In this document: positions 1 through 64,000 of the stretch, one piece after another
How positions within the stretch are numbered: the first letter of the stretch is position 1
Layout of the letters: each line of letters starts with the position of its first letter
IMG/VR virus record: IMGVR_UViG_3300036781_000418
Span: 248,001-312,000 of that record
Direction: 5' to 3' (one strand)
DNA length: 64,000 bases
Notes under the pieces: generated by a model
What the model was told of the DNA's origin: nothing
The model's input: the letters and a program-made list of their open reading frames with translations, nothing else
Database searches by the model: none
Made by a program: the position numbers and the translations under genes

Positions 1-618
1 CGTGAGAAGGACTACGAAGCGCGGTGGCGGCCGCTGTCTGAATGGACCGAGTCGCAGTCCTACCCGCTCTACTACAAGCACCCCATCGACGGCCTGTTGA
101 AGATCCAAAAGGGTCCGTCGTACCGTCAAGTTCGGAAGCAGCGCGATCAAGCCCGTGAAGCTGAACATGCCAAGGTCTACCGTCGCATCGCGCCGTTGGT
201 TGAGGCGATCAACCACAACGGCATTTGGTACCGCTGCGAGTGGGAGCCCTACCCAGAACCAACCGTCATCTACGTCTGCCCGCCGCTGAGAACTCCTGAG
301 ATGTACGGCGTCGCCTCTTGGAGCGACCTCTCTGACGAAACCAAGCGCAAGCACGGCCAAGCGGTGAACCGCTACGACTACAAGCCTGGCCACATCCCTG
401 GTTACGAGCTGTGCAAGGTGATCGAGAACATCAGCCGAGTCGAACGTTTCTCAAAGGAAGTGCTTGGTTCAACCGTGCGGCGCGGCGCCGACGGTAACAA
501 GCCCAAGCTGGCAAAGTTCTACCTGCGTGACGTCACCCAGTGTTCACACAACCAGCTGCGTGACTACGGCCTGGTGAACACCCACGTCGCCAAACAGCGC
601 TCGCGCCGCGGTCGCTAA
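1..618 (+). CDS. Hypothetical phage protein, 5'-truncated by window edge
   Basis: Frame is open from base 1 (REKDYEARW...) into ORF 97..618. Confidence 0.75.
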   Translation, partial: REKDYEARWRPLSEWTESQSYPLYYKHPIDGLLKIQKGPSYRQVRKQRDQAREAEHAKVYRRIAPLVEAINHNGIWYRCEWEPYPEPTVIYVCPPLRTPEMYGVASWSDLSDETKRKHGQAVNRYDYKPGHIPGYELCKVIENISRVERFSKEVLGSTVRRGADGNKPKLAKFYLRDVTQCSHNQLRDYGLVNTHVAKQRSRRGR

Positions 619-699
619 ATACACCGTGCCACCCTGGCACGTCTAAACGGAGTCTTAATTTGGGCTCTTACTCCGTGAGCCGTTTCAATAGGAGATACC

Positions 700-1527
700 A
701 TGATGTATCAACAAAAGCTTGTCGTTTCCGTGAAGGCGAATGGCAAGGTCCTGCGGGAGCAGGGCGACAACGTCTTCGTGCCGTTCGGTTCGGAGTACAG
801 CCTCTTCATCAAGAACTTGAACACCGTGCGCGCGTCGGTTAGCATCAGCATCGACGGCGAAGACGCCACCAGCGGCTACTCACTGATCGTCGGTCCCAAC
901 GAGTCGTTGGAGGTTGAGCGCTTCATCAAGGACGGCAACCTTCAGGCTGGCCAGCGCTTCAAGTTCATCGAGCGCACGAACAAGGTTGAGCAGCACCGCG
1001 GTGTCGGCTCCGAGGATGGTCTGATCCGTGTGGAGTACCAGTTCGAAAAGCCGTACGTTCCGCCAGCCTACACGATCACCAGCACCTACTTCAACAACCC
1101 ACCACCAACGTACTACACGTGCGCTCGTGGGCGAATCGGCAGTGTGCAACCTAGTGCACAGGACTATGTAAAGGACTATTCAAAGGGTCTCGACAACGTC
1201 TTCCTGAACAGCACGTTCTGCAGCACTACCGGCGCCGCGACGTTCGACAGCGGTGAGGTCGCTCAAGCGCAGAATGTGGCCTTGAACGACGTGGGTATCA
1301 CGGTCGGCGGCTCGGTCTCGCAGCAGCTGTTTCACCAGGTGCTCGACTTCCAGAAGGAGGCGGCGAAGCACGTGATCGTCATGCACATGCGTGGTCAGGT
1401 TGGTGAGACGGTGATCAAGACTCCAGTCACCGTGAAGCACAAGGTTGAATGCCCAACCTGCGGAACTAAGAACAAGTCGTTCACGAAGTTCTGCGGCGAG
1501 TGCGGCACAGGTTTGTCAATGGTGTGA
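700..1527 (+). CDS. Hypothetical protein with C-terminal double zinc ribbon
   Basis: CPTC...KFCGECG at C-terminus; GGAG RBS; TAAATA at 616. Confidence 0.8.
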   Translation: MMYQQKLVVSVKANGKVLREQGDNVFVPFGSEYSLFIKNLNTVRASVSISIDGEDATSGYSLIVGPNESLEVERFIKDGNLQAGQRFKFIERTNKVEQHRGVGSEDGLIRVEYQFEKPYVPPAYTITSTYFNNPPPTYYTCARGRIGSVQPSAQDYVKDYSKGLDNVFLNSTFCSTTGAATFDSGEVAQAQNVALNDVGITVGGSVSQQLFHQVLDFQKEAAKHVIVMHMRGQVGETVIKTPVTVKHKVECPTCGTKNKSFTKFCGECGTGLSMV

Positions 1528-1575
1528 CCCAACTCTAGTTGATCCCCTCGCTCGTGGTGTCGTTAAAATGGCACC

Positions 1576-1989
1576 ATGAAGATCTACCTCAACCGCAAGT
1601 TCACTGAGAACCTCAACACGTTCGGCAACGGTATCCTCATGGGGATCGTCGAGTCGCCGACGATCCTGTGGGCCATCGTTCGATGGCCCTTTCGGCTTGT
1701 CAAGAACATCTGCCTTACCATCTTCGAGTACGGTGGCGCTGAGGTTGGGTTGACGGTGCTCTTGATTGGAACAATTGTTGGGATTATAACCATCCTCATT
1801 GGTGTCCTCACCATGGCAACAAACGGGGCTGACGCCACGCCATCAGAGATCCGCGAGGCTCGAGCGGTCAGCGCCTGCACCGACCAGGCTATCAAGGACG
1901 CTGGCGTCAAGAACGGTGACGTTCCACTGATCCACCTGCAGGTTAAGAACATCGTCAAGGTCTGCGCGACGAAGGAGGCCCTCAAGTGA
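1576..1989 (+). CDS. Membrane protein, paralog 1 of tandem trio
   Basis: Hydrophobic N-half, two conserved Cys, ends ALK. Confidence 0.75.
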   Translation: MKIYLNRKFTENLNTFGNGILMGIVESPTILWAIVRWPFRLVKNICLTIFEYGGAEVGLTVLLIGTIVGIITILIGVLTMATNGADATPSEIREARAVSACTDQAIKDAGVKNGDVPLIHLQVKNIVKVCATKEALK

Positions 1990-2411
1990 GCTTTAACCCA
2001 ACCTACCACCTGTGGCGGCGACGAGTAACCTCCGTCAAGTCCATCGTCTACGACCTCCTCCTGTTGGTCTGCTGGCCGATCCTGCTGCCGTACCGCGCAA
2101 TGCGCTGGTTCTTTCGCCAAGATGGTGCTGACATCTTCGGTATACTCTTCTTAGGGTTCATTGGTAGCGTGATCACACTGTTCATCGGCGCGCTGGTCAT
2201 GGAGGGAATCAGCGGGCGACCAGCTACACGCGAAGAGATTCAGGAGACGCGTGGAATCAGCTACTGCACGGCCAAGTACGTCAAGGACATGGCCACCTCG
2301 AACAAGGACGTTCCAGTCACACTCAAGCAGCTGCACACGGCCAAGCGTGAATGCGCCGAGATGTACGAGCGGCTGGCCGCTCAAAAGGAACAAGCGGAGG
2401 CCCTCAAATGA
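1986..2411 (+). CDS. Membrane protein, paralog 2 of tandem trio
   Basis: GTGA overlap; same TM plus 2-Cys architecture. Confidence 0.75.
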   Translation: MSFNPTYHLWRRRVTSVKSIVYDLLLLVCWPILLPYRAMRWFFRQDGADIFGILFLGFIGSVITLFIGALVMEGISGRPATREEIQETRGISYCTAKYVKDMATSNKDVPVTLKQLHTAKRECAEMYERLAAQKEQAEALK

Positions 2412-2815
2412 GCGCACTAGCAAGCTTTCGGATGTGGAAGCGTCGGGCCGATGACGTCGCCGGCCTCCTGCTCTTCTTGGGTTTCACGGTCATAAAGTGG
2501 CCGCTCAAGGCGCTTGGCTTCTGCTGGGACTTGGTGTGCTACATGTTCGACAGTGCGTTCATTGTCGTGCTGCTACCGATGTCGGTGATTGGGCTGCTGT
2601 TCCTTGGCAACATGGTAGACAGCCACAACAACCAGCCAGTCTCGCCTGAGGTGCTCGCTGCCGAACGGGCTGGTTCCACCTGCATGGCCACCAACCTGCG
2701 CGAGCAGCTGGCAGCCAACAAGAACAAACCCATTACCAAGCGACAACTCAACACGGTCCGAGAGACCTGCCAGCCCATCATCGACAGCGAGCGCCAGGCC
2801 GCCGCCCTCAAGTAA
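2408..2815 (+). CDS. Membrane protein, paralog 3 of tandem trio
   Basis: ATGA overlap at 2408; same architecture. Confidence 0.75.
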   Translation: MSALASFRMWKRRADDVAGLLLFLGFTVIKWPLKALGFCWDLVCYMFDSAFIVVLLPMSVIGLLFLGNMVDSHNNQPVSPEVLAAERAGSTCMATNLREQLAANKNKPITKRQLNTVRETCQPIIDSERQAAALK

Positions 2816-2836
2816 TTCAACCACCACAGGACCCAC

Positions 2837-3061
2837 ATGTACCTGCACACGATCGACGAACCCCGCTCCAAGGCCTTCTTCCGCGGTCGCCTGACCAAGG
2901 TGGAGGAGATCCAGATTCGTGCCGCCTCGGAGGCCGGGTTGGAGAGCATGATCGACACCCACTTCTCGGCGGACCGCATCACCATCGAGACCCTCAAGGA
3001 GGTCAAGGCCGACCTCCACGCCGAACTCGCCGCCTTCACCCAGACCAACTGGTGGAAGTGA
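2837..3061 (+). CDS. Hypothetical protein
   Basis: AGGA RBS, phage-like codon usage. Confidence 0.65.
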   Translation: MYLHTIDEPRSKAFFRGRLTKVEEIQIRAASEAGLESMIDTHFSADRITIETLKEVKADLHAELAAFTQTNWWK

Positions 3062-3096
3062 TGTCCGAGGACTCAATCCCATTGGAGTTTAGCAAA

Positions 3097-3945
3097 ATGT
3101 CAACTGAACAAAAATCATCCGCCGTCATCGTGATCATCGGCGTCGTGGCGGTCCTTGGGGCCGTCGCCACCTTCCTCGTCTGGCTCTTGCTCATGACCAC
3201 CCTTACGGTGGAACCGGGCCATGAGCAGGTCATCGTGGACAAACCCTACTTCTTCGGCCATGAGGGCGTCCGCACTGAACCGCTGAAGGACGGCCGCATC
3301 ACGGTGTGGCGCACCACCACGTCCTACGACGTGAACATGACGCCACAGTCCACCCACGTCGTCTTCGATGACTTCAGCTCGCACGACAACATCCTGTTGG
3401 ACTTCGAGACGACGATCCAGTTCCGCTACACGAACTCAGTGACGCTCATCTCCAAGTTCGGCGAGGAGTGGTTCGCGAACAACGTGGGTCGTCAGTACGG
3501 CGCCATCGTCCGAGAAGCCGTGAAACGCCGCACGATGTCGGACATGATGTCGGACGTCGACACCGCCACGCAGTTGGACGCTGAGGTCACGCTCGCCTTG
3601 GAGAAGCACGTCAAGGACAACGGCCTGCCCGTTCAAATCCTCGGCGTCTCCCTTGGCCGTGCCAAGCCGAACCCCAACGTCCTGGCGCAGATGAACGAGA
3701 CGGCGGCCCAGCAGCAACGCCAGAAGACCTTGGTCGCCGCGACGGCCGCTGAAGGTCAACGTGAGCTGGAGCAGGTGGCCAAGGCGAAGGCGGACAACGC
3801 GTACCGCAACGCCATGAACTTGACCCCTGAGATGTTCATCCAGCTCGAGAAGATCAAGCGCTACTCGGACGCTTGCCAGAAACCCGGCAACGTGTGCGTG
3901 GTGGACGCGACGGGCAACACCAACGTGAACGTCGGCGTGAAGTAA
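3097..3945 (+). CDS. SPFH/band-7 (prohibitin-like) membrane protein
   Basis: N-terminal TM, VEPGHEQV motif, C-terminal coiled coil. Confidence 0.8.
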   Translation: MSTEQKSSAVIVIIGVVAVLGAVATFLVWLLLMTTLTVEPGHEQVIVDKPYFFGHEGVRTEPLKDGRITVWRTTTSYDVNMTPQSTHVVFDDFSSHDNILLDFETTIQFRYTNSVTLISKFGEEWFANNVGRQYGAIVREAVKRRTMSDMMSDVDTATQLDAEVTLALEKHVKDNGLPVQILGVSLGRAKPNPNVLAQMNETAAQQQRQKTLVAATAAEGQRELEQVAKAKADNAYRNAMNLTPEMFIQLEKIKRYSDACQKPGNVCVVDATGNTNVNVGVK

Positions 3946-4032
3946 ATAGAGCAGCCTAGGTCCCACACGTCAAAAGCACGTCACGACCTAGGTGTTACTA
4001 TTTTGCATTCAACTTTCACTTTTGGAGAACCC

Positions 4033-4863
4033 ATGATCAAATCTATCCACACCCTCAAGAACCTCCTCGTGTCCCGCACGATTGAAGTCCGAACCAAGGC
4101 TCGCGTCGCCAAGATCGCCGCCATTCAAGTCGAGCTCCCTCACCTGCTCATCGACATCTCCTCCGCCAAAGCCTCTCCGTACGACACGTCTAAGGTTGCC
4201 GCCGACATGCTCGAGCTGGCCCTTGACCTGCTGCTGACGAACACGGCCTACGACCTCGATGTGATGGTGTCCAACCTTACGACCAAGCTGTCCGCCACGC
4301 TACCGAACATCGTGCCCAACGCGGCCGCGGCCGCCGTCGACATCAAGGATATCCTGAAATCTAGCGGTGCCGGTGCCACGGCCAAGGCCAAGCTTATCGC
4401 GGACCTTGCGCAGAAGAAGATCGACGCCGCAATGACCGCCTGGCCGTTCGCCAAGCCCACCGTACCAGCTGACACGGTGGACACAACTCGGGCCGCGAAG
4501 AACGCCATGAAGGACGCCATCTTCAACGGCCTTCGGACCAACAGCTCCACCCCGGTTGCACCAACGCTGTCGACGGTGAAGGGCGTACCACCGCGCAAGG
4601 TGAACGGCAAGCCGGCCGTTTGGGCCAACGTCCGCAAAGGCGCTGGTATCACGACTGGCAAGCGTCGCATTACAGGAATGGCAACTGACTACAGTGGCTT
4701 CACGCAGGTGGGCATCGGCAAGGACGCCGCGTGCGGCTGGAAGGTGAAGACCGGCGTGACGGAAGCTCCGTTCCTGACCTTCATCATCGGTAGCGAGAAC
4801 GGCGTCAAGGTCTCCTTCGACGAAGCACTCACCTACTGGAACCTCTCGCTCAACGCGAAGTAA
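4033..4863 (+). CDS. Hypothetical protein
   Basis: GGAG RBS before ATG 4033, long ORF. Confidence 0.75.
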   Translation: MIKSIHTLKNLLVSRTIEVRTKARVAKIAAIQVELPHLLIDISSAKASPYDTSKVAADMLELALDLLLTNTAYDLDVMVSNLTTKLSATLPNIVPNAAAAAVDIKDILKSSGAGATAKAKLIADLAQKKIDAAMTAWPFAKPTVPADTVDTTRAAKNAMKDAIFNGLRTNSSTPVAPTLSTVKGVPPRKVNGKPAVWANVRKGAGITTGKRRITGMATDYSGFTQVGIGKDAACGWKVKTGVTEAPFLTFIIGSENGVKVSFDEALTYWNLSLNAK

Positions 4864-4916
4864 GCGTCTTTCGGCCGGGTTACGTAAATAGGGACTGACT
4901 AAGTCCCTATTTTGGT

Positions 4917-5129
4917 ATGCGCAAGACCACTGAACTCGACGAAGACATTACCTCCGGCATCTCACCTTCGAAGCCAGCTTACCCAACGGGGCGCTTTGAC
5001 CCTGAAGCCTGGCGGAACGGCAAGGGCCCTAAGAAGGACGACGCTGAGGAAGACAAGGGCAAGACCAAGAAGGTCTTGCCGAAGCGCCGCTCCTTTAGGG
5101 CCTACGTTGACGAGCAAAAGCGCTCGTAA
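4917..5129 (+). CDS. Small charged hypothetical protein
   Basis: ORF after TAAATA motif. Confidence 0.55.
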   Translation: MRKTTELDEDITSGISPSKPAYPTGRFDPEAWRNGKGPKKDDAEEDKGKTKKVLPKRRSFRAYVDEQKRS

Positions 5130-5243
5130 ATCTAGATCAACGCTAAATAGACTACGTGCTTCCCAGTCCTGAATAAGGTTAGCACACCTTCGATAGTTGA
5201 GCTACAATACACCTATCGACGCTGCAACAACATTGGCAATCAA

Positions 5244-5375
5244 ATGAACTTCACTCGCTCCATCAACAAACACAATCGATTCTGGCAACGCCAGGATACG
5301 ACCATGTTTGTGCGCGAGCAGAAGCATGAGATTGATAATAGCACCTCCCCAGGACGGAGGATCAGTACCGAGTAA
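5244..5375 (+). CDS. Putative leader peptide (43 aa) of tRNA array
   Basis: ATG 5244 to TAA 5373-5375; MNFTRSINKHNRFWQRQDTTMFVREQKHEIDNSTSPGRRISTE; overlaps antiterminator arm. Confidence 0.7.
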   Translation: MNFTRSINKHNRFWQRQDTTMFVREQKHEIDNSTSPGRRISTE

Positions 5376-5438
5376 GATACTCGAACTGTTCGAATCTAAA
5401 CCTGGGGAGCTATGAAAGTAGCTCCCCAGGTCCGTTTT
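5344..5438 (+). promoter_or_regulatory. Candidate attenuator (antiterminator/terminator)
   Basis: CTCCCCAGG 5345-5353 complements CCTGGGGAG 5401-5409; terminator stem 5401-5412/5419-5430 followed by TCCGTTTT. Confidence 0.65.
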
Positions 5439-5442
5439 AAGA

Positions 5443-5640
5443 CCGCCTTTGCTTCATTTGGCGGGATATAAATCAAAGACTGCTAAGAAACGACCGAGTA
5501 CTCTTCAGGTCGCCGAGCACGGAAAGGGAATGTTGGTAATGAGATCTTGCGTGTGCAAGATCTCATTCTTAGTCACACACGGTGTCGTGCCTAGTAGCAG
5601 GTCCTGCGTAGTAGGTTGTGAGTGTGACTAAGAATGAGAA
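5443..5640 (+). ncRNA. Structured non-coding region preceding first tRNA
   Basis: Perfect 13-bp and 18-bp stems sharing TCTCATT; additional short hairpins. Confidence 0.5.
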
Positions 5641-5641
5641 T

Positions 5642-5716
5642 GGGAGTATGGCGTAGTCGGAAACGTACTTGGCTCTTACCCATGTGTCCACGGTTCGAAT
5701 CCGTGTGCTCCCACCA
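5642..5716 (+). tRNA. tRNA-Lys(CTT)
   Basis: Cloverleaf, loop CTCTTAC, TTCGAAT, CCA end. Confidence 0.85.
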
Positions 5717-5724
5717 TCCAACAT

Positions 5725-5799
5725 GCCTCCGTCGTCTAGTGGCTAGGACATTGCACTTTCACTGCAAGAAAGACGGATCGAAACCGTTCGGAGGCACCA
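5725..5799 (+). tRNA. tRNA-Glu(TTC)
   Basis: TTGCA-CTTTCAC-TGCAA anticodon arm, CCA end. Confidence 0.9.
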
Positions 5800-5843
5800 A
5801 CACTAAGGACGATGAAAGTCGCCCTTCTAAGTAGAATGAGCGT

Positions 5844-6071
5844 ATGAAGCTTCCATCTACACACCAAATCGGCGACAACGTCAACTACACCCTCAAGCAA
5901 GAGGGACCTTGCCGCCTTATCGTACCAGCCATCGTACGACGTGTCATCTTTACTGAAAGCAAGGTGATTTACGACCTTACTACAAAAGATAACGTCGTTC
6001 AAGAAGTTGATTCAGTTTGGATCAGCTCAGCGGAGATGGAGCAAGACAGTTCCCCAGTAGCACAGTGGTAG
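5844..6071 (+). CDS. Small hypothetical protein within tRNA array
   Basis: ORF whose TAG lies in the D-loop of tRNA-Asn. Confidence 0.6.
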   Translation: MKLPSTHQIGDNVNYTLKQEGPCRLIVPAIVRRVIFTESKVIYDLTTKDNVVQEVDSVWISSAEMEQDSSPVAQW

Positions 6072-6126
6072 TTGCGCCTGACTGTTAATCAGGATGTCGG
6101 TGGTTCGAGCCCATCCTGGGGAGCCA
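6051..6126 (+). tRNA. tRNA-Asn(GTT)
   Basis: TCCCCAG/CTGGGGA acceptor, CTGTTAA loop, GCCA. Confidence 0.92.
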
Positions 6127-6137
6127 ACAAGATTTAT

Positions 6138-6213
6138 GGGTCCGTAGCTCAGTGGTAGAGCGTCTGCCTGAAGAGCAGAGCGTCGTCGGTTCGAATCCGA
6201 CCGTGACCCACCA
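6138..6213 (+). tRNA. tRNA-Phe(GAA)
   Basis: Canonical cloverleaf, CTGAAGA loop. Confidence 0.92.
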
Positions 6214-6214
6214 T

Positions 6215-6290
6215 GTGTCTCAAGCCAATCAGGTGATGGCGTCGGTCTGAAGAACCGAACAGTCCGGTTCAATTCCGGAGGGACACACCA
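6215..6290 (+). tRNA. tRNA-Phe(GAA), second copy
   Basis: TCGGT-CTGAAGA-ACCGA, CCA end. Confidence 0.85.
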
Positions 6291-6299
6291 ATCCAACAT

Positions 6300-6373
6300 G
6301 GAGCGTTGATATATGGGTATTATGCTTGACTGTCTATCAGGCCAAACGGGTTCGAGTCCCGTACGCTCCGCCA
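6300..6373 (+). tRNA. tRNA-Asp(GTC)
   Basis: CTTGA-CTGTCTA-TCAGG, GCCA. Confidence 0.88.
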
Positions 6374-6382
6374 ACTTACAAT

Positions 6383-6474
6383 TCCCTTGTACTCTAATGG
6401 TAAGAGACCTGGCTGTTAACCAGACGTAGTCCGTCTAGAACGGTATGGAGGTTCGAGTCCTTCCGAGGGAGCCA
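6383..6474 (+). tRNA. tRNA-Asn(GTT) with long variable arm (92 nt)
   Basis: CTGTTAA loop; extra CCGT-CTAGA-ACGG hairpin in variable region. Confidence 0.75.
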
Positions 6475-6478
6475 ACAT

Positions 6479-6553
6479 GGTGCTGAAGCTGAATGGTTAC
6501 GCAGCGGTCTCATAAGCCGTGTGTCGTGGGTTCGATTCCCACCTGCACCACCA
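6479..6553 (+). tRNA. tRNA-Met/Ile2(CAT), elongator type
   Basis: G1-C72, CTCATAA loop. Confidence 0.85.
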
Positions 6554-6664
6554 GCATTTTAGACGCGCAACATCCTTGAGAATAATGGGTTGCTCCACCA
6601 AGGTAGAGGCAGGGGTTGCATACAAAAGCGTTGAAGGAACGACCGATAGGCCTTCACCAACAGT

Positions 6665-6738
6665 TGGGGTGTAGTGTAATGGAAGCACAACAGGCTTTGA
6701 CCCTGTTAGCGTGGGATCGATACCCGCCGCCCCTGCCA
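6665..6738 (+). tRNA. tRNA-Gln(TTG)
   Basis: ACAGG-CTTTGAC-CCTGT, GCCA. Confidence 0.88.
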
Positions 6739-6767
6739 GATAAATATGAGGATCAACGAAAGCATCA

Positions 6768-7226
6768 ATGAACCTCACAAAACTTACCCAACTCAATGAG
6801 TCGACTGACGCTGACCTACTTTCCAAGCTGGACAATGTGTGTAAGCTCTCCATTCAGATGGAGTTGAAGCCGATTAAGTTCGCCAAGAACACCTCCAATG
6901 AGGACAAAGCCGAGGCCACAAAGCTCGCCATTGATCACTACAAGTCACGACTGGACAACTTTTGGTTTGATTCCAGGGCGCTTACGTCAGGCGTAAACGG
7001 CATCAAGGCCTACATGGAAGAATGCTCAAAGCATGGATTTAAGTACGACGCTGCGGCTTGTGAAAAGTTGATCGGAGAGATGACGCATGCGAAGTTAGTT
7101 GGCGACCTTGCTTCAACCATCACCACGCACATTGCCCTTGCCGCCCAAGGCCGTACGAACCGCACTTGGGATTCAGATCAGCAAACTGCGGCGATCCTTC
7201 TGATGAAGGTCGTCGGTATCAAATAA
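6768..7226 (+). CDS. Late protein with internal-protein-like N-terminus; paralog of 9915..10358
   Basis: TAAATA 6741; MNLTKLTQLNE. Confidence 0.75.
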   Translation: MNLTKLTQLNESTDADLLSKLDNVCKLSIQMELKPIKFAKNTSNEDKAEATKLAIDHYKSRLDNFWFDSRALTSGVNGIKAYMEECSKHGFKYDAAACEKLIGEMTHAKLVGDLASTITTHIALAAQGRTNRTWDSDQQTAAILLMKVVGIK

Positions 7227-7231
7227 ACAAA

Positions 7232-7302
7232 CTCACCGCCAAAGGAATGGTCCGAACGCTACGAACGTTTGGCAGGAGGTTCGAGTCCTCTCGGTGGGTC
7301 CA
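7232..7302 (+). tRNA. Atypical tRNA-Arg(ACG), shortened D region
   Basis: CTCACCG/CGGTGGG acceptor, CTACGAA loop, intact T arm, TCCA end. Confidence 0.7.
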
Positions 7303-7310
7303 CCAACAAT

Positions 7311-7385
7311 GGCGTTCGTAGTGTAATGGTAGCACCAGAGACTGTGAATCTTTTAGTGCGGGTTCGAACCCCGTCGATCGCCCCA
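7311..7385 (+). tRNA. tRNA-His(GTG)
   Basis: Encoded G-1:C73 pair, CTGTGAA loop. Confidence 0.9.
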
Positions 7386-7391
7386 ATTAAC

Positions 7392-7465
7392 GCGTTCGTG
7401 GTGTAATGACTGCATAACCGGCCGAAAGCTGGCAGGGCCTGGGTAGAGACCAGGCGAACGCACCA
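7392..7465 (+). pseudogene. Degenerate tRNA-like gene
   Basis: Perfect acceptor and T stems, ACCA end; T loop GTAGAGA; anticodon loop lacks U33. Confidence 0.6.
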
Positions 7466-7537
7466 AAATTGACAACCGCTTTGGTTGACGGTTATCTCAT
7501 TTCCAGAATCCCCCGTCACCTGTTCTTTGTTGTCTAT

Positions 7538-7612
7538 GGCTGCCTAGCTCAGTGGTAGAGCAATGTCTTGATAAGGCATAGGTCGTTGGTCCGATTCCAA
7601 CGGTAGCCACCA
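7538..7612 (+). tRNA. tRNA-Ile(GAT)
   Basis: ATGTC-TTGATAA-GGCAT, ACCA. Confidence 0.88.
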
Positions 7613-7616
7613 AATT

Positions 7617-7690
7617 GCCTCTGTAATTCAATGGCAGAATACCGTGCTGATAACGCGGCTACGCAGGTTCGATTCCTGACGGAGGCACCA
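7617..7690 (+). tRNA. tRNA-Ile(GAT), second copy
   Basis: CCGTG-CTGATAA-CGCGG, ACCA. Confidence 0.88.
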
Positions 7691-7722
7691 GCTAAATAGT
7701 CATGTACTCAATGGAGATCTAC

Positions 7723-7971
7723 ATGGCTGATACGACCACAACCCCTGCAACTGACCTTTCCACCGCGGTTGACTCCGCCGCCGTTCAGGCGATCGTGGAC
7801 AAGAAGTTCTGGCAGTCGAAGACTTTTTGGGCCAACGTCATTCTCGCTGGAGCGATCCTCTTGCAGATGAAGACAGGCTTCTTGATCAGCCCAGACCTAC
7901 AAGGTCTCGCGATCACTGGTATCAACCTCGTGCTGCGTAAGTTCACGAGCGGAGCCGTCACGCTCTGGTAA
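7723..7971 (+). CDS. Small membrane protein, holin-like
   Basis: KKFWQSKTFWANV motif plus 2 hydrophobic segments; TAAATA 7693. Confidence 0.6.
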   Translation: MADTTTTPATDLSTAVDSAAVQAIVDKKFWQSKTFWANVILAGAILLQMKTGFLISPDLQGLAITGINLVLRKFTSGAVTLW

Positions 7972-7979
7972 CAAACTGA

Positions 7980-8053
7980 TGGGACGTGGTGTAGTGGTAA
8001 CATGTGGGGATCTGACCCCCTCGCCCTAGGTTCGATTCCTAGCGTCCTTGCCA
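7980..8053 (+). tRNA. tRNA-Gln(CTG)
   Basis: ATCTGAC loop, TTCGATT, GCCA. Confidence 0.8.
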
Positions 8054-8059
8054 AACAAT

Positions 8060-8124
8060 GGGACCAATTCGGTCACTTGATTTTCGTTCCTTAAGAACCG
8101 TAAGTCATCGTTATCGTCCCGCCA
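8060..8124 (+). pseudogene. tRNA remnant
   Basis: GGGAC/GTCCC-GCCA ends; no recognisable T loop. Confidence 0.4.
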
Positions 8125-8129
8125 ACAAT

Positions 8130-8202
8130 GGAGCCTAAGCCTGATTGGTGAGGGTGCAGTATGATTGCTGTTAAGATGGAGTTCGAATCTCTATGGGCTC
8201 CC
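8130..8202 (+). pseudogene. tRNA-like gene with contracted anticodon loop
   Basis: Acceptor, D and T arms intact; CAGTA-TGAT-TGCTG 4-nt loop; no CCA. Confidence 0.55.
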
Positions 8203-8213
8203 CTAATCTGAAA

Positions 8214-8669
8214 GTGACTCTTGAGCCGGCTGGTAAGCGTGGCTTGAAGTTTCTGATCTACGCGGTAGTTAACGGACGTAAGCGTGAAGTTGGATACCTC
8301 AACTCCGCCGTCACTCGGAACATCACGAAGCATGAAGTACTCGCGGCTCACGATGACTACAAGCTCGTCAAGCGCATCTTCAAGCAGGTTCCGGACGAGT
8401 ACACGTTCAACTACTACTGGCTGCAGAAGCTCTTCGTCTACGAGGAGTACAGTGGTCTTGGTATTGGTTCAGCGGCCCTGCAAGTTTGGTTTACCAAGCT
8501 GCGATCGATCGCGATGGTGGCCTTGGAAGCCTATCCAATTGGGTACCGAACGAAGGTGGAGCTTGAACGGTTCTACCTCAAGAACAACTTCGTCGTGTTT
8601 CATCGACTGCGTCCAGCAGGAGAGCGACAACGGCGAGCAACGATGGCCATGACGTTCGTCAAGGCCTAA
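8214..8669 (+). CDS. GNAT-family acetyltransferase-like protein (start uncertain)
   Basis: LFVYEEYSGLGIGSAAL motif A; FYLKNNF motif B. Confidence 0.7.
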   Translation: MTLEPAGKRGLKFLIYAVVNGRKREVGYLNSAVTRNITKHEVLAAHDDYKLVKRIFKQVPDEYTFNYYWLQKLFVYEEYSGLGIGSAALQVWFTKLRSIAMVALEAYPIGYRTKVELERFYLKNNFVVFHRLRPAGERQRRATMAMTFVKA

Positions 8670-8676
8670 CGAATAT

Positions 8677-8752
8677 GGGTGATTGGTGTAGTTGGCAGCA
8701 TAGCGGTCTCCAAAACCGTTGGTCATGGGTTCGAGTCCCTGGTCGCCCGCCA
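8677..8752 (+). tRNA. tRNA-Trp(CCA)
   Basis: GCGGT-CTCCAAA-ACCGT, GCCA. Confidence 0.92.
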
Positions 8753-8809
8753 TATAGCTTTGAGTAAGCTTGCTAAATAGGAAGCAACAATTCCATTTAG
8801 GAGTCTCTC

Positions 8810-9046
8810 ATGGCACTTCGCAACGTAACGGGCCCAGCCCTGCACAGCTTCACGACTGACGAGCTTACCGCGATCGTCGGCAACTACGGCCCATCGGGCA
8901 CCATTGACGACGGCGCAATCGCTCCTGGTGCAATGGTTTGGAACACGGATGAGTCCGCAGTTTGGGTCTTTGACGGCACGACGTTCAGCGCCGTAGCCGC
9001 CGCTCCAGCTCCAGCTCCTTCGCCTGCACCGGCTCCATCGCCGTAA
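8810..9046 (+). CDS. Small late protein with (AP)n tail, fibre-module-like
   Basis: TAAATA 8774; GAMVWNTDESAVWVFDGTTF resembles fibre N-terminal repeat. Confidence 0.65.
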   Translation: MALRNVTGPALHSFTTDELTAIVGNYGPSGTIDDGAIAPGAMVWNTDESAVWVFDGTTFSAVAAAPAPAPSPAPAPSP

Positions 9047-9070
9047 TTCAGTCGTAGGCTGAAAACAAAG

Positions 9071-9100
9071 AAGGGGAACCGAGTGATCGGTTCCCCTTAC
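9071..9100 (+). terminator. Hairpin terminator
   Basis: AAGGGGAACCGA-GTGA-TCGGTTCCCCTT. Confidence 0.75.
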
Positions 9101-9104
9101 TTAC

Positions 9105-9378
9105 TTCGCGGTGACCCTTGGTGGTACCCTACTTTCTGGAGCAGCCAGGAAAGCGGAAAGGTCGGCTGAGGTTCCACACAACTGAAAGGAATCGTTTACC
9201 GGTGACCAAAGTTCCGGCAAAACACGACACCTCAGCTGGCCGTGTTCCTATTTGCTTCTCTAAGCAAGTACATTTTACGCAGCGACGTCTTCGGATAACA
9301 CTGCACATTTCAGGTTTAAGAAAGGATGCATCATGATGATCAGCTCGACGCTTGATGCGTCTGGTAAACACACCTCCT
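9105..9378 (+). ncRNA. Unidentified multi-stem RNA (about 270 nt)
   Basis: 13-bp stem 9160-9172/9229-9241 enclosing a junction; 10-bp stem 9324-9333/9353-9362; further hairpins; no convincing gene. Confidence 0.55.
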
Positions 9379-9381
9379 AAT

Positions 9382-9455
9382 GGGGGTGTAGCTCAAGGGT
9401 AGAGCAGGTGGCTTTTAACCACCCGGCGAGGGTTCGATCCCCTCCACCCCTACCA
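9382..9455 (+). tRNA. tRNA-Lys(TTT)
   Basis: GGTGG-CTTTTAA-CCACC, ACCA. Confidence 0.92.
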
Positions 9456-9489
9456 AATCACGTAAATAGCTGACCATATTGGAGTCCCC

Positions 9490-9918
9490 ATGAAGCTCAG
9501 CACCATTTCCGAACTCATCGCCATCAACGAAGCGGCGCTTAAGATCAGCGATACCGGTTGGTACGTAATCGATCCGACCGTGCACGACGGCGATAACCCG
9601 CACTACAAGAAGGCCGCTGGCCCGTACAGGACGCGTGAAGAGGCGAAGGAGTACGCCACTGGCAAGGACCAAGTTAAGTTCGGTCACATGGTCAACAACG
9701 GCTTCATTGAGGTCGATGAACATGGCACCTCGAACGAAGGCTACGTCGCCGTTTCACAGGCGCTGGTCTACGTGAAGAAGGCGATTGGCGCCCTTGCTGA
9801 AAGCGAGAACGAAGTGAAGGAGCACCTTGAGATGCTTGGCTTTGACATCTCCTTCGACAACCTGCTTCAACAGCTGAACGACCTTGAGGAACACCTTAAG
9901 GACGCGTCGACAAAATGA
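9490..9918 (+). CDS. Late protein with internal-protein-like N-terminus
   Basis: TAAATA 9463; MKLSTISELIAINE. Confidence 0.75.
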   Translation: MKLSTISELIAINEAALKISDTGWYVIDPTVHDGDNPHYKKAAGPYRTREEAKEYATGKDQVKFGHMVNNGFIEVDEHGTSNEGYVAVSQALVYVKKAIGALAESENEVKEHLEMLGFDISFDNLLQQLNDLEEHLKDASTK

Positions 9919-10358
9919 AACTGATTCAGCTGAATGAAAACCTTGACGAGGCGAAAATTGACGCCTTCATCAAGGCCTACAACGGCATTGAAGCGCCACT
10001 CGCTAAGAAGCTCAAGCCGAAAGGATCGCCTGAGATGATCAAGGCGGCCTTTGACCTTGCATTTGATCATCATCAACGAGATGAAGTTCTGGACTTTGAT
10101 GACGCGGCGATGACACGTGGCATCAAGGGCATCGAAGCCGCCCTCAACGCGGCCAAGGAGTACAAGACGTCAATTGACGTCGCCGCTTGCACCAAGGCCT
10201 CCATGGAGCTGAGTCAGCTCCGAAACTTTGGCAAGCTGGCCACTGACGTCGGCAACGCCATGTTCGTCGCTTTGCAGGGACTGAACAACGAACATTGGTC
10301 TAAGGATGATCAAGCCCAAGCCCTACTCGCCTGTAAGTCGGTAGGCATCAGTAAATAA
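9915..10358 (+). CDS. Late protein, paralog of 6768..7226
   Basis: MKLIQLNE; colinear similarity. Confidence 0.75.
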   Translation: MKLIQLNENLDEAKIDAFIKAYNGIEAPLAKKLKPKGSPEMIKAAFDLAFDHHQRDEVLDFDDAAMTRGIKGIEAALNAAKEYKTSIDVAACTKASMELSQLRNFGKLATDVGNAMFVALQGLNNEHWSKDDQAQALLACKSVGISK

Positions 10359-10359
10359 T

Positions 10360-10435
10360 GCATCGTTGACCTGAGAGGTTAAGGACCCTCCTTACAAGTG
10401 GGAATATGCTGGTTCGAGTCCAGCACGATGCACCA
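10360..10435 (+). tRNA. tRNA-Val(TAC)
   Basis: CTTACAA loop, ACCA. Confidence 0.88.
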
Positions 10436-10442
10436 TATAATA

Positions 10443-10518
10443 GCTCTGGAAGTGTTACAAGGTGGCATGACAGTTTCGTAATCTGTAGGACGCGGTTCGA
10501 GGCCGCGCCGGAGCACCA
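10443..10518 (+). tRNA. tRNA-Thr(CGT)
   Basis: TTCGTAA loop, ACCA. Confidence 0.85.
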
Positions 10519-10579
10519 AAATTCCCGGGAGGACGCGCAAGCGTCCTCCTATTTTCGCATCAACAACTGGAGAAAATCC

Positions 10580-10966
10580 ATGAACGCCGACTTCCATTCT
10601 CGCTTTATCACCAACACGGACGACACAGGCCGTTTCATCGTGAGCTCACAGCGGACGGGTATTCGGTACTACGTGGAACCGGTCGTGACGGAGCACACCC
10701 CTGAGTGGGGCTCCATCGATCCAGCCACCGGCAACCTTACCCACAAGAAGGGTGACGGCAAGTACCGTGGCGGTGTCTCACCGTCTGAGTCCATCGTGAA
10801 CGAGGATGCGGTCAAGGTTGGTGTCTTCGCGAAGGTGCACGACCTTGGACGAGGCGTGTCACCACACCAGGCGATTGACTACCTCGACGCACAGTACCCA
10901 ACCGTCAACCCAGCGTATGAGCTCACCGCTGAGTTTATCGGCTCCATCGTCAACCCAGCCTACTAA
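10580..10966 (+). CDS. Hypothetical phage protein
   Basis: GGAG RBS; ORF. Confidence 0.75.
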   Translation: MNADFHSRFITNTDDTGRFIVSSQRTGIRYYVEPVVTEHTPEWGSIDPATGNLTHKKGDGKYRGGVSPSESIVNEDAVKVGVFAKVHDLGRGVSPHQAIDYLDAQYPTVNPAYELTAEFIGSIVNPAY

Positions 10967-10974
10967 GGATTATC

Positions 10975-11196
10975 ATGGCTACCCTCAAGGACCTCGTTGG
11001 TCCGGACAAGACCGTCCACTTTCAATTCTATCGTAAGGGTGCGCTCTACTATCGCACGTCAGACAACTTTGAATTCTTGGTGCCGATTGAGGACTGTGGT
11101 GACGCGGAATTTTTGGCAATGGACAAGGCTATGATGTTCATGCGGTACATTCGCAAACAGCTAGCCGTCAACGCTGAAGGCAGGGAGGCTGTATGA
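10975..11196 (+). CDS. Hypothetical phage protein
   Basis: AGGA RBS; ORF. Confidence 0.7.
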   Translation: MATLKDLVGPDKTVHFQFYRKGALYYRTSDNFEFLVPIEDCGDAEFLAMDKAMMFMRYIRKQLAVNAEGREAV

Positions 11197-11372
11197 ACGC
11201 CAAGAAGCTGGAAAAGAAGAAGCTCAAGCTCGCCGAGCGGATCAAGCAGCTGGAGGATGGGCTCGTCCTCTCCCTCCAGAAGAAGTCCTCCTCAGCAACC
11301 GAGATCGACATGCCTGGCACGATGCGCCAGATCCGAGAGCTGAAGGAAGAGCTGGACGAGCTAAATAGCTAA
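11193..11372 (+). CDS. Small coiled-coil protein
   Basis: ATGA overlap, 59 aa. Confidence 0.6.
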   Translation: MNAKKLEKKKLKLAERIKQLEDGLVLSLQKKSSSATEIDMPGTMRQIRELKEELDELNS

Positions 11373-11384
11373 CCAACAATTTAC

Positions 11385-11459
11385 GCTGTCATAGTGCTAG
11401 TGGAAACACACGTCTTTGGTAAGGACGGATCGAAGGTTCGATTCCTTCTGGCAGCACCA
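11385..11459 (+). tRNA. tRNA-Thr(GGT)
   Basis: CGTCT-TTGGTAA-GGACG, ACCA. Confidence 0.9.
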
Positions 11460-11463
11460 CTCT

Positions 11464-11799
11464 ATGTTCGTCACCATCCATGAACTGCTGAACGCAATCC
11501 AAGTGAACGAGTCTCGCTACTCGGACATGGTGGAGCAATGGTGCTCAACGAACCTTGAGTCCTTTAAGACCGCCACGGACGCCTACCTTGCGCTTCGCAA
11601 GTACGTGGACGAGACGAGCGTCTTGAAGAACTACCTCACGGCCACCTTTAAGGGCAGTGAGGTCCGAATTCAGAGGTACCTCATCGACATCCTTTCACAG
11701 ATGGCCAAGGAGAAGAACCTCAGCGGCTACGGTGAGGTTGACCTAACACAGGCCAACTACAACCACAGCGCGTCAGGAAGCGCGTCAGCTTCCATGTAA
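11464..11799 (+). CDS. Hypothetical protein
   Basis: ATG 5 nt after tRNA-Thr; MFVTIHELLNAIQVNE. Confidence 0.6.
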   Translation: MFVTIHELLNAIQVNESRYSDMVEQWCSTNLESFKTATDAYLALRKYVDETSVLKNYLTATFKGSEVRIQRYLIDILSQMAKEKNLSGYGEVDLTQANYNHSASGSASASM

Positions 11800-11806
11800 G
11801 GTCAAT

Positions 11807-11887
11807 TGACAGGTGGTGTAATCCGGATGGCAACACACTTGGGCCCAACTTAAGGAGATGCTGGTTCGACCCCAGCCCTGTCAGCCA
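11807..11887 (+). tRNA. Atypical tRNA-Trp(CCA)-like
   Basis: TGACAGG/CCTGTCA acceptor, 13-nt D loop, GCCCAAC anticodon loop. Confidence 0.6.
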
Positions 11888-11888
11888 A

Positions 11889-11996
11889 ATGCAACTACTC
11901 ATCCTCATTATCCTGGCGCCGCTCTGGTTGCCGATCGCGATCATTGGAGCCCCACTGTGGCTCCTCCTCATGGTAATCCTTTCATGGAAGCGCTGA
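11889..11996 (+). CDS. 35-aa hydrophobic peptide
   Basis: MQLLILIILAPLWLPIAIIGAPLWLLLMVILSWKR. Confidence 0.45.
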   Translation: MQLLILIILAPLWLPIAIIGAPLWLLLMVILSWKR

Positions 11997-12379
11997 ACCA
12001 CAAGCAGGTTATCGTCCTGCGTAAGGACCTCAACATGCGTAAGGGCAAGCTGGTTGCACAGGGCGCGCACGCCTCAATGGCGGCGATCCTTAGCCAGGGC
12101 CAGGCCACCGACGTTGGTGACACCTTCACCATTCAGCTGGACGATCGCATGAAGGACTGGCTCCTAGGCTCCTTCAAGAAGATCACAGTCTCAGTAAACT
12201 CGGAGGAGGAGCTGCTGTCCCTGTACGAGCGAGCTAAAGGTTCAGGTCTGATCTGCTCACTGATCCTTGACTCTGGCCTGACCGAATTTGGTGGTCGCCC
12301 CACCTACACCGCGGTCGCCGTCGGTCCGGACGTAGCTGCGAAGGTCGACGTGCTCACCGGTGACCTTCCGCTGCTGTAG
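11984..12379 (+). CDS. pth2: Peptidyl-tRNA hydrolase, Pth2 type
   Basis: KQVIVLRKDLNMRKGKLVAQGAHAS; DSGLTEF; TAVAVGP. Confidence 0.92.
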   Translation: MEALNHKQVIVLRKDLNMRKGKLVAQGAHASMAAILSQGQATDVGDTFTIQLDDRMKDWLLGSFKKITVSVNSEEELLSLYERAKGSGLICSLILDSGLTEFGGRPTYTAVAVGPDVAAKVDVLTGDLPLL

Positions 12380-12461
12380 GCGTAGCACCTTACACCGTCG
12401 CCGAACGGTGTGCACTCGGTCAACCTCTACTCACGGTCCAACACCAACGTCCCGCTAACTT

Positions 12462-12500
12462 AAAATGGCAGCAACGCTTCGGCTTGCTGCCATTTTTGTT
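12462..12500. terminator. Bidirectional-type intrinsic terminator
   Basis: AAAATGGCAGCAA/TTGCTGCCATTTT. Confidence 0.8.
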
Positions 12501-12514
12501 TTCTTGAGACCATA

Positions 12515-12679
12515 ATGGACCGCTCAAAATCTTACTACCGACTTAAACTGCGTCGAGATGAACTGTGGTGGCGTAACTCCGAGCCTCTGAACCTGCAGTG
12601 CGCCAATGATCGACTCTGGAGAAAGTTGAAGCTCAAGCCATTTTTCTTCGACTACAACGAGAAGACTGGGCCAGCATGA
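12515..12679 (+). CDS. Small hypothetical protein
   Basis: 54-aa ORF with GAG RBS. Confidence 0.45.
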   Translation: MDRSKSYYRLKLRRDELWWRNSEPLNLQCANDRLWRKLKLKPFFFDYNEKTGPA

Positions 12680-12780
12680 GCATCGCATAACATTGAAGCT
12701 TTAAGTCCGTCTCAGGTTCAGCAGGATCCGTGCAGATGCGCGTGTTATGATGTTCTGATCGGACATAACCCGGACCAGAT

Positions 12781-13299
12781 ATGATCACCAACGAACAACA
12801 GGCAATCCGGCAGTGGTTGTCAAAACCCGCTCCGTACAGCGGCGGTTGCGGCTGTGTTGGTCCACAACGGATGAAGTATCCCGGACCTGTGTACGGAGTT
12901 GGAGGCCCCGTCCATGACGAGTACACTCTCAAGGTACTCGTGCCCAAGAGCCTCACCCGTGCCCAAGCCATCCGCGCCACCCTGCGCTGCAAACAAGCTA
13001 TGGCCCTCAGCATGGAGGAAGCTAAGCAGCTGATGTCGCACGAACCGATATCTCGAAAATCCGAGTATCCGTTGTTCAGCCACACCGACCTTAACGCCAT
13101 GAAGGAGCTAGGTGTCGAGGTCGCCGAAGGACGGGCCGTTGATCCAAACTATGGCTACAAGCCCGTGTGTCCGTGTGCCATGGCGTACGTTGAGGAGGTC
13201 AACGGCTTCTTCTACATGATCATTGAACATCGTAGCCCAGATGGCATCACGCACACGGCCAAGAACCTTGGTCCAGTTGGCGGGCCCTACTACAAATGA
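12781..13299 (+). CDS. Hypothetical protein (GCGCVGP...CPCAM)
   Basis: ORF; Cys motif. Confidence 0.7.
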   Translation: MITNEQQAIRQWLSKPAPYSGGCGCVGPQRMKYPGPVYGVGGPVHDEYTLKVLVPKSLTRAQAIRATLRCKQAMALSMEEAKQLMSHEPISRKSEYPLFSHTDLNAMKELGVEVAEGRAVDPNYGYKPVCPCAMAYVEEVNGFFYMIIEHRSPDGITHTAKNLGPVGGPYYK

Positions 13300-13631
13300 A
13301 GTTCGCCGAATTCATCATTCAGCCTCGACCACTGGGGTCAGCTGAGCTGGAGTTGAAGGCGGCGATCGAGGCGGATCCACGACTGGTGGTCACGAAGCTG
13401 CAGGTTCGGCGGCAGTACAAGACGGATCCGTTGTTTGTGCGTCGCCGCCTTCGTTACTACATGACTCGTACCCTACTGCTGGTGTACGAGTTCATCTGTC
13501 CGTGTGGTGAAATTCAACGGGAGGTGAAGTCCCTGCCGTTCAACTGGCGTCACCCTGACACCTTGTCCGTGCTCTGCGCTAAGCTCAGTGCGAACACCTA
13601 CCAACATCTTAAAGATGAAGGACTCGTATGA
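13296..13631 (+). CDS. Hypothetical protein
   Basis: ATGA-coupled ORF. Confidence 0.65.
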   Translation: MKFAEFIIQPRPLGSAELELKAAIEADPRLVVTKLQVRRQYKTDPLFVRRRLRYYMTRTLLLVYEFICPCGEIQREVKSLPFNWRHPDTLSVLCAKLSANTYQHLKDEGLV

Positions 13632-13870
13632 AGCATGATGATGCACCCCATAAACGATGGGAACCGAAGCCGGCCTACTTGTCCGGTCGGTTCCATCGTC
13701 CCCCACGTGGCCTGATCACCAAGGCGCGTCATGGTGAAGACGGCGTGCCGTTCGACGCCCAGTTCTACTATGACAACCAGTGGTACCACGTCGAGGGCAA
13801 AACGAGAATCAAGCTCGTCGACGACCCTCGCGATCTTCAATGGCTCCAAACCCCTAACCAAGGAACCTGA
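13628..13870 (+). CDS. Hypothetical protein
   Basis: ATGA-coupled ORF. Confidence 0.6.
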   Translation: MKHDDAPHKRWEPKPAYLSGRFHRPPRGLITKARHGEDGVPFDAQFYYDNQWYHVEGKTRIKLVDDPRDLQWLQTPNQGT

Positions 13871-13871
13871 C

Positions 13872-14114
13872 ATGAACGTCAACGCCCACTGTGAACTGAC
13901 CAAGGTGCTCTCCGAGATCATCCTTGAAGCCCACACCGCCTGCACCGACGCAGCCTCCACGTACGCCCACTTTGAAAAGGTGCAAGCCAACCCCGCCACC
14001 CGTATCGAAGGTCTCGAGATGTCCGAGGTCAAGACCTTTGCCGCCATCCTTGACTATGACGCGATCCGCGCCGACACCAAGGCGCTGTCCGACCTGATCA
14101 TCACGGCGGGCTGA
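13872..14114 (+). CDS. Hypothetical protein
   Basis: AGGA RBS. Confidence 0.65.
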   Translation: MNVNAHCELTKVLSEIILEAHTACTDAASTYAHFEKVQANPATRIEGLEMSEVKTFAAILDYDAIRADTKALSDLIITAG

Positions 14115-14117
14115 TTG

Positions 14118-14411
14118 ATGCCGCACTTCACCACCTTGATCTTTGGCACGGGCAACGTTGAAGCGAACCGAGAACTTGATCGGCTTCGGGCACTGGATTG
14201 CTGGGTGTCGGGTGAAGTGCAGCCGACCAGCAATCGCCCACATGTGCATGTAGGCGTGTCGGCACAGGTGGAGCTGCCAGCCCATGGCTACTTCGTTGAT
14301 GCCACCTTAACCTACCACGAGTTGGAGCTACGCGCCCAGGTCTTTCCAAATGGACAGATCATGAGCGTGCTGGTTCCAGTTGGTGCGACTGTATGCGGAT
14401 ATGGATCCTAA
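14118..14411 (+). CDS. Hypothetical protein
   Basis: ORF in operon. Confidence 0.6.
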   Translation: MPHFTTLIFGTGNVEANRELDRLRALDCWVSGEVQPTSNRPHVHVGVSAQVELPAHGYFVDATLTYHELELRAQVFPNGQIMSVLVPVGATVCGYGS

Positions 14412-15459
14412 GCTGCTAACGCGTGACGACTTCCGAGAGGGGGTCTTTAAACGCGACAACTACAAGTGCATCTTCTGCGGTAAATCCGCAGCTGAAACGC
14501 CTGAGGGCAAGCTCGACGCCCACCACATCCTTGAGCGTCGGCTTTGGCCGGACGGCGGTTATTATCTGGAGAACGGCGCGACCGTCTGTGAGGAGCACCA
14601 CCTTGAATGCGAACGAACTATCAAGAGCGTGGAGGAAGTTAGAGCTCAATGCGGTGTATCCAAGATCTGGGTGCCACCGCACCTATACCCCGATCATCTC
14701 TATGACAAGTGGGGAAATCCAGTCCTTGATGACGGCCGTCGCGGCCGTGGGGAACTCTATCACGATGAGTCTGTTCAAAAGGCTCTCGGAGCTGGAGGCG
14801 TCCTCGACCTCTTCACGTGGTATGTCAAGTACGAGCGGACGTTCCATCTCCCATGGAGTCCAGGACTCCATGACGACGACAAGGCCTTAAAGGACTGCTC
14901 ACAGTTCGAGGGTCAGCGCGTTATCGTGTCCTACAAAGCGGACGGCGAGAACACGACGGGTTACCATGACGGTCATATTCACGCACGGTCGATCGACTCC
15001 CGTGGTGGTGAGGACCGAGCATGGGTGAAGAAGTTCCTGATTGAACAGGTGTGCTTCAACCTACCTGAAGGCTGGCGGATCTGCGGTGAAAACCTGTGGG
15101 CCGAGCACTCCATCCACTACGACGACCTGAAGTCGTACTTTTACGGGTTTAGTATCTGGAACGAGCGCAACACGTGCTTGTCCTGGGACGAAACGGTGGA
15201 GTGGTTCGAGCTGCTTAGCGTGACTCCGGTCGACGTCCTGTATGACGGTGTATGGGACGAAGCGCTGATCCGGAAAATGGCCTCGCAGGTTGACACGGTA
15301 AAACACGAAGGTCTTGTGATAAGATTGGCTCGGAGCTTCACGTACGGTGACTTCCGGAAAAGTGTCGCGAAGTACGTCCGTGAAGGGCATGTGCAGACCA
15401 CCAAGCACTGGCGTACGGGACGCGCGTTTGTTCCCAACGAACTGGAGCGAAAGCCATGA
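14401..15459 (+). CDS. HNH domain fused to ATP-dependent RNA ligase
   Basis: RDNYKCIFCG...DAHHI...NGATVCEEHH; KADGENTT motif I; HEGLVIR; KYVR. Confidence 0.85.
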   Translation: MDPKLLTRDDFREGVFKRDNYKCIFCGKSAAETPEGKLDAHHILERRLWPDGGYYLENGATVCEEHHLECERTIKSVEEVRAQCGVSKIWVPPHLYPDHLYDKWGNPVLDDGRRGRGELYHDESVQKALGAGGVLDLFTWYVKYERTFHLPWSPGLHDDDKALKDCSQFEGQRVIVSYKADGENTTGYHDGHIHARSIDSRGGEDRAWVKKFLIEQVCFNLPEGWRICGENLWAEHSIHYDDLKSYFYGFSIWNERNTCLSWDETVEWFELLSVTPVDVLYDGVWDEALIRKMASQVDTVKHEGLVIRLARSFTYGDFRKSVAKYVREGHVQTTKHWRTGRAFVPNELERKP

Positions 15460-15803
15460 AGCAGAAGTTTGGACCGTTGTTAGACTGCCTACGACGAGCA
15501 CGGGCGCGTGGCGTGCAGGTGTTCATCCACGAAGACAACAACTTGACCTGCGTCAAGGGCGATAAGTCACGGCACGTTGAGCACCAACGCTTCAACCACG
15601 CCTGGCTGAACACGGAGTTTCCGATTCGACCCGCGCTGTCGACTGAAGAGCTTGCCCATCGTCGCGCCCTCCTGATCGAGTGGGACCACTCCTTCGCCTA
15701 CCGCACGTCGGAGCAGCGCTACGTCCCGACTGAACGGAAACCATTCTTCACACAGGCGTTTCCGTGGGTCGCCGTGATGCCCGAACTGTTCGAGGTCTAC
15801 TGA
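15456..15803 (+). CDS. Hypothetical protein
   Basis: ATGA-coupled ORF. Confidence 0.6.
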   Translation: MKQKFGPLLDCLRRARARGVQVFIHEDNNLTCVKGDKSRHVEHQRFNHAWLNTEFPIRPALSTEELAHRRALLIEWDHSFAYRTSEQRYVPTERKPFFTQAFPWVAVMPELFEVY

Positions 15804-15804
15804 C

Positions 15805-15990
15805 ATGAAGATGCTCATCAACGCAGTCCTGTCAGGACTGGCTGGCTTCGTGATCGGCGCGGTGGGCGGGTGCTACTTTCAAGGTGACGCCTCGCCGTCT
15901 TGCTGGGCGCTCTTGATCGTAGGCTTTGCGCTGCCGTACGCGTCCGACTGGCTGGACCTTGATCACCTCACCGACGGTTTCAACTACTGA
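15805..15990 (+). CDS. Small membrane protein
   Basis: Two hydrophobic segments. Confidence 0.6.
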   Translation: MKMLINAVLSGLAGFVIGAVGGCYFQGDASPSCWALLIVGFALPYASDWLDLDHLTDGFNY

Positions 15991-15992
15991 CC

Positions 15993-16241
15993 ATGCGCAA
16001 GGACGACTCCCTCGCGAAGATTGCGATGACGAATAAGGTCCTGCGGCGCCTGCTTGACATGATGTTCGAGTGTGAGCCGCCTCATGACAAGAAGAAACCC
16101 AAGACCACTGAGCGAATCTGGTGGGAGGCCGAGTACGAGGAGGTCCGGTGGCTGTTCATCGACCTCCACAACCGATCGATTGAGTTCAACGTCCAACAAC
16201 TGAAGAGGAAGCGTGATGCGCAATCAAAAACGAGCGCGTGA
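15993..16241 (+). CDS. Hypothetical protein
   Basis: ORF in operon. Confidence 0.6.
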   Translation: MRKDDSLAKIAMTNKVLRRLLDMMFECEPPHDKKKPKTTERIWWEAEYEEVRWLFIDLHNRSIEFNVQQLKRKRDAQSKTSA

Positions 16242-16764
16242 CTTCGCTAAGATCCACCATGAAGATCCATCTGGCTTCTGGAAGTTGGTGGCCACTGGCA
16301 AGGAACTGCCTGAGGTTGGACAGCAGATCCTTTACGTGGTGGACATCCGTGGTCATAAGGATGAGCTCATGCACAACTTGCTGGCGAAGATAGCGGACGG
16401 TGATCCCTACCACGTCATCAACAAGGCCGTCAAGGATGGTCGCATGCGGCATGACAAGTTCGCCACCATGATGGCCAGCGTCTTTGAGCTTCCAGTTGAT
16501 CCAGCCAAAGCCAACTCTCATGTCGGCATTGTAGACCATGTAGAGTATGACGCCACCCTGCAGGAGTGGTACATCGGCGTCCGACACCGCATCACCGAAT
16601 GCATCATCTACTGGTCGCCAATTCCTCGCCCACCAAACACGTACACCCCGCGCGATGAAGACGTTGAGGACCTGCACATGTTTGAGAGCGCGCGCAGTCG
16701 CGAGGTATACATCCGTGACCGTCTTGAATCACGTCGTCTGAGGAGACTGCCGTGTACCGATTAA
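16213..16764 (+). CDS. Hypothetical protein
   Basis: ORF in operon. Confidence 0.65.
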   Translation: MMRNQKRARDFAKIHHEDPSGFWKLVATGKELPEVGQQILYVVDIRGHKDELMHNLLAKIADGDPYHVINKAVKDGRMRHDKFATMMASVFELPVDPAKANSHVGIVDHVEYDATLQEWYIGVRHRITECIIYWSPIPRPPNTYTPRDEDVEDLHMFESARSREVYIRDRLESRRLRRLPCTD

Positions 16765-17057
16765 GGGGCCGCGTTCGCTGGCGGATGAAGGTTGACACTC
16801 ACCTGCCGCCGTTCATCTACAAAGGTGTCAAGGTTCAACTTACCCGAATCAGGGGCAGCCGCTGGTCAGAGTGGGTACTGACCCCCATCAAGCCGTCTCA
16901 CAAACGAATGTTGGAGAAGTGGTCACGCGGTAGCCGATCAACCGATGTCCGATGTCCAACTTCCTTCAGCAGCCTCAAATGGACCTATAAGATGGCTCTT
17001 GAGGAGGTTGGAATTTTTACCGCACCTTACCTTAACTGGCGATGGAACATCGCGTAA
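16752..17057 (+). CDS. Hypothetical protein
   Basis: ORF in operon. Confidence 0.5.
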   Translation: MYRLRGRVRWRMKVDTHLPPFIYKGVKVQLTRIRGSRWSEWVLTPIKPSHKRMLEKWSRGSRSTDVRCPTSFSSLKWTYKMALEEVGIFTAPYLNWRWNIA

Positions 17058-17070
17058 CTGGAGACCCACG

Positions 17071-18087
17071 ATGAAAGTTGTCCTTAACCCAAACCTCGTT
17101 GAAGTGCCGGCACTTCAACGCAATCCACGCTACAAGTCCTATCGCGATGACATGAACGCCTTCATGCCGTACATGACGGAGCGGCTTCTTGGCTGGAAAG
17201 GTTTTAAGACTACGCTCAAGGACTACGTCAGCATGACGCCGCGCGAGGGTCGTGATCGTTTGACCATGGGTTTCATGGGCACGTTGGCTGACTGCTACTC
17301 GCGCCACCGCAAGTTCCGCCTGTCACCGACTGACATGTGGTTTGTAGCCATGTCCGAAACGGCCAAGCTCGTCAACGCCCAACCTGAAGTGTACCGCCAC
17401 TTGTTCACGGACTCCGACCAAAAGAAGGAGATCACGGTGATGACGGGCGACCCGGCGCAAATTGGCATCAGCGCCCTCATCCAGCAGTTGGTTGGCCTGC
17501 TGCCTAAGCAGGATGGCTACGACACCCTTGAGTTGATGGTGCCTGAGCTGTCCACCTCCAACAGTCGTTCCAGCATCGCCGTGGCGGCCTGCTTCTGCGA
17601 CATGGTTCAGTCGTACTACAGCTACTCCACGATGATGTGCGGTCTGCCGGAGCTTGACGTGGCCGGCGTGGTGGAAGACTGGACCATGCTGACTCGGAAC
17701 ACTGAGGCCCTTGGCGAGATGTTCGGTAGCACGCCAGCTGGGGTGTACATGGTTCAGCTCAACTGGTTGTTCTCAGCCATCGCCGCGCAGTTCATGCTGC
17801 CTGAACCTAACGTTGACTTCTGGAAGGACATCTTCCGCACGAAGAACGTCGGCTCAGGCGGTGAGCTTGAGATCAACGGTTGGATCGCACAGCTTTATCC
17901 ACTTGACAAGCGTGGCAAGAAGCTTGAAAACTTTGAGATCGCGGTGGGCGGCGTTCCGTACAAGAACCTCGAGACCCAGCGTGAATTCACCGCCTACTAC
18001 GGCGCCTTCTCCGAGCTGATCGACGCCGACGGTTTCGTCTACCTCGACTACGACTACTTCGTCATTGAACGCAACCCCAAGGAGTGA
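17071..18087 (+). CDS. DUF4419-like protein
   Basis: YSRHRKFRLSPTDMWF; MMCGLPELDVAG..EDW; INGWI. Confidence 0.75.
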   Translation: MKVVLNPNLVEVPALQRNPRYKSYRDDMNAFMPYMTERLLGWKGFKTTLKDYVSMTPREGRDRLTMGFMGTLADCYSRHRKFRLSPTDMWFVAMSETAKLVNAQPEVYRHLFTDSDQKKEITVMTGDPAQIGISALIQQLVGLLPKQDGYDTLELMVPELSTSNSRSSIAVAACFCDMVQSYYSYSTMMCGLPELDVAGVVEDWTMLTRNTEALGEMFGSTPAGVYMVQLNWLFSAIAAQFMLPEPNVDFWKDIFRTKNVGSGGELEINGWIAQLYPLDKRGKKLENFEIAVGGVPYKNLETQREFTAYYGAFSELIDADGFVYLDYDYFVIERNPKE

Positions 18088-18090
18088 ACC

Positions 18091-18510
18091 ATGTTGATCA
18101 AGGATAGGATGCCTAAGTTGGTCGAGCTCGATAAAGTGTGTCTTGAGTCTCGCGCCGCGATGGTCAAGCCGCTGATTAAGGTCAACAACAAGCTTTGGAC
18201 CATTCAGCCAGTGGATCTCAGAAACGAGGTCTTTACCTGGGATCCAAAGCGACTGCAGCAGGTAGATGACGTAGAGCTGGTCACGTCCATCTCTACCTAT
18301 CACCACTGCGGCCACCCCGCGCTGTTTAAACCGTCCATCAGTGAGGTGCTGTGTCAGCTTCCAGAGGACTTCGCCAAGCAAGGCATCTGTTGGTTTGTAA
18401 CCGAGACTGAAGACGTCCAAATTTGTGCGGACGGCGAAGGTCACAAAACAACCACCCACCTGTACCGATACAAGGCGGACGACGTCGGCAGCGTCGCCAA
18501 CTGGGGCTGA
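18091..18510 (+). CDS. Hypothetical phage protein
   Basis: ORF in operon. Confidence 0.7.
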   Translation: MLIKDRMPKLVELDKVCLESRAAMVKPLIKVNNKLWTIQPVDLRNEVFTWDPKRLQQVDDVELVTSISTYHHCGHPALFKPSISEVLCQLPEDFAKQGICWFVTETEDVQICADGEGHKTTTHLYRYKADDVGSVANWG

Positions 18511-18511
18511 G

Positions 18512-19054
18512 ATGAAACCGTACCATCACCTTCAAGGCTTCATGCACCGCTGGTTGGTGTACAAGCTTGGGCGCTTGATGGTGCGCGTCCATCACTTTCT
18601 CGACGTGGATCGGACACCCTTCCACCACACCCACCCGTTCCACTACATCTCGATCGTCTACTGGGGTGGGTACACCGAGGAGGTAGTAGACGAACGTGGC
18701 ATCGTGTGGACGAAGTCATGGCGGGCGCCGGCCATCATCGTTCGTCGGCAGGAAGTTCCACACCGCATCATCAGCCTGCGTGGAGGTTGCTGCCGTACGC
18801 TGATCTTCACATGGTACACTGGTCGCACATGGCACCTACGCCGCATTCCCAACTTTACGCCTGAAGGTTACTTCAACTGCAAGGATGGAATGTACATGTT
18901 CAGTGACGGATTTCGTAAACGGTTCAACGGTCGCTGGTACAAGCTTTATCCAACGATCAACGAGGCGCGGGACACCCTGGTCTTGTCGATCCACCAGAAC
19001 ATAAACGCTGGTGAACCAACAAATCACTTCAGCGCGCGCCGCGCCTCACTATAA
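18512..19054 (+). CDS. Cupin-like protein
   Basis: HTHPF..ISIV..GGYTE..HRI. Confidence 0.65.
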   Translation: MKPYHHLQGFMHRWLVYKLGRLMVRVHHFLDVDRTPFHHTHPFHYISIVYWGGYTEEVVDERGIVWTKSWRAPAIIVRRQEVPHRIISLRGGCCRTLIFTWYTGRTWHLRRIPNFTPEGYFNCKDGMYMFSDGFRKRFNGRWYKLYPTINEARDTLVLSIHQNINAGEPTNHFSARRASL

Positions 19055-19061
19055 TTGGCGT

Positions 19062-19460
19062 ATGAGACAACCAATCATTCATCCAGGCGACGCTGACGCG
19101 TCGTTTGAGGACCATGAATTCGTGATTCGCTTCGCAGACGGCCGCTGGCACGCTGGCGACGGGCGAGCCGTCGACAAGCTACGCGAGGCCATCGTCTACG
19201 AGACCTCTACTGAGCTCAACGTGGACCTTGCACGCCTAAGACGCGCCAAGCCTTACCAGGGTCCGTGCGACTGTGGCTGCATGGACATGGTGGCTACCAC
19301 CTCCTTCGGCATGCTGAACTTCCTGAAGCGCCGTATGGAGGGTGCCGGTGTGTCGGACACCGTGGGTCAAGGCTACGCCCGTGATATCGGATTCATCCTG
19401 GAGCGTGAACGTCGGATGCTCCTCAACCTGCCAACCAACCGCCTCAAGGACAAATCATGA
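19062..19460 (+). CDS. Hypothetical protein
   Basis: TATAAT just upstream; ORF. Confidence 0.65.
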   Translation: MRQPIIHPGDADASFEDHEFVIRFADGRWHAGDGRAVDKLREAIVYETSTELNVDLARLRRAKPYQGPCDCGCMDMVATTSFGMLNFLKRRMEGAGVSDTVGQGYARDIGFILERERRMLLNLPTNRLKDKS

Positions 19461-19627
19461 CACCGCCCTTCATCATCGTCGCGTTGATCGTCGCCGCCCT
19501 AGCGCTGCTGGTCATTGGCCCAATCGTTGCGATCGGCCTGCTGCTCAAGCTGGTCTTCTCAAAAGCCGGGCTCTTCCTCTTGTTCGTGGGTGTGCTGTCC
19601 TACTACTCCTTCAGAGATCGCAAATGA
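19457..19627 (+). CDS. Small membrane protein
   Basis: ATGA-coupled, hydrophobic. Confidence 0.55.
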   Translation: MTPPFIIVALIVAALALLVIGPIVAIGLLLKLVFSKAGLFLLFVGVLSYYSFRDRK

Positions 19628-19857
19628 ACACCCGTTCGGAAGGTAAGCGCTACATCCTGCATGTCGCTGGCCGTGGGTTCTATCGAGGCGTCACTGGTTC
19701 GAGTCCAGTGTACTCTTACACCAAGAACGTCGGTGAGGCGAAGCGCTACGTCACCCTTACCGAGTTGGGCGCGATCTCAGTGGCCCTCGAAGCCTACGTT
19801 GGTCTAGGCACTGTGACGCCTCGCCAAATCAAGATCACCGTGGAGCTCCTCCCATGA
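19624..19857 (+). CDS. Hypothetical protein
   Basis: ATGA-coupled. Confidence 0.6.
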   Translation: MNTRSEGKRYILHVAGRGFYRGVTGSSPVYSYTKNVGEAKRYVTLTELGAISVALEAYVGLGTVTPRQIKITVELLP

Positions 19858-20228
19858 TTGAGTACCTGTGGTATGTCCTGAGGCTGAACTTCAGATTTGG
19901 AGGTCCAGCTTCCGTCGGTGCAGTCATGCAGATGGAAGGCTACACTGACTGCGATATCCATGAAATTGAGCGGCACGTCGCCCATGAAGAGGCGCTTAAG
20001 CTCTGGAACCTGCTTGGTGAAGCGCCTCGGTCGCATATTGCGTCAGGTTTTGTACGTGACGTCTTTGGTTGGGCGGCCGGCGGAAAGCTGCCGGCGAGAA
20101 CGGCCCTCCTCTACGCACAGCACTCCGTGAACACCAACGAGACCAGCTGCTGGGTGCGGTGGGCTATGGAGGAGATCATGAGCCTGGTTGAAGGCTATGA
20201 CCTGGAGAACTATTCCGGCCGGAATTGA
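19854..20228 (+). CDS. Hypothetical protein
   Basis: ATGA-coupled. Confidence 0.6.
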   Translation: MIEYLWYVLRLNFRFGGPASVGAVMQMEGYTDCDIHEIERHVAHEEALKLWNLLGEAPRSHIASGFVRDVFGWAAGGKLPARTALLYAQHSVNTNETSCWVRWAMEEIMSLVEGYDLENYSGRN

Positions 20229-20246
20229 TCCTGCACCAGGAAATAT

Positions 20247-20310
20247 GTTACACAGTCCTGGGGCCGTTACACCTTCGGATATGTACATTTCGTCAGACAG
20301 GTCTATAATT
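20247..20310 (+). promoter_or_regulatory. GTTACA-box promoter, copy 1
   Basis: GTTACA-N13-GTTACA-N10-TGTACA-N16-TATAAT. Confidence 0.75.
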
Positions 20311-20377
20311 CGCTCAACGCCACAGAACGTGTGCGCCGGAACCGAGCCACCTCTCGGATACTTGCTGAGGAAAACGA

Positions 20378-20974
20378 ATGAACACAGCTCAAAGCGCCGG
20401 CAGCACCGGCGGAACTCCTTCGACGGCCACGAATCCGGCTGACACCTCCACCACGACCTCCACGGAACCCGGCACCACCACGGTGAATCCGGCTACGACG
20501 CCAGCTGGTACGCCGGACAACACCACCCCGCCGGCCCCGAAGGCCACGGTCAAGGTGAAGGCCGCCGCCAAGTCGACCAAGGTCAAGGCTGACGGCAAGA
20601 AGGAAGCTCCGAAGAAGGAGGCCAAGCCGAAGGCTGAGCCCAAGGCCAAACCCGTCAAAGAAGCCAAGCCGCCGAAGGAGCCCAAGGCTCCGCGCGTTCC
20701 GACCGAGCGCAAGCCGGCCAAGGACGCCATGGCCCTCCGCACGCGCTTCTCCTTCGGTGACGCGTTCCTCCGCGTCGCTGAAGAAGGCAAGCACCACGAC
20801 ATGGGCAAGCTGGCCGCGTTCGGCGCTGCCTGCGGCCTGGGTACCTTCGAGGAACTCTCGAAGCGTGAGCACCAAAACCTGAGCGACGCGATCATGGGCC
20901 ACATCAAGCTCGGCGACCGCAAAGACTTCCCGAAGAACTTCAAGCTCGACGAAGGCAAGATCGCCGGTATCTGA
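20378..20974 (+). CDS. Thr- and Lys/Ala/Pro-rich protein with SFG..FL..HHD.GKL domain
   Basis: H1-like linker; C-domain resembles 22673 and 27366 products. Confidence 0.8.
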   Translation: MNTAQSAGSTGGTPSTATNPADTSTTTSTEPGTTTVNPATTPAGTPDNTTPPAPKATVKVKAAAKSTKVKADGKKEAPKKEAKPKAEPKAKPVKEAKPPKEPKAPRVPTERKPAKDAMALRTRFSFGDAFLRVAEEGKHHDMGKLAAFGAACGLGTFEELSKREHQNLSDAIMGHIKLGDRKDFPKNFKLDEGKIAGI

Positions 20975-20991
20975 TCGGCCACGCCATCCAC

Positions 20992-21020
20992 AAGGGGACC
21001 GTAAGGTCCCCTTTCCGTTT
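20992..21020 (+). terminator. Intrinsic terminator
   Basis: AAGGGGACC-GTAA-GGTCCCCTTT. Confidence 0.75.
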
Positions 21021-21032
21021 TCAGGAGAACTC

Positions 21033-21413
21033 ATGAAGCCTCTGTTCCCATTTGACCTGTCCACATACGACTGCGACATGCTGCTCAGCGACAACCCTGA
21101 GCACGCCGAGGCCTTCCGAAAGCTCACGGTATATCGCACCGTTAACCGTCATGAAGTCACCGCCACGGTCACCGAGGACGCAAAGGTCAAGATCAACGCG
21201 TGGGCGTCCAGCGACAGCGGCTTCATGCAGCAGGCCGGTACGTACTGGACGAAGATCATTCAGCTGTCTCAACTCCAGGTCCGGCAATACGTCATGAAGG
21301 AGGTGCAGCGCCGGGCGATTGAGGAGATTATGGAGGAGGATCGCCAGGAACAGCTTCAACGGGTGGCCGCCAGAGCCAAGTCGATCGCTGCTAAGCTTGG
21401 TGTGTCGAAGTAG
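21033..21413 (+). CDS. Hypothetical protein
   Basis: AGGAG RBS. Confidence 0.7.
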   Translation: MKPLFPFDLSTYDCDMLLSDNPEHAEAFRKLTVYRTVNRHEVTATVTEDAKVKINAWASSDSGFMQQAGTYWTKIIQLSQLQVRQYVMKEVQRRAIEEIMEEDRQEQLQRVAARAKSIAAKLGVSK

Positions 21414-21468
21414 TACCGACCCGGCGACACGAGGGAGGCTGAGGGCCTCCCTTCTTCGTTTGTAAATA

Positions 21469-22554
21469 GTGCATTCACTTGAGCTCCTACGAATGCGCCT
21501 GACCACCCTACTAGAGTCCCGAAAGGTCCGTGACTACCGTCATCCTCACGCTAACATGGCACGAGAAAAGTACTTCGGAGATGACAAGGGTCCGGAGTAC
21601 ATCGACCCGAAGGACGGCTTTCACTTTGAGACGAACTCCTACGGCGAGCTTGTCCTGTCAAGCACGAACAACCACAACTACTCCGCCATCGTGTCCATGG
21701 ATCCGGAGGAGGTGGCCAAGCTGCGCAAGCCAGGTCAAGGTCAAGGTCTACCTCGCGCCCTTGCGGATCGAATCAAGCAGGGCGGCAACGAGACGTGGAA
21801 CGAGTTCGGCGGCAAGGTCACCTACGCCGACAAGACGATTCGCTGCACCATCCAGCACATCCACAACAACAGGAAGCGGACCCGCATCGCCGAGGACATT
21901 CACGTAATCAAGACCGCGTTGTCGCAGCTGAAAAAGTACGGCGTCACCGACGACTTCAAGCTGACTGCGATTCAAAGCCCGTTCAAGAATATGACGGTGG
22001 GTGAAGTGCTCGGTATGCCGGACAGCAACTTCGTCTACAACATGGCCAACGCCACCACGGCCGCCATGCGCAAGCACATCAAGAACGTCAACAAGAACGG
22101 CAAATCTCGAGTTGTTAAGGACATGGACTCCTTCACCGAGCTGGCGAACAAGACGGACCTTGATTGGCCTGATCGCTACTGGCACGCGCAGGACATCACC
22201 ACCAACTCCTACTGGTTTGGCGGCAAGATGGAGTCGCTCCACGGAGACGAGGACGGTGAAATTCTGTCGCTGAAGGACCACGCCAAGCTCTTCTCCAAGC
22301 TCCTGCTCCGCCACATCGCGAAGCTGCAGGACGAAGGCATCGACGTGGTGTTCCCACCGGACGGCACGCGTCGCATGCAGCAGGCCATGCACCCAGACTG
22401 GGTATCACTTACGGGTGAGGATCTGAAGGAGCGCAAGACGGAGAAGCTTGAGCAGATGAAGGAGGACATGACGAAGTTCTTCAACGGAATCGAGGACGAT
22501 GCCAAGAAGATCGAGCTGAACCTGCTCTTGACCTACTTGGGGATCACGATCTAG
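21469..22554 (+). CDS. Late hypothetical protein
   Basis: TAAATA 21463; RLTTLLE motif near N-terminus. Confidence 0.75.
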   Translation: MHSLELLRMRLTTLLESRKVRDYRHPHANMAREKYFGDDKGPEYIDPKDGFHFETNSYGELVLSSTNNHNYSAIVSMDPEEVAKLRKPGQGQGLPRALADRIKQGGNETWNEFGGKVTYADKTIRCTIQHIHNNRKRTRIAEDIHVIKTALSQLKKYGVTDDFKLTAIQSPFKNMTVGEVLGMPDSNFVYNMANATTAAMRKHIKNVNKNGKSRVVKDMDSFTELANKTDLDWPDRYWHAQDITTNSYWFGGKMESLHGDEDGEILSLKDHAKLFSKLLLRHIAKLQDEGIDVVFPPDGTRRMQQAMHPDWVSLTGEDLKERKTEKLEQMKEDMTKFFNGIEDDAKKIELNLLLTYLGITI

Positions 22555-22557
22555 AAC

Positions 22558-22620
22558 GTTACAACTTCGGGATAACGTTACACTTTAGCAGTGTACAAAT
22601 CCCCAGGTCATGCTAGAATT
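22558..22620 (+). promoter_or_regulatory. GTTACA-box promoter, copy 2
   Basis: GTTACA-N13-GTTACA-N9-TGTACA-N16-TAGAAT. Confidence 0.75.
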
Positions 22621-22672
22621 CAACTCATGCAAACAAGCAATCCCGCTAGTTGCAGAACCTGGAGAATACATC

Positions 22673-22987
22673 ATGACCTCGACTTCCAAGACCGCACGAA
22701 CCGCCGCTACCCGTGACCTGGCCGCCCATCGCATCGCGATGAACAGCCGCGGTCGCATGTCCTTCGGCCGCACGTTCCTCGACACCCTCAAGGCTGGCAA
22801 CTCCCACCACGACGCCGCCAAGCTGTCCGCCTTCTTGGTCGCCAACGGCGCCGAGACCGCGAAGTCCATCAAGGCGAAAGCCAAGTCCGGCGAGCTGACG
22901 CTGGAATCCTTGAGCAAGGCCGCTACGACCCTGATCAAGAAGACACCGGAAGACCAACTGGTGATGAAGTTCAACCTGAACGACTAA
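22673..22987 (+). CDS. Small basic protein, paralog of 27366..27653
   Basis: AAHRIAMNSRGRMSFGRTFL...HHDAAKLSAF. Confidence 0.8.
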   Translation: MTSTSKTARTAATRDLAAHRIAMNSRGRMSFGRTFLDTLKAGNSHHDAAKLSAFLVANGAETAKSIKAKAKSGELTLESLSKAATTLIKKTPEDQLVMKFNLND

Positions 22988-23040
22988 ACCTCAGCCACCT
23001 ACGCCCACATCGCTGGGCGTAGGACCTTTCTGGAGACATC

Positions 23041-23247
23041 ATGACTGTGACGAATGTCCTCCGCGAGTTGCTTGCCGTTCGCGAGTTACGCGCCGAGTAT
23101 ATGCGCCAAAAGCAGCGACGCGCTGTGAAGTTCCGCCGCGACCTTGCCCAAGTTGCTGAGGCTGATCGTCTGAAAGCCGAGCTGGACGTTCGAGAGCCGG
23201 CCGCCTGGAAGATGGCCGAGGACGTCCTTCGAATCCAAGGAGATTAA
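23041..23247 (+). CDS. Hypothetical protein
   Basis: GGAG RBS. Confidence 0.6.
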   Translation: MTVTNVLRELLAVRELRAEYMRQKQRRAVKFRRDLAQVAEADRLKAELDVREPAAWKMAEDVLRIQGD

Positions 23248-23248
23248 C

Positions 23249-23428
23249 ATGATCAACCATGACTACGACGCAGTCAGCCTTCAAGCTGACGTTTGGAAGG
23301 CCGTGGCTCGCAGTCAGCTGCAACGTCCGGACTTTAACAGCCGTGGCGCAGCCATTGCGTTCGCCAAGGCGGTGTTCGAGGGTAAGCGTAAGGCCGAACC
23401 GGCCGTTGAGGAGATCAAGCATGACTGA
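23249..23428 (+). CDS. Small hypothetical protein
   Basis: GGAG RBS, 59 aa. Confidence 0.55.
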   Translation: MINHDYDAVSLQADVWKAVARSQLQRPDFNSRGAAIAFAKAVFEGKRKAEPAVEEIKHD

Positions 23429-24107
23429 AGACCGCATCATCGACAAGATCAAGAAGTGCCTGGAGCTGGCCAAGGACGATCGTGCTAACCCATCCGAGGC
23501 CGCCAACGCCCTGCGTCAGGCCCAAGCCCTGATGAAGAAGCACAACGTCACCTTGGGTCACATCGACCGGTCGGCCATCGGCACGGTGAACGTCACGGCC
23601 TGCAGTGTCTCGCGCCCGAAGCGCTGGGAGCTGGACCTGATGCACCTGATGGGTCGTGCCTTTGGCTGTAAGGTCACCTGGATCTCGGGTCGGTCTGGTA
23701 CGCGCTTCGGTCGGTTTAACCTGATCGGCGTGAAGTCTCAGCTGGAGATCGCCCACTACACGGCCGAGGTCATGCAGCGGAAGCTCTACAAGGCCCGCGC
23801 CAACTACGTGTCCACGTTGCCGCTCTGGATGACACGCGGTGAGAAGACCCAGGCGGCCGACGGTTTCTGCATCGGTTGGGTCGAGGCAGTCCAGAAGACG
23901 GTCCACGACTTTGAGCAGGACGGCAAGGTTAAACTGTTGCTCGAGACGATCGTCAAGGAAGCAACTGGTGATCGTCAGGCGAACATCCATGATCGTGAAG
24001 TGGCGGACGAGGACATGATGGCGGGCTACCGTGTCGGCAAGACCGAGTCGATCCACCGCCCCATGAAGGACCGTGACCCCCAACTTCAGATTGGACACGA
24101 CTCATGA
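23421..24107 (+). CDS. DUF2786-domain protein
   Basis: IDKIKKCLELA..ANPSEAANALRQAQALMKKHNV. Confidence 0.8.
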   Translation: MTEDRIIDKIKKCLELAKDDRANPSEAANALRQAQALMKKHNVTLGHIDRSAIGTVNVTACSVSRPKRWELDLMHLMGRAFGCKVTWISGRSGTRFGRFNLIGVKSQLEIAHYTAEVMQRKLYKARANYVSTLPLWMTRGEKTQAADGFCIGWVEAVQKTVHDFEQDGKVKLLLETIVKEATGDRQANIHDREVADEDMMAGYRVGKTESIHRPMKDRDPQLQIGHDS

Positions 24108-24286
24108 AGAACATTCCCAACATCACGTACCTGATGCGCTGCATCCGGTGTGATCACGAGCAGAAGGTAACCTCAGCCGCGGCCCATGAGGACGACAAGG
24201 GCGAGCAGAGCTTCTACTTTGGTTCTCGATACGACTTCTGTGACCTGTGCGACGGTCACATGGTCGTCATCAAGCAGCTCGATTAA
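24104..24286 (+). CDS. Small zinc-ribbon protein
   Basis: CIRC...CDLC. Confidence 0.6.
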   Translation: MKNIPNITYLMRCIRCDHEQKVTSAAAHEDDKGEQSFYFGSRYDFCDLCDGHMVVIKQLD

Positions 24287-24363
24287 CCACCTCGAAACCA
24301 CCGACAGGGCCTTAGGGCCCTTTGTTCGTTTCTTAAATAGAGGATCACAATGTGGATCCTCGA

Positions 24364-24843
24364 ATGAAGCTTGCCACCCTCCATGAAAGCGGCACCCTAG
24401 ATACCAAGGACGTCTCGACGCTCGTCCAGTTCCTGACTGATGTATGCGAAAATCATAAGTTCAGTCACTGGCAGCCGTTTCTCGGTTTGGTAAAGGACTA
24501 TGGGCACTACGACGCCGCGTCAGTTGAGGCCATGTACATGGGAATGTACATGGACGGCACTATTGGAATAGGAAGCCTAGATCAGGTTGTCAAGAATCTA
24601 AATCAGCTGAACAATGAGTTTACTCGGAACCTTGACCACGTGATGGGCAAGGAAGCCAAGGAGCTTATCAGCCGAGGCATGATCAACCGCTTCGATCAAC
24701 TAGGTGAGACAATAAAGCTTGCCAACGCCTTTCACACCCTGATTCAGTGGGCTGACGACGACAAAGATGAATTTGATTCAGACGAACGGGCAATCTACGA
24801 CAAGCTAATCACGCACCTTGAAAACAAGGCCCAGACGGTCTAA
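24364..24843 (+). CDS. Late protein with internal-protein-like N-terminus
   Basis: TAAATA 24334; MKLATLHE. Confidence 0.75.
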   Translation: MKLATLHESGTLDTKDVSTLVQFLTDVCENHKFSHWQPFLGLVKDYGHYDAASVEAMYMGMYMDGTIGIGSLDQVVKNLNQLNNEFTRNLDHVMGKEAKELISRGMINRFDQLGETIKLANAFHTLIQWADDDKDEFDSDERAIYDKLITHLENKAQTV

Positions 24844-24867
24844 ATACCAGATCACACGGATTCCCAA

Positions 24868-25347
24868 ATGAAGCTAGCAACCCTACGAGAAAGCCTAACT
24901 GGCAAGGCCCTCATCGATCACATCGAGCTCGCCGCGACCGAGGTCTTCGGCGAGGAGAACTCCCAGTGGGCGCCAGGCATCAACACCAAAGTAGAGGTCC
25001 TTGAACAAGGTCTCAAGTGGGCCGTTCACGAATGGAACGATTCAGGTGGTCACCATGATTTTGGATTTAGCCTTAACAGTCGAGCTGTCAAGCTTGGCCA
25101 GGCCGCCTCTTCTCTGCAGCTAAGCCCTGCACCGAATCCGGCTAAGCTTGAGGTGCTTGAGGAATTTGACCGAAAGGTCAATGAACTTGTCGATGTTTAC
25201 TCTCAGCTGGATGCAGTTTCCACCGCCGCCGAGATGTTCTTCGACATCGTTCATGACATGAACCAGGTCATCGAAGATGACGAGGATAAGTACAAAACAA
25301 AGGTCGCGATGAACACCATGAAGCTCATGGGCGCGGAGGTCTTCTAA
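24868..25347 (+). CDS. Late protein with internal-protein-like N-terminus
   Basis: TAAATA 24841; MKLATLRE. Confidence 0.75.
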   Translation: MKLATLRESLTGKALIDHIELAATEVFGEENSQWAPGINTKVEVLEQGLKWAVHEWNDSGGHHDFGFSLNSRAVKLGQAASSLQLSPAPNPAKLEVLEEFDRKVNELVDVYSQLDAVSTAAEMFFDIVHDMNQVIEDDEDKYKTKVAMNTMKLMGAEVF

Positions 25348-26126
25348 TGAACCTAGAACAACTACTCGAAGGCGACGACGCAACCGAGAGCACACCAGTC
25401 GCGCTCTTCAAAGAACTACGTGCGCTCGTTGCGAAGTTTGAGGCGCCACTTACCGTCGCTGCGCGAAAAACTAGAACCGGAACGGTCATCGTGTTTAAGC
25501 CGTCGAATAAGTCAGACGCCAACAATATCCTGTCGAACGAAGACCTGATCATGCTGTTCAGCAAACAGCTCAAGAAGGTCTTGGCTGAGAAGATCCACGC
25601 TGGTCAGAAGTTCGTGCTCTTTCAGCTCCAACTCTCCGACGCGCAGGCAGCCCATTGGTTCAAGCAGTTCAACAAGGAAGACACACTTGACGAGCTGGAC
25701 GCCTTCACAAAGGACGGCCGACTACCAAAGATCTACGTTCAGCGTGGGGCGGACGACCTTGGTGAAATGACGATCGACTTGACGATTGGGTATAAGACGC
25801 CTAGCGCGAAACGAGCCAAGAGCTTTCAAACCAGTTTTAGCTTTTCAGCGCCCACCGACACGATCAACGCCATCGTCAAGATCGCCAACCGCGATGGACG
25901 CTATCTCCAACTACATTATCCATCCGTGGTGTTCAACGAGCTGGTCAAGTTGCTGGTGTCACTTGGCGCGCCAATCGACAAGGTCATCACCGACCTTGAT
26001 CAACAGTTTCCTAGCGCGAGCATGCACGTGATCGCGTACCAGTCGCTTAAGCGAGCTCGCAACGTCCCTGGACCAAGGATTGGAGAGCTGATGTTGAAGC
26101 TCGCCAACGAATCGACTAAGGCCTAA
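25347..26126 (+). CDS. Late protein with internal-protein-like N-terminus
   Basis: MNLEQLLE. Confidence 0.75.
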   Translation: MNLEQLLEGDDATESTPVALFKELRALVAKFEAPLTVAARKTRTGTVIVFKPSNKSDANNILSNEDLIMLFSKQLKKVLAEKIHAGQKFVLFQLQLSDAQAAHWFKQFNKEDTLDELDAFTKDGRLPKIYVQRGADDLGEMTIDLTIGYKTPSAKRAKSFQTSFSFSAPTDTINAIVKIANRDGRYLQLHYPSVVFNELVKLLVSLGAPIDKVITDLDQQFPSASMHVIAYQSLKRARNVPGPRIGELMLKLANESTKA

Positions 26127-26127
26127 C

Positions 26128-26652
26128 GTGAAACTTTCAAACCTTACCGAGTCAAGTGGTGGCAAGCCAATGGTTGATTCGCTAGTAAAGCTTGCCAATG
26201 AGGTGCACAGCACGACCAACGCGCAACGAGTGAGAAGCGCAATGGACGGCTTGTCAGACGAAAGCGTACAGCACGCCCTTGAACAAGCCGTCAAGCTGTC
26301 GCAGAAGTACGGCTCAGACGGTGCCTACAACTTGTTCTCAAATCCACTTGACAACTACGACAAAATTAGGTTGGACATCGACAAGCTTCATGTGGGAAGT
26401 GAGGATTCTCACGGTGACAGGGTGCAGGTGCTTGATCCAAAGCTGCTGGTTAAGTTGAAGGCCGTCTCAGAGAGCTTCATCTCCGTAATTGAGGAGCTGC
26501 ACGATGGGGCGAACCTCATCAAACAGCTCCTTAAGCTGTTTGACTTCTTTGAGCACTATCATCGAAACATCGAAACGCGTGATCATGAAGATGCGGACGT
26601 TCACAAGGCGTTGATCAAGGCCATTTTTAAAAAGCTAGGATTGGATCTATGA
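26128..26652 (+). CDS. Late protein with internal-protein-like N-terminus
   Basis: MKLSNLTE (GTG start). Confidence 0.7.
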   Translation: MKLSNLTESSGGKPMVDSLVKLANEVHSTTNAQRVRSAMDGLSDESVQHALEQAVKLSQKYGSDGAYNLFSNPLDNYDKIRLDIDKLHVGSEDSHGDRVQVLDPKLLVKLKAVSESFISVIEELHDGANLIKQLLKLFDFFEHYHRNIETRDHEDADVHKALIKAIFKKLGLDL

Positions 26653-26716
26653 AGAAGGGTTTCCTATTTGAAGCTGGTCCGGTGTCGGCGAAGAAGTTTG
26701 GATTGGAGTTTACGGA

Positions 26717-27223
26717 ATGAAGATCGCGCAGATCAACGAAACGGTTACCCCTGAACGTGCACTTGAAGTGCTGATCAAGGTTCTCAACGAGATCATCAAT
26801 GATAAATCCACGCCACAACCTATGTCCAGTAACCGCTTGGACAAGATGAGCAAGCTATCGCATTCAGCGCAGGAGTGGGGGGCGGCCGCGGCGGTGGAAA
26901 GTTGGAACAAAAACGGCGGCGTCATGCCGTCCATCAACCTTGTCGACGTTAAGCAATTTCACCGGCCGCTAGGCCAGTTGGAAGACGCAAAGTTTCACGG
27001 TTGGCTTGGGCCCAAGCACGGTGAAGAGGCGATAAAGCAGATGCAGGCAATTATAGCAGAATACAGTGAACTGTCTGAAAGACTACAGGCGTTTGAACTC
27101 GCCACAAGCATACTGGCGATCCTTCAAGGTGAAGCTGATGATTCCCGCTCCAACAAGTACACAATCAGTCTAGCCAAAGGCGCCTTCCGTGCGCTAAATC
27201 TAAAGGTGAACGGCACAAGCTAA
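26717..27223 (+). CDS. Late protein with internal-protein-like N-terminus
   Basis: MKIAQINE. Confidence 0.7.
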   Translation: MKIAQINETVTPERALEVLIKVLNEIINDKSTPQPMSSNRLDKMSKLSHSAQEWGAAAAVESWNKNGGVMPSINLVDVKQFHRPLGQLEDAKFHGWLGPKHGEEAIKQMQAIIAEYSELSERLQAFELATSILAILQGEADDSRSNKYTISLAKGAFRALNLKVNGTS

Positions 27224-27226
27224 TCC

Positions 27227-27290
27227 GTTACAGTTCCCTGGACTTGTTACACTCTAATGATGTACAAGTCCTGGATTGGGTATAGAATTC
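27227..27290 (+). promoter_or_regulatory. GTTACA-box promoter, copy 3
   Basis: GTTACA-N13-GTTACA-N9-TGTACA-N16-TAGAAT. Confidence 0.75.
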
Positions 27291-27365
27291 AACTCATGCA
27301 ATCAAGCAATAAATCAAAAGCTTGAAAGCAAGTTGAACCCTTACCAAACTTTCTAGGAGCCTACC

Positions 27366-27653
27366 ATGTCGAAGCAAGCCAACCAAATCGCCGCCCACCG
27401 TGTTGCCATGAACGGCCGTGGTCGTATGTCCTTCGGTCGTACCTTCCTCGCCACGCTGCGTGAAGGTAAGAACCACCACGACGCCGGCAAGCTGTCCGCC
27501 TTCATCGTCGCCGCTGGTGTCGCCACGGCCAAGCAGCTGAAGTCGCTCGCTGCCAAGGGCCAGGTTACCCTGGAAACGCTGAACGACGTCGCTCATGGCA
27601 TCGTTACCCTGCTGCCCGCCGATCAACTGCCGGTCCGCACGAACCTGCAATGA
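27366..27653 (+). CDS. Small basic protein, paralog of 22673..22987
   Basis: AAHRVAMNGRGRMSFGRTFL...HHDAGKLSAF. Confidence 0.8.
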   Translation: MSKQANQIAAHRVAMNGRGRMSFGRTFLATLREGKNHHDAGKLSAFIVAAGVATAKQLKSLAAKGQVTLETLNDVAHGIVTLLPADQLPVRTNLQ

Positions 27654-27808
27654 GACAACTCGTCAAAAAGCTTCTGATCGCGTTCATCACCTTTACCATG
27701 GAAATGGTCCATGGTGATGAACGCTACAGATGCAAACAGGCCCTTGGTCAGAAGCTCTACCTCAAGAAGAGGATGATCCGACGGAGACGCGGCAAACACT
27801 ACGTCTAG
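27650..27808 (+). CDS. Small basic protein
   Basis: ATGA-coupled, 52 aa. Confidence 0.5.
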   Translation: MRQLVKKLLIAFITFTMEMVHGDERYRCKQALGQKLYLKKRMIRRRRGKHYV

Positions 27809-27818
27809 GAGAGCAGTT

Positions 27819-28730
27819 TTGAGCTTTTTCAAAAATAAACCCAAAAAGGTAACCGCTGGCCAGCACCAGTCAGTCATGCGCCGCGTGATGCCAAAGGTTC
27901 CACGGCTGACATCTACTGACTACGATCGGCCACAAGAACAAAGTTTGGTGTATACCACTGAACTTGTCAGCGCCGCTTTCGCAAGGCGCTATTGGTCTAA
28001 CGACTCATATTCCAAGATCGCCGATGATCTTGGAATATCAATTGAGGAAGCCAAAAAAGCGGTGTCAAAGAAACACAAAGACGCCAAGGTGTATAAAAGC
28101 TGGTGTGATGTTATTCCACCACTTGAGTATAAGACAACAGTGGTTCGTGTTCGACCTGTGAAGGTTGAAGATAAGGCCACAGTGCAGCTGCGGCGAGAGG
28201 CTGACGAAGATGCAGAGGCCGCCTTAGTAGATGGTGAAATTTTGAGGATAATCAAGCGCGATTTAGTTCGCCTTGAAAAGAATCCGCACATGGCTGAAAA
28301 ATTTCCACTTGAGTTGATTGCCACAACCTATGAGGTAAGCTTGGCTGTGGTGCAATCAATCGATCGATCTCGTGCCATTTTTCCAATCTTTGGGGATGCG
28401 CCATCAAAGCTGTCAGCTGAAATTTTAGTGGCGCTTAAGATGCACCATCCAGTCAGTGCGCAGAGAGCCATCGACGAAGCACGGGCAAAGCTGCTGCCCC
28501 ATCAGCGAGCAATAATCTCTGAACTGGATAGATGGTATCACGGGGTCAGATACCTTGTCATGACCAACCTTACCTACAACGATACATGGCATGATTACGA
28601 GCACACAAAGATCACTCATGGTGGTCATACGGTGCTGTTGTTTAAGACTGGCGCCGCTCGACTGCATGCCGCCGCTTTTCTACAAGCGCAAGATCTGACA
28701 GTTAATACCTTAACTGGTTTTGTAGAGTAG
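27819..28730 (+). CDS. Hypothetical protein, possible HTH segments; AT-richer DNA
   Basis: YSKIADDLGISIEEAKKAV. Confidence 0.65.
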   Translation: MSFFKNKPKKVTAGQHQSVMRRVMPKVPRLTSTDYDRPQEQSLVYTTELVSAAFARRYWSNDSYSKIADDLGISIEEAKKAVSKKHKDAKVYKSWCDVIPPLEYKTTVVRVRPVKVEDKATVQLRREADEDAEAALVDGEILRIIKRDLVRLEKNPHMAEKFPLELIATTYEVSLAVVQSIDRSRAIFPIFGDAPSKLSAEILVALKMHHPVSAQRAIDEARAKLLPHQRAIISELDRWYHGVRYLVMTNLTYNDTWHDYEHTKITHGGHTVLLFKTGAARLHAAAFLQAQDLTVNTLTGFVE

Positions 28731-28736
28731 ATAGAG

Positions 28737-28997
28737 TCATTTCGAGGAGCAGCCTTGGATGTACATCGTGGCTCCAGGCTGCCCCAGTTTGGCCGTCATG
28801 CCGCCGTTTGAGTTGATCAGGTACACGGTGCCGTCGTAGCAGAACTCCTTGATCCTCAGCTCGGTACCAGCTGAGTTAGCGGCTTGTGGAATCGACACGG
28901 TGACGGTCGGCGCGCTTGCAGTAGAGGACTCTCCACAGCCGCACACCAGGAGGAGCGCGGCCAGCACGGCGTATTTTCTAGCTGTCATGATGTTCAT
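28737..28997 (-). CDS. Putative lipoprotein
   Basis: RKYAVLAALLLVCGC lipobox-like signal. Confidence 0.7.
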   Translation of the reverse strand: MNIMTARKYAVLAALLLVCGCGESSTASAPTVTVSIPQAANSAGTELRIKEFCYDGTVYLINSNGGMTAKLGQPGATMYIQGCSSK

Positions 28998-29134
28998 CCT
29001 GTTCTCGTTTCCATTTGAGGTACGGCTCGTACGGCTCCGACCCCCACTCAACCCCATCGCTCCACATGGCGTAGATCACGTTGACCAGCAGGCCAACGAG
29101 GACTGCCAGACCTAGAGCGATGCAGTACCACATG

Positions 29135-29743
29135 TCAGCGCTTCAGGATTGACCTGAGGACCGTTGAGATGTTCAGGGCGTCGTCCGCGCCGTTGTGGTG
29201 GCGGCCTTGGAACGGCGTGTTCAGGTACTTCAGCGCACCGTCCAACCCCATCTCGCGCCGTAGGTTGTTCTTCAGGGCGAAGAGTGTTTTGACGTTGAAG
29301 TGCGTGCGAGCTCGAGTGAAGGGGCTCTCCTCATACTCGTAGTAGTACGTGAGGTTGTGGTCACGTTCTCCGGTACCAAGAACCCAACGGTCGTACTCGC
29401 CGTACGAGGCCCAGACGGTCTGGTTGTCCATCTTGAACTCCTTCTGCACAAAGTGCAGGGCCTCTTCGATGTCTTGTCCAGAGTCCACGTCGGCCTGCGT
29501 CCAACCCGTTAGCTGGGTGCAGAACGCCGACACTTTACCGAAGCGCGGCTTCACAAGGACTGAGAGGTTCTGCACCACGCCACCCGACTTTACGTCGTAC
29601 AGGGCGCAACCAAGTTCAATGATCTCCTTCTGGAGACCTGGTGGGCCAGTTGGATCAAGCTCACCCGGCTTGACTGGGTCGTTCTTGTCCCAGCAAAGGG
29701 CTTCAACGTCAACTATGAGTATTGTTTTGGCGGCGTCAGGCAT
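29135..29743 (-). CDS. DEDDh 3'-5' exonuclease (ERI1/KapD-like)
   Basis: IVDVEALCW; EIIELGC; GRHHNGADDA. Confidence 0.88.
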   Translation of the reverse strand: MPDAAKTILIVDVEALCWDKNDPVKPGELDPTGPPGLQKEIIELGCALYDVKSGGVVQNLSVLVKPRFGKVSAFCTQLTGWTQADVDSGQDIEEALHFVQKEFKMDNQTVWASYGEYDRWVLGTGERDHNLTYYYEYEESPFTRARTHFNVKTLFALKNNLRREMGLDGALKYLNTPFQGRHHNGADDALNISTVLRSILKR

Positions 29744-29861
29744 AGTGCTCCTTGAATAGGTTTGACCCAATTATACAGGGCGGAGCACGCTTAGTGAACC
29801 CAAGAATCTTGGTTGAACTTGGGTCTCCGTGATACGATAATCGTGTACTTTTGGAGACCAC

Positions 29862-30080
29862 ATGCGCTCTTTCGCCGCCTTCCTTCCCTGCTGGTTCCTC
29901 TTCCTCCTTGGCACGATTCCCGGCCTACTTGCGGATCACTGTAGATCCGACTACTGGAGTGACTTTTGGTTCAACATCTTCAACGACTGCATGCTCGGGT
30001 CTGTGAGCTGGCAGGCCTGGACGGAGATCACCGACAGCCAGTTCTGGCCATGGGAGCTCTTTGAAGATAAGGACGGCTAG
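29862..30080 (+). CDS. Small hypothetical membrane/secreted protein
   Basis: GGAG RBS; hydrophobic N-terminus. Confidence 0.55.
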   Translation: MRSFAAFLPCWFLFLLGTIPGLLADHCRSDYWSDFWFNIFNDCMLGSVSWQAWTEITDSQFWPWELFEDKDG

Positions 30081-30215
30081 GCGACACGAGGCGACGCCGG
30101 CTGCATTCAACCGATTCAGGCACAGAGCACAACACCCGAGGGACCAGCTGGTCCCTCGGGTCGTTTCGTGTCGCCGTCAACTGAACCCGCACTATCTGCC
30201 AGCTAATGCCTCTAC
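30080..30215 (-). repeat. 136-bp palindromic intergenic element, copy A
   Basis: Reverse complement aligns gap-free to 57975..58110 (106/136 identical by hand count). Confidence 0.85.
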
Positions 30216-30229
30216 GAGCGAGCGCTGTG

Positions 30230-33076
30230 TCACTTCGCCTCAAGGACCGCGACGCGAGCGCGCAGCTCCTGAACTTCCTTGACGAGCAACGGAACGAGCT
30301 TTGAGAAGTCAACACCCCATGCGTCCGTCTGTGCATCGTCGCCACCGACCTTGACGGCGTCTGGAACAACCTCGAACAGCTCTTGTGCGATGAAGCCAAG
30401 TTGAACATGTGTCGGGTCCGTCTTGAAGTTGAACGACCGAACTTGGATGGCGTCGATGGCGGTGGACTGGCTTACGGCAGGAACGATGTTCTCCTTCAAC
30501 CGCTGGTCCGAGGATACGTTGTACAGCACGCCCGTGGTGCCGTTCTGGGTGACACCGCCGATCAAGCCGCCGTTGTAGTAGTACGACGTGTAGCTTGAAC
30601 CAGTGGAGGTGCCAGACGTGTGGCCAGTGTAGATGTTCGCAGCACCGGCTCCGGTGATCACGTTCCCGCCGACGTTAGTTGCGATCTGCGATGTGTCAGT
30701 GTACCCAACCAACAGATTACCTGAACCGTCAAGAGTCATCGACTGCGTGAAGGTAATCGCGGTTCCTGCAGTTGGAGTACCGACCGATGAGTACCATTGA
30801 TGGTTCCCTGTGCTTGGTGAGAACTCGTTCAGCCCAGCTTTTGCGGTGAAGCGTGCAATCCAGTTCGCGCCGTTGAAATAGCTGTTGTAGGCGGTGCCAA
30901 CGTTCGTAGTACCTGAGTCATAGTGTGCCAAGTACGAGCCGAACTGCATGGCTTTCATGGTGCCCCATGCATCTGGAATGACGTTCAAGCCAAGAATACC
31001 GTTCGCATCCAACGCCATGGAGGATGTCAAGGTCGCCGCATTCCCGGCGGTGCCTGCTGGGGCCGACTGCCATTGGAACGAACCATTTGACACCGTGAAG
31101 GCAGCGCCACCGGTGGAACCAGCATACGTGTACTGTGATCCAGTGTAGAATAGGTTCTCAATCAAGCGAATTGAATCTCCACGGGCCCAGAGTGAACCAG
31201 TAGTTCCACTCGTACCGCCAGCACCCGCCGAAGAAAGTTGGATGACCTTTGCCCCTGACTCCCAAGCGCTCGGCGTAACGCCCTGTCCTACGTTGCCGTT
31301 GTTATCAAGGCGAACGCGCTCGGTACCAGTTGGTCCACCAGTGTATAGAGAAAGGAATGCACCTGCACCGATAGACACGCGAGATTCGGTGGTTGAGCGC
31401 AGGTACAAACCAGTCAGGTTTGCTGGGGTGCTGGTGTCACCGATCACCACCGGCGCGGACGCAGCTCCGGCATGAGACACCAACAGGCCGCTAGCACCGG
31501 TGATGAAGCCAGTTGCCGAAGCACCGATACCAAGTGCCCCACTTAGCAGGCTCTGGTTTGTACCTGACTGGTTGATGAAGTAGTTGCCAGTGAACGCAAG
31601 GTTGTCGGCGATGGTGGCGTTGTTCGTGCCAACCGTCTGATCAAGCGCATACAGCCCGATCGCACGGGTGATCGTCGAGCCCGCGCCCTTGATGATCGCC
31701 TGTGATGCGTATCCAGCAACGTACGGCACCGTGAACGCGGAGGCCGCGGTAGCTGGAACTGAGTTTACGCCGATGGCGGCGACCGTCGCCGTGGCGGTGA
31801 TCGCCAACGCTGAGTTCACGCCAGTCTGTGACGTACTAGCCAACGGACCAGAGGTGCCAACCGTCAGGGCCGCGGACGAAACGTACGAGCTGGCGCCGAG
31901 CCCGGTTGGCTTGCTGGTGTTCAAGCCGTTTCCATCGTACGTGAACGAGCCAGACGATGTCAGCGCCTTTGAACCACCAGTGTACATCACGCAGTTCGCC
32001 GATAGGTTCGACATCGTAAGGTTGCCGGCCAAGGTGATGCTGCCGCCGATGAACGACGCCACGTTACTCTGTTGGTTGATGAACCATGAGCCAGTAAAGT
32101 TGGTCGTGTCCGCGAGCGTGGCGTTGTTCGTGCCCGCCGTTTGGGTTGGTGCAAGGATACCAACGGTGTTCGTAATCGTCGAGCCTGCACCCTTGATGAT
32201 CGGCGCGCTGTTGAAGTTCGAGACATACGGTGCCGTAAACGTCGCGGCTGAAGTTGACGTTGCTGAGGAGACACCAACCACGGCGACCGTCGCGGCGGAC
32301 GTAGCCGTCAACGAAGTCAGCTGGCCAATTTGGGTCGTCGTCGACAGTGGGTTGGTGTTGGCGATGGAGACGGCTGAGTTGGCGGCCGTTGAACCGGCCA
32401 GACCCAACAAGCTGCCACTGGTGATCAGCTGACTGGTGCCCACCTGCAGTCCGTTGACTGGAAGGTTGAGCGTACCCGTCATGGTGTCACCGGTCTTCTG
32501 TACGAAGCCAGTACCCAGCGCACCCGTGATGTCGGAGCTTGTCACCGCGGTGGTACCGGTGACAAGGCCCTTGCCGTTGACCGTCACCTTCAAGAAGGAA
32601 CCGGTGCCGCTGTCCGTTTGGTTAGCAAGCGACGAGATGATGTTGACGTTCTGGGAACCGTCGAAGGTGGTCGAGCCGGTGACAGCGCCTGAGATGACGA
32701 TGTTCCGACCAGTCTCAAGCAAGGTCGCCTTGGAGGCGGTGCCGATGAAGTTGGAAGCCGTCACCGTGCCGGTTGAGCTGACGTTGCCGCCTGCGACGAC
32801 GAGCTGACCAACGCCGACGTTCAGACCGTTGGATGGCAGGTTCAAGGTGCCAGTCATGGTATCACCGGACTTCAACACGAACAAGCCGTCGGCGTCGGTG
32901 CTCAGTCGAGCCCAGTCACCGTTCAGGTAGCAGTACATGCCCTTGATTGACAGGTCCGAATCTGAACGGTAGAACAGCTCGCCTTCATCTGGATCCGATG
33001 GAAAGCTAGCACCGGACGCAATGGACGCGTTGGCGATCACCGATCCTTCTTGGATCTGTACACCGTGAAACTTCAT
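30230..33076 (-). CDS. Tail fibre with C-terminal S74 intramolecular chaperone
   Basis: SSDQRLKENI...LGFIAQEL; G/S/T-rich repeats; late promoter 33101-33106. Confidence 0.88.
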   Translation of the reverse strand: MKFHGVQIQEGSVIANASIASGASFPSDPDEGELFYRSDSDLSIKGMYCYLNGDWARLSTDADGLFVLKSGDTMTGTLNLPSNGLNVGVGQLVVAGGNVSSTGTVTASNFIGTASKATLLETGRNIVISGAVTGSTTFDGSQNVNIISSLANQTDSGTGSFLKVTVNGKGLVTGTTAVTSSDITGALGTGFVQKTGDTMTGTLNLPVNGLQVGTSQLITSGSLLGLAGSTAANSAVSIANTNPLSTTTQIGQLTSLTATSAATVAVVGVSSATSTSAATFTAPYVSNFNSAPIIKGAGSTITNTVGILAPTQTAGTNNATLADTTNFTGSWFINQQSNVASFIGGSITLAGNLTMSNLSANCVMYTGGSKALTSSGSFTYDGNGLNTSKPTGLGASSYVSSAALTVGTSGPLASTSQTGVNSALAITATATVAAIGVNSVPATAASAFTVPYVAGYASQAIIKGAGSTITRAIGLYALDQTVGTNNATIADNLAFTGNYFINQSGTNQSLLSGALGIGASATGFITGASGLLVSHAGAASAPVVIGDTSTPANLTGLYLRSTTESRVSIGAGAFLSLYTGGPTGTERVRLDNNGNVGQGVTPSAWESGAKVIQLSSAGAGGTSGTTGSLWARGDSIRLIENLFYTGSQYTYAGSTGGAAFTVSNGSFQWQSAPAGTAGNAATLTSSMALDANGILGLNVIPDAWGTMKAMQFGSYLAHYDSGTTNVGTAYNSYFNGANWIARFTAKAGLNEFSPSTGNHQWYSSVGTPTAGTAITFTQSMTLDGSGNLLVGYTDTSQIATNVGGNVITGAGAANIYTGHTSGTSTGSSYTSYYYNGGLIGGVTQNGTTGVLYNVSSDQRLKENIVPAVSQSTAIDAIQVRSFNFKTDPTHVQLGFIAQELFEVVPDAVKVGGDDAQTDAWGVDFSKLVPLLVKEVQELRARVAVLEAK

Positions 33077-33123
33077 CCCATATCTCCTTGTAGATATGGG
33101 TATTTAGGTCCTGGTGTCCCGGT

Positions 33124-33936
33124 TTACCGAACCATGAGCATGACCTGGTTCGTGCCGCCCATGTTCGAGTCAAGGCTGGAACCACCCTGCACGTAGACGT
33201 TTCCAGAGAGCGAGGCACCGTTGCAGAACGCACCTGGGTACCATGCTGGACTAGACACGTTACAGTACGTTGTGGTCATGCCAGTCGCGTTGATTCCGTA
33301 ACCACCGACGCTTGGGGTGCAGCAGTCGCGCATGAAGTAGTTGTCGTCAGCCGTCGCGGTAATTGGGAAGCCAAGGTTCGTCTGCATACCAGGAAAGATT
33401 GAACCACCACCGTAGACGCTGGTGTCCTGCTTAAGCACCGCCACGCCCGTGTACGTCTGGGTCGTGTCGCTGTTGAACAGCTGCCCGGCTCCACCAACGA
33501 AGCTGACCATGTAGATGTACGGACCCCAAGAGAAGTCGTCGTTCCGAGCTTGGTTGCCGTACATGTACTGGTAGAAGTTCAAGCCGTTCTGCCAGAGGCC
33601 GTAGATTCCAAGTTGGTAGCAGTTGTTCATGACCGCCAGGGAGCCGATCGCCGGCCCACGCCAGCCCCATGTTCCAGCGGTGGCTAGGGTCGCGCCTGGG
33701 TTGGTGCGAGCGACCAACATCCAACCACCGCCGTCCGTCGTCATGTCGCAGTAGACCTGCACCGCCGAGCCAGCGGGCGGCTTGATCCAGTAGGCACCAC
33801 TTCCAGATGTTGGAAACTGTCGCTTAATCTGCAGGGCTGACGCCCCGGCGTTTACGGCCGTTGAGCCGTCACGCGTTCCAGCTCCACCAACGGTGATGTA
33901 CCCCGCACCAAGGTGCATCGTCTGCTGCATCGTCAT
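33124..33936 (-). CDS. Fibrinogen C-terminal-like domain protein
   Basis: SGAYWIKP...VYCDMTTDGGGWMLV. Confidence 0.8.
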   Translation of the reverse strand: MTMQQTMHLGAGYITVGGAGTRDGSTAVNAGASALQIKRQFPTSGSGAYWIKPPAGSAVQVYCDMTTDGGGWMLVARTNPGATLATAGTWGWRGPAIGSLAVMNNCYQLGIYGLWQNGLNFYQYMYGNQARNDDFSWGPYIYMVSFVGGAGQLFNSDTTQTYTGVAVLKQDTSVYGGGSIFPGMQTNLGFPITATADDNYFMRDCCTPSVGGYGINATGMTTTYCNVSSPAWYPGAFCNGASLSGNVYVQGGSSLDSNMGGTNQVMLMVR

Positions 33937-36791
33937 GTCACGTTCCCGTTGATGACACAGGTAGCCGTGTCAATAAACCAAATGGTGGCAAACCCAAACG
34001 GTAGCAGCGTGCGGTTGCCCGTGGCGGTCGTCCCACCAAGGCGTAGTGTCACTCCAGCGTCTTGAATAAGGGTGACCGCCGAGTTGGAGTTGTTGAAGAC
34101 GGAGAACGTGGCCCCCGCGGTGCTTGTGCCTACTGTCTGACTGGTTGTAATCACCCAGCACGCACCACGTACAAACCCAGAGGCAACTGGTGGAATGTTA
34201 CGCCAACCAAGCTCTTGGGTGTTGGTCTGGTCGAAGATGCCGTTTTGATTGATCAACATCCGCTCAGTGTAGACCGCCGTCTGGGAGTTGTAGCTACCAA
34301 ACGAGATCGACGTAGGTGACGCACCAGCCGACCCAGCGAAGAGGTTCAACTGAAAGGAGGAGCCTGTACCCATGTCAACTCCGAAGCCGTGCTGCGCGTT
34401 GCCTGGGTTGTCGTACATAAGGGCGCGGACGCCAGTCGTAGTGCCAAGTGAAAGGGCCGCGCTTGGTGACTGCGTGCTGATGCCCAGCTTCGAGTTGACC
34501 GCCACGACTCCAGTGTTCAAAATCGTGATGGCACCGTTTGCCGGCTCCGTATTACCGTTGCCGCCAAGTTCAAGCGTGTTTCCAGGCTTGCCAGTGAACC
34601 AGTACGCCACACCTGAACCGGCGTTCGCCTGCAGAACCATGTTGGCGCTGACTGACGCGGCCCCACGCAGCTGCAGTGGAACGTTGTCAGTCGCCTGAAT
34701 CAACAGGTCGCCCGTCATCGTGTCACCAGTCTTCAACACGTTCAGTGAGGCTGCACCGACCACCGAGCCGACGAAGCCTGGGGCCGTGACGTTACCGGAG
34801 AAGGTGGCTGCCCCAGATGCTCGGTTGACGGCCAGCGCCGTGCTAAGCACGACACCGGTATCGGAGTAGCGAATCAGGCTGAAGTCTGAGCCAACGTTCA
34901 ACCCAGACTCAGCGGTGTTCGTCTTCTGAATCGTCCAACGGTTTGAGTTGGACGTCTGCAAGTTGACGCCGCCCGTCTGTGTCGCAGCCGAGGAGTTGAT
35001 GTTGATGACGGGGTTCGCCTTCGTCATCGTCATGTCGCCGCCCAGACCGATCAAGCCGGTGGCGCGTCCAATGGCGAACGGCGTATCAATCAAGACGCCG
35101 TTGTCGGCGTAGCGTGAGATCAAGAAGGTTGAACCAGCGTTGCCACCCGTCTCGGTGTCGTTGTTCTTACCCACCTGCCAACGCAGCAGACCAGTTGAAA
35201 AGTACTGGGTCAGCGACTGCTTGCCCGAAGCGGCGCTTAGCCGTAGGAACGCGTCCGTAGATGAGCCAATCAACATGTAGCTGCCTGACGACGTGATGTT
35301 CGCGCCAGCACGGTCAATTGACAGCGCGGTGTCAATGGCGACACCGTTGTCGGCGTACCGAGTGATGGTGAAGTTGGAGCCAGAGTTGGTGCCAGATTCG
35401 GTAAGGTTGTTCTTACCTACACCCCAACGCAGCGAACCGTTCGTCGACATCGACAGCATCGCGGGCTGTGCAACCGCGGCCGTGTTAAGGCTGATGGACG
35501 GAGTGGCCTTTGAGATCACCAGGTCACCCACCATGGTGTCGCCAATCTTCTTAACGTAGGCACTATCGGTGAAGGTGGTAATGTCACTTGATACCACAGG
35601 TGTCGTCCCTGAAACTCGACCGAACCCATCACGCGCAAACTTAAGGAACGTTCCACCTCCACCGTCCAACAGCGACGCTAGGCTGAAAACGTTGGAAATC
35701 AGGGTAAGGCCGGTGCCGGCTTGATAGGCGTTCTGCGCTGAGAACTGGACGAAGACCATAGGGTCCGTGCCGATCGTCGTGACCGTCGCCGTTTGGGTCC
35801 AGCCAGTATCGCCGTTCACGGTACCTTGCTGCACAAACACGGCGGCCGAGTTCACCTCATCGATTGGTGAGATGGAATCCATGTCGGTCGAACGAGTCCA
35901 CGCGCCTGAAGCCACGACGTAGATGCCGTTGTCAGGCTGGTTCGTTTGGTTCTTGACCAGCACTCGATCGCCGACGTTCGCCACAACGGAGTCAATGGAC
36001 TGCGAAGCCGACAGGGTGACGTTGCCGGTCGTCGCCAACTTTACTGGGTTCTTCCATGAGAAACCGGCGACGATGTTGTCGGCGTAGTCCTTCGTCACCA
36101 GGTGCAGGCCAGACGTCGGAGTCGCTCCAGTCACGGGGTTGTTGAACGTCCAGTTGCCGGTGATCGTCTCGTTGCCGGCGTTACGTGACAGCAGGGTGCC
36201 GTCCGTAACCTGTGACTCAAGGATCGTCAGCGCAGCCTGGTGCTGGGTAACTGAGCTCTGCGCGATACGACCATCGGCCAAGGTACCGGAAGTCACCTGG
36301 TTGCCGTCGATAGCGATTGCGGTGGTCGTCACCGACGTTGTCCGACCCTTCGCGTCGATCGTCATGACTGGAACGGCTGAGGCTGTACCGTAGGTTCCAG
36401 CCGTCGCGACCGTTACCAGGTTCAAGGTAGACGATGAGGAGCTCAACGTACCGGCCACGTCACCCGTCACATTGAAGGTTGACGACGTCGAGGTCCAAGC
36501 CGTGCCGGTGTAGAAGTACAAGACATCGGTCGAGGTATTGTAAAATAGGTCGCCACGCAACGCCGCCGTTGGAAAGCTGGCTCCAGATGGGGCGGTGATT
36601 GCGTCCGACGACGCGACTCGTTCCCATGCGGCCGAGATGTAGCAGTACAGTCCGCGCAGTGTGACGTCCGAGTCGGTACGGAAGAACATCTCACCTTCGT
36701 TTGGACTGGCTGGGAAGGATCCCGTTGCCGAGGCAACCACCAAGTTAACGATGGTGCCGCCCTCACGCAGGGTGATGGTGTGGTAAAGCAT
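33933..36791 (-). CDS. Fibre-like virion protein with three internal repeats
   Basis: GDRVLVKNQT..DNGIYV module; 3x RW.(V/I).K.N..E.G.N.GS.F...RY.D.G; late promoter 36814-36819. Confidence 0.85.
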   Translation of the reverse strand: MLYHTITLREGGTIVNLVVASATGSFPASPNEGEMFFRTDSDVTLRGLYCYISAAWERVASSDAITAPSGASFPTAALRGDLFYNTSTDVLYFYTGTAWTSTSSTFNVTGDVAGTLSSSSSTLNLVTVATAGTYGTASAVPVMTIDAKGRTTSVTTTAIAIDGNQVTSGTLADGRIAQSSVTQHQAALTILESQVTDGTLLSRNAGNETITGNWTFNNPVTGATPTSGLHLVTKDYADNIVAGFSWKNPVKLATTGNVTLSASQSIDSVVANVGDRVLVKNQTNQPDNGIYVVASGAWTRSTDMDSISPIDEVNSAAVFVQQGTVNGDTGWTQTATVTTIGTDPMVFVQFSAQNAYQAGTGLTLISNVFSLASLLDGGGGTFLKFARDGFGRVSGTTPVVSSDITTFTDSAYVKKIGDTMVGDLVISKATPSISLNTAAVAQPAMLSMSTNGSLRWGVGKNNLTESGTNSGSNFTITRYADNGVAIDTALSIDRAGANITSSGSYMLIGSSTDAFLRLSAASGKQSLTQYFSTGLLRWQVGKNNDTETGGNAGSTFLISRYADNGVLIDTPFAIGRATGLIGLGGDMTMTKANPVININSSAATQTGGVNLQTSNSNRWTIQKTNTAESGLNVGSDFSLIRYSDTGVVLSTALAVNRASGAATFSGNVTAPGFVGSVVGAASLNVLKTGDTMTGDLLIQATDNVPLQLRGAASVSANMVLQANAGSGVAYWFTGKPGNTLELGGNGNTEPANGAITILNTGVVAVNSKLGISTQSPSAALSLGTTTGVRALMYDNPGNAQHGFGVDMGTGSSFQLNLFAGSAGASPTSISFGSYNSQTAVYTERMLINQNGIFDQTNTQELGWRNIPPVASGFVRGACWVITTSQTVGTSTAGATFSVFNNSNSAVTLIQDAGVTLRLGGTTATGNRTLLPFGFATIWFIDTATCVINGNVT

Positions 36792-36878
36792 TAAGCGCTC
36801 CTTGTAGATCCCCTATTTAGGAAAAGCACACCGTTCGGCCGTCTCGTGTAAATATCAAATCACATCTTTTGGCTAACC

Positions 36879-37877
36879 ATGCATAAGTTCACCACAATTA
36901 ACCAGCTCCTGAACGAGGCCGCCGGCGGTCGCAAGAAGGACGTTGACTATGAAGATGTCATGGTCAACAAGAAGCAGCCTAAGGGCACTCCAAAGCCGCC
37001 GAAGGGCACGCCCGTCGAGAAGGTGCTGGACCGCGTGGTGGCCAACCTTAAGTCCCACCAGGCCGGCGCGTTCAGCCGCCTGACCGCACGCTACGAGCGC
37101 TTGGACAAGGTCATGAAGAACATGATCAAGGCCCGTGACGACGTCAACGACAAGGTGCGTGGTGAACTTGAGGAGCTGTTCGACGCCGAAGACGAAGTGC
37201 TGACGCGCGTCGTGCAGACCGCCTCTTGGACGATCACGCTGTCTAAGTTCGTGGCTGGCGCCGACAAGCCACCGAAGATTACCAAGGAGTACGAGGACAT
37301 CATCAAGGGGCTCATGGAGCTGATCGATGAGGAACTCGTGCCGAAGGCTGAAGAGATCATCAAGGCGTTCACGAAGGCGCTACCAGCCGATGACACCCCA
37401 ACCAAGCTGACCGTCAAGCCGGTTGGCGATAAGGCCGAGGACCTGTCCGAAGGGCTGCTGAAGCAGGCGAAGATCTGGCTGTCCAACTTCGTCTCCAAGA
37501 TGAAGTCATGGTGCAAGTCCTACGACCGCAAGCTGGCGGACCTGAAAGCTGACTTCGCGGCGATCGAAGAAAAGCCGATCGCCGAAGCGGCTGATTCCGC
37601 TCAAGCCAAGGTGGATGAGTACAACACCAAGAAGCTGGCTGATCAAGACAACTGGAAGGTCACCGACCGCGTCGGTGAAGAAGGTACTTGGAAGCTTGAC
37701 GATCAGATGCTTACTGGAACTATCCTCGCAGTGAGCGAAGATTATCCATATCTCTTCCTTGTTGAAGTTGAGCAGGCAATGAACAAGGTCGGCCGCCGGT
37801 GGGTAGATGAGCCAGTCAAGGGAGATGAAAAGTACTTTGAGCTGGACGAATCACAGTGGGAACATTCCTATCATTAA
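36879..37877 (+). CDS. Late protein with internal-protein-like N-terminus
   Basis: TAAATA 36849; MHKFTTINQLLNE. Confidence 0.75.
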   Translation: MHKFTTINQLLNEAAGGRKKDVDYEDVMVNKKQPKGTPKPPKGTPVEKVLDRVVANLKSHQAGAFSRLTARYERLDKVMKNMIKARDDVNDKVRGELEELFDAEDEVLTRVVQTASWTITLSKFVAGADKPPKITKEYEDIIKGLMELIDEELVPKAEEIIKAFTKALPADDTPTKLTVKPVGDKAEDLSEGLLKQAKIWLSNFVSKMKSWCKSYDRKLADLKADFAAIEEKPIAEAADSAQAKVDEYNTKKLADQDNWKVTDRVGEEGTWKLDDQMLTGTILAVSEDYPYLFLVEVEQAMNKVGRRWVDEPVKGDEKYFELDESQWEHSYH

Positions 37878-37925
37878 CCTGAGAGCAAAAGCACTCATAG
37901 GTTTCTAACAACTTACAATCAACAT

Positions 37926-37996
37926 CTCACCGCCAATGGATTGGTCCGATCCCTCCGAAGGATTGGTGTCGGGTTCGAATCCCGACGGTGGGTCCA
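37926..37996 (+). tRNA. Atypical tRNA-Arg(CCG), shortened D region
   Basis: Same scaffold as 7232..7302; GATCC-CTCCGAA-GGATT; TTCGAAT. Confidence 0.75.
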
Positions 37997-38010
37997 ACTG
38001 GAGATAGAAA

Positions 38011-38289
38011 ATGGCATTCATTCTTGAACAACTGCAGGCCCTGGCCGAAAAGAAGCGCGGTAAGAAGTGGAGCGCGGACGTTGAGACGAAGTGGGAACCT
38101 GAAGAGGGTTTCTTCGACGGCTCGGCTGGTAAGATCGCCAAGGGTCTCAAGGCCGCGAGCAAGGACCTGAAGCAGGCCATGTCGCGCCTGAACTTCTACG
38201 TCAACCGTGCTGGCAAGAAGCTGGACGACAAAGCCAAGGCCCGTCTGGACATGGCTAAGGAAAAGCTGAGCGCCTTGTATGAAGATTGA
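38011..38289 (+). CDS. DUF3175-like protein
   Basis: KKWSA...QAMSRLNFYVNRAGKKL. Confidence 0.7.
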   Translation: MAFILEQLQALAEKKRGKKWSADVETKWEPEEGFFDGSAGKIAKGLKAASKDLKQAMSRLNFYVNRAGKKLDDKAKARLDMAKEKLSALYED

Positions 38290-38590
38290 TCAACTGCTTG
38301 AGGCCGAAGACAAGCCAAAATGGAAAACTAGATCAGTTGAGGCCGCGCTGAAAAACGGCTACAACGAAATCTCGGACTTCATGTCTGGAAAGCTTAACAT
38401 CAAAGGCTTTGCCGACTTCATCTCCAACATGGCCATGAGCCAGACTGAAAATTCGCGTGAAGCACGCGTGAAGTCAAATCTAGAAACTGCCGCAAGGCAC
38501 ATCTACAAGCACCTCAAGAAGGAAGGCAAGTACTCGGAAGAGGAGCTTGACGACTTGATGGACGCCATTGAAGAATTGGAAGAATCATGA
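38279..38590 (+). CDS. Hypothetical protein
   Basis: MKIDQLLE (GTG/ATG coupled). Confidence 0.65.
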   Translation: MKIDQLLEAEDKPKWKTRSVEAALKNGYNEISDFMSGKLNIKGFADFISNMAMSQTENSREARVKSNLETAARHIYKHLKKEGKYSEEELDDLMDAIEELEES

Positions 38591-39261
38591 AACGCATCAT
38601 TGAACTACGCGCCGCTGAAGGCGGCGAAGACAGCAAGCTGTTCGTCAAGGACCTTGCTTCAGCCTACATCAAGCTCGCGCAACGCGAAGGCTGAACTACC
38701 CGCCTGGTGGACGATCGCCTGGGAGAGCTTCACCTTGAAGTCTCCGGCGACGATCTATCAGAGCTCAACAACGAGCCAGGCGGACACCGTATCCAGCGCA
38801 TCCCACCGACCGAGCGTCGTGGCCGTGTGCACTCCTCCACCGTCACGGTGGCGGTCATTGATCCCAAGGAACGACGTACCATCGAGTACAACGACCGAGA
38901 CTTCAAACTCGAGTGGTACTCTGGAACGGGGGCGGGCGGTCAACACCGCAACAAGCACCAGAACTCCTGTCGCCTTACGCACCTCCAAACCAAGGAGGTC
39001 GCCACTGCCCAGTGCCGTTCACGTGAGAACTCCTTCGCCCAAGCGCAGTCCGAGCTGTTGGCAAGGCTGAACGGCTCGGCCCTCAGCTCCGACCTAAAGG
39101 AAGTTGCCCAGTTCCGTAAGGAGCAGGTCGGTTCAGGCGAACGTGGTGACAAGATCCGCACGTACCGCTTCCAAGACGACCAGGTGAAGGACCACCGTAC
39201 GGGGCAGACCGCCGTGTTGTCCAAGGTCATGCAAGGTAACTTCAGGTTGCTTTGGTCCTAA
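38587..39261 (+). CDS. prfA: Class-1 peptide chain release factor (RF1-type, N-domain-less) with in-frame TGA at codon 36
   Basis: IIELRAAEGGEDS; HRIQRIPPTE (PxT); GAGGQH; IRTYRF; TGA 38692-38694 in frame. Confidence 0.85.
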
Positions 39262-39303
39262 GCTGGGGACGCTGACGATGTGGCGACGACCTATGATCAT
39301 AGT

Positions 39304-40170
39304 ATGAACGCCCTCATCATCGGCTCCACCGCCATGTACCACTGGTTCCCAGACGCTCGGAAGCCGAAGGACCTTGACCTCCTAACGCCCGCCAAGATCG
39401 TCGGGAACCATGGTGACGTGTGCGTAGTCGATGCCCAGTGGCACGAGGCCGCTGAGGCAATCATGATGGCGTCGACCGACAAAGTCTTCGCCACGCCTAA
39501 CGTCCTGCTGACCCTGAAGGTAGCCCACGCCCACTGGAACGTTGAGCACCAGAAGACGCTGTTCGACATCAAGTTCCTGCAGGACAAGGGTGCTGAGGTC
39601 ATCGAGCACCTGTACCTTGCCCTGATTCCAGTGTTCACTGCGCGGTACGGCAAGAACAAGGTTACCGTGAACAAGCCCATGAGGGAGTTCTTTACGGACG
39701 CGGTGCCACGTGCGTACGACCATGAGTGGCTGCACGAGAAGTTGGCCTTTCACGGTCGCCCAATCCACGAACGACTGCGTCCAGACATGGGCAACGTCTG
39801 GTGCTCACGTGAACTGTTCGAGCGACTGTCCTACGATGACCAGTGCGCGTGCGCCCTTGAAGAGATCTTGGTGACCGCCGTTGAACGGCGAAACCTAACC
39901 ACACACAGCAAACGAAGTGAACTGCTCTCCGCTGTGTACCTCGCTCACCACAAGCTCTGCACCACCATGGCGTCAGGCTGGTTCGCGCGGTTCAACATCG
40001 AGCACCACCACGAACTTTTGATTAACCGGAGAATCCAATGGATGACACATCTAACCCAAGCCTTGTCGAGCTTGCCACCACCGACGCCCGGGGCTTTCTA
40101 TCAGCCTTCCTTGAACGACAAAGTGAAGGTCGATGCAACACCCATGACGTCTACCAGTTCCAGCACCTGA
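39304..40170 (+). CDS. Nucleotidyltransferase-like phage protein
   Basis: IIGSTA..KPKDLDLL motif; YDHEWLH; C-terminal 133 nt overlap next gene. Confidence 0.7.
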   Translation: MNALIIGSTAMYHWFPDARKPKDLDLLTPAKIVGNHGDVCVVDAQWHEAAEAIMMASTDKVFATPNVLLTLKVAHAHWNVEHQKTLFDIKFLQDKGAEVIEHLYLALIPVFTARYGKNKVTVNKPMREFFTDAVPRAYDHEWLHEKLAFHGRPIHERLRPDMGNVWCSRELFERLSYDDQCACALEEILVTAVERRNLTTHSKRSELLSAVYLAHHKLCTTMASGWFARFNIEHHHELLINRRIQWMTHLTQALSSLPPPTPGAFYQPSLNDKVKVDATPMTSTSSST

Positions 40171-40403
40171 AGCATTGGGACGGGGTCGACGGCGTCTCCA
40201 TCGAGCTTGTTCACTCCGAAGGTGGCGGTGAAGGCGAAGGTGAACACGTCGAACGCATCTTTGAGGTTGCCGCCAACGGCGCGGTAGTGTCGCACATCCG
40301 CGTGACTGGCTTCTACGCCTCGTACAACGGCACTGACTACAACGACGACTGGCACTTCGTCAAGCCACAAGAGGTGGTCGTAACGCAGTACGTCAAGTCG
40401 TAA
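40038..40403 (+). CDS. Hypothetical phage protein
   Basis: GGGEGEGE...GFYASYNG motif. Confidence 0.7.
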   Translation: MDDTSNPSLVELATTDARGFLSAFLERQSEGRCNTHDVYQFQHLKHWDGVDGVSIELVHSEGGGEGEGEHVERIFEVAANGAVVSHIRVTGFYASYNGTDYNDDWHFVKPQEVVVTQYVKS

Positions 40404-40524
40404 GCGGCTGAATCTGTAATAAATAGGGGCGCTTTGCCCCTATTCCGTTTTCCAGGACTAAATAGAGGATTGATAGACCGCAAGAGATGCAGTACGAGTC
40501 TAGCCGGCATATTGGGAGACATAG

Positions 40525-41412
40525 ATGAAGTTCATCATCGGGCTAGTGTTGGCCCTGGCGCCGCTGCTCATGGCCAACAGCCAGCAGGTCGTCACAGTTT
40601 CGGGCATCGCAGTCCCGCCACACAGCAACGCGCCGCTGTTCACGCTCTACAGCGGCTCACCCAAAGGGGCCTACACCCGCCTCGCCGAAGACCTGCAACG
40701 GGTCTGTACGAACCTCAACATTCAAATCCAACCAACTGACGGTGCCGTTGCCAACATGAAGGCCCTCTCCGACGAGCAGGTCATTCGTACCGGGGTCCGC
40801 ATCGCCTTCGCGCAGCAGGACGTCGTCGTGGCCTTGTCTGGTCAGGGTTACCCAGCGCCGAAGGTCGTCATGCCGCTCTACAACGAGGACGTAAACGTGC
40901 TCGTCAACGTCGGCTCCCACATCGGTTCGTTGAGGGACCTCAACGGCAAGCGAGTCGCGGTCGGTAAGCCTGGTTCCGGCAACTGGCAGACCGCCAAGAC
41001 GATCCGTGAAGAGCTGAAGATCAACTGGATTCCAGTTGAACAGTCCCCAGACGAGTCCATCCTTGGGCTCCTAACCGGTGAGGTGGACGCCATGATCCTA
41101 ACCTCCGGTCACCCAATCAAGCTCTTCTCCGAGCTGAGCGGCAACATGCGTAGCCTCATTACCATGCTGCCAACCACCGAACTCAAGAGCTACTCCACCG
41201 TCGAGAAGCTCCCAGCGAACACGTATCTTTGGCAACCTACCGAAGTTGAGATGAAGTCGACCAGATCGCTGCTGATCGCCGCTTCAGGCACAACTCAAGC
41301 CGAGATGAACGAGGTGCTGATGTGCGTCTCGTCCAACAAGGAGGTGCTGAAGAAGCTCGGCCATCCTGCATGGAACCAGGTGACCTTTCCAACCACTAAG
41401 AGATCCAAGTAA
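40525..41412 (+). CDS. TAXI-family TRAP solute-binding protein
   Basis: Signal peptide; SGSPKGAY; TDGAVANM; DLNGKRVAVGKPGSG. Confidence 0.85.
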   Translation: MKFIIGLVLALAPLLMANSQQVVTVSGIAVPPHSNAPLFTLYSGSPKGAYTRLAEDLQRVCTNLNIQIQPTDGAVANMKALSDEQVIRTGVRIAFAQQDVVVALSGQGYPAPKVVMPLYNEDVNVLVNVGSHIGSLRDLNGKRVAVGKPGSGNWQTAKTIREELKINWIPVEQSPDESILGLLTGEVDAMILTSGHPIKLFSELSGNMRSLITMLPTTELKSYSTVEKLPANTYLWQPTEVEMKSTRSLLIAASGTTQAEMNEVLMCVSSNKEVLKKLGHPAWNQVTFPTTKRSK

Positions 41413-42114
41413 ATGAGCGACAAGTCCCCACTCGACACCGTCAGCGAGGTGTTCCAGGTTCTTCAGGATATTTCAGACAAGCTGACCATCGTACGGATCA
41501 TCACCGTGCTCGTGGTCGGGCTGATGGCGACTGGACTGTCCATGCTGTACGAGAACCGTGCTACCCTGTTTCAGACGGCCTTCGTGCGGGTGACTGGAGA
41601 TCCTGAACCAAAGGCGGGCTGGGCCATCTCGGACGAGACTCAGAAGCAGCTCAACAACTTCGTGACGTCCGTCGACCTAGTGAACTTCGTCACGGTGGTT
41701 GAGGTCGACCTAAAGAAGAACGTCCGTTGGCCGCGCTACGTCTTCTTCGACGACACGGAAGGCCAGCAGACGAAGGACCAGATCCTTGGCGTCCTGCCGC
41801 AGTCCATGTTTGACTACGACCAGAAGAACACGACCCAGATGGTCTCAGTGCTCCAGAACGAGTTCACCTGCGTTCGACTGCAGGACACTAACTACCAACG
41901 CACCGTGCCAAACCTGGCCAAGAAGGTGCCGATCATCTGCCGCATCGCCATTCCACCGTTCTACAACAAGTTTGCCGGCTACATCGACATTGGCCTAAAC
42001 CAAGCCCCAACGAAGTACGAGCTGGATTCTCTACGGATTGAGGCAACTCGACTCGCCGTGGAAATCTACCTCCGTGACGTCGTGAAGAAACCGGTCGGTT
42101 ACCCGCTTAACTGA
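41413..42114 (+). CDS. Single-TM protein, T4 holin-T/GAF-like, paralog 1
   Basis: N-terminal TM; CRIAIPPFYNKFAGYI; RLAVEIY. Confidence 0.6.
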   Translation: MSDKSPLDTVSEVFQVLQDISDKLTIVRIITVLVVGLMATGLSMLYENRATLFQTAFVRVTGDPEPKAGWAISDETQKQLNNFVTSVDLVNFVTVVEVDLKKNVRWPRYVFFDDTEGQQTKDQILGVLPQSMFDYDQKNTTQMVSVLQNEFTCVRLQDTNYQRTVPNLAKKVPIICRIAIPPFYNKFAGYIDIGLNQAPTKYELDSLRIEATRLAVEIYLRDVVKKPVGYPLN

Positions 42115-42172
42115 GCAAATCCAGTCATCCCGGCCCATAGCTCCATAAATATCCTTGTAACTCGGAGCTAAC

Positions 42173-42844
42173 ATGGACTACAAGAAGGCACTGCCGCTAA
42201 TCGACAAGTTTCTTGGATGGGTGTCCATCAAGCGCGTGGTCATGCTCGCGCTGATCATCGTGGTGTGCATCACCACCCAGACGATCTTTGAGAACCGGGC
42301 GCAGCTCAGCGAGGGTATCGCGGACCGTGGCAAGGAGCACAACGTGTTCGACGCCCCGATCAAGCTATCGAAGAACTCGGAAGAGGCGATCAAGAACCTC
42401 GTGAACAACCACTCAGAGATCCTGCTGGCGACCGTCATGTCTGTGAACATGCGCGCCCTGCAGCGGACCCCAGTCTTCTTCTACTCTGGCGACGCACAGG
42501 TCACGAAGATGATTGACGGTCAGCTCTCCCAGCGCACTGGAACCCTCCCAATCTTTACGCACGATGAGAAGGCCGACGGCGAGATCGTCGGCCTTATGAA
42601 CGGGGACTTCTCCTGCGTTAAATACTCGGACACCGTGAACGCCTCCATCTTCCCATCGCTGGTCGGGAAGGTAAAGCTGCTCTGCCGTGTTGGTCTTCCA
42701 CCGTACAAGGGTAACTTCTCTGGGTACATCTCCTTGCTGGTGATGGACTTGAGCGGTCCGTACAAGGAAGACGAGATCCGCCTTGAGCTTACCAAGGTCG
42801 CTACCGACATCTACCTGTCCGATGTCGTCGGCAAGCAACGTTAA
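42173..42844 (+). CDS. Single-TM protein, T4 holin-T/GAF-like, paralog 2
   Basis: TAAATA 42146; CRVGLPPYKGNFSGYI; KVATDIY. Confidence 0.6.
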   Translation: MDYKKALPLIDKFLGWVSIKRVVMLALIIVVCITTQTIFENRAQLSEGIADRGKEHNVFDAPIKLSKNSEEAIKNLVNNHSEILLATVMSVNMRALQRTPVFFYSGDAQVTKMIDGQLSQRTGTLPIFTHDEKADGEIVGLMNGDFSCVKYSDTVNASIFPSLVGKVKLLCRVGLPPYKGNFSGYISLLVMDLSGPYKEDEIRLELTKVATDIYLSDVVGKQR

Positions 42845-42864
42845 GGACAGATAAGGTCCACACC

Positions 42865-43077
42865 ATGCACATGGGAATGATTCCACTTCTACTGCTGTTC
42901 ATTACCGTCATTGGGGTGGTCGGCATCGTGCTGTATCGTACCATCTGGTGCCGCCTGTTTCGCCATCCGACTAACGACCGTCGTGAAGCGGAGCTTGACT
43001 TTGAAGGTCGAGACCGCCGTCGCGGCAACCGCACTGGAACGGCCGCAGACCGCAAGGACACAGTTCCCACGCCCTAA
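42865..43077 (+). CDS. Small single-TM protein with basic tail
   Basis: Hydrophobic N-terminus, DRRRG tail. Confidence 0.55.
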   Translation: MHMGMIPLLLLFITVIGVVGIVLYRTIWCRLFRHPTNDRREAELDFEGRDRRRGNRTGTAADRKDTVPTP

Positions 43078-43174
43078 ATAGGACTCACGTTGAATCTAAG
43101 GTTCGGGCCAATGTGCAAACATTCGGCCCGAGTTTGATTTGCGCGACTGTATAACACATAGTAGGATAGAACAA

Positions 43175-43630
43175 ATGGAACAACTAGACGAACTCCAATA
43201 TGAAAAGAAGCCACGAGCTGGCCTAATCCCGTACATCATGGGTCAGGATGGGCGGTACCGTTACCTGATGATGATCGCCTCTAACTCGAAGTTCGGTGGC
43301 CCAAGACCAATGATCTCCAAGGGCAAGATTGAGGAGGGTGAGACCCCCTACATCGCCGCGGTTCGCGAGGCCGAGGAGGAACTTGGGTTGATCGCGTACA
43401 ACATGAAGGGAACCCCCGCCCTCCTCACCGAGGAACAGGTCACCCTTCGATCCGGAACTTACTTCTTTACGGTGTACGCCGTGGAGATCTACGATCGCTC
43501 CCTCTTCAACATGTGGTGTAGCGAGACGGAGTATACGGAGTGGTACACGCTCGACGAATTCCAACAACATGGACGACGCGATCACATCAAGTTCATCCAA
43601 CAACTCGAACAACAGCTTAGACAAACCTAA
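43175..43630 (+). CDS. NUDIX hydrolase
   Basis: KGKIEEGETPYIAAVREAEEELG. Confidence 0.9.
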   Translation: MEQLDELQYEKKPRAGLIPYIMGQDGRYRYLMMIASNSKFGGPRPMISKGKIEEGETPYIAAVREAEEELGLIAYNMKGTPALLTEEQVTLRSGTYFFTVYAVEIYDRSLFNMWCSETEYTEWYTLDEFQQHGRRDHIKFIQQLEQQLRQT

Positions 43631-43643
43631 ATGAGATAGCATA

Positions 43644-44309
43644 ATGGCAAAGGTACTCTTCCTTGACAAATCAGGTCAACCACTTGACTGGGGCACGTGG
43701 CGTGACGCCGTGGAGCACTACGCTAAGGACCACGTGCTGTGGGAACTTGGCGACAAGAACCGTGAGTCGATCACGTTCCGTGGCGGGTTCAACTGCAACG
43801 GCGATCAGTCAAAGATCTCGGTCGCACCGATCATCGCCTTGAACGGTGAGGCCACGGGTCGTAAGCGCTACAAGATCCCAACCCTGAACAACCGGTACCT
43901 GTTTGCCCGTGACCGTTGGACCTGCGCGTACTGCGGCTCGACCAACCCCAACGAGTCAAAGCTGTCGTGCGACCACGTCGTGCCGCGTTCCCGTGGTGGC
44001 AAGGACATCTGGGAAAACGTCGTCACCTCCTGCGGTCCATGCAACAACTTCAAGGACAACTGGCTGTTGAGTGAAATTGGGATGGAGCTCAGGTACGTGC
44101 CGTACGTCCCGACACAGGCCGACATCCTGTTCATGGAGTCTCAGGGCATTCTCCCGAGTCAGGCCGAGTACCTGCTGCCGTTCTGCTCCGAGCGTGCTCG
44201 GCTCTCGTTCCAGGGCGTCGCGAACCAAGGTGGTCCCGCGTTGAACCACCTTGAAGAGGCGGCTCGGGCGGCTGGACCTCGTCGTTCGAAGGCACCGACC
44301 CGTAAGTAA
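43644..44309 (+). CDS. HNH endonuclease (McrA-like)
   Basis: RDRWTCAYCG..DHVVPRSRGG..WENVVTSCGPCN. Confidence 0.9.
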   Translation: MAKVLFLDKSGQPLDWGTWRDAVEHYAKDHVLWELGDKNRESITFRGGFNCNGDQSKISVAPIIALNGEATGRKRYKIPTLNNRYLFARDRWTCAYCGSTNPNESKLSCDHVVPRSRGGKDIWENVVTSCGPCNNFKDNWLLSEIGMELRYVPYVPTQADILFMESQGILPSQAEYLLPFCSERARLSFQGVANQGGPALNHLEEAARAAGPRRSKAPTRK

Positions 44310-44393
44310 CCTGGATGGTTCCTCCGTAATGGGACCATCTAGACAACTACGGGTCGTCCAACAACGTACAATGGTCGTAACAACTGGTGCAGC

Positions 44394-44834
44394 ATGATCG
44401 ATTCAAACAAGGTTCTCGGTGCGGCGATGCTTATCTCGCTCGCCCTTCTCACGCTCGTTGACATTACGGGAACGGGTGGTGTGGTGCGGTTGGCGGTCAG
44501 CTTAGTGGTGTTCCCACTGCTCTCGCTGTTCATCACCTGGCTGTTTGGAATTGTGATGGAGGCGGTCGGGCTTGGACACAAGCTAATGCAGCCTCCGGTC
44601 ATGCACGACCTTGAGCCTGAGGTCATCATCGGCGAGTTGGTCGGTCAGTCGACGACGGTGGCTGGTTCGCTCAACGGCGATCCGTTTCCGGAGTGGGTCG
44701 ACATTCTCCAAGCGAAGACGGGTGATACCCTTCGGTACTACTACCACTCCGTGGAGATTCCAAACTACATGTACCCAGTTGGGTACATCGTCATGACCTT
44801 CGGCAAGGCGCACCTCGTCTACGCTGGCACCTGA
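44394..44834 (+). CDS. Membrane protein
   Basis: Two N-terminal TM segments. Confidence 0.65.
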   Translation: MIDSNKVLGAAMLISLALLTLVDITGTGGVVRLAVSLVVFPLLSLFITWLFGIVMEAVGLGHKLMQPPVMHDLEPEVIIGELVGQSTTVAGSLNGDPFPEWVDILQAKTGDTLRYYYHSVEIPNYMYPVGYIVMTFGKAHLVYAGT

Positions 44835-44955
44835 TCCTGGGTATCGTGTGCATGGCTACGCCGCCTGCATACAATAGGCAGACCGGTTAAGCACCGGTTG
44901 ACTACCCAAACCGCGCCCTCACGGGTCCCTTCTTCGTTTGATTCCAAAGTAGTTT

Positions 44956-45396
44956 ATGTCCACACTCATCACGACCATCAAAGTTGACCAACTGGCCGCC
45001 CGCAAGGCCCGCGAGCAAGGTAAGACCGCGCTCCTCACCACGTTGATCGGCGAAGCTGACACGAAGGCGAAGAATGAAGGGACCACCCTGCTGTCTGATG
45101 AGAAGACGCTCAAGCTCGTGACGACGTTCATCTCCAACCTACGTGACAACCTGAAGCTCATCGAGCCAAACTCGATCGCTGGCATTCAGGCGACGCAGGA
45201 GATCGAGATCCTTGAAAAGTACGTGCCCACGCAGCTCACTGAAGATGAGCTTGTGGCGAAGGTCAAGGCCATCCTTGTGGATTCGCCCGAGGTCCCTAAG
45301 ATCGGCGTCCTGATGGGCGCCCTCAAACAACAACTTACCCCAGGCACCTACGACGGAAAGCTCTTGGCCGACGTCGTAAAGCGCCTGATCAGTTAA
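44956..45396 (+). CDS. GatB/YqeY-domain protein
   Basis: QEIEILEKYVPTQLTEDEL; IGVLMGALK; YDGKLL. Confidence 0.85.
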   Translation: MSTLITTIKVDQLAARKAREQGKTALLTTLIGEADTKAKNEGTTLLSDEKTLKLVTTFISNLRDNLKLIEPNSIAGIQATQEIEILEKYVPTQLTEDELVAKVKAILVDSPEVPKIGVLMGALKQQLTPGTYDGKLLADVVKRLIS

Positions 45397-45446
45397 CCCT
45401 TTTTGGTTCGTGGTTGAACCGTTGATATTGCTTATCATCTAAAGCA

Positions 45447-45640
45447 CTGTGAACCCCTGTTCGTCGGATCCAGCCTCAAAGCCGACTATCTGCAAGTAAG
45501 AAGACTTGAACGTGTCTCAGGTAGCTGGGATGTGATTTAGCTGCATATCACTAAAAAGTAGCAGGCCTAACGGGATGCCTATTACTCCGTTGTTCGGTCG
45601 TACCATCGTGTGACCGTCCCTTGCGATGTCGTTTTTCGCT
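45447..45640 (+). ncRNA. Candidate Y RNA(s) upstream of Ro60
   Basis: Multi-hairpin non-coding region directly 5' of TROVE gene. Confidence 0.5.
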
Positions 45641-45690
45641 CAACCACGTTTCCTTTTCTCTCGTTGAAACCCTTTGTTTTGGAGAACCAG

Positions 45691-47322
45691 ATGTCTGCAT
45701 CAACTTACACCGACTTTGCCCAGTCACAGAACCCAGCCAACGCCGTGACCCACCAGACGCAGCCGATCCCAGGCCGCGAAGGTGAGATGGCCAAGAACAA
45801 CGCGGGTGGCTTCACCTTCGCGCTTGACCAGTGGGGCGTGTTCGACCGCTTCCTGTTGATCGGTTCGGAAACCCCAGGCTACTACGTCGGTACCAAGGAG
45901 CAGACCGCTGAAAGCTTCAAGAGCACCATCGCGTGCGTCAAGGCCGACGGCCTCCGTGCGATCAACCGCCTGAAGGAAATCTCGCTCGCTGGTCGCGCAC
46001 CGAAGAACGACCCAGCCGTCGTGGCGCTCGCCTTGGCGGCCATCTACGGTGACGCCACGGTCAAGGCCGCCGCGTACGAAGCCCTGCCACAGGTCGCACG
46101 TACCGGCACCTGGCTGTTCCAGTTCGTCTCCATCGTCGACTCGCTCGGCAAGTGGAACGCGGCGACCAAGCGTGGTGTGGCCAACTGGTACACCAGCAAG
46201 AACCTCGACAAGCTGGCCATCCAGCTCCTGAAGTACCAGTCCCGCAACAACTGGTCGCACCGCGACGTGCTGCGTCTGGCCCACATCAAGCCGACGGAAC
46301 AGAACACCACGTTGTTCAAGTACGTGGTCAAGGGTGCCGACGGTATGGTGCAAGGCGACTTGCTGCCGAACCTCGTCATCGACTTCGAACGCCTGAAGCG
46401 CGCCACCACCAAGGCTGAGGTCTTGGCCGTCGTCAACGGCAACAAGGACGTCACGTGGGAAATGGTGCCGACGGTGTGGCACAAGGACAAGGACGTCATG
46501 CTGGCGTTGCTGCCGAACATGGGCCTGACCGCGATCATCCGCAAGCTTGGTATCCTCACCATGCACGGCGTCATCACGCAAGGCGACGGTCTGAAGCACG
46601 TCACCGACGTGCTGACCAATCCTGAGCAACTGACGCGCTCGCGCATTCACCCGCTCTCGGTGCTCCAGGCCTTCAAGCAGTACAGCCAAGGTCGCGGTGA
46701 AAAGGGCTCCAATACCTGGTCACCGGTCAACGACGTGAAGAACGCCCTTGACATGGCCTTCTACAGCGCGTTCCAGAACGTGCCAGGTACTGGTGGCTCC
46801 GTGTTCCTCGGTGTCGACTGCTCGGGCTCGATGTTCGGTGCTCCTGTCAACGGCTCGCCAAACTTGGTGGCCGCTGAAGTCGCCGCGGTGACCGCCCTGG
46901 CGATCGCCAAGCAGCAGAAGAACTACTTCATCGGTGGCTTCAACACCACGATGGCGCCGATCGGCATCGACCCGGATATGCGCCTTGACAAGGCGTTGGA
47001 GGTGATTCGTCGCTTCCCATGGGGCGGCACGAACTGCGCCCTGCCGATGATCTACGCCGCGCAGAAGAAGATGGAGGTCGACACGTTCGTGACCATCACG
47101 GACAATGAGACCTACGCTGGTTCGATCCAACCGTCTCAGGCCCTGCGCGACTACCGCAAGCAGTTCAAGAAGCCGAAGGCCTCGAACATCGTCATCGGTA
47201 CGTCCGTCAGCAAGTTCACGATCGCGGATCCGAAGGACCCGTACCAACTGGACATCGCCGGTTTCGACTCGGCCGCTCCGGTTCTGATCGCTGAGTTCAT
47301 GAAGGCTTCAGCCGCGACCTGA
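45691..47322 (+). CDS. rsr: Ro60/TROVE-domain RNA-binding protein
   Basis: NNAGGFTF..RFLLIGSE; KYQSRNNWSHRDVLRLAH; VDCSGSM; GGTNCALPM; ITDNET. Confidence 0.93.
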   Translation: MSASTYTDFAQSQNPANAVTHQTQPIPGREGEMAKNNAGGFTFALDQWGVFDRFLLIGSETPGYYVGTKEQTAESFKSTIACVKADGLRAINRLKEISLAGRAPKNDPAVVALALAAIYGDATVKAAAYEALPQVARTGTWLFQFVSIVDSLGKWNAATKRGVANWYTSKNLDKLAIQLLKYQSRNNWSHRDVLRLAHIKPTEQNTTLFKYVVKGADGMVQGDLLPNLVIDFERLKRATTKAEVLAVVNGNKDVTWEMVPTVWHKDKDVMLALLPNMGLTAIIRKLGILTMHGVITQGDGLKHVTDVLTNPEQLTRSRIHPLSVLQAFKQYSQGRGEKGSNTWSPVNDVKNALDMAFYSAFQNVPGTGGSVFLGVDCSGSMFGAPVNGSPNLVAAEVAAVTALAIAKQQKNYFIGGFNTTMAPIGIDPDMRLDKALEVIRRFPWGGTNCALPMIYAAQKKMEVDTFVTITDNETYAGSIQPSQALRDYRKQFKKPKASNIVIGTSVSKFTIADPKDPYQLDIAGFDSAAPVLIAEFMKASAAT

Positions 47323-47395
47323 TCGTCGTACATCCCCAACGCGCACGAGCGCGTATAATGAAAGGACGCTAACCAAGCGTCCTTTTTCGCATCCT

Positions 47396-47527
47396 ATGAC
47401 CATCACCCGACTTCCTCTTGACTCGGCGAACCGCATGATTCGCGTCGGCTTCGGCCTCAACGACGGCCGCTGGTTTGCACGTGTCGACCTGTGGTGGGTC
47501 GGGTTCCGACTGACCGGCAACCGGTGA
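47396..47527 (+). CDS. Small hypothetical protein
   Basis: 43-aa ORF after CGTACA/TATAAT promoter-like motif. Confidence 0.45.
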   Translation: MTITRLPLDSANRMIRVGFGLNDGRWFARVDLWWVGFRLTGNR

Positions 47528-47543
47528 GGCCGAGGGCACACGA

Positions 47544-47774
47544 ATGACGACGACCTTAGAGCTCCACAAGATCAAACGATCGATGCACCACGACGTCGTT
47601 CGGTCCTTCCAGGCAATGCTCAGCGAGTGCGACGTCAAGGCCGTTGACAAGCTTGACCCCGTACTGATGAAGTCCGTCGAAGGTTGGTACAAGCAGTGGA
47701 ACCGTATGACGGGCGACGACGCGCAACCTTCATGGATCCGACCATGTTCTCGAACCTCATCAACGACTCTATGA
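47544..47774 (+). CDS. Hypothetical protein
   Basis: ORF, ATGA-coupled to next gene. Confidence 0.6.
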   Translation: MTTTLELHKIKRSMHHDVVRSFQAMLSECDVKAVDKLDPVLMKSVEGWYKQWNRMTGDDAQPSWIRPCSRTSSTTL

Positions 47775-48490
47775 TCAAAGACCACCTCACCCACACTGAG
47801 AAGCTGAAGCTCTCGGCCAGGTACTGGCTGCTCGGGGCCGCTACGTTCGACAAGCGGTACTACAAGTGCCTTGACGCGTTGGAGATCGCCATCGGCCACC
47901 ATGACGGCGTCCGCAACGACGGCACCGACGAGATCGCCCACATGATCGGCGTCTTCCAACTGCTGCGGACGATGCACAACCACCTGCTTGATCCGGTGAG
48001 CGCGTACATCGAGGCGCTCCTCCATGACTGCATCGAGGATCCGAACCAGCTGACGAAGAAGTTCATCGCCCCGTCCGAGATTCAAGCGCAGTTTGGCAGC
48101 CAGATCCACGACGAGCTGCTGATCATGTCGAAGGAGATCCTCGGCCAGAAGAACCCTCAGTTTCTGCTGAGCAACGTCTTCCTCAACGTGAACACGAGCG
48201 TGGTGAAACCAGGTGACCGTGACAACAACGTCGCGTCGATGTACGGCACGTTCAAGCCCGCTCGCCTGGCACGGTACATCAAGGAGACCAAGGAGGAGTA
48301 CTTCGCCGGTCTCAAGGTTGCGCGTCGCAAGTTCCCTGAGCAGGAGCCCATCTATGAAAACATCAAGCTCTCCCTCACCCACAAGCTCCAGCTTATCGAG
48401 CACCTCGCCAAGAAAGACGAAGAGTCAAGTGCAGCTGGACGGGGAGAGGTTCCTGAAGCTAGCGGCACTAATTCACGCGGGCCTGGGTGA
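47771..48490 (+). CDS. HD-domain hydrolase, RelA/SpoT-hydrolase (Mesh1)-like
   Basis: HDGVRNDG..EIAH; ALLHDCIED; VKPGDRDNN. Confidence 0.8.
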   Translation: MIKDHLTHTEKLKLSARYWLLGAATFDKRYYKCLDALEIAIGHHDGVRNDGTDEIAHMIGVFQLLRTMHNHLLDPVSAYIEALLHDCIEDPNQLTKKFIAPSEIQAQFGSQIHDELLIMSKEILGQKNPQFLLSNVFLNVNTSVVKPGDRDNNVASMYGTFKPARLARYIKETKEEYFAGLKVARRKFPEQEPIYENIKLSLTHKLQLIEHLAKKDEESSAAGRGEVPEASGTNSRGPG

Positions 48491-48601
48491 ACTGGCGGTC
48501 GTAAAGTACTCGATTTCCAAACGTGGTATCGAGCGTAAGAAGATCCTGTCGATCCGTGAACTACGTCGCGTGATCGACGATGAAGCAAGAAAGGCTGAAC
48601 T

Positions 48602-49147
48602 ATGAAGGCGTTGGTTAAGCTCATCGCGGGCGTACGCGACGACGGTGTCATCGGCAACGCGGACCATTCGCTGCCGTTCAAGAGCTCACGTGACATGAAG
48701 CGCTTCAAGGAGCTGACTTCAGGGCACCATGTCATCATGGGTCGCGTGACGTTCGACACGCTCAAGCGGCCAGGTGGACTGCCTAACCGCTACAACTACG
48801 TGGTGTCACGCACGAACTCGTGGTCGGCGATGGCCAGGCTGTGCGGTTCGTTGGATCAAGCGATTCAAGACTGCCACGACAGCAATGAGGTCATCGGCTA
48901 TCCCAAGGACATCTGGATCATCGGTGGTGCGTCGATCTACAAGGAGGCGATTGAGCGCACCTTGGTGGATGAGTACTACCTGACCATCGTCCACCAACCA
49001 GGCGAAGTGCATCCAGCACAGGTGCACTTTCCGGTGTCGTTGGACGTCTTCATGCTGAGTGAAGGCGCTGAGATCGTGCATGAGCCAGCCACGGAGACTG
49101 ACCCTGCACTGACCTTCCTGACCGTCAAGCAACCACGGTCTGCTTGA
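48602..49147 (+). CDS. folA: Dihydrofolate reductase
   Basis: GVIG..LPF..DMKRFKELT..VIMGRVTF..LPNR; IIGGASIY. Confidence 0.92.
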   Translation: MKALVKLIAGVRDDGVIGNADHSLPFKSSRDMKRFKELTSGHHVIMGRVTFDTLKRPGGLPNRYNYVVSRTNSWSAMARLCGSLDQAIQDCHDSNEVIGYPKDIWIIGGASIYKEAIERTLVDEYYLTIVHQPGEVHPAQVHFPVSLDVFMLSEGAEIVHEPATETDPALTFLTVKQPRSA

Positions 49148-49568
49148 CGACGGTTGCTGGTGGAACGCCCGTTGGGAACGGGCTGTCAGACACGACCATC
49201 GTCACGGTCGGCGTGATCATGGAGATGGTCGGCGTGCCAAGCGTGACGGCGTCCGTCGTCCACGTGAAGCTGGACGTAGCGTCCAGCACGCTGATCGGCG
49301 AGAGCAGGACAGTTGACATCGTCACCGTCGAGCTGGCCATCGCGCCCTTAGTCGACACTTCAACCTGCTGCAACAGCCCGCCAGACGCGTTGGCGTTCGG
49401 TCCAAGCGACTCCAAACTGAGCGTGTACAGTTCAGAGGTCTTGTTGGCGCGTGTGTCCTTCACCGTGATGTTGTAGGTCGCCGTCGCCGTCGTCAACGCG
49501 ATGCGCGTCATAAACTTGGCCGCACCCACGGTGTCGGTTGAGAAAACGTAGTTTACGTCGTTAGCCAT
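49125..49568 (-). CDS. Thr/Ser-rich virion-like protein
   Basis: Coupled to upstream fibre gene. Confidence 0.65.
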   Translation of the reverse strand: MANDVNYVFSTDTVGAAKFMTRIALTTATATYNITVKDTRANKTSELYTLSLESLGPNANASGGLLQQVEVSTKGAMASSTVTMSTVLLSPISVLDATSSFTWTTDAVTLGTPTISMITPTVTMVVSDSPFPTGVPPATVVKQTVVA

Positions 49569-49570
49569 GA

Positions 49571-51352
49571 TCAGTCCTTGGATTGGTCATCGTTGTGGGT
49601 CCAGATGTACTTACCTGGAGCGTCGCCTGCGGCGTAGCATTGGTTTTCACAGAAGATCGTCGCAACGTAACCCATGCCAGCGTACGTGACACTGACGATT
49701 TCCTCCCAACGGAAGCCGTTGTCGTCTTGGACTGGCAGCTTCTTGTTGAGCACGTTGCTGGCGAAGGTCGATGAACCGTCTTCAAGCGTGACCGGAGTTG
49801 AGTCTGAGCAGGTCAACGTGATGCCTGAGCGCGAGATCAGCTTAACCAACGGCTGCAGTGAGGTACGGTTCGAGATGACGGTACCTGGCACCGTCGTCGT
49901 GCGGTCAGTTGAGAGCAGGGAAAGCTCATCACCAACATCAACCTCACCAGCCACCTTACCAGACGGTAGGTAGGCTTGAACTGAGACTGAACCACCGCCT
50001 CCTCCACCACCACTGCTCACAAAGGCCGCGGTGTTGATGCCGAAGTAGGAGTTACCAGCCGTCGTAGTTTCAAGACCGGTGACGTTCACCTGTCCACCAG
50101 CTGCGCCGAAGGCGCCGTTCACGAGGGAGTGCTTGACCCATGAGAGCGTTGGTGTCGTGTTCGCGCTAGCGAGCTTCGCGCCCACCACGTAGTAGGAGGC
50201 CGTCGTAAGGTCCGCGCTACCGACGACGTAGCTGCAGTAGATGTACAGGTTGTTCGCGTTGTCGGTGGAGATGTGTGGGACTCGGAAGCCATCGCCAGAG
50301 GTGCCTGAACCGACCACCCCAAGTGATGGAACTGCAAGTGACCGTGACCAGGTAATGCCACCCGTCGTGATCTTGGCGATGTAGAGCTGGTCGTTGGCGT
50401 GTGGCGTGGTACCAGTAGTTGCACCAGACGAATAAGCCGTGACGTAGTAGTAGTTGCCCGCTGAGTCCACCGCGTGTTGAACACCGCGGAAGTGGTTGCC
50501 ACTGTAGCTGAACGTTTGGTTAGCGACGTTCTGCGAGGTGTTGACGTCGATCGAGGCGGTGTTGACCAGCGCGCCGTTGGCGGGGTTCAGCTTCTGGAAG
50601 CTGCCAGTTTGGCTGACAATTGAACCGCCATGTGAGGACCCGTACAACGTGAACGAGTAGAGGTTGTCACTAGCGTCGACGGACAGGTGACCTGAAGCCA
50701 ACAGAATTGCTGACACTCCAGAGATCGTCGAGACGTAGCGCTTGTTCCAAGTGATGTTGCCAAACGAGTCCAGCTTCATGATGCAGAACGAACCTTCAAC
50801 TACACGACCCGCGTAGTAGGACACGTAGATGTTGTTGGCCGAGTCAGTGACGATACTCGTCACGACTGGAAACTGAAATTCATTGTTCGGGCTGCTTGGG
50901 TAGACCCAGTGCGTGATGCCGTTGCGCCAAGCCAACGTGCTGCCGTCGGCCGAGTACTTCCAGACGCCAAGGCCAGACTTTGACGTTGATCCGGCACCAG
51001 CCGTGTAGGTCACGTCGGTCTGGTAGAAAGTAGCAACGATGATGTTACCCGCCGAGTCGGTCGTCGTAAAGCTGGAGGCATCCAAGTAGTTCGGGTTGGC
51101 TTGCGTGCCGACCGTGTAGGTGGCCGGGTTGTTCATGCTCGACGAGAGCCAACGAGTCGTGGCCTGAGGCGCGCCGTAGAAGTTGAACAGTGAGAGCGGA
51201 CCGCTGGTCGGAATCGCACCGCTTACGCCCGTCGTACCTGACGGGACGAACGTGCCACCGGCGTAGTAGTCCTCAAGCGAGGGCGAGGTGTTCCCGCCGA
51301 ACTGCGTCTTCAGGTCGTTGATTGAGATGGGACCGGAGGTCTGGAGGGTCAT
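49571..51352 (-). CDS. Fibre/beta-propeller-like virion protein with C-terminal Hint domain
   Basis: MTLQTSGPISINDL N-terminus; Gly6 linker then Hint ending THN; late promoter 51382-51387. Confidence 0.8.
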   Translation of the reverse strand: MTLQTSGPISINDLKTQFGGNTSPSLEDYYAGGTFVPSGTTGVSGAIPTSGPLSLFNFYGAPQATTRWLSSSMNNPATYTVGTQANPNYLDASSFTTTDSAGNIIVATFYQTDVTYTAGAGSTSKSGLGVWKYSADGSTLAWRNGITHWVYPSSPNNEFQFPVVTSIVTDSANNIYVSYYAGRVVEGSFCIMKLDSFGNITWNKRYVSTISGVSAILLASGHLSVDASDNLYSFTLYGSSHGGSIVSQTGSFQKLNPANGALVNTASIDVNTSQNVANQTFSYSGNHFRGVQHAVDSAGNYYYVTAYSSGATTGTTPHANDQLYIAKITTGGITWSRSLAVPSLGVVGSGTSGDGFRVPHISTDNANNLYIYCSYVVGSADLTTASYYVVGAKLASANTTPTLSWVKHSLVNGAFGAAGGQVNVTGLETTTAGNSYFGINTAAFVSSGGGGGGGSVSVQAYLPSGKVAGEVDVGDELSLLSTDRTTTVPGTVISNRTSLQPLVKLISRSGITLTCSDSTPVTLEDGSSTFASNVLNKKLPVQDDNGFRWEEIVSVTYAGMGYVATIFCENQCYAAGDAPGKYIWTHNDDQSKD

Positions 51353-51513
51353 GGCTGTAGGGTTAACAAGCTTACGTCCCCTATTTAGCCTCGAGCCAGA
51401 TCAAAGCTGAACCTGTTTCATGGTTAAGTGGATCCTAGATCTACAACGAACGATGGGTTCATGGCAACTTCGGCAAGTTAAGATGGGCCTACCACCACAA
51501 GTAGCGACGCACC

Positions 51514-51894
51514 ATGCGATCCATCTTCAAAAACCGCGGCTTCGACACGATCATCAGCGACGGCAACGACTACACCTGTCTCGCCTTCGTCACGAACGGT
51601 ACCGTCCTGCTCTACGGTATGGTCTCAACGTCCAGCGTCTCGGCGTACAACGACGCGAAGACGCAGGTGCTGAAGATCTTCGGTCGGCTCTACGCCACCG
51701 AAGAGCTGGTTCACCCCCACTTGGTAGTCTCCGGTATCGTGGTCGCCGGCAAAATCTCCGTAGGTCGTCTCGTAGTACGTAAGACGGCCTCACTCCAAGC
51801 AACGTCCATCGAATATGATGAACTTGTCATTGAGCCTGGTGCTTACCTCGACGTAGGAAAGCTCAGCAAGAAGGTCCCTCAACCCGTGGCTTAA
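51514..51894 (+). CDS. Bactofilin-like (polymer-forming) protein
   Basis: DTIIS..; LVVRKTA..YDELVIEPGA. Confidence 0.65.
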   Translation: MRSIFKNRGFDTIISDGNDYTCLAFVTNGTVLLYGMVSTSSVSAYNDAKTQVLKIFGRLYATEELVHPHLVVSGIVVAGKISVGRLVVRKTASLQATSIEYDELVIEPGAYLDVGKLSKKVPQPVA

Positions 51895-51918
51895 CCGCCT
51901 TTTCCACCACTAGGAGCT

Positions 51919-53889
51919 ATGATGTCTCTGAAAAAACTGGCTGAACAACGCAAGAACCAACTTGGGCAATCCGAGCCGATGACGCTCGAAGCCTACCTCG
52001 AACTGTGCAAGAGCGACCGCATGGCGTTCGCCACGGCGGCCGAGCGGTTCATGGACGCCGTTGGCGAGCCACGCATCGTTGATACTTCCGAAGACCAGCG
52101 CCTCTCGCGCATTCACTCCAACCAGAAGATCCGCGTCTACGACGCCTTCTCCGACTTCTACGGCATGGAAGCCGCGGTCGAACGCGTCGTCGCTTACTTC
52201 CGCCACGCGGCTCAAGGCCTCGAGGAATCGAAGCAGATCCTGTACTTGCTGGGTCCCGTCGGCGGCGGCAAGTCGAGCCTCTCCGAGCGCATCAAGGCGC
52301 TGATGGAGAAGCACGCTATGTACGTGCTGTACGACGAGAACGAGACCAACCCCGAGCTGAAGCTCTCGCCGGTCTTCGAATCGCCGCTGGCCCTCTTCAA
52401 CCCCAACAACCCCGACGACGCCGCCGTCCTGAACGAGTACGGCATTCCGCTGTCCTACGCAGGCCGCTCGCCGCTCTCCGGCTGGGCCCAACAGAAGCTC
52501 GACGAGTTCAAGGCCAACGACCTCGACTTCAGCGCCTTCAAGGTGGTCAAGCTGTACCCCAACAAGGACCGTCAGATCGGCATCATGAAGGTCGAGCCGG
52601 GCGACGAGAACAACCAAGACGTCTCGGTGCTGATCGGCAAGACTGACCTGCGCAAGCTCGAGAAGTTCCCGCAGAACCACCCGTACGCCTACTCCTACAG
52701 CGGCGGCCTGAACCGCACGACGCAAGGCCTGATGGAGTTCGCCGAAATGTTCAAGGCGAACATCAAGACCCTCAACCCCTTGCTGATGGCCACGCAGGAC
52801 CGCTCCTACAAGGGCACTGAAGCGATTCCCGCCCTCCCGTATGGTGGCGTGATCATGGCCCACTCCAACGAGTCCGAGTGGGAAACCTTCCGCAACAACA
52901 AGTCGAACGAGGCTTTCCTCGATCGCGTGTTCATCGTCAACGTGCCGTACTGCCTGCGCTACGACGAAGAGGAACGCATCTACCAGAAGATGCTGAACTC
53001 CTCGGTGCTGCGTGATGTGCGCGTCGCGCCTGGCACGCTGAAGATGCTGTCGCAGTGGTCGGTGCTGACGCGCCTGAAGAGCCCTGAAAACTCGACCATC
53101 GCGGCCAAGCTGGCGGTCTACAACGGCGAGAACGTCAAGGACAAGATGCCCAACGTCAAGTCCCACGAGGAGTACGTCGAGGCCGCTGGTCCGCGCGAAG
53201 GCATGGCCGGCATGTCCACCCGCTTCGCCTTCAAGGTGTTGAGCTCGGTGATCAACTTCCGCCCTGAAGAACTCCAGGCCAACCCCGTTGACCTGATGTT
53301 CGTGCTGACGGAAGCCTTGAAGAAGGAAGGTCTGCCGCCTGAAACCCAACAGGCCTACGAGAACTTCATCAAGGAGATCCTGCAACCGAAGTACTTCGAG
53401 ACCCTCGAGAAGGAACTCCGTGCGGCCTACCTCGACTCGTTCAGCGCCTTCGGCCAGAACCTCTTCGAGCGCTACATCCGCTTCGCCGAAGCGTGGATCG
53501 CCGACGAGCAGTGCAAGGACCCCGAGACCCACCAACTGCTGGACCGTCGGAAGCTCAACGACGAACTGGAAGCGATCGAGAAGGCCAGCGGCATCACGAA
53601 CGCGAAGGACTTCCGCCAGGACATCGTGAACTACGTCCTGCGCTACAAGTCGCGCAGCGAAGGCAAGTCGCCGGCGTGGACCGAGTACGAGAAGATCCGC
53701 CAAGTCCTCGAGAAGCGCATGTTCAGCGCCACTGAGAACATCATGCCCGTGATCTCGTTCGGCCCCAAGCACGACCGCGACCTCGAGGACAAGCACAACG
53801 CGTTCATCCAGCGCATGCTGGACAAGGGCTACTCCGAGCTGCAGATCAAGCAGCTGGTGGCCTGGTGGTCGAACAACAAGCGCACCTAA
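51919..53889 (+). CDS. prkA: PrkA/YeaG AAA+ ATPase/serine kinase
   Basis: KQILYLLGPVGGGKSS; EFAEMFKA; AFLDR. Confidence 0.93.
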   Translation: MMSLKKLAEQRKNQLGQSEPMTLEAYLELCKSDRMAFATAAERFMDAVGEPRIVDTSEDQRLSRIHSNQKIRVYDAFSDFYGMEAAVERVVAYFRHAAQGLEESKQILYLLGPVGGGKSSLSERIKALMEKHAMYVLYDENETNPELKLSPVFESPLALFNPNNPDDAAVLNEYGIPLSYAGRSPLSGWAQQKLDEFKANDLDFSAFKVVKLYPNKDRQIGIMKVEPGDENNQDVSVLIGKTDLRKLEKFPQNHPYAYSYSGGLNRTTQGLMEFAEMFKANIKTLNPLLMATQDRSYKGTEAIPALPYGGVIMAHSNESEWETFRNNKSNEAFLDRVFIVNVPYCLRYDEEERIYQKMLNSSVLRDVRVAPGTLKMLSQWSVLTRLKSPENSTIAAKLAVYNGENVKDKMPNVKSHEEYVEAAGPREGMAGMSTRFAFKVLSSVINFRPEELQANPVDLMFVLTEALKKEGLPPETQQAYENFIKEILQPKYFETLEKELRAAYLDSFSAFGQNLFERYIRFAEAWIADEQCKDPETHQLLDRRKLNDELEAIEKASGITNAKDFRQDIVNYVLRYKSRSEGKSPAWTEYEKIRQVLEKRMFSATENIMPVISFGPKHDRDLEDKHNAFIQRMLDKGYSELQIKQLVAWWSNNKRT

Positions 53890-53973
53890 CCGTGCGTCGG
53901 TTGTAAGTAAGGTAAGGAGGGTGGCCGTGGTGGGCTACCCTCCATTACCCCTCCCCTTGAAAGGCGACCCATC

Positions 53974-55335
53974 ATGACAACGGACATTATGCACAAGTCA
54001 GACATGATCATCGTCGACCGCCGCCGCACGGCGCGCGGAAAGTCGCTCCCCAACCGAGAGCGACTGCTCGACCGGATCCGCGATGCAATTCGCTCGGCGG
54101 ATCCAGAAAACATCGGCACCGGCGGTGTCAAGGCTTCCGGTGCGCCGACTGGCGGCGCTGGTGGTGCCAACAACCCCGTCACCGTGGCCCGTGAGGCCTT
54201 GGCCGAACCAACCTTCCACTACGCCCGCCAATCAGGCAAGCACACCATCGTGCTGATTGGCAACAAGGAGTGGAACCGTGGTGACGACTTCCCGCTTGAA
54301 GGTGAAAGCGACGAAGAAGGTGGTGGCGGTGAAGGCGGCTTCGGTGAAGACGAAGAAGACGACTTCATCGTGAACATCTCGGCCGAGGAGTTCTACAAGG
54401 TCTTCTTCGACGACTGTGAGCTCCCCAACATCCAAGAGTCCACGATGCGCGTGGTGCCGGATGAAGCACCCTCGCACGCTGGCTTCCAGCGCAGCGGCAA
54501 CCCCGCCCAGCTGTCGGTCATCCGCTCCTACAAGAACTCCATGGGTCGCCGCAACGCGCTGACCAAGCCCGCTCGTGAGGAGCTGGCGGAACTGGAAGCC
54601 GAGTTCGAACTTCGTTCGCAGGGCAAGCACCCACAAGGTGAGTACCTCGACGAGGCGGAGAACATCTCGATCATGGCGACCTTGGCCGAACGGATCGAGG
54701 AACTGCGCCGCAAGATCGGCGCCACGCCGTTCTTCGAGGAGCTGGACCTTCGCTTCGTTCACCGTGAACGCCAGCAAGTCAAGAAGGCCGAGGCCGCGTT
54801 CTTCATGCTGATGGACGTGTCCGGTTCGATGGACGAGGAGCGCAAGCGGATCGCCCGCAAGATGTTCACGTTGCAGTACGTGTTCATCAAGCGCACGTAC
54901 CCCGACACGGACATCGTGTTCATCTCCCACACGAACACGCCGCTTGAGGTGACCGAGACGGACTTCTTCACGTCCACCCGCTCCGGTGGTACGTCCATCT
55001 CGCCAGCCTACACGATGGCGCATGACCTCATCAACAAGCGGTACGATCCGAACCTCACCAACATCTACCTGTCGCACGCCAGCGACAGCGACAACTGGGA
55101 CACGGACAACCTGCTGGTGGAGAAGGAGTTGGTGGGTAGTGGCCTGCTGCCGAAGCTGCGCCACATGGTCTACTTTCACTGCGGCTTTGGCTCCAACCAG
55201 TACGGTGCACGGGCCTTCATGGTGCTGCTCAAGGGCATCGCCAACAAGTCCAACAACAAGCTCACCGTGGCTTCGATCGAAGATGAAGGTGCCGTGTTCA
55301 CGGTGTTCAAGGCGGTCTACCGCAAGAAGGGTTAA
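53974..55335 (+). CDS. yeaH: YeaH/YhbH (DUF444) vWA-like protein
   Basis: IVDRR..GKSLPNRER; MDVSGSM; SGGTSIS; SDSDNW. Confidence 0.92.
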   Translation: MTTDIMHKSDMIIVDRRRTARGKSLPNRERLLDRIRDAIRSADPENIGTGGVKASGAPTGGAGGANNPVTVAREALAEPTFHYARQSGKHTIVLIGNKEWNRGDDFPLEGESDEEGGGGEGGFGEDEEDDFIVNISAEEFYKVFFDDCELPNIQESTMRVVPDEAPSHAGFQRSGNPAQLSVIRSYKNSMGRRNALTKPAREELAELEAEFELRSQGKHPQGEYLDEAENISIMATLAERIEELRRKIGATPFFEELDLRFVHRERQQVKKAEAAFFMLMDVSGSMDEERKRIARKMFTLQYVFIKRTYPDTDIVFISHTNTPLEVTETDFFTSTRSGGTSISPAYTMAHDLINKRYDPNLTNIYLSHASDSDNWDTDNLLVEKELVGSGLLPKLRHMVYFHCGFGSNQYGARAFMVLLKGIANKSNNKLTVASIEDEGAVFTVFKAVYRKKG

Positions 55336-55337
55336 CC

Positions 55338-56813
55338 ATGAAACCAATCGACTCCAAAGAGGACTTCTCCGCTCCTCGCATCGTCGAGATCTGGAATGAA
55401 GTGGCGATCATCGCGAAGGATGAGCTGGGCATGGAGGTTGGCAAGAACCTCTACATCAACCAGTTTGAGATCGTGACGGCCGAACAGCTGCTGGACGCGT
55501 ACGCTTCGATTGGACTGCCCGTCAACTACCACCACTGGTCGTTCGGCAAGAAGTTCATCGAAAACGAGCGCTCGTACGCTCAAGGCAAGATGGGGCTGGC
55601 GCTGGAGATGGTGATCAACTCCAACCCCTGCATCAACTACCTGTCCGAGCAGAACACCATGGTCGAGCAGGCCATGGTGATCGCCCACGCCGCGATCGGT
55701 CACAACTTCTGCTTCACCAACAACGTCTACTTCAAGGAGTGGACGTCGGCCTCGAACATCGTGGACTACATGGTCTTTGCTCGTGACTTCATCGGTCGCT
55801 GTGAGGACCAGTACGGGCGCGACGAGGTGGAGAAGGTGATCGACGCGTGCCACTCCATCGGCACCCACTCGATCGACAAGTACCACCGTCGCAACACGAC
55901 CAAGGAGAACGAGGAAGCGCGCCTCGAGAAGATCCTCAAGGAAGACGACCGTCGCCAGCGTGAGCTGGACATCGTGATGCGCAAGACGTCGCTGAACTAC
56001 ATGAAGGACGATCCGGTCGCTGACACCGCCGAGGTGGACCAAGAGGAGAACATCCTCTACTTCATCATGAAGAAGGCGCCCAACACGCCGCAGTGGAAGC
56101 GCGAGATCATGCGCATCTGCTACAAGGTGGAGTCCTACTTCCAGCATCAAGGCCTGACCAAGGTATTGAACGAGGGCATCGCCACCTTCGTCCACTACTA
56201 CATCATGGAGCGGCTCGAGGCCAAGGGCTGCATCACGTCGGACGCGTACATCAAGTTCCTTGATCTGCACGCCTCGGTGATTCGTCAGCCACACTACAAG
56301 CAACGTGGCGGCACACGTTTCAACCCCTACAAGCTCGGCTTCGAGATCCTCATGGACCTCAAGCGCATCTGCACCGAGCCGACGGAGGAAGACAAGCGCT
56401 GGTTCCCCAACATCATCGGCCGCCCATGGTGCGAGGTGGTCAAGGAGGCCGTGACGGAGTACCGTGACGACTCCTTCATCCAGCAGTTCATGTCACCGAA
56501 GCTGATGCGCGACTTCGGGCTGTTCTCCATCGAGATCGACTACGAAGAGTCGGACGACTACGCCAAGGTGCTGGAGATCCAAGACGATCAAGGGTACTCC
56601 AACCTTCGCACGCAGCTCGCCCAAAGCTACGAGCGCATCAACTACGTGCCGGAAATTGCGGTGGTCAAGGCCGACCTCGGCGGCGACCGCACCCTGCACC
56701 TGCGCTACAAGCAGTTCAACGAGCGCACAGTGGACGTGGACGACGCACGTGACGTGATTCGCCACCTGAAGTTCCTCTGGGGCTACCCAGTCTCGTTTGA
56801 AATCCCTGATTGA
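55338..56813 (+). CDS. spoVR: SpoVR/YcgB family protein
   Basis: GLPVNYHHWSFGK; MVINSNPC; NEGIATF; FNPYKLG. Confidence 0.92.
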   Translation: MKPIDSKEDFSAPRIVEIWNEVAIIAKDELGMEVGKNLYINQFEIVTAEQLLDAYASIGLPVNYHHWSFGKKFIENERSYAQGKMGLALEMVINSNPCINYLSEQNTMVEQAMVIAHAAIGHNFCFTNNVYFKEWTSASNIVDYMVFARDFIGRCEDQYGRDEVEKVIDACHSIGTHSIDKYHRRNTTKENEEARLEKILKEDDRRQRELDIVMRKTSLNYMKDDPVADTAEVDQEENILYFIMKKAPNTPQWKREIMRICYKVESYFQHQGLTKVLNEGIATFVHYYIMERLEAKGCITSDAYIKFLDLHASVIRQPHYKQRGGTRFNPYKLGFEILMDLKRICTEPTEEDKRWFPNIIGRPWCEVVKEAVTEYRDDSFIQQFMSPKLMRDFGLFSIEIDYEESDDYAKVLEIQDDQGYSNLRTQLAQSYERINYVPEIAVVKADLGGDRTLHLRYKQFNERTVDVDDARDVIRHLKFLWGYPVSFEIPD

Positions 56814-56823
56814 AAGGACCACC

Positions 56824-57006
56824 ATGATCACCGCTGAACAAGAAACCAAGTTGCGCGCCTTGCTGAAGCGCAACCTCCTCGACGAGGAGCAGCTGGCCGA
56901 TGAGGAACCATGGGGGCAGGACGGCTCGATGAACTGCTTCGACAACGGGAAACCGTTTGGCGCCCACGACCTGGCTGAAGAGATCTTCGAGATCATCGGC
57001 CAGTAG
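56824..57006 (+). CDS. Small acidic protein
   Basis: AGGA RBS. Confidence 0.6.
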   Translation: MITAEQETKLRALLKRNLLDEEQLADEEPWGQDGSMNCFDNGKPFGAHDLAEEIFEIIGQ

Positions 57007-57090
57007 TTTTCAGCATTGTCGCACAAGGGACCTTTGGGTCCCTTTCCGGTCTCCGGCTGTAAATACCAACACAGCTAGCTACAACCTGAC

Positions 57091-57978
57091 ATGCGGTCAT
57101 TCAAACAGTTTCTCCTCCAAGAAGGCGGTAAGGCCATGGAGGAACACGGCGTAGACCGTGCTACCAAGGCGGACATCGAGTCCGTACTTGATCAACTCGC
57201 CTCCGCGCTCTCCATGTCGAAGGACGACCTAGCCAAGCAGCTGCTTGGCTCGACGACCTTGACGCTGAAGGGCAAGAAGGAAGACTCAGGTGACGTCGAC
57301 GTCGGCCTGTTGAAGGACACCCGTGACGAGGCGGTCGCTGCCGTCGAGCAGCACGTTGGAGTTCAAGGCAAGAAGATCGGCGCCAACATCGTCTCGTTCC
57401 CATTTACGGTCGGTGACAAGAAAGTCCAAGTCGACCTGGTGTTCGTGCCTGACCTACGCTGGGCACGCTTCTCGCACTTCGCCTCGGCCAACTCACAACA
57501 CAAGTCCGGTGTTCGCAACGAACTGATCCACTCCGCCCTCAAGTTCTCCCACGTACCTGGTGAGGACGTCGTGCACGTGGACAAGGACGGCAACCTGGTG
57601 GTGCGTGCGTCACGTTCCTACAACCTTGAGGACGGTGTCAAGCGAATCTTCAAGGTCGCCCCGAAGCGCAAGGACGGCCAAGGTCGGGTGAAGTCCACGG
57701 TCCACACCACGCCCGAAGAAGTTCGTCGCACCCTTGACGACATCGGCGTCTCCACGAAGTTCTCCGACAAGGAGGACCTGATCCTTGACCCTAACCAGCT
57801 CGGTGAGCTTCTGTTCGGTCAAGGCGTCGGTGGGAACGACATGCTCTCCACTGAGCAGCTCATCAAGCTGATCAAGGACAAGAAGGGCGACCGTGCCGAG
57901 GCTATCCTCAAGGACGCGGTGCAGGGGATCAAGGCCCGTAAGTTCGACGTCCCCGACGAGCTCAAGCAGTACGAGTAG
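57091..57978 (+). CDS. Pol-beta-type nucleotidyltransferase-like late protein
   Basis: LLGST..SGDVDV..VQVDLVF; MRSFKQFLLQE N-terminus; TAAATA 57060. Confidence 0.7.
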   Translation: MRSFKQFLLQEGGKAMEEHGVDRATKADIESVLDQLASALSMSKDDLAKQLLGSTTLTLKGKKEDSGDVDVGLLKDTRDEAVAAVEQHVGVQGKKIGANIVSFPFTVGDKKVQVDLVFVPDLRWARFSHFASANSQHKSGVRNELIHSALKFSHVPGEDVVHVDKDGNLVVRASRSYNLEDGVKRIFKVAPKRKDGQGRVKSTVHTTPEEVRRTLDDIGVSTKFSDKEDLILDPNQLGELLFGQGVGGNDMLSTEQLIKLIKDKKGDRAEAILKDAVQGIKARKFDVPDELKQYE

Positions 57979-58110
57979 AGGCATTAGCTGACAGATAGTG
58001 CGGGTTCACCGTACGGCGACACGAAATGAACAGAGGGACCCTAGGGTCCCTCTTCTGTTGTGCTCTATGTCGAAGTTAGCCGGGATGAACCGGCGTCGCC
58101 TCGTGTCGCC
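57975..58110 (+). repeat. 136-bp palindromic intergenic element, copy B
   Basis: Gap-free alignment with reverse complement of 30080..30215. Confidence 0.85.
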
Positions 58111-58112
58111 GA

Positions 58113-60314
58113 TCAACGATCCTTCAGCGCCTCAACGTCAGCCTTCAGCTGTTCGATCATGGCCTGCTGTTCGTTCATTCCGGCAACCAACAGTGAAACC
58201 AGCTTCTCGTAACGGACCGTCAGGTAGTCGTTGTTGAACGGCGCTGGCGCCACGGCGTCCGGCATAACTTGCATAACGTCCTGCGCGATGAGACCGTGTT
58301 CGTGCTCGTTCGCTGGCATGTAGCCAAGCTCGTTGCAGAGGTCCATCTTCCAGTCGTAGGTCACACCACGAATTGCCTTCACCTTGTCCACGGCGTTCGT
58401 GATCACCTGCACGTTGTCCTTCAAACGGATGTCGGAGGCGGAGGCGGTGATGTTGCCCGTGGCGGTGATGTTGCCCGTGAAGGCGTGCGTCGTGCCGCCA
58501 TTCAAGGCCACGTAGTTCATGGCCGTCGTGCCGGAACCGAGACCGATGTAACCCAGCTGCGTACCGCCTGAAGTCAGGAACTGCACCACACCCGTGTTGG
58601 AGCCGTTGTTCGTGATGAAAACGGAGCCAATGCCAGCGTAACCAACCATCACCGAGCCGTCGACGTTGATCTGCGATTGGTTGTGCAGGATACCCGTCAT
58701 CGTGTCGCCAGCCTTGGCGACATAGGTGCCGCTGATCGAGGCGTTCGTCACGTACCCAGCGTCGTTCGACAGCTGTGAGACGCTGGTAAGGTTCTGGTTG
58801 TTCCAGATGGTGGACCAAGCGGACCAGCTAGTTTGATCACTGGTATCGTCGTTCACTCGGAAGTAAAGGCCTGACGGCGCGCCTTCCTCCGCGTTCCAGT
58901 TGGCCGTGAGCTGCATGGAACGCACGCCACCTGGACCAATGGCTTGAATACCAACGTGGTACGGTGTTGGAAAGTCAGTAGCCGCCAACGCATCGAAGCC
59001 GGCAATTGACAGTGATGGGAAAGTCAGTGGGCCTGGGGAAACGCCTGAGCCGAAGCTGTAGTACAGGACTGGAGCACCCGTCACGTTGGCGTAGGCGACC
59101 GACGAGGCCGTCGCGGCGTTGCCAGTAATGTTGATACCCCACGTGCCTGAAGCGCCACCACCCGTCAACGATGGCGAGTAAGACGTGTAGTTGCCGTCGG
59201 TGAGGAGGGTGCGCCAGCCGTTCCATGCATGTGCGTCGCCGTCACGTGTACGAATCTTGATGTCGTTACCACCAAGACCATAGGCTGCCACGAGCTGAGC
59301 CGTGTACTCGAAGGTCGTGCCGCTGAGACCGCCGAAGGTGATGAACGGTCCAGTTGGTTCACCAGTGCCACCGTACGTAAAGCCAGTTTCCAGCTTCGTG
59401 ATGGACGTGTTCATGGACGTGCCGTCAGCTGAACTGATACGAGCACGACGTTGCAAGATGGCCTTGTCTTCCGTGACACCACCCAACTGCGCCGAGTTCG
59501 TGGCGTTTGTGGCCGAGTTCGCGGTGTTGGCGTTCGTGGCGAAGCCGACCGACAGTGCGGACTGCAGTGCCCAGTACGGTGCCGCGTTGTTGCCAGACAG
59601 GAAGACCATGTCCGCGCTAGACGCGGCGGCTGCGAAGCCAAACGAGGAACCGGTGTCGGCGTACAAGACCCCACCTGAGACCACCGTCGAACGACCAGTG
59701 CCGCCGTGTGAGACTGGCAGGACGCCGGCCGTGATGTTGCCGGCGTTTAGGTAGTACGTGCTGTCCTGGCCGTCGAGCAAGTCAGCGTCAAGACCAGAGC
59801 CAGCGCCGTCGTTGTTCGCGTGCCAGACTTGTACGCCGTTGTACTTCAGACCGGCGTTTCCAAGCGTGCCGTCGATAGTCAAGGCGACGGCGTTGAGGGT
59901 GCCGCCGTTGCCGCCCCACGAATCACCAAAGCCGATTTGAACTGCACCACCACCCGCCTGAATGATGGACGGACGGTTGGTGCCGGTCGAATCCTGGTTA
60001 CCGATGACGATGCGCTGCGGTCCAGACGTTTGGGTGATGCGCAGGTAGCCTGGCAACTCCAGCTGACCGGTCATCACGTCGCCGATCTTCTTCACGAACT
60101 GGCTAGGGTCGCCACCGACTTGCAGCCAGCCTTGGGTCAGCTGCGGTGAACCCGCACCGAAACCACCCGTGTAGCCGTAAAGGTAGACACCGGTGGTACC
60201 CAGCCCGTCGGCGTTGTTGGTCTTGTAGAAGGCCAGGCCGTCCGGGATATCGTTTGTGGATGGCAGCGTCGGACCGTATGGGAGCTGCGCGCCGCCGTTA
60301 AGCGTCTTTGACAT
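58113..60314 (-). CDS. Tail fibre with C-terminal S74 chaperone
   Basis: ASDIRLKDNV..GLIAQDV..RYEKLV; late promoter 60347-60352. Confidence 0.88.
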   Translation of the reverse strand: MSKTLNGGAQLPYGPTLPSTNDIPDGLAFYKTNNADGLGTTGVYLYGYTGGFGAGSPQLTQGWLQVGGDPSQFVKKIGDVMTGQLELPGYLRITQTSGPQRIVIGNQDSTGTNRPSIIQAGGGAVQIGFGDSWGGNGGTLNAVALTIDGTLGNAGLKYNGVQVWHANNDGAGSGLDADLLDGQDSTYYLNAGNITAGVLPVSHGGTGRSTVVSGGVLYADTGSSFGFAAAASSADMVFLSGNNAAPYWALQSALSVGFATNANTANSATNATNSAQLGGVTEDKAILQRRARISSADGTSMNTSITKLETGFTYGGTGEPTGPFITFGGLSGTTFEYTAQLVAAYGLGGNDIKIRTRDGDAHAWNGWRTLLTDGNYTSYSPSLTGGGASGTWGINITGNAATASSVAYANVTGAPVLYYSFGSGVSPGPLTFPSLSIAGFDALAATDFPTPYHVGIQAIGPGGVRSMQLTANWNAEEGAPSGLYFRVNDDTSDQTSWSAWSTIWNNQNLTSVSQLSNDAGYVTNASISGTYVAKAGDTMTGILHNQSQINVDGSVMVGYAGIGSVFITNNGSNTGVVQFLTSGGTQLGYIGLGSGTTAMNYVALNGGTTHAFTGNITATGNITASASDIRLKDNVQVITNAVDKVKAIRGVTYDWKMDLCNELGYMPANEHEHGLIAQDVMQVMPDAVAPAPFNNDYLTVRYEKLVSLLVAGMNEQQAMIEQLKADVEALKDR

Positions 60315-60451
60315 GCGTTTTCCTACTTGTAGGTAGATAGATCGGCTATTTAGCTTCCGGCGTCCCAAGTTCATGATCTTGCAGTCCAATCGATGGGTTG
60401 AGGTCGTCGCCCAAAAATCTACAATCATCTGTACACGTTTATGGAGACCTA

Positions 60452-61453
60452 ATGTCAACCGGCTACCTCAATCAAGACTTCAAGCAGTGTCTCATCGACC
60501 TCAACACGCATGGCATCGTCAGCGCCCCACGTGGATCCGAGACGAAGGAGCTGCTGAACTACAACATCACCCTGCGCGATCCACGCAACCGCCTGATCAC
60601 GATGCGCGATCGCAACACCAAGCTGCCCTACCTGCTGGGCGAGTTCATCTGGTACCTCGGTGGCTCGAATGAACCGACCGACATCCTGGCGTACTCGAAG
60701 TTCTGGGGACAGCTCACCAACGTCGGTGGACCTGAAGGTTACGCGGACGGCACGATCAACTCCAACTATGGCTACCGCTTCTTCGGCCACGACAAGAACG
60801 CGGCGGTCGACCGCGGCTACGACGAGAAGACGTCGCAGTGGTACACGGTGGTCGACATCCTGTCCAAGGACAAGGACTCCCGTCAGGCCATCATGAACGT
60901 GCACTTGCCCGCTGACCGCTGGGCTGGCAACAAGGACGTGCCGTGCACCCTGTCCCTGCAGTTCTTCATTCGTGACAACGCCCTGCACATGATCGTGAAC
61001 ATGCGGTCGAACGACGTCATCTTGGGCTTCACCAACGACGTCTTCCAGTTCACCATGCTGCAGGAAGCGATGCTGCTCCAGCTCCAGCGCTTCTACCCGG
61101 ACATTGAACTCGGCTTCTACTACCACAACGCCGGCTCGATGCACATCTACGACCGTCACTACGCCATGATGGACAAGATCATGGCCGACGAGACCGTGAT
61201 CGACGTGTCCATGGTTCCGATGGACAAGTTCAACGACCAGATCATTCTGGGTCTGTACACGGTTGAGCAGGTCTGGCGTCAAGCTGGCATGAATCCCGAC
61301 TTCGATCCGGCTACCGTCGGTGCTTGGGCCCTCCTGACGCCGTACTGGCAGAACCTCTTCCGCATGTGTTTCCTTGAAGACGCCGAGGCCTTCAGCTACA
61401 TCTTCGGTGACACCCATGACGATCACGTTCACGGTGAGCACTGTGAGCACTGA
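60452..61453 (+). CDS. thyA: Thymidylate synthase (ThyA type)
   Basis: DSRQAI; DVPCTLSLQF; MRSNDVILGFTND; HNAGSMHIY. Confidence 0.9.
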   Translation: MSTGYLNQDFKQCLIDLNTHGIVSAPRGSETKELLNYNITLRDPRNRLITMRDRNTKLPYLLGEFIWYLGGSNEPTDILAYSKFWGQLTNVGGPEGYADGTINSNYGYRFFGHDKNAAVDRGYDEKTSQWYTVVDILSKDKDSRQAIMNVHLPADRWAGNKDVPCTLSLQFFIRDNALHMIVNMRSNDVILGFTNDVFQFTMLQEAMLLQLQRFYPDIELGFYYHNAGSMHIYDRHYAMMDKIMADETVIDVSMVPMDKFNDQIILGLYTVEQVWRQAGMNPDFDPATVGAWALLTPYWQNLFRMCFLEDAEAFSYIFGDTHDDHVHGEHCEH

Positions 61454-61649
61454 ACGCTACCCAGTCGGCACGCTGCTGCGATTTTTAGAGAACAGCAGCG
61501 TGCCTGAAGATCCAATCTACGGGTACGTCGTGGAGAACTACAAGTTGCCAGGCGACGTCTGCGTCTGTTGGGAGACCAACATGATGTCGTCCTACGACGA
61601 AGAGTGGCTCGACGGACACACGGTCATCAACACAACTGGTAAACGCTAA
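61443..61649 (+). CDS. Small hypothetical protein
   Basis: GTG start overlapping thyA end. Confidence 0.55.
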   Translation: MSTERYPVGTLLRFLENSSVPEDPIYGYVVENYKLPGDVCVCWETNMMSSYDEEWLDGHTVINTTGKR

Positions 61650-61651
61650 CC

Positions 61652-61894
61652 ATGTTCGCATACGCAATCCTCGCAATCCTCGTGCTGATGGGCACGACCT
61701 TCGGTACTCGGTACCTCAACTTCTCGTCTGACCACACCATCGGCGCGATGGTGCTGTCAGCCGGTTTGGCGGTTGGCCTGCTCATCATGGGTGGTGTCGC
61801 CCATGTAGATGAAATTGCCCATGACAGGGTCATCGCCGCCGCACAGTGCGCGACTGGTCCGGTTCCGACACCCGCACCACCAGCGTCCAAGTGA
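61652..61894 (+). CDS. Small membrane protein
   Basis: Two TM segments. Confidence 0.6.
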   Translation: MFAYAILAILVLMGTTFGTRYLNFSSDHTIGAMVLSAGLAVGLLIMGGVAHVDEIAHDRVIAAAQCATGPVPTPAPPASK

Positions 61895-62085
61895 AGCACA
61901 ACCTCGGCGCGCAACCAAGGTCAGTGACCGTCAAGGCGCTGCTGACCTCGTTGATTGAACGACGTGAACCCCAAGAGGTGATCGTCGTTCACCACTACAT
62001 CGATAAGATGGACGTTCTTCAGCTGGAGGTCGAGCGTCGATCAACGACGTTGGGCGTTCACTTTGAAAGGGTTTTCATCAGATGA
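61891..62085 (+). CDS. Small hypothetical protein
   Basis: GTGA-coupled. Confidence 0.5.
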   Translation: MKHNLGAQPRSVTVKALLTSLIERREPQEVIVVHHYIDKMDVLQLEVERRSTTLGVHFERVFIR

Positions 62086-62663
62086 AATATGGAATCCAAA
62101 TTCGGTTTCACGATGGACAAATCGAATACCTGTACAGCAGCCGCTATTTGGGGTTGACGAAGGACATCACCGAGACCGCGCTCTACAACCAAGAGCAGAG
62201 CGCGATCGACGCGGTCAAGCTACTGCGCAAGGACGGGCATGAGCCAGATGATGGGGAGTTTGAAGTCATCGGCGTAGAGTACGCCGTGCAGAAGACCGTC
62301 ACGGTTAAGCAGCCTCCACGGAAGACGGGCTACGCAATCATCACCTCATCGGTTGAAAAGCCCGACATTGACGTCTTCTTCAACGGTACCAAGCGACCTG
62401 GCATTCACGACAACCGACTCCACCAGTTCTTCGGAACCATTCATCGCGCCACCACGTTCGAGACTGAGGCCTTGGCTGAGGCGCGTGTTCAGGTGATCAT
62501 CGCCGCCGCCGACTTCGCGTTGAACGAGGCTGGTAAACCAGCTTACGACTACGGCGGTTTCCGAAACACCGCGGAAGAACGTGAGCGCTCACGACAAGCG
62601 TGCATCGCCTACGCCCAACGACTTCGAGACGACTTGAACGCAATCCACGTAGAAAAGCTCTAA
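62082..62663 (+). CDS. Hypothetical protein
   Basis: ATGA-coupled ORF. Confidence 0.7.
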   Translation: MKYGIQIRFHDGQIEYLYSSRYLGLTKDITETALYNQEQSAIDAVKLLRKDGHEPDDGEFEVIGVEYAVQKTVTVKQPPRKTGYAIITSSVEKPDIDVFFNGTKRPGIHDNRLHQFFGTIHRATTFETEALAEARVQVIIAAADFALNEAGKPAYDYGGFRNTAEERERSRQACIAYAQRLRDDLNAIHVEKL

Positions 62664-64000
62664 TGAAATACGAATCGCAGATCCTCGAGGCCTATACGTA
62701 CCTCGGCTTCGCACCACGGCCAGGTCAGGTTGAGAACATCAACCTGATCCTCACGACCTTCCTTGACGACGGTATCAAGACGATCACACTGTCCGCGCCA
62801 ACCGGCACGGGCAAGTCACTGATCGGGGCGGTGACCGCCGAGGTACTTCACCGCATCAAGCACCCAGACGTTGAAGCGGGCGCGAGCTTTCTGCTGTCGC
62901 CGACGAACCTGCTGTCCGAGCAGTACCACACCACCTTCCAACAGGGGCGTGATCCAATGGACACTCGGTTCAGGATGTTAAAGGGCGCGAACAACTACGA
63001 GTGTTCAGCCCTGTCCACGGATGAGGAACAGCAGAACGCCGAGGTCTGCGCCAACATCATGTTCAAGAAGCAGGGCATGGAGCCGATCATCCAAGAGCAC
63101 TGCAACAAGTGCCTCTTCATGTTCCACAAGAGCATGCGTGACCGCGCCCGCCACCTGATCACGAACTACTCCATGTTCTTCGTTGATCGGATGTACACGA
63201 AGCGGATGGCCCCGCGCACCTTGACCGTCTTTGACGAGGCCCACCTCATCAACGACCTGTTCACCGAGCACAACGCCATCTACTTCTCAGACTCACGCCT
63301 CGTGAAGATGCAGAAGGAAGTGTCGGAAGGCCTGACTCTTGGCCACACCTCGATCTTCAAGGACCTGAAGCAGATTCGACTGGACATGCTGGATGGCAAG
63401 ATCAACGAAGGCACGTACATCCAGTACCTGACTCAGCTTGCGGAAATCTACGCCGACGTGTCGGAGCAGGCGGCCGCCGAGATGGAGCGTACCATCCGCT
63501 CACCGAAGCGCTACATGCAGCTGTCCGACCTGCAGCGGAAGTACTTCGGCCTGGGCTGTAAGATCGGCGACCTGCTGCTCTACCAGTACCCACACGCTTT
63601 CGAGCACAAGGTCCGTGATCCGAAGTTCAAGGGCAGTGAGGACGAGGTCTCCGTGAAGCCGATCTTCGTCGGCGACATGTTCAAGATCCTTGACTACTCG
63701 GAGCACAACCTCTTGATGTCGGCGACGTTCTCCAAGACGTACGCCACCCGCACCCTGACGTTGGGCGACTCGCACCGCCACATTCGCCTTGAACCCACGT
63801 TCCCACGTGAGAACAAGAAGGTCCTGTTCTTCAAGACGCAGACCTTGAACTACAACACGATGCAGCAGCCTGAGACCTTGAAGAAGCTCCAAGCTTCGGC
63901 CTACGAGATCGTCAAGCACCACACCGACCTTGGTGAACGCGGCATCCTGCTGGCACCGTCGTTCATCGTGGCCAACGGGGTGGCTGAAGCGCTCCGTGGC
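62663..64000 (+). CDS. DinG/Rad3-like helicase, 3'-truncated by window edge
   Basis: PRPGQ Q-motif; SAPTGTGKS; VFDEAH; MSAT; Cys spacing compatible with FeS cluster. Confidence 0.85.
   Translation, partial: MKYESQILEAYTYLGFAPRPGQVENINLILTTFLDDGIKTITLSAPTGTGKSLIGAVTAEVLHRIKHPDVEAGASFLLSPTNLLSEQYHTTFQQGRDPMDTRFRMLKGANNYECSALSTDEEQQNAEVCANIMFKKQGMEPIIQEHCNKCLFMFHKSMRDRARHLITNYSMFFVDRMYTKRMAPRTLTVFDEAHLINDLFTEHNAIYFSDSRLVKMQKEVSEGLTLGHTSIFKDLKQIRLDMLDGKINEGTYIQYLTQLAEIYADVSEQAAAEMERTIRSPKRYMQLSDLQRKYFGLGCKIGDLLLYQYPHAFEHKVRDPKFKGSEDEVSVKPIFVGDMFKILDYSEHNLLMSATFSKTYATRTLTLGDSHRHIRLEPTFPRENKKVLFFKTQTLNYNTMQQPETLKKLQASAYEIVKHHTDLGERGILLAPSFIVANGVAEALRG

What the first reader, a model, noticed from the sequence alone, without database searches (positions are those of the whole stretch)
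5244..5438. Candidate tRNA-depletion-sensing attenuator heading the phage tRNA array
Seen in sequence: a 43-codon leader ORF. Its first 32 codons use only M,N,F,T,R,I,K,H,W,Q,D,V,E plus one Ser. These are exactly the 13 amino acids served by the 20 downstream tRNAs, all 13 occur, and L,A,G,P,C,Y (no tRNAs for these in the window) are absent. Synonymous pairs are both sampled (AAC/AAT, TTC/TTT, AAA/AAG, CAC/CAT, CAA/CAG, ATC/ATT, ACT/ACG/ACC). Codons 34-37 contain CTCCCCAGG (5345-5353), a perfect complement of the 5' arm (5401-5409) of a 12-bp terminator hairpin, and a local CCTCC/GGAGG hairpin competes for the same segment. Established: amino-acid operon attenuators (trp, his) use this ribosome-stall logic. 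Inference: stalling on any codon whose host tRNA is cleaved or depleted frees the antiterminator and switches on the replacement tRNA array, making it a multi-codon tRNA-damage sensor.
Basis: partly seen in the sequence, partly recalled or inferred. Interest (0 to 1): 0.92.

Follow-up and report, generated by a model that had tools for sequence, protein, structure and literature searches.

The report
Leader-peptide attenuator heading phage tRNA array
A 43-codon mini-gene and a switchable terminator hairpin, conserved in about 25 uncultured giant phages and always directly upstream of their tRNA gene cluster, look like a translation-sensing switch for phage tRNA production; no such control of phage tRNA genes turned up in the literature I searched.

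Summary
The sequence features are real. The ORF is at 5244-5375. CTCCCCAGG (5345-5353) complements the 5' arm of a 14-bp GAAA-loop hairpin (5400-5431). A local CCTCC/GGAGG hairpin competes.

The tRNA count is overstated. I find 18 tRNAs plus one aberrant tRNA-like sequence, serving 12 amino acids. There is no tRNA-Arg, yet 4 of the first 32 codons are Arg.

Comparative data strengthen the attenuator reading. About 25 distinct homologous leaders exist, all in uncultured phage contigs. Each of the 19 with DNA in hand lies just upstream of a tRNA array.
- The hairpin stem covaries.
- CCCCAGG...GGAG is invariant but read in two different frames, and the ORF stays open through it in both.
- All length changes between two invariant RNA landmarks inside the ORF are multiples of three.
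- Stop codon and hairpin keep fixed spacing.
- Without the 3' arm, the antiterminator is the predicted fold in all 15 tested.

Codons before the antiterminator strand are enriched for those read by array tRNAs. Leu, Tyr, Gly and Pro are purged, but Ala and Ser are not. Repertoire tracking is weak.

Verdict: a probable ribosome-mediated transcription attenuator for a tRNA operon, a new variant of a known kind. The tRNA-supply-sensing logic and its sign remain inference.

The parts
5142..5149 (+). GCTAAATA motif, a phage promoter-like element upstream of the leader
   Evidence: It occurs 7 times in the window against 0.25 expected. All copies are co-oriented with the nearby gene or tRNA annotations. 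CGCTAAATA is conserved upstream of the leader in L003, L007, L093, L128, L129 and L137.
5179..5208 (+). Sigma-70-like promoter TTAGCA-18-TACAAT; the predicted transcript start is near 5215
   Evidence: Found by the consensus scan. A -10 hexamer (TACAAT, TATAAT, TATAGT or TAAGAT, often with TGn) followed by a conserved ATCGAC is present in the relatives.
5244..5375 (+). Leader ORF: 43 codons plus TAA, with a weak Shine-Dalgarno-like purine patch upstream
   Evidence: Searches give about 25 distinct homologous peptides of 41-50 aa. The ATG is conserved although the N-terminal sequence is not. Indels between RNA landmarks are all multiples of 3. No Pfam or PHROG family matches.
5276..5301 (+). 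Hairpin 1 inside the ORF (codons 11-20), followed by a T-rich stretch; a candidate pause hairpin
   Evidence: AATCGATTCTGGCA is invariant in 14 of 15 aligned copies. Fold energies are -10 to -15 kcal/mol in all 19. L129 carries a compensatory C-G to U-A change, and the window clade keeps the stem with a different loop.
5345..5353 (+). Antiterminator strand A (CTCCCCAGG), inside codons 34-37
   Evidence: The CCCCAGG core is invariant in 19 of 19. It is read as TCC CCA GGA in the window clade and CCC CAG G in the others. It forms 8-10 bp with the 5' arm in all 15 tested. L136 is compensated; L134, L135 and L139 extend the pairing on the other side.
5356..5360 (+). GGAGG: the local partner of CCTCC (5344-5348), and Shine-Dalgarno-like
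   Evidence: GGAG lies 1-2 nt after strand A in 14 of 15 copies and is conserved in both reading frames. The local hairpin is -4 to -8 kcal/mol.
5373..5375 (+). Leader stop codon at a conserved distance from strand A and from the hairpin
   Evidence: Distance from the end of A to the stop is 17-26 nt. Distance from the stop to the hairpin is 22-27 nt, across 19 leaders. The intervening sequence is poorly conserved.
5400..5441 (+). Terminator-like hairpin (14 bp, GAAA loop, 5400-5431) plus tail CCGTTTTAAG
   Evidence: Fold. Stem covariation: AU<->UA in 3 sequences, GC<->AU in 6, UA<->UG/AU. It is called a terminator in L131 and L134. In L134 the lower stem is replaced by a T-run, giving a canonical terminator.
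5442..5640 (+). Conserved structured RNA between the hairpin and the first tRNA. It is adjacent to the attenuator; whether it belongs to the attenuator is unknown.
   Evidence: It is about 88% identical to L003 although the flanking protein is 49% identical. 8 of 17 predicted pairs show compensatory changes. No Rfam match.
5642..11459 (+). The tRNA array (18 tRNAs, interspersed small ORFs), the presumed regulated genes. The first is tRNA-Lys(CUU) at 5642-5716.

Best explanation
The region is a ribosome-mediated (leader-peptide) transcription attenuator placed between a promoter and the phage's tRNA gene array.

Proposed sequence of events:
1. RNA polymerase starts near 5215 and transcribes a 43-codon ORF. 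This ORF contains a conserved hairpin (5276-5301, a likely pause site) and, near its end, strand A (5345-5353).
2. Strand A can pair with the 5' arm of the downstream hairpin (5400-5431). That prevents the terminator from forming.
3. Naked RNA would form A:B first and read through.
4. A ribosome that keeps pace with the polymerase covers A, or is held next to it by the GGAGG motif at the stop codon, when the 5' arm emerges. The terminator then forms and transcription stops before the tRNAs.
5. A ribosome delayed earlier in the ORF leaves A free, and the array is transcribed.

The codons before A are almost all ones read by tRNAs of the array, so the delay would report a shortage of those tRNAs. 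The shortage could come from the host pool being too small for the phage's demand or from host tRNAs being damaged. Either way the result is negative feedback on tRNA supply.

Shown by sequence comparison: the ORF, the alternative pairings, their conservation, and the codon bias.
Inferred: that termination and translation actually occur, the sign of the switch, and what causes stalling.
For: 1. Family and context. 13 homologous small proteins came from a profile search, 6 more from the representative library, and further copies from DNA patterns. All 19 leaders with DNA sit 370-980 nt upstream of the first tRNA of an array. No true copy turned up in the bacterial-genome scan, and cultured phages showed no BLAST-detectable match.
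2. Constraint. The leader DNA is about 83-88% identical to L003 while the neighbouring protein is 49% identical.
3. Translation. The ATG is conserved although codons 2-10 are not. The distance between the invariant AATCGATT and CCCCAGG takes the values 72, 75, 78, 81, 84, 87 in one clade and 73, 76, 79 in the other. The untranslated spacer takes every value from 22 to 27.
4. RNA switch. CCCCAGG..GGAG is invariant in two different frames. A:B is 8-10 bp (-17 to -23 kcal/mol) and is the predicted fold in 15 of 15 when the 3' arm is absent. The terminator (-24 to -29 kcal/mol) wins once it is present. L136 shows the same change on A, the 5' arm and the 3' arm. L134 keeps AGCCTGG in the 5' arm, where it now pairs only with A.
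5. Geometry is conserved.
6. Codon bias. Served fraction before A is 26/32 (window), 35/37, 31/32, 31/32, 28/30 and 29/32 in relatives, against 0.55-0.67 in their proteomes. The bias also exceeds dinucleotide shuffles. Among 89 variant amino-acid states there are 2 Gly/Leu/Pro/Tyr against 21.6 expected, with no depletion after A. 80-100% of array anticodon species are represented.
7. Context. RNA ligase, PTH2 and release-factor-like genes lie next to these arrays.
Against: - There are no transcript or ribosome data, so everything is in silico.
- The window's U-tract is weak.
- The terminator is more stable than A:B, so the switch must be kinetic.
- The stop codon lies 17-26 nt after A. A terminating ribosome therefore only borders A, which leaves the sign open.
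- No covariation supports an upstream partner for A. The 1:2-like pairing is between invariant bases.
- There are no tandem runs of regulatory codons as in the classical leaders.
- Ala and Ser, unserved by any array, occur at the neutral rate (13 against 13.0 expected).
- The window and L128 lack tRNA-Arg but have Arg codons.
- L129 has 9 tRNAs for 8 amino acids behind a normal leader.
- GCTAAATA promoter-like motifs inside the array mean part of the array could be transcribed independently.
- Most conserved residues of the peptide are explained by RNA structure, so the peptide alignment overstates coding conservation.
Confidence: 0.55

Rival explanations
1. Same attenuator, opposite sign. Completed translation is required for readthrough. 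A ribosome parked at the stop codon covers GGAGG, the local partner of A. A is then freed to pair with the 5' arm, and the array is transcribed only when the leader can be translated. A stalled or absent ribosome leaves A in the local hairpin and the terminator forms.
For: The stop codon is always at least 17 nt after A, so A emerges from a terminating ribosome while GGAG, 1-2 nt after A, is covered. GGAG is conserved in both frames. The local hairpin is predicted in all 15.
Against: The local hairpin is weak (-4 to -8 kcal/mol) and exposes CCAGG in its loop as a toehold. In 15 of 15, the naked RNA lacking the 3' arm is predicted to form A:B anyway. A:B would have to close a 42-51-nt loop around a ribosome. 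Positive feedback on tRNA supply makes less regulatory sense, and the characterised ribosome-mediated attenuators that I recall work by stall-induced readthrough (established knowledge).
Confidence: 0.15
2. An RNA-only leader. The conserved hairpins are a processing, stability or protein- or tRNA-binding element of the tRNA precursor, or a separate small RNA ending at the hairpin. The ORF is incidental.
For: Conservation is mostly at nucleotide level, including synonymous sites: AAT CGA in 15 of 15, TTC in 14 of 15, CAA in 13 of 15, and CCCCAGG in two frames. A second covarying structured RNA follows directly. Overall fold z-score is -6.5.
Against: The ATG is conserved over a divergent N-terminus. 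At least seven length changes between RNA landmarks are all multiples of 3, whereas the spacer is aperiodic. The ORF is kept open through A in both frames and always ends 17-26 nt later. The amino-acid-level purge of Leu, Gly, Pro and Tyr is not explained by dinucleotide content. No Rfam family, T-box or known leader matches.
Confidence: 0.1
3. An ordinary small phage protein gene with its own terminator. The tRNAs are transcribed from other promoters, and position next to the array is just conserved gene order.
For: Gene callers predicted it in many contigs. GCTAAATA promoter-like motifs occur within the array. A TATA-rich block follows the hairpin.
Against: The peptide sequence is not conserved where the RNA is unconstrained. 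The conserved residues map onto RNA helices. This reading gives no reason for a copy of the terminator's 3' arm inside the ORF, kept in two frames. No promoter was called between the hairpin and the first tRNA in the three loci where that interval was scanned: the window, L131 and L134. One promoter-like site in L131 lies at the tRNA itself.
Confidence: 0.08
4. A nascent-peptide arrest leader. The invariant NRFWQ...P acts in the ribosome tunnel, like TnaC or SecM. It stalls the ribosome in response to a small molecule or factor rather than to tRNA supply.
For: N11, R12, F13, W14, Q15, E29 and P36 are invariant across the 15 aligned peptides. Aromatic and Pro residues are typical of arrest peptides (established knowledge).
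Against: The same codons are invariant at synonymous positions and form hairpin 1 and strand A. RNA constraint therefore suffices. The Pro arises from CCCC in either frame.
Confidence: 0.05

Closest known systems
Leader-peptide transcription attenuators of amino-acid operons (trp, his, phe, thr, leu, ilv) and of the pheST synthetase operon in Enterobacteria
   Same: Promoter-proximal short ORF, an intrinsic terminator before the regulated genes, an alternative antiterminator helix sharing one strand with the terminator, a hairpin within the ORF that could serve as a pause site, and leader codons related to the product of the operon. pheST shows that translation-apparatus genes can be controlled this way (established knowledge).
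   Different: The regulated genes are tRNAs, not enzymes, and the element is in a phage. The leader has no tandem run of one codon but samples about 15 anticodon species once or twice each. The antiterminator strand lies inside the ORF, 17-26 nt before the stop, rather than after it. No supported 1:2 pairing exists, so the untranslated state is predicted to be ON, not OFF. No sequence similarity: the Rfam library, which I recall includes the classical amino-acid leader families, gave no match.
Antibiotic-responsive ribosome-mediated attenuators (bmrCD/bmrB, vmlR, mef/mel; see PMC4335068 for mef/mel)
   Same: Three-element logic, in which any ribosome stall in a short leader ORF favours an antiterminator over a terminator. 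No amino-acid-specific codon run is needed.
   Different: Those respond to drug-stalled ribosomes and control resistance genes in Gram-positive bacteria. Here the codon content points to tRNA supply and the target is a tRNA array.
T-box riboswitches
   Same: A leader that adjusts transcription readthrough to the state of a tRNA pool through a terminator/antiterminator choice.
   Different: T-boxes bind uncharged tRNA directly without translation. They have Stem I, a specifier loop and the T-box sequence. None is detected here, and this leader shows signatures of translation.
Phage tRNA arrays as supply or counter-defence (PMC10264068, PMC11464382, PMC11555353)
   Same: A large tRNA cluster, with tRNA-Lys first in most of these arrays and an RNA ligase nearby. 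This is the biological setting in which a tRNA shortage would matter.
   Different: By title and abstract, those papers concern what phage tRNAs do. My three literature searches found none that describes regulated expression of the array by an attenuator.

Membership tests
Ribosome-mediated (leader-peptide) transcription attenuator | Short translatable ORF between the promoter and the regulated genes | tested here: met
   The ORF is 5244-5375. The ATG is conserved and a weak GAG/AGG patch lies 7-12 nt upstream in relatives. Indels inside the ORF have 3-nt periodicity. The promoter is at 5179-5208. Translation itself has not been observed.
Ribosome-mediated (leader-peptide) transcription attenuator | Intrinsic terminator between the leader ORF and the regulated genes | tested here: inconclusive
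   The hairpin is GC-rich, 14 bp, and has covarying pairs. It is called a terminator in L131 and L134. In the window the tail is CCGTTTTAAG and falls below the scan threshold. Termination was not measured.
Ribosome-mediated (leader-peptide) transcription attenuator | Antiterminator helix mutually exclusive with the terminator | tested here: met
   A:B is 8-10 bp in 15 of 15 and is the minimum-energy fold without the 3' arm. The core is invariant, and flanking pairs are compensated in L136 and shifted in L134, L135 and L139.
Ribosome-mediated (leader-peptide) transcription attenuator | Regulatory codons cognate to the operon's product, placed so that a stalled ribosome frees the antiterminator | tested here: inconclusive
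   Array-served codons are enriched before A and not after it, and 80-100% of anticodon species are covered. Against this: no tandem runs, Ala and Ser are tolerated, Arg is unserved in the window, and L129 is discordant.
Ribosome-mediated (leader-peptide) transcription attenuator | Pause hairpin that couples transcription to translation | tested here: inconclusive
   Hairpin 1 (5276-5301) is conserved at -10 to -15 kcal/mol. It has one compensatory change and is followed by a T-rich segment. Pausing cannot be tested here.
Ribosome-mediated (leader-peptide) transcription attenuator | Readthrough responds to ribosome stalling | not testable with these tools
   This needs reporter, in-vitro transcription-translation or Term-seq data.
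T-box riboswitch | Stem I with specifier loop, and the conserved T-box sequence in the antiterminator bulge | tested here: not met
   Rfam 15 scan of 4000-13000 at E <= 1 found only tRNA and chance hits. There were none at gathering threshold in the window or in 7 related loci.
Known amino-acid operon leader families (which I recall Rfam holds for Trp, His, Thr and Leu) | Sequence and structure similarity to a curated leader model | tested here: not met
   The scan of all 4227 Rfam families gave no leader-type match.

The most novel reading that the evidence does not exclude
Giant phages regulate their own tRNA arrays with a multi-codon 'tRNA gauge'. It is a leader ORF built almost only from codons read by the array's tRNAs. 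Shortage or cleavage of any of about 15 tRNA species slows the leading ribosome, frees an antiterminator, and switches on the replacement tRNAs. Supply then restores termination. This would be the first attenuator known to control tRNA genes, and the first that integrates many tRNA species rather than one amino acid.
Probability: 0.35. Interest if true: 0.92.

Novelty: new variant of a known kind. Interest (0 to 1): 0.8.

Why it matters
How phages time and dose the expression of their tRNA genes is essentially unknown. Recent work shows that these tRNAs can decide the outcome of infection against tRNA-cleaving defences (abstracts of PMC10264068, PMC11464382 and PMC11555353, listed).

A conserved translation-sensing switch at the head of the array would give a direct, testable mechanism for demand-controlled tRNA supply. 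It would extend leader-peptide attenuation from amino-acid metabolism to the tRNA pool itself. It would also provide a compact natural sensor of decoding capacity that could be used as a reporter of tRNA depletion.

The family is also a clean comparative case. One RNA element is kept in two reading frames while the ORF through it is preserved.

Tried and rejected
- Cultured phages. DNA similarity (blastn) and tblastn with the flanking protein and with two leader peptides all gave no match. The nearest isolates by RNA ligase are Ralstonia phage RsoM2USA and Caulobacter jumbo phages. The RsoM2USA region fetched has no tRNAs and was not informative.
- Metagenome hairpin pattern. Of 120 stretches, only L093 was a true relative. 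The rest are unrelated palindromes.
- Genome scan. The four MAG hits are chance matches inside ordinary genes, with no hairpin and no array. This gives no host clue.
- Known families. Rfam, Pfam and PHROGs have none for the leader RNA or peptide.
- A trp-like 1:2 pairing (UCUGG with CCAGG) was proposed by RNAalifold. I do not rely on it. It is 5 bp, both sides are invariant, and the 5' side is already used in the stronger local hairpin 1.
- Cys tracking. The Cys codon occurs only in leaders whose arrays have tRNA-Cys. I first took this as tracking. In most leaders, however, UGC is the 3' half of hairpin 1. Only L144/L147 place a Cys codon elsewhere. This amounts to one or two evolutionary events.
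- Nucleotide composition as the full explanation of the codon bias was rejected. Dinucleotide shuffles and the other two frames give lower served fractions.
- 'Only served codons allowed' was rejected as stated, because Ala and Ser are at neutral frequency.
- I did not use the count of structure pairs, which needs a long typed structure string. Pair counts were computed in scripts instead.
Full report
**What is there.** The window is part of a 342.6-kb uncultured phage contig, IMGVR_UViG_3300036781_000418.
- The ORF at 5244-5375 has 43 codons plus TAA, as described.
- CTCCCCAGG (5345-5353) is the exact complement of 5401-5409, the 5' arm of a hairpin.
- RNAfold draws that hairpin as 14 bp with a GAAA loop at 5400-5431. 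The fold of 5214-5440 is -81.8 kcal/mol, z = -6.5.
- If the 3' arm is omitted, the minimum-energy structure contains the 9-bp helix between the two.
- CCTCC (5344-5348) and GGAGG (5356-5360) form a -7.3 kcal/mol local hairpin.
- A sigma-70-like promoter, TTAGCA-18-TACAAT, lies at 5179-5208.
- The tail after the hairpin, CCGTTTTAAG, is too weak for the consensus scan to call a terminator.

**The tRNA count is overstated.** ARAGORN finds 17 tRNAs. Rfam adds tRNA-Met (CAT) at 6479-6550 and a weak aberrant tRNA-like sequence at 11807-11884.
- The array therefore has 18 good tRNAs, 15 anticodon species and 12 amino acids.
- There is no tRNA-Arg anywhere in the 64 kb, although four of the first 32 leader codons are Arg.
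- The statement 'exactly the 13 served amino acids' is therefore wrong for this window.
- The bias is still real. 26 of 32 codons before the antiterminator strand are read by array tRNAs, against 55% of codons in the phage's long ORFs (P = 1.7e-3), and against a mean of 17.7 in stop-free dinucleotide shuffles (P = 2e-4).
- All 15 anticodon species are represented in the leader. P = 0.002 against the proteome null, but 0.15 once the enrichment is conditioned on.

**Relatives.**
- The flanking 276-aa protein has one relative at 49% identity. Its contigs (L002-L004, one sequence) carry the leader at about 83-88% DNA identity from the promoter to the first tRNA. This is far more conserved than the neighbouring coding sequence.
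- The hairpin pattern found L007 in the viral collection and L093 in metagenomes.
- A profile of four leader peptides recovered 13 small predicted proteins of 42-50 aa.
- The representative library added six more.
- A second DNA pattern added L142-L147, two of them from 331-kb and 336-kb contigs.
- In total there are about 25 distinct leaders.
- Each of the 19 for which I hold DNA lies directly upstream of a tRNA array. The array begins with tRNA-Lys(CUU) in most.
- BLAST searches of the cultured-phage collection found nothing. Four pattern hits in bacterial MAGs are chance matches.
- By RNA ligase similarity the phage belongs near Ralstonia phage RsoM2USA and the Caulobacter jumbo phages. This suggests a high-GC proteobacterial host (inference).

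**Evidence that the ORF is translated.**
- Codons 2-10 differ widely between leaders, yet an in-frame ATG is always present 24-33 nt before the invariant AATCGATT.
- The distance from AATCGATT to CCCCAGG, two landmarks conserved at RNA level, takes the values 72, 75, 78, 81, 84 and 87 nt in one clade and 73, 76 and 79 nt in the window's clade. That is at least seven length changes, all multiples of three.
- The untranslated spacer between the stop codon and the hairpin takes every value from 22 to 27.
- A short purine patch (GAG, AGG or AAGGA) lies 7-12 nt before the ATG in the relatives. The window has only GG.

**Evidence that the RNA switch is under selection.**
- CCCCAGG followed by GGAG is invariant. 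It is read as TCC CCA GGA CGG AGG in the window clade and as CCC CAG GCT GGA GG in the others. In both frames the ORF runs through it and stops 17-26 nt later. The conservation is therefore at nucleotide level, and separately there is selection for an ORF crossing it.
- The hairpin stem covaries: AU/UA in 3 sequences, GC/AU in 6, UA/UG/AU.
- In L134 the lower stem is replaced by a T-run, giving a textbook terminator. The scan calls it and the L131 hairpin terminators.
- The A:5'-arm helix is 8-10 bp in all 15 aligned copies.
  - L136 changed the arm (G to A), the 3' arm (C to T) and strand A (C to T) together.
  - L131, L134 and L135 changed T-A to G.T.
  - L134, L135 and L139 gained pairs on the other side.
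  - L138 and L140 each carry one uncompensated mismatch.
- In 15 of 15 the transcript lacking the 3' arm is predicted to form A:B (duplex -17 to -23 kcal/mol). The complete transcript forms the terminator (-24 to -29 kcal/mol). The exception is L134, where A:B wins.

**Other conserved anatomy.**
- Hairpin 1 (5276-5301 in the window) covers codons 11-20. It rests on the invariant AATCGATTCTGGCA and folds at -10 to -15 kcal/mol in all 19.
- It has a compensatory C-G to U-A change in L129. It keeps its stem with a different loop in the window clade and in L144.
- A T-rich stretch follows it. By analogy with classical attenuators I read it as a pause hairpin (inference).
- It also explains why the peptide motif NRFWQ(E)CQRF looks conserved: the codons are invariant at synonymous sites too.

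**The codon content across the family.**
- In relatives with large arrays, the served fraction before strand A is 35/37, 31/32, 31/32, 28/30 and 29/32, against 0.59-0.67 in their own genes. It also exceeds dinucleotide shuffles.
- After strand A there is no enrichment.
- Over 19 distinct leaders, the 623 residues before strand A include no Leu, no Tyr, one Gly and three Pro. The Gly and Pro are all in the codon touching the RNA element.
- Among 89 variant amino-acid states, 2 are Gly/Leu/Pro/Tyr, against 21.6 expected from single-nucleotide neighbours of the observed codons. Leu alone is 0 against 7.8 expected.
- Leu is one mutation away from the Ile, Met, Phe and Val codons that vary freely here, so its absence points to selection on codon identity.

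**Points against a strict match between leader and tRNA set.**
- Ala and Ser, for which no array has a tRNA, occur at exactly the neutral rate (13 against 13.0 expected).
- The window and L128 lack tRNA-Arg but keep Arg codons, including the invariant CGA at codon 12.
- L129 has only nine tRNAs for eight amino acids behind an ordinary leader.
- The Cys codon is found only where the array has tRNA-Cys, but in most leaders UGC is simply the 3' half of hairpin 1. Only L144/L147 place it elsewhere.

**Mechanism.** The best reading is a ribosome-mediated attenuator.
- Naked RNA folds A:B as soon as the 5' arm emerges, and would read through.
- A ribosome that keeps pace with the polymerase masks A, and the terminator forms.
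- A ribosome delayed at any of the roughly 30 codons before A leaves A free.
- Because those codons are mostly ones decoded by the array's tRNAs, the switch would act as a gauge of their supply and give negative feedback.
- The steps from 'alternative helices exist' to 'ribosome position chooses between them' are inference. So is the cause of stalling, which could be low host supply for a lower-GC phage proteome or cleavage by anticodon nucleases.
- The sign is not settled. The stop codon lies at least 17 nt after A, so a terminating ribosome covers GGAGG and only borders A. This also permits a model in which completed translation frees A.
- I favour stall-induced readthrough for two reasons. 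The untranslated RNA is predicted to be antiterminated in all homologues. The characterised ribosome-mediated attenuators that I recall work that way (established knowledge).

**Comparison with known systems.**
- It works like the trp/his/phe/thr/leu/ilv and pheST leader-peptide attenuators, and in its three-element logic like the drug-responsive bmrCD and mef/mel attenuators.
- It differs in its target (tRNA genes), its host (phage) and its leader design (many codon types once or twice each, rather than a run of one).
- It also differs in placing the antiterminator strand inside the ORF, and in lacking a supported 1:2 helix.
- It is not a T-box and matches no Rfam leader.
- Three literature searches found no description of an attenuator or leader peptide controlling phage tRNA genes. 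The library is incomplete, so this is absence of evidence only.

**Verdict.** The structural observation is confirmed. The tRNA bookkeeping is partly wrong. The attenuator interpretation is substantially strengthened by comparative data. The 'tRNA-damage sensor' reading remains a plausible, untested inference. I rate it a new variant of a known kind, with high interest.

Noticed in passing
window 5442-5640: A conserved structured RNA of about 200 nt lies between the attenuator hairpin and the first tRNA. It has several covarying stems (8 of 17 predicted pairs have compensatory changes) and a conserved 12-nt loop, GAGUAGUCUUCA. A long stem, CAUUCUUAG/CUAAGAAUG, abuts tRNA-Lys. No Rfam family matches. 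L129 and L136 carry a second sequence type at the same place. Its function is unknown; it could be a processing platform, an antitermination RNA or a small RNA.
   Followed up: partly
window 614, 5142, 7691, 8772, 11360 (+ strand); 51382, 60347 (- strand): GCTAAATA occurs 7 times against 0.25 expected. Every copy is co-oriented with the nearby gene or tRNA annotations and lies close upstream of one. It is probably a phage-specific promoter motif (from memory, it resembles the T4 late TATAAATA). Three copies are inside the tRNA array, so parts of the array may be transcribed independently of the attenuator.
   Followed up: partly
window 6383-6474; also L093, L128, L131, L132, L134, L135, L139, L140, L144: A 92-nt tRNA with anticodon GUU (Asn) carries a long variable arm of the kind normally seen in Leu, Ser and Tyr tRNAs. 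It is conserved across the relatives at 87-95 nt. Relatives also carry 82-84-nt tRNAs with anticodon UUC. Their aminoacylation identity is unclear.
   Followed up: no
window 11807-11884; L128 14585-14663: An aberrant tRNA-like sequence scores 36.6 bits in Rfam and is called by ARAGORN only at a lowered threshold. It has an irregular anticodon loop (UUGGGCCCAAC) and a CCA end. It is conserved in the closest long relative and overlaps the start of ORF 11858-12379.
   Followed up: partly
window 14380-15459, 45610-47322, 51919-56813: The window carries an RNA ligase (PF09414) a few kb after the array and a Ro60/TROVE homologue with a vWA domain. It also carries a PrkA - DUF444 - SpoVR gene trio. 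The first two suggest RNA repair or RNA quality-control functions in this phage.
   Followed up: no
L128, L131, L132, L134 (loci of relatives): Peptidyl-tRNA hydrolase (PTH2), release-factor-like (PCRF/RF-1), NUDIX and RNA ligase genes are interspersed with or flank the tRNA arrays of relatives. Together they amount to a translation-maintenance gene neighbourhood.
   Followed up: no
L136 1022-1524; L134 6765-6900 and L146: L136 has two ORFs with weak T5orf172/MUG113 hits, possibly a homing endonuclease. They are inserted between the hairpin and the structured RNA. L134 and L146 have an insert of about 130 nt at the same place, and their hairpin has become a short canonical terminator with a T-run.
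   Followed up: no

What the first reader, a model, noticed from the sequence alone, without database searches (positions are those of the whole stretch)
7232..7302. Non-canonical tRNA-Arg scaffold conserved in two unlinked copies (ACG here, CCG at 37926..37996)
Seen: both are 71 nt with identical CTCACCG/CGGTGGG acceptor and U73-CCA. Only 15 nt (CCAAWGGAWTGGTCC) separate acceptor and anticodon stem, versus about 19 normally, so the usual U8/9 linker and 4-bp D stem are missing. Anticodon and T stems differ completely yet remain paired. Inference: covariation argues for a functional, D-arm-reduced tRNA class rather than decay, possibly evading host anticodon nucleases or modification enzymes.
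Basis: partly seen in the sequence, partly recalled or inferred. Interest (0 to 1): 0.72.

Follow-up and report, generated by a model that had tools for sequence, protein, structure and literature searches.

The report
Compact non-canonical arginine tRNA genes
Two genes in this soil jumbo phage encode arginine tRNAs with an unusually compact core, a conserved design that also occurs in related phages and bacterial tRNA arrays and that the standard tRNA model misses.

Summary
Windows 7232-7302 (anticodon ACG) and 37926-37996 (CCG) are 71-nt units with an identical acceptor stem, U73 and an encoded CCA. They are the only two places in the 342.6-kb phage genome that fit this architecture; 20 shuffles gave none.

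The D arm is not missing. The 15-nt stretch forms a 3-4 bp D stem that directly abuts the acceptor stem. There is no 8/9 linker. A short loop keeps G18-G19-A20. One nucleotide follows, then a 7-bp anticodon stem, a 2-nt variable region and a normal T arm.

I collected 36 distinct homologues from Ralstonia phage RsoM2USA, IMG/VR jumbo-phage contigs, and tRNA arrays in Kribbella and several MAGs. All carry Arg anticodons. 97.2% of cells pair and 22 of 23 pairs show compensatory changes, including all four D-stem pairs.

Rfam's tRNA model misses all those tested, and the published RsoM2USA tRNA table lacks both of its copies.

The bacterial ArgRS identity set is conserved and the phage has no ArgRS. 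The two genes would read 91% of the phage's Arg codons.

Best reading: functional, host-charged tRNA-Arg whose compact core resembles tRNAPyl and mt-tRNASer(UCN). Expression, charging and any nuclease-evasion role are untested.

The parts
7232..7302 (+). Compact tRNA-Arg(ACG) gene, 71 nt including encoded CCA. It lies inside the phage tRNA cluster, 5 nt after the ORF ending at 7226 and 9 nt before tRNA-His (7312-7385).
   Evidence: (99 bits to R1)
7232..7238 (+). Acceptor stem 5' strand CUCACCG. It pairs with 7292-7298 (CGGUGGG). U73 is at 7299 and CCA at 7300-7302.
   Evidence: acceptor helix 99-100% paired with all 7 pairs covarying
7239..7250 (+). D arm directly abutting the acceptor stem, with no nucleotides 8/9. 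Stem CCA (7239-7241) pairs with UGG (7248-7250). The loop AAGGAA holds G18, G19 and A20. One linker U is at 7251.
   Evidence: rival hairpin rejected
7252..7272 (+). Anticodon arm: 7-bp stem CCGAACG/CGUUUGG, 7-nt loop CUACGAA, anticodon ACG at 7261-7263. It is followed by a 2-nt variable region CA (7273-7274).
7275..7291 (+). T arm: 5-bp stem GGAGG/CCUCU with the canonical loop UUCGAGU.
37926..37996 (+). Compact tRNA-Arg(CCG) gene, 71 nt including encoded CCA. It stands alone between the ORF 36879-37877 and the ORF starting at 38011. No promoter-like or terminator-like site lies nearby.
   Evidence: (100 bits to R1)
37933..37944 (+). D arm of the CCG copy: stem CCAA/UUGG (4 bp) with loop UGGA, abutting the acceptor strand 37926-37932. 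Linker U at 37945.
37946..37966 (+). Anticodon arm of the CCG copy: 7-bp stem CCGAUCC/GGAUUGG, loop CUCCGAA, anticodon CCG at 37955-37957. Variable region UG at 37967-37968.
37969..37996 (+). T arm UCGGG-UUCGAAU-CCCGA (37969-37985), acceptor 3' strand CGGUGGG (37986-37992), U73 (37993), CCA (37994-37996).

Best explanation
Both loci are genuine, functional genes for a structurally non-canonical 'compact-core' arginine tRNA.

The fold is a cloverleaf. It has a normal 7-bp acceptor stem plus 5-bp T stem, a normal T loop and a normal 7-nt anticodon loop. The core is rebuilt. No nucleotides lie between the acceptor and D stems. The D stem is 3-4 bp and its loop is only 4-6 nt, keeping G18 and G19 (the partners of the T loop) and A20. 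One nucleotide follows, then an anticodon stem lengthened to 7 bp and a variable region cut to 2 nt.

Inferred: the two extra anticodon-stem pairs replace the tertiary layers (8-14, 15-48, 26-44) that the missing connector nucleotides normally build. The L-shape and the anticodon-to-elbow distance would then be kept, as in tRNAPyl and mammalian mt-tRNASer(UCN).

Inferred: the RNAs are cut out of polycistronic transcripts and charged with arginine by the host ArgRS through A20, C35, G36 and C3-G70, since the phage has no ArgRS. A34 of the ACG species would be deaminated by host TadA. Together they would read CGU/CGC/CGA and CGG, which make up 91% of the phage's arginine codons, during infection.

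Why this lineage keeps the compact form is not shown. It may be inherited structural drift held in place by compensation, or resistance to enzymes that read the tRNA body.
For: 1. Architecture and chance. The descriptor finds only these two loci in the genome and none in 20 shuffles.

2. Homologues.
- Ralstonia phage RsoM2USA carries Arg(CCG) at 78726-78797(-) with the same acceptor stem and a CCGA-GGGAA-UCGG D arm.
- It also carries Arg(ACG) at 86156-86228(-) with a wholly different acceptor stem but the same D arm.
- 8 of 30 related IMG/VR jumbo-phage contigs have matches at E<1e-8 (the G016 match proved canonical).
- Pattern scans found more viral members.
- 11 of 120 cellular loci are compact, all in tRNA-dense regions or on short contigs.

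3. Covariation on 36 distinct sequences. 97.2% of cells pair, against 33-50% when partners are slid. 22 of 23 pairs show compensatory changes. The D stem is 95.8% paired with all 4 pairs covarying. The anticodon stem is 94% paired over 7 pairs (the 17-sequence set is).

4. Arg identity.
- Every compact member has an Arg anticodon: ACG, CCG, GCG, UCG or CCU.
- GGA in the D loop, U33, C35, A37, G53, C56 and A58 are invariant or nearly so, and C3-G70 occurs in 30 of 36.
- This matches the bacterial Arg identity set A20, C35, U/G36, C3-G70 and A/G/U73 (PMC9976931).

5. Need.
- The only other Arg tRNA in the genome is a canonical Arg(CCU).
- CGU/CGC/CGA make up 77% of Arg codons and CGG 14%.
- The genome has no ArgRS.

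6. Other tRNAs of the same phages are canonical.

7. Gene context. The ACG copy sits 9 nt upstream of tRNA-His inside the tRNA cluster.
Against: There is no direct evidence of transcription, processing, modification or charging. The only RNA runs that matched the region cover the neighbouring canonical tRNA-Ile genes, as conserved parts of other organisms, and give nothing on 7232-7302.

No 3D model could be obtained, because the complex job was not folded. The compensation argument therefore rests on analogy.

U73 and C1-G72 are unusual for bacterial tRNA-Arg. The outermost anticodon-stem pair is unpaired in 7 of 36 sequences, so some members have 6 bp. The host of this phage is unknown.

The sequence sets were partly chosen by a pattern and by acceptor and D-stem pairing. 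This inflates the percentage paired for those two helices, though not the number of pair types.
Confidence: 0.75

Rival explanations
1. The compact body is an adaptation. In this reading it makes phage or array-borne tRNA-Arg a poor substrate for host or competitor enzymes that recognise the tRNA body, such as tRNA-Arg-directed anticodon nucleases of the colicin D type, other defence tRNases, or modification enzymes. ArgRS, EF-Tu and the ribosome would still accept it.
For: The class is found in phages and in dense tRNA arrays rather than as ordinary dispersed chromosomal genes. Such arrays have been proposed as anti-defence elements (abstract of PMC12803027). Only Arg tRNAs are rebuilt, while all other tRNAs of the same phages are canonical. 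The acceptor stem and D arm are identical between the two window copies although their other arms diverged.
Against: Nothing here tests any nuclease. The anticodon loops are standard, so loop-reading nucleases would still cut. Compact and canonical Arg tRNAs coexist in the same genomes: canonical CCU here, UCU in RsoM2USA, ACG and UCG in G010. XacN1, a relative, has no compact copy. No Arg-specific defence nuclease is known for the hosts concerned.
Confidence: 0.25
2. They are tRNA-like RNAs with a non-translational role, such as a decoy or sponge for tRNA-binding proteins, a regulator, a primer, or a substrate for an Arg-tRNA-dependent transferase. In this reading they are not used by the ribosome.
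For: The unusual core escapes the general tRNA model. The CCG copy is isolated from the tRNA clusters. The window also encodes a Ro-like RNA-binding protein. Some irregular tRNAs in published work are charged but not used in translation (PMC5389517).
Against: The 12-bp acceptor/T branch, 7-nt anticodon loop, U33, A37 and T-loop/D-loop partners are all kept. Five different Arg anticodons occur on the same scaffold. The genes sit within tRNA operons. They fill the exact gap in the phage's decoding set. No Y-RNA-like element was found near the Ro gene.
Confidence: 0.1
3. They are decaying pseudogenes of ordinary tRNA-Arg genes that lost a few nucleotides of the D region.
For: Standard tools do not call them. 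The region 7392-7465 next to the ACG copy holds another aberrant tRNA-like element.
Against: 36 distinct sequences from distant phages and bacteria keep the same lengths and pairings, with compensatory changes in every helix. The identity nucleotides are invariant. The same deletion pattern would have had to arise and persist many times.
Confidence: 0.03
4. It is a normal cloverleaf read in another register. ARAGORN at lowered threshold starts the acceptor stem 3 nt later (ACCGCCA), which gives a 2-nt linker and an AGG/UCC D stem.
For: ARAGORN -ps gives this parse for both copies. Default ARAGORN uses shifted registers for the RsoM2USA genes.
Against: That parse needs two mismatches in the acceptor stem and leaves the conserved CUC outside the RNA. 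Across 36 sequences the 7-bp register used here is 99% paired with all 7 pairs covarying, and slid registers pair 33-50%. The GGA/UCC hairpin pairs in only 57% of cells with no covariation.
Confidence: 0.02

Closest known systems
Canonical bacterial and phage tRNA-Arg (e.g. E. coli tRNA-Arg ACG; the canonical Arg(CCU) of this same phage at genome 237518-237593)
   Same: Arg anticodons. Anticodon loop CUACGAA or CUCCGAA. The G18-G19-A20 motif, C35, G36, C3-G70, T loop UUCGANU, 7-bp acceptor plus 5-bp T stem, and encoded CCA.
   Different: No nucleotides 8 and 9. The D loop has 4-6 nt instead of 8-9. The anticodon stem has 7 bp instead of 5. The variable region has 2 nt instead of 4-5. C1-G72 and U73 in the window copies. 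Not detected by RF00005.
tRNAPyl, especially that of Methanomethylophilus alvus (review PMC7609411)
   Same: No nucleotide between the acceptor and D stems, a 4-5 nt D loop, an elongated anticodon stem and a very short variable region. This is a compact core that still gives an L-shape.
   Different: tRNAPyl has a CUA anticodon, is charged by PylRS, and lacks G18-G19 and T-Psi-C. Its anticodon stem has 6 bp. The phage tRNAs keep G18-G19 and UUCGA, carry Arg anticodons and Arg identity nucleotides, and have a 7-bp stem. They work alike structurally but are not members of that family.
Mammalian mitochondrial tRNASer(UCN) (review PMC7609411)
   Same: A shortened connector, small D loop, elongated anticodon stem and 3-nt variable region, with G18-G19 and T-Psi-C retained.
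   Different: The mitochondrial tRNA has one connector nucleotide and a 6-bp stem, serine identity and an organellar setting. Here there are 0 connector nucleotides, 7 bp, Arg identity, and a phage or bacterial setting with G+C-rich stable stems.
D-arm-lacking mitochondrial tRNAs (ARAGORN's 'D-loop mtRNA' class)
   Same: ARAGORN's mitochondrial mode is the only standard setting that calls both window genes at their true ends.
   Different: Those tRNAs have no D stem. Here a D stem is present and covaries.
Other irregular phage tRNAs: allo-tRNAs and 8/4 tRNASer or tRNAHis in phage tRNA clusters (PMC5389517)
   Same: Non-canonical cloverleaves carried in phage tRNA gene clusters and missed or mis-called by standard tools.
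   Different: Those change the acceptor/T branch (8/4, 9/3) and have long variable arms. Here the 7/5 branch is normal and the D/anticodon branch and connectors are rebuilt.

Membership tests
tRNA (general cloverleaf; Rfam RF00005) | 7-bp acceptor stem plus 5-bp T stem, discriminator and CCA end | tested here: met
   Acceptor helix 99.2% and T helix 100% paired, with covariation in 11 of 12 pairs.
tRNA (general cloverleaf; Rfam RF00005) | 7-nt anticodon loop with U33 and purine 37; T-loop U54-U55-C56...A58; D-loop G18-G19 | tested here: met
   Invariant or nearly invariant columns in A7: U33, C35, A37, A38, G53, U54, U55, C56, A58, and GG in the D loop.
tRNA (general cloverleaf; Rfam RF00005) | Two connector nucleotides 8-9, 5-bp anticodon stem, 4-5 nt variable region (class I) | tested here: not met
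   0-nt connector, 7-bp anticodon stem (6 in some members), 2-3 nt variable region.
tRNA (general cloverleaf; Rfam RF00005) | Score at or above the family's gathering threshold (29 bits) | tested here: not met
   No RF00005 match at all at E<=10 for either window copy. None at E<=1 for 12 compact genes, while about 70 neighbouring tRNAs score 30-68 bits.
Bacterial tRNA-Arg (substrate of ArgRS) | C35 with G36 or U36 in the anticodon | tested here: met
   ACG and CCG here. ACG, CCG, GCG, UCG and CCU across 36 members.
Bacterial tRNA-Arg (substrate of ArgRS) | A20 in the D loop, the main determinant for E. coli ArgRS (PMC9976931) | tested here: met
   The A directly after GG is conserved in all members. 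One MAFFT misplacement occurs in G020. Numbering it as A20 is inferred from its position after G18-G19.
Bacterial tRNA-Arg (substrate of ArgRS) | Acceptor determinants C3-G70 and discriminator A/G/U73 (PMC9976931, Table 1) | tested here: met
   C3-G70 in both window copies and in 30 of 36 members. Discriminator is U here and A, G or U elsewhere.
Bacterial tRNA-Arg (substrate of ArgRS) | Arginylation by ArgRS and use in translation | not testable with these tools
   No ArgRS in the phage. The complex prediction was not folded. No RNA data.
   D stem 95.8% paired, with compensatory changes in all four pairs.
Compact-core tRNAs of the tRNAPyl / mt-tRNASer(UCN) type | 0-1 connector nucleotide, small D loop, anticodon stem of 6 bp or more, variable region of 3 nt or fewer | tested here: met
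   definitions from PMC7609411.
Compact-core tRNAs of the tRNAPyl / mt-tRNASer(UCN) type | CUA anticodon and loss of G18-G19 and T-Psi-C (tRNAPyl), or serine UGA anticodon in mitochondria | tested here: not met
   Arg anticodons, G18-G19 and UUCGA kept, phage or bacterial origin. The resemblance is one of structure, not of family.

The most novel reading that the evidence does not exclude
The compact core is a selected, body-shape-based escape. Mobile elements (jumbo phages and bacterial tRNA arrays across several phyla) would share a rebuilt tRNA-Arg that host ArgRS, EF-Tu and ribosomes accept. Arg-directed tRNases or other tRNA-targeting defence or competition enzymes would not recognise it. 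This would make it a structural counter-defence, as distinct from the anticodon-loop point mutations described so far.
Probability: 0.2. Interest if true: 0.88.

Novelty: new variant of a known kind. Interest (0 to 1): 0.72.

Why it matters
Textbook and review statements hold that cytoplasmic elongator tRNAs have two connector nucleotides and a 5-bp anticodon stem. Compact cores are known from mitochondria and from tRNAPyl.

This report describes a well-supported compact-core design for a standard amino acid. It is conserved in at least 36 distinct genes of jumbo phages and of bacterial tRNA arrays from several phyla.

Rfam's tRNA model does not see it. The published tRNAscan-SE table of the cultured phage RsoM2USA lists no Arg(ACG) or Arg(CCG). 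Phage and array tRNA repertoires, and the codon-usage arguments built on them, are therefore under-counted for arginine.

RsoM2USA and Ralstonia form a culturable pair, so several questions become directly testable:
- how ArgRS, RNase P, TadA, EF-Tu and the ribosome handle a tRNA without nucleotides 8 and 9;
- whether structural compensation works outside organelles;
- whether body shape protects mobile-element tRNAs from tRNA-targeting defences.

The scaffold may also interest those who engineer orthogonal tRNAs.

Tried and rejected
- blastn of both 71-nt units against 50,697 phage records matched only ordinary tRNA 3' halves, not the D region.
- Exact D-region patterns in IMG/VR gave chance hits in coding DNA (GCCAANGGANTGGTCC: 100 loci, none tRNA-like) or nothing.
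- The proteins flanking either copy have no relatives in IMG/VR.
- Three 630-640 kb megaphages sharing the YeaG gene have short Arg tRNAs, but not this architecture.
- XacN1, a named relative of RsoM2USA, has no compact match.
- The alternative GGA/UCC hairpin was rejected.
- No ArgRS gene was found in the phage.
- RNA evidence: the only RNA runs found cover neighbouring canonical tRNA-Ile genes as relatives' conserved parts, with zero depth on 7150-7529. This is no evidence either way.
- Complex prediction with E. coli ArgRS and the ACG tRNA was not folded, which is no evidence either way. Two Ralstonia ArgRS references were not held.
- Link to a phage RNase P RNA: one related fragment (G026) has an RNase P RNA-like element. 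G000, RsoM2USA, G004, G020 and XacN1 do not, so there is no general association.
- Link to the Ro-like protein: no Y-RNA-like match at 44000-49500.
- No promoter-like or terminator-like site was found around the CCG copy.
- Literature searches for a prior description found none. The held library is incomplete, so this does not prove novelty.

Full report
**Setting**

The window is bases 248001-312000 of a 342,591-bp IMG/VR virus record with direct terminal repeats, rated 100% complete. G+C is 57%. The only DNA run that holds it is a soil metagenome.

ARAGORN finds 40 tRNA genes and a tmRNA in the genome, 17 of the tRNA genes in the window. Many proteins are 30-55% identical to those of Ralstonia jumbo phage RsoM2USA (343.8 kb), so the two phages are distant relatives.

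**The observation**

Both units are present as described:
- 7232-7302: CUCACCG-CCAAAGGAAUGGUCC-GAACG-CUACGAA-CGUUU-GGCA-GGAGG-UUCGAGU-CCUCU-CGGUGGG-U-CCA
- 37926-37996: the same acceptor stem, U73 and CCA, with anticodon CCG

Identity between the copies begins at C1 and ends at the A of CCA. The flanks are unrelated.

The copies differ at 16 positions. Two are in the D loop and one is the wobble base of the anticodon. Four form two compensatory anticodon-stem pairs, two lie in the variable region, six form three compensatory T-stem pairs, and one lies in the T loop.

Default ARAGORN and Rfam's tRNA model do not call them. RF00005 gives no match even at E<=10 on a 130-nt stretch. ARAGORN's mitochondrial mode calls exactly these coordinates as Arg(acg) and Arg(ccg), labelled 'D-loop' tRNAs.

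I wrote a strict descriptor for the architecture:
- 7/7 acceptor pairs;
- 0-nt linker;
- fully paired 3-4 bp D stem with a 4-7 nt loop;
- 1 nt;
- at least 6 of 7 anticodon-stem pairs;
- U33;
- 2-3 nt variable region;
- 5/5 T-stem pairs;
- a YUCRA T loop.

It finds only these two loci on both strands of the whole genome, and none in 20 shuffled genomes.

**What the 15 nucleotides do**

Minimum-free-energy folding already suggests a hairpin, CCA(A)/(U)UGG, abutting the acceptor stem. It also suggests that the trailing CC pairs with GG after the anticodon stem. The two window copies cannot test this, because those bases are identical in both. Homologues were therefore needed.

**Homologues**

A covariance model of the two copies (R1) found a 55-bit match in RsoM2USA at 78726-78797(-). 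This is Arg(CCG) with the same acceptor stem, CUCACCG/CGGUGGG, but with the D arm CCGA-GGGAA-UCGG.

With filters off, R1 also found Arg(ACG) at 86156-86228(-). Its acceptor stem is entirely different (ACCGCAU/AUGCGGU), its D arm is the same, and its anticodon stem has 7 bp. All 22 modelled pairs are standard.

A second model (R2) was run over 30 IMG/VR contigs that encode a relative of a conserved AAA-ATPase. Eight contigs had matches at E<1e-8, and seven of these proved compact; the G016 match is canonical.

Two fixed-spacing patterns then recovered further members.
- The T-loop-specific pattern gave 12 viral loci and no cellular locus.
- The general pattern gave 22 compact hits among 123 viral hits. 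It gave 11 compact among 120 cellular loci.

The cellular members are in six Kribbella genomes and in MAGs of Planctomycetia, a delta-proteobacterium and Longimicrobiales, among others. All sit in tRNA-dense regions, up to 17 tRNA genes in 8 kb, or on short contigs. These are the 'tRNA arrays' of the literature. In Kribbella the array borders ordinary metabolic genes.

**Structure test**

I aligned 36 distinct sequences (A7). On this alignment the structure 7 / 0 / 4 / loop / 1 / 7 / loop / 2-3 / 5 / loop has 97.2% of cells paired. With partners slid by 1-3 columns the figure is 33-50%. No shuffle out of 500 reached the observed value.

22 of 23 pairs show compensatory changes. The one invariant pair is G53-C61.
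- D stem: 95.8% paired. All four pairs change on both sides (for example C-G/G-C, C-G/U-A, G-C/A-U/U-A).
- Anticodon stem: 94% paired over seven pairs. The outermost pair is formed in 29 of 36 sequences with six pair types (a 17-sequence version is).

The competing GGA/UCC hairpin pairs in 57% of cells, with no covariation.

One caveat applies. Members were admitted only if at least 6 of 7 acceptor pairs and at least 3 of 4 D-stem pairs formed. Among the raw pattern hits with the compact spacing, however, 18 of 19 distinct viral sequences already had 4 of 4 D-stem pairs.

The D arm is therefore not missing. What is missing is the 8/9 connector, half of the D loop and half of the variable region. 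What is added is two anticodon-stem pairs.

**Identity**

Every sequence with the 0-nt linker has an arginine anticodon. Other tRNAs in the same phages parse canonically with a 2-nt linker.

The conserved positions are:
- GGA in the D loop, read as G18, G19 and A20;
- U33, C35, A37 and A38;
- G53, U54, U55, C56 and A58;
- C3-G70, in 30 of 36 members.

The rest of the acceptor stem varies freely.

The published bacterial arginine identity set is A20 (the main determinant), C35, U/G36, C3-G70, G2-C71 and A/G/U73 (PMC9976931). The phage has no ArgRS (PF00750 search, with controls positive in 14 of 14 genomes). Charging would therefore have to be done by the host enzyme. This step is inferred.

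**Need**

The only other Arg tRNA in the genome is a canonical Arg(CCU). In 349 non-overlapping ORFs, CGU, CGC and CGA together make up 77.2% of Arg codons and CGG 14.3%. The two compact genes are thus the only phage-encoded decoders for 91% of arginine codons.

**How it most likely works**

By analogy with known cases (review PMC7609411), shortened connectors go together with a longer anticodon stem, and the L-shape is kept.
- M. alvus tRNAPyl has no connector nucleotide, a 4-nt D loop, an elongated anticodon stem and a short variable region.
- Mammalian mt-tRNASer(UCN) has one connector nucleotide, a small D loop, a 6-bp stem and a 3-nt variable region, and keeps G18-G19 and T-Psi-C.

Here the two extra pairs would stand in for the layers normally built by U8-A14, 15-48 and 26-44. 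G18-G19 and the T loop would keep the elbow. The intact 12-bp acceptor/T branch would keep RNase P, CCA, EF-Tu and ribosome contacts. These are inferences, since no 3D model could be computed.

The ACG copy lies 9 nt upstream of tRNA-His in the tRNA cluster. The CCG copy lies between two ORFs, with no promoter-like or terminator-like site. This fits excision from longer transcripts.

**Why compact?**

This is not shown.
- the restriction to phages and arrays;
- the fact that only Arg tRNAs are rebuilt;
- the strict conservation of the acceptor stem plus D arm between the two window copies, and of the acceptor stem across distant phages. That stem is shared by the window copies, RsoM2USA CCG, G004 ACG, L404 ACG and even the canonical G004 UCU.

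Several points count against it:
- the anticodon loops are ordinary;
- compact and canonical Arg tRNAs coexist in the same genomes;
- the relative XacN1 lacks the class;
- nothing here tests any enzyme.

I give the adaptive reading about 0.2-0.25.

**Known or new?**

The RsoM2USA paper reports 44 tRNAs from tRNAscan-SE 2.0, '43 canonical'. Its Supplementary Table 6 lists only two Arg(UCU) for the phage, with nothing for CCG or ACG (PMC8504454). Its GenBank record annotates no tRNAs.

Rfam RF00005 missed all 12 compact genes tested at E<=1, while finding about 70 neighbouring tRNAs.

Searches of the held literature found no description of this class. They covered phage tRNAs, tRNA arrays, non-canonical cloverleaves and long anticodon stems. 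The library is incomplete, so an earlier description cannot be excluded.

I rate the class as a new variant of a known kind, namely compact-core tRNA. It is applied here to a standard amino acid in phages and bacteria.

**Verdict**

It is wrong that the D stem is absent, and it is untested as to purpose.

Noticed in passing
window 7392-7465 (+): A further tRNA-like element lies between tRNA-His and tRNA-Ile. It has a 7-bp acceptor stem GCGUUCG/CGAACGC followed by ACCA, and its 5' part resembles the neighbouring tRNA-His. The 'anticodon' hairpin has only a 5-nt loop, and the T loop (GUAGAGA) lacks UUC. It folds well (z = -3.4) but matches no Rfam family.
   Followed up: partly
window 6479-6553 (+): A tRNA-Met(CAU)-like gene is found by Rfam (53.5 bits) and by ARAGORN only at lowered threshold. 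Default ARAGORN misses it.
   Followed up: partly
window 6383-6474 (+): tRNA-Asn(GUU) of 92 nt, which ARAGORN draws with a long extra region of about 21 nt between the anticodon and T arms. That is unusual for an Asn tRNA.
   Followed up: no
window 45610-47322 (+): The ORF of 570 aa matches the Ro-like RNA-binding protein family (phrog_850, E 7e-62). It resembles Ro-like genes of actinobacteriophages at the DNA level. No Y-RNA-like element was detected at 44000-49500.
   Followed up: partly
window 51919-56813 (+): Three adjacent ORFs resemble the YeaG (PrkA-type kinase) / YeaH / SpoVR stress-response trio. The first is 50-54% identical to genes in RsoM2USA, Enterobacter phage LAU1 and three 630-640 kb uncultured megaphages.
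   Followed up: no
own genome, outside the window: G000:C1:198905-200005: A tmRNA gene (tag ANNSVYALAA) is followed by two 77-nt, ordinarily shaped tRNAs with anticodon UCA. ARAGORN labels them SeC, but they lack tRNASec structure and look like possible UGA readers.
   Followed up: no
L175:2753-3017 (= G026:C1:36775-37039), a related phage fragment: A 265-nt match to bacterial RNase P RNA class A (66.9 bits, below the 100-bit cut-off, E about 1e-18 to 1e-21). It lies about 1.2 kb downstream of a compact tRNA-Arg(CCU). It is absent from G000, RsoM2USA, G004, G020 and XacN1.
   Followed up: partly
L203:432-505, L220:5851-5923, L318:3201-3273: Arg tRNAs that carry the same short 13-nt D arm (for example CUGA-CGGAU-UCAG) but keep a 2-nt linker (UC) after the acceptor stem. 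They may be intermediates between canonical and compact forms.
   Followed up: no
L168:1420-1493 (G018, directly upstream of its compact Arg(ACG)): This sequence has a compact Arg-like 5' half (AUCCUUG-CCUAGGGAUUAGG-U-CCCGACC, loop CUGCGAC) but an aberrant 3' half with no recognisable T arm. It may be a decayed or differently built copy.
   Followed up: no
window 7232-7238 / 37926-37932 and relatives: The acceptor stem CUCACCG/CGGUGGG (C1-G72, U2-G71) is shared by Arg tRNAs of distant phages, including a canonical Arg(UCU) in G004. Other helices have diverged. Most class members start with A or C rather than G. This is unexplained.
   Followed up: partly

What the first reader, a model, noticed from the sequence alone, without database searches (positions are those of the whole stretch)
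9105..9378. Unidentified ~270-nt multi-stem RNA inside the tRNA array
Seen: between a terminator and tRNA-Lys, with no credible CDS. It has a 13-bp stem GGTCGGCTGAGGT/ACCTCAGCTGGCC enclosing a junction (TTCC/GGAA, TCGT..CCGG), a CTTTCTGG/CCAGGAAAG hairpin, TTGCTT/AAGCAA, a UUCG-capped GCAG/CTGC arm and a 10-bp GGATGCATCA/TGATGCGTCT stem. I do not recognise tmRNA, RNase P or group I intron motifs. Established: large ncRNAs such as GOLLD and ROOL occur near phage tRNA clusters.
Basis: partly seen in the sequence, partly recalled or inferred. Interest (0 to 1): 0.65.

Follow-up and report, generated by a model that had tools for sequence, protein, structure and literature searches.

The report
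Conserved leader hairpin before phage tRNA-Lys
The proposed 270-nt RNA in this soil jumbo phage is really two things: about 210 nt of unconserved spacer whose stems are no better than chance, and a 64-nt hairpin with a tiny open reading frame that six related phages keep directly in front of their tRNA-Lys(UUU) gene.

Summary
It does not behave as one RNA.

**5' part, stems P1-P4 (9105-9317).**
- It folds no better than shuffled sequence (z = -1.3).
- A 13-bp helix like its longest turns up in 3% of shuffles.
- BLAST, nhmmer and a covariance model find no homologue in 32 related jumbo-phage records.
- The sequence at that position in relatives is a tRNA, a short spacer or a gene.

- It is conserved in six phage or metagenome contigs, always directly 5' of tRNA-Lys(UUU).
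- Its helix is paired in 93% of cells, and 5 of 10 pairs show compensatory changes.
- The hairpin covers a Shine-Dalgarno-like GAAAGGA and an AUG that opens a 15-20 codon micro-ORF. The ORF stays in frame in all six, has an invariant AAA Lys codon, and ends at or just inside the tRNA.

The best reading is an orphan spacer plus a new, small cis-acting leader module of pre-tRNA-Lys(UUU). Whether the micro-ORF is translated is undecided, and no RNA data exist. Interest is modest.

The parts
9071..9098 (.). Perfect 12-bp G+C-rich hairpin, 25 nt after the stop of the 78-aa ORF (8810-9046). It is terminator-like. The U-rich tail is better on the - strand, and the + strand tail is ACUUACUU.
   Evidence: The consensus scan flags it only on the - strand.
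9105..9317 (+). Orphan non-coding spacer carrying stems P1 (9133-9154), P2 (9160-9241, a 13-bp helix plus three-way junction), P3 (9249-9270) and P4 (9279-9304, cUUCGg loop). It is not conserved, and its fold is not above chance.
   Evidence: The stems are seen. The fold gives z = -1.29. A 13-bp helix occurs in 3% of shuffles. No homologue was found. There is no coding signal.
9318..9381 (+). Conserved leader module of tRNA-Lys(UUU): GAAAGGA, the P5 hairpin, and a single-stranded tail of the form AAAC-NN-ACCYCC.
   Evidence: Covariance model R1 scores six members at 27-89 bits. All six lie directly 5' of tRNA-Lys(UUU). The module is a single copy in its own genome.
9324..9362 (+). P5 hairpin, with arms at 9324-9333 and 9353-9362. 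It pairs the GGA of the SD-like motif and the first base of the AUG.
   Evidence: 93% of cells are paired, 5 of 10 pairs have compensatory changes, and 0 of 500 shuffles reach the covariation score. RNAalifold predicts it de novo. It is the MFE structure in all five sequences folded alone, at -16 to -21 kcal/mol.
9333..9380 (+). Micro-ORF of 15 codons plus a stop. The AAA Lys codon is at 9366-9368. The UAA stop ends 1 nt before the tRNA. The SD-like AAGGA sits 6 nt upstream.
   Evidence: The ORF is kept in frame in 6 of 6 members, and indels are multiples of 3. Third-codon-position changes are in excess (19 of 41, p = 0.057), which is suggestive only.
9382..9455 (+). tRNA-Lys, anticodon UUU. 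This is the gene the leader module always accompanies.
   Evidence: ARAGORN and Rfam tRNA at 70.1 bits.

Best explanation
The stretch is composite.

(1) 9099-9317 is a lineage-specific non-coding spacer between the terminator of the upstream 78-aa gene and the tRNA-Lys unit. Its stems P1-P4 have no support beyond what intergenic DNA of this genome usually shows. If it is transcribed, it is simply the distal 5' leader of the tRNA-Lys precursor.

(2) 9318-9381 is a conserved cis-acting leader module that travels with tRNA-Lys(UUU) in a sub-clade of soil jumbo phages. It is a 10-bp hairpin kept by compensatory substitutions. The hairpin occludes an SD-like GAAAGGA and the AUG of a 15-20 codon micro-ORF. 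The micro-ORF carries one invariant AAA (Lys) codon and stops at, or a few codons inside, the 5' end of the tRNA.

Shown: the conservation, the covariation, the fixed position next to tRNA-Lys(UUU), and the retention of the SD, the AUG and the frame.

Inferred: the module acts on the polycistronic mRNA/tRNA precursor. The hairpin would set the stability or processing of the 5' leader upstream of the RNase P site. If the micro-ORF is translated, ribosomes would open the hairpin and run up to the RNase P site, which would link translation to maturation of this tRNA.
For: - **Module membership.** There are six members: the window, L036, L042, L068, L108 and L198. All lie immediately 5' of tRNA-Lys(UUU).
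- **Helix.** 93% of cells are paired, 5 of 10 pairs are compensatory, and 0 of 500 shuffles reach the score. Slid controls give 18-52% paired. RNAalifold recovers the helix independently, as do single-sequence MFE folds.
- **Upstream context.** The sequence upstream of the module differs in every genome: a tRNA, a 55-nt spacer, a small ORF, a GGQ release-factor-like gene, or here the orphan spacer. Only the module and the tRNA move together.
- **P1-P4.** They fold at z = -1.29. They have no homologue by blastn or nhmmer, by whole-record BLAST or by covariance model R2.
- **Micro-ORF.** The SD spacing is 6-7 nt, the ORF is open in 6 of 6, and indels are 3 and 9 nt.
- **Layout of the array.** ORFs that stop 1-8 nt before a tRNA are the normal layout here: 8669 before 8677, and 10358 before 10360.
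Against: - There are no RNA data at all. The only run that holds the phage is the source soil DNA sample. Transcription, RNA ends and translation are therefore untested.
- Six sequences from one sub-clade is a small sample. The shuffle control does not correct for their relatedness.
- A single-sequence covariance model has limited reach, so a fast-evolving P1-P4 homologue could have been missed.
- The whole gap including the terminator is among the more structured gaps of the genome (z = -3.86, 4th of 27).
- Close relatives such as G007 (74% ligase identity) carry tRNA-Lys(UUU) without the module, so it is dispensable.
- The third-codon-position excess is not significant (p = 0.057).
Confidence: 0.6

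Rival explanations
1. The whole 9105-9378 stretch, or 9105 to about 9278 ending at the P3 hairpin plus its UUUU run, is a genuine orphan structured sRNA specific to this phage. It would be too young or too fast-evolving to have detectable homologues.
For: - The stems are + strand specific through G.U pairs.
- A 13-bp helix is seen in only 3% of shuffles.
- P4 has a cUUCGg tetraloop.
- P3 followed by CAUUUUA looks like a weak terminator and aligned to the terminator part of an unrelated sRNA model.
- There is no CDS.
Against: - The fold gives z = -1.29 for P1-P4.
- 10 of 26 other gaps in the genome fold at least as far beyond their shuffles.
- No promoter-like site lies between 9098 and 9382.
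- No homologue was found in 32 related records or elsewhere.
- The equivalent position in relatives holds unrelated sequence.
Confidence: 0.15
2. The functional product of 9333-9380 is the 15-aa peptide itself, so this is a tiny protein-coding gene. P5 would be only a translational throttle or incidental.
For: - The SD and AUG are kept in 6 of 6 members, the frame is kept through 3- and 9-nt indels, and the C-terminal K-R/H-T-S/P is conserved.
- Codon 2 is CGA, CGU or CGC, all synonymous.
- The pair L042/L198 differs at 6 third positions out of 8 differences.
- In L198 the SD overlaps the stop of the upstream gene, which is the layout of coupled translation.
Against: - Where the helix changes, the amino acids change radically (Leu-Asp to Pro-Ser) while base-pairing is kept. 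The RNA structure is therefore the stronger constraint.
- Codons 3-5 and 12 vary freely.
- The stop position is not conserved: three of six read 3-5 codons into the tRNA.
- The overall third-position excess has p = 0.057.
- The peptide is too short for any homology search.
Confidence: 0.2
3. P1-P2 is a divergent Y RNA, the partner of the Ro60 orthologue that this phage encodes at 45610-47322.
For: - The phage encodes Ro60 with TROVE and vWA domains.
- No YrlA reaches threshold anywhere in the genome or within 8 kb of the gene.
- Y RNAs are long-stem RNAs with a branched middle, and the known bacterial ones mimic tRNA (PMC4201824).
Against: - The best YrlA model hit near the region is 11.7 bits and overlaps tRNA-Lys.
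- No GNCGAA Ro60-binding motif occurs in 9100-9381.
- The region is 36 kb from the gene, whereas the reported bacterial and phage YrlA candidates lie within 4 kb of the Ro60 gene, which was also a selection criterion of that study (PMC4201824).
- All five relatives tested keep Ro60 at 53-60% identity but have no P1-P2 homologue.
Confidence: 0.03
4. The region encodes a - strand product: the 80-aa ORF 9371-9129, or an antisense sRNA, ended by the 9098-9071 hairpin with its U-rich tail.
For: - The hairpin scores as a terminator only on the - strand, with tail CUUUGUUUUC.
- AGGAGG lies at 9378-9373, upstream of a GTG start.
Against: - The codon log-odds of -0.58 and GC3 of 0.42 (genes: 0.75) are typical of a non-coding frame.
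- The SD-to-start spacing is only 1 nt.
- The ORF has no PHROG match and no relative.
- The - strand fold gives z = -0.95 and -0.30, and the stems have A.C mismatches on that strand.
- Every neighbouring gene and tRNA is on the + strand.
Confidence: 0.03

Closest known systems
Small stable RNAs encoded in the phage T4 tRNA gene cluster (RNA C and RNA D, also called species 1 and 2).
   Same: They are non-tRNA, non-coding sequence embedded in a phage tRNA cluster. They are co-transcribed with tRNAs and released by precursor processing, and their function is unknown.
   Different: The T4 species are discrete stable RNAs shown experimentally. Here nothing is known about transcripts. Only a 64-nt piece fixed to one tRNA is conserved, and it carries an SD/AUG micro-ORF.
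Leader peptides and attenuators of amino-acid operons (trpL, hisL and similar types)
   Same: Both have a short SD-led ORF of 15-20 codons in a 5' leader, overlapping a hairpin and containing a codon read by the cognate tRNA (here AAA).
   Different: There is a single AAA rather than a run of regulatory codons. No alternative antiterminator or terminator pair exists, and no U-tract follows P5. The downstream gene is a tRNA rather than a biosynthetic operon.
GOLLD and ROOL large ncRNAs
   Same: They are located near phage or prophage tRNA genes.
   Different: Neither Rfam model matches, even at E <= 10. Those RNAs are 500-800 nt, widely conserved and rich in covariation. P1-P4 here are orphan.
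Bacterial and phage Y RNAs (YrlA, RF02553)
   Same: The phage encodes Ro60, and the candidate has a long closing helix around a branched core.
   Different: There is no model match, no GNCGAA motif, no tRNA-like T or D module, and the region is 36 kb from the Ro60 gene.
Mixed tRNA-mRNA operons (E. coli tyrT-tpr and thrU-tyrU-glyT-thrT-tufB). This comparison is from my own knowledge.
   Same: A very small ORF shares a transcript with tRNA genes, and RNase P or RNase E processing separates the parts.
   Different: In those operons the ORF lies 3' of the tRNAs. Here it abuts the 5' end of the tRNA and is wrapped in a conserved hairpin.

Membership tests
GOLLD / ROOL / other large ncRNAs in Rfam 15 | A match to the family covariance model at or near its gathering score | tested here: not met
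   The gathering-threshold scan of the window gives only tRNAs. The scan at E <= 10 over 8950-9480 gives only chance hits of 12-17 bits to unrelated families.
tmRNA / RNase P RNA / group I intron | A match to the Rfam or ARAGORN model | tested here: not met
   ARAGORN finds no tmRNA. Rfam gives only a 12.7-bit hit to permuted tmRNA, and that hit overlaps the tRNA-Lys.
tRNA or tRNA pseudogene (for P1-P4) | A cloverleaf or T-arm match to RF00005 | tested here: not met
   No tRNA hit falls in 9100-9381 even at E <= 10. The T-arm repeat families of the array do not include this region.
YrlA / Y RNA | A match to RF02553 | tested here: not met
   The best hit touching the region is 11.7 bits (E = 4.6) and overlaps tRNA-Lys. 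The family cut-off is 69 bits.
YrlA / Y RNA | A GNCGAA(N)G Ro60-binding motif near the 5' end (PMC4201824) | tested here: not met
   No GNCGAA occurs on either strand in window 9100-9381, which is L001 1501-1782.
YrlA / Y RNA | Location within about 4 kb of the Ro60 gene on the same strand (PMC4201824) | tested here: not met
   Ro60 lies at 45610-47322. That is the same strand but 36 kb away.
Attenuator leader peptide | A short SD-led ORF in the leader | tested here: met
   GAAAGGA, 6-7 nt of spacer, an AUG and 15-20 codons are present in 6 of 6 members.
Attenuator leader peptide | Clustered regulatory codons, plus mutually exclusive hairpins ending in a terminator with a U-tract | tested here: not met
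   There is one AAA codon only. A single conserved hairpin is followed by GGUAAACAC, with no U-run and no alternative pairing in the consensus fold.
Structured cis-regulatory or processing RNA motif (generic) | A helix maintained by compensatory substitutions across homologues in a fixed genomic context | tested here: met
   This holds for P5 only. 5 of 10 pairs are compensatory, 93% of cells are paired, and all six members sit 5' of tRNA-Lys(UUU).
Structured cis-regulatory or processing RNA motif (generic) | Evidence that the element is transcribed, and where its ends lie | not testable with these tools
   Only the source soil DNA run holds the sequence, and no RNA run does.

The most novel reading that the evidence does not exclude
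The leader module may be a translation-coupled sensor for its own tRNA. Ribosomes decoding the invariant AAA codon, 13 nt before the RNase P site, would pause when functional tRNA-Lys(UUU) is scarce. One cause of scarcity would be host anticodon nucleases of the PrrC type, which are known to target this tRNA (from my own knowledge). The paused ribosome would hold P5 open and alter processing or stability of the precursor. The phage would thereby adjust the supply of its replacement tRNA-Lys. The same genome region also encodes an RNA ligase, a PTH2-type hydrolase and Ro60.
Probability: 0.08. Interest if true: 0.7.

Novelty: new variant of a known kind. Interest (0 to 1): 0.3.

Why it matters
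As proposed, the finding would have been a new large phage ncRNA. The evidence does not support that, so it should not be carried forward as one.

What remains is smaller but real: a covarying hairpin with a micro-ORF that is physically tied to tRNA-Lys(UUU) in several uncultured soil jumbo phages. From my own knowledge, tRNA-Lys(UUU) is a classic target of host anticodon nucleases. Phage tRNA arrays are thought to replace depleted or cleaved host tRNAs. A dedicated leader for this one tRNA would be a handle on how phages control expression of individual tRNAs within an array.

The module is short enough to test directly with RNase P processing assays and reporter fusions.

Tried and rejected
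- **Flanking ORFs as anchors.** The 142-aa and 78-aa ORFs have no relative in IMG/VR. The 142-aa ORF is also an ORFan among 5.8 billion proteins. Exact look-ups return only the source contig.
- **The isolated-phage collection.** It gave only tRNA-level matches.
- **PrkA as an anchor.** It gave fragments and distant records with no similarity to the region.
- **The RNA ligase gene (14380-15459) as an anchor.** This one worked.
- **Stem-based pattern for P2 in IMG/VR.** It returned 82 loci, none matching model R2.
- **Leader patterns.** Chance matches were rejected for lack of a tRNA or a model score: L092, most of L096-L107, L192-L196 and L197-L208 except L198. L090 in G007 is a signal-peptide coding sequence.
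- **Decayed-gene hypothesis for P1-P4.** Protein searches of relatives found nothing.
- **Leader-trailer pairing around the tRNA.** It is not seen in the consensus fold.
- **Promoters.** No sigma-70-like site lies in 9098-9382, and no repeated phage motif was found.
- **Read laying.** It was not used. The only holder is the source DNA run, kept as contigs, which cannot show RNA ends or expression.
- **Literature.** Searches for T4 stable RNAs and for jumbo-phage ncRNAs in tRNA arrays returned nothing relevant.

Full report
**Source and setting.** The window is bases 248001-312000 of a 342,591-bp IMG/VR virus record with direct terminal repeats, assembled from a soil metagenome. It is an uncultured jumbo phage. 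Positions 5642-11459 hold an array of 17-18 tRNA genes interleaved with small + strand ORFs. The finding lies in a 335-nt gap. The gap starts at the stop of a 78-aa ORF (9046), which is followed by a perfect 12-bp hairpin at 9071-9098, and it ends at tRNA-Lys(UUU) at 9382-9455.

**Check of the observation.**
- P1 at 9133-9154.
- P2, a 13-bp helix of 9160-9172 with 9229-9241 around a three-way junction.
- P3 at 9249-9270.
- P4 at 9279-9304, with a cUUCGg loop.
- P5, arms 9324-9333 and 9353-9362.

Each contains G.U pairs that would be A.C mismatches on the other strand. This agrees with MFE z-scores of -2.0 on the + strand and -0.95 on the - strand.

The absence of a credible CDS is confirmed:
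- The two longest ORFs are 72 aa (+) and 80 aa (-). Their codon log-odds are -0.48 and -0.58. Coding sequence averages +0.51 and non-coding frames average -0.78. Their GC3 is 0.44 and 0.42, against 0.75 in genes.
- The 80-aa ORF has no PHROG match. Neither ORF has a relative in five related phages.
- The source's gene caller left the gap empty.

Rfam gives nothing but the tRNA, even at E <= 10.

**Is the structure more than chance?**
- Without P5, the stretch 9105-9317 folds only 1.3 sd better than dinucleotide shuffles. 19 of 200 shuffles fold as well.
- An uninterrupted 13-bp helix appears in 3% of shuffles of the region.
- In a rough gene model of the same genome there are 68 gaps of 180 nt or more, and 335 nt is near their median length.
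- Of the 26 gaps I could fold, 10 reach z <= -2 on one strand.
- The whole gap with its terminator gives z = -3.86, which ranks 4th of 27. Much of that comes from the terminator hairpin.

Thermodynamics therefore does not single out P1-P4.

**Relatives.**
- The flanking ORFs are ORFans, and isolated phages match only at the tRNA level.
- An RNA ligase gene 5 kb downstream (14380-15459, phrog_24030) retrieved 35 related loci. Many come from 310-370-kb phages with tRNA arrays.
- blastn and nhmmer of the gap against these loci, and BLAST against ten whole records, found nothing for 9047-9317.
- Covariance model R2 (P1+P2, 117 nt, 34 pairs) matched only itself among 33 whole records, 12 of which are at least 90% complete. 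It matched nothing in 93 further loci, including 82 fetched with a P2-stem pattern.
- P1-P4 are therefore orphan.

**The conserved part.**
- The weak BLAST hits all fell just upstream of tRNA-Lys(UUU) in relatives.
- I built model R1 from three sequences. I then ran it on 32 whole related phage records and on the phage's own genome, and on loci fetched by exact-pattern scans of IMG/VR, the JGI metagenomes and 185,579 prokaryote genomes.
- This gave six members: window 9318-9381, L036:16104-16170, L042:20857-20921, L068:15487-15543, L108:1145-1211 and L198:5711-5644(-).
- Every one sits directly 5' of a tRNA-Lys(UUU) gene.
- None is found in bacterial or archaeal genomes, and there is one copy in the phage's own genome.
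- The sequence upstream of the module is different in each genome: a tRNA (L036, L068), 55 nt after tRNA-Met (L042), a small ORF (L108), a GGQ release-factor-like gene (L198), or here P1-P4.
- Some close relatives have tRNA-Lys(UUU) without the module, for example G007.

**Structure of the module.**
- The P5 helix is paired in 93% of cells. 5 of its 10 pairs show changes on both sides (A-U to G-C, U-A to C-G, C-G to G-C). 0 of 500 shuffles reach its covariation score. Sliding the partner strand drops pairing to 18-52%.
- RNAalifold on leader plus tRNA recovers P5 and the cloverleaf and nothing else.
- Each of the five sequences folded alone adopts P5 as its MFE structure, at -16 to -21 kcal/mol.

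**The micro-ORF.**
- In all six members GAAAGGA is followed after 6-7 nt by an AUG that opens a 15-20 codon frame.
- The consensus peptide is M-R-x-x-S-S-T-x-x-A-S-x-K-R-T-S/P.
- Length differences inside the frame are 3 and 9 nt.
- AAA-CGN/CAC-ACC is invariant or nearly so.
- The stop lies 1 nt before the tRNA in three members and 3-5 codons inside it in the other three.
- Third-codon positions carry 19 of 41 minimal changes (p = 0.057). The closest pair, L042 and L198, differs at 6 third positions out of 8 differences.
- Against a peptide-level constraint, the compensatory helix changes convert Leu-Asp to Pro-Ser. The RNA helix is therefore the dominant constraint.

Translation is plausible but not shown. 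ORFs ending 1-8 nt before a tRNA are the ordinary layout of this array, so a translated micro-ORF would not be out of place.

**Mechanism.**
- Shown: there is a conserved, covarying hairpin fixed to tRNA-Lys(UUU). It buries the GGA of the SD-like motif and the first base of the AUG. It is followed by a conserved single-stranded tail that carries AAA 13 nt before the RNase P site.
- Inferred: the module acts in cis on the precursor. The hairpin would define stability or processing of the leader. If ribosomes initiate, they would melt P5 and reach the RNase P site, coupling translation to maturation.
- There is no U-tract or alternative hairpin, so classical attenuation is not supported.

**Other readings considered.**
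- **Orphan sRNA.** This cannot be excluded without RNA data. P3 plus UUUU could be a weak terminator.
- **A - strand gene or sRNA.** The only hint is the better - strand U-tail of the 9071-9098 hairpin. Coding scores, SD spacing, fold and gene orientation all contradict it.
- **A Y RNA for the phage's Ro60 (45610-47322).** There is no YrlA match, no GNCGAA motif, and a distance of 36 kb. Five relatives keep Ro60 but have no P1-P2.

**Verdict.** The 270-nt multi-stem RNA is not supported as a unit. Its last stem belongs to a new, small, conserved leader module of phage tRNA-Lys(UUU). Interest is modest at 0.3. The most novel reading that the evidence leaves open is a translation-coupled sensor for this tRNA, and I put it at about 8%.

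Noticed in passing
window 45610-47322 (+): This is a Ro60 orthologue with TROVE and Ro60 vWA domains, and it is kept at 53-60% identity in five related jumbo phages. No YrlA/Y RNA reaches threshold in the genome. The weak full-length YrlA-like hits are at G000 220131-220252 (23 bits) and at window 37942-38044 (20 bits). The phage's Y RNA partner is unidentified.
   Followed up: partly
window 51919-56813 (+): This is a PrkA, DUF444 (YeaH-like) and SpoVR (YcgB-like) gene trio, which is a bacterial stress or sporulation-associated operon carried by the phage. PrkA relatives occur in about 30 other viral contigs.
   Followed up: no
window 14380-15459 (+) and 11984-12379 (+): An RNA ligase (phrog_24030, E = 3e-137, with an HNH-like N-terminal stretch) and a PTH2-type peptidyl-tRNA hydrolase flank the tRNA array. 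Together with Ro60 they form an RNA repair and tRNA maintenance toolkit.
   Followed up: no
window 6479-6550, 7275-7305, 11860-11890: Rfam calls a tRNA at 6479-6550 that ARAGORN missed. Two further T-arm plus CCA-like remnants look like uncalled or decayed tRNAs. L036 also has an uncalled tRNA-like unit just upstream of its leader.
   Followed up: no
window 6383-6474; L036:15919-16012; L038:19830-19921; L108:47-141: An unusually long tRNA-Asn(GUU) of 92-95 nt recurs in the window and its relatives. It may have a long extra arm or an intron.
   Followed up: no
L198:5712-6662 (- strand): In this relative a release-factor-like ORF with a GGQ motif ends with its stop codon overlapping the SD-like motif of the tRNA-Lys leader.
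   Followed up: no
window 9071-9098: The hairpin after the 78-aa ORF scores as an intrinsic terminator only on the - strand, with an A-run upstream and a U-run on the complement. No - strand gene is nearby, so it may be bidirectional.
   Followed up: partly
window 30230-33076 (-) and 58113-60458 (-): These are two large proteins with C-terminal Peptidase_S74 (endosialidase chaperone) domains, likely tail fibres or spikes.
   Followed up: no
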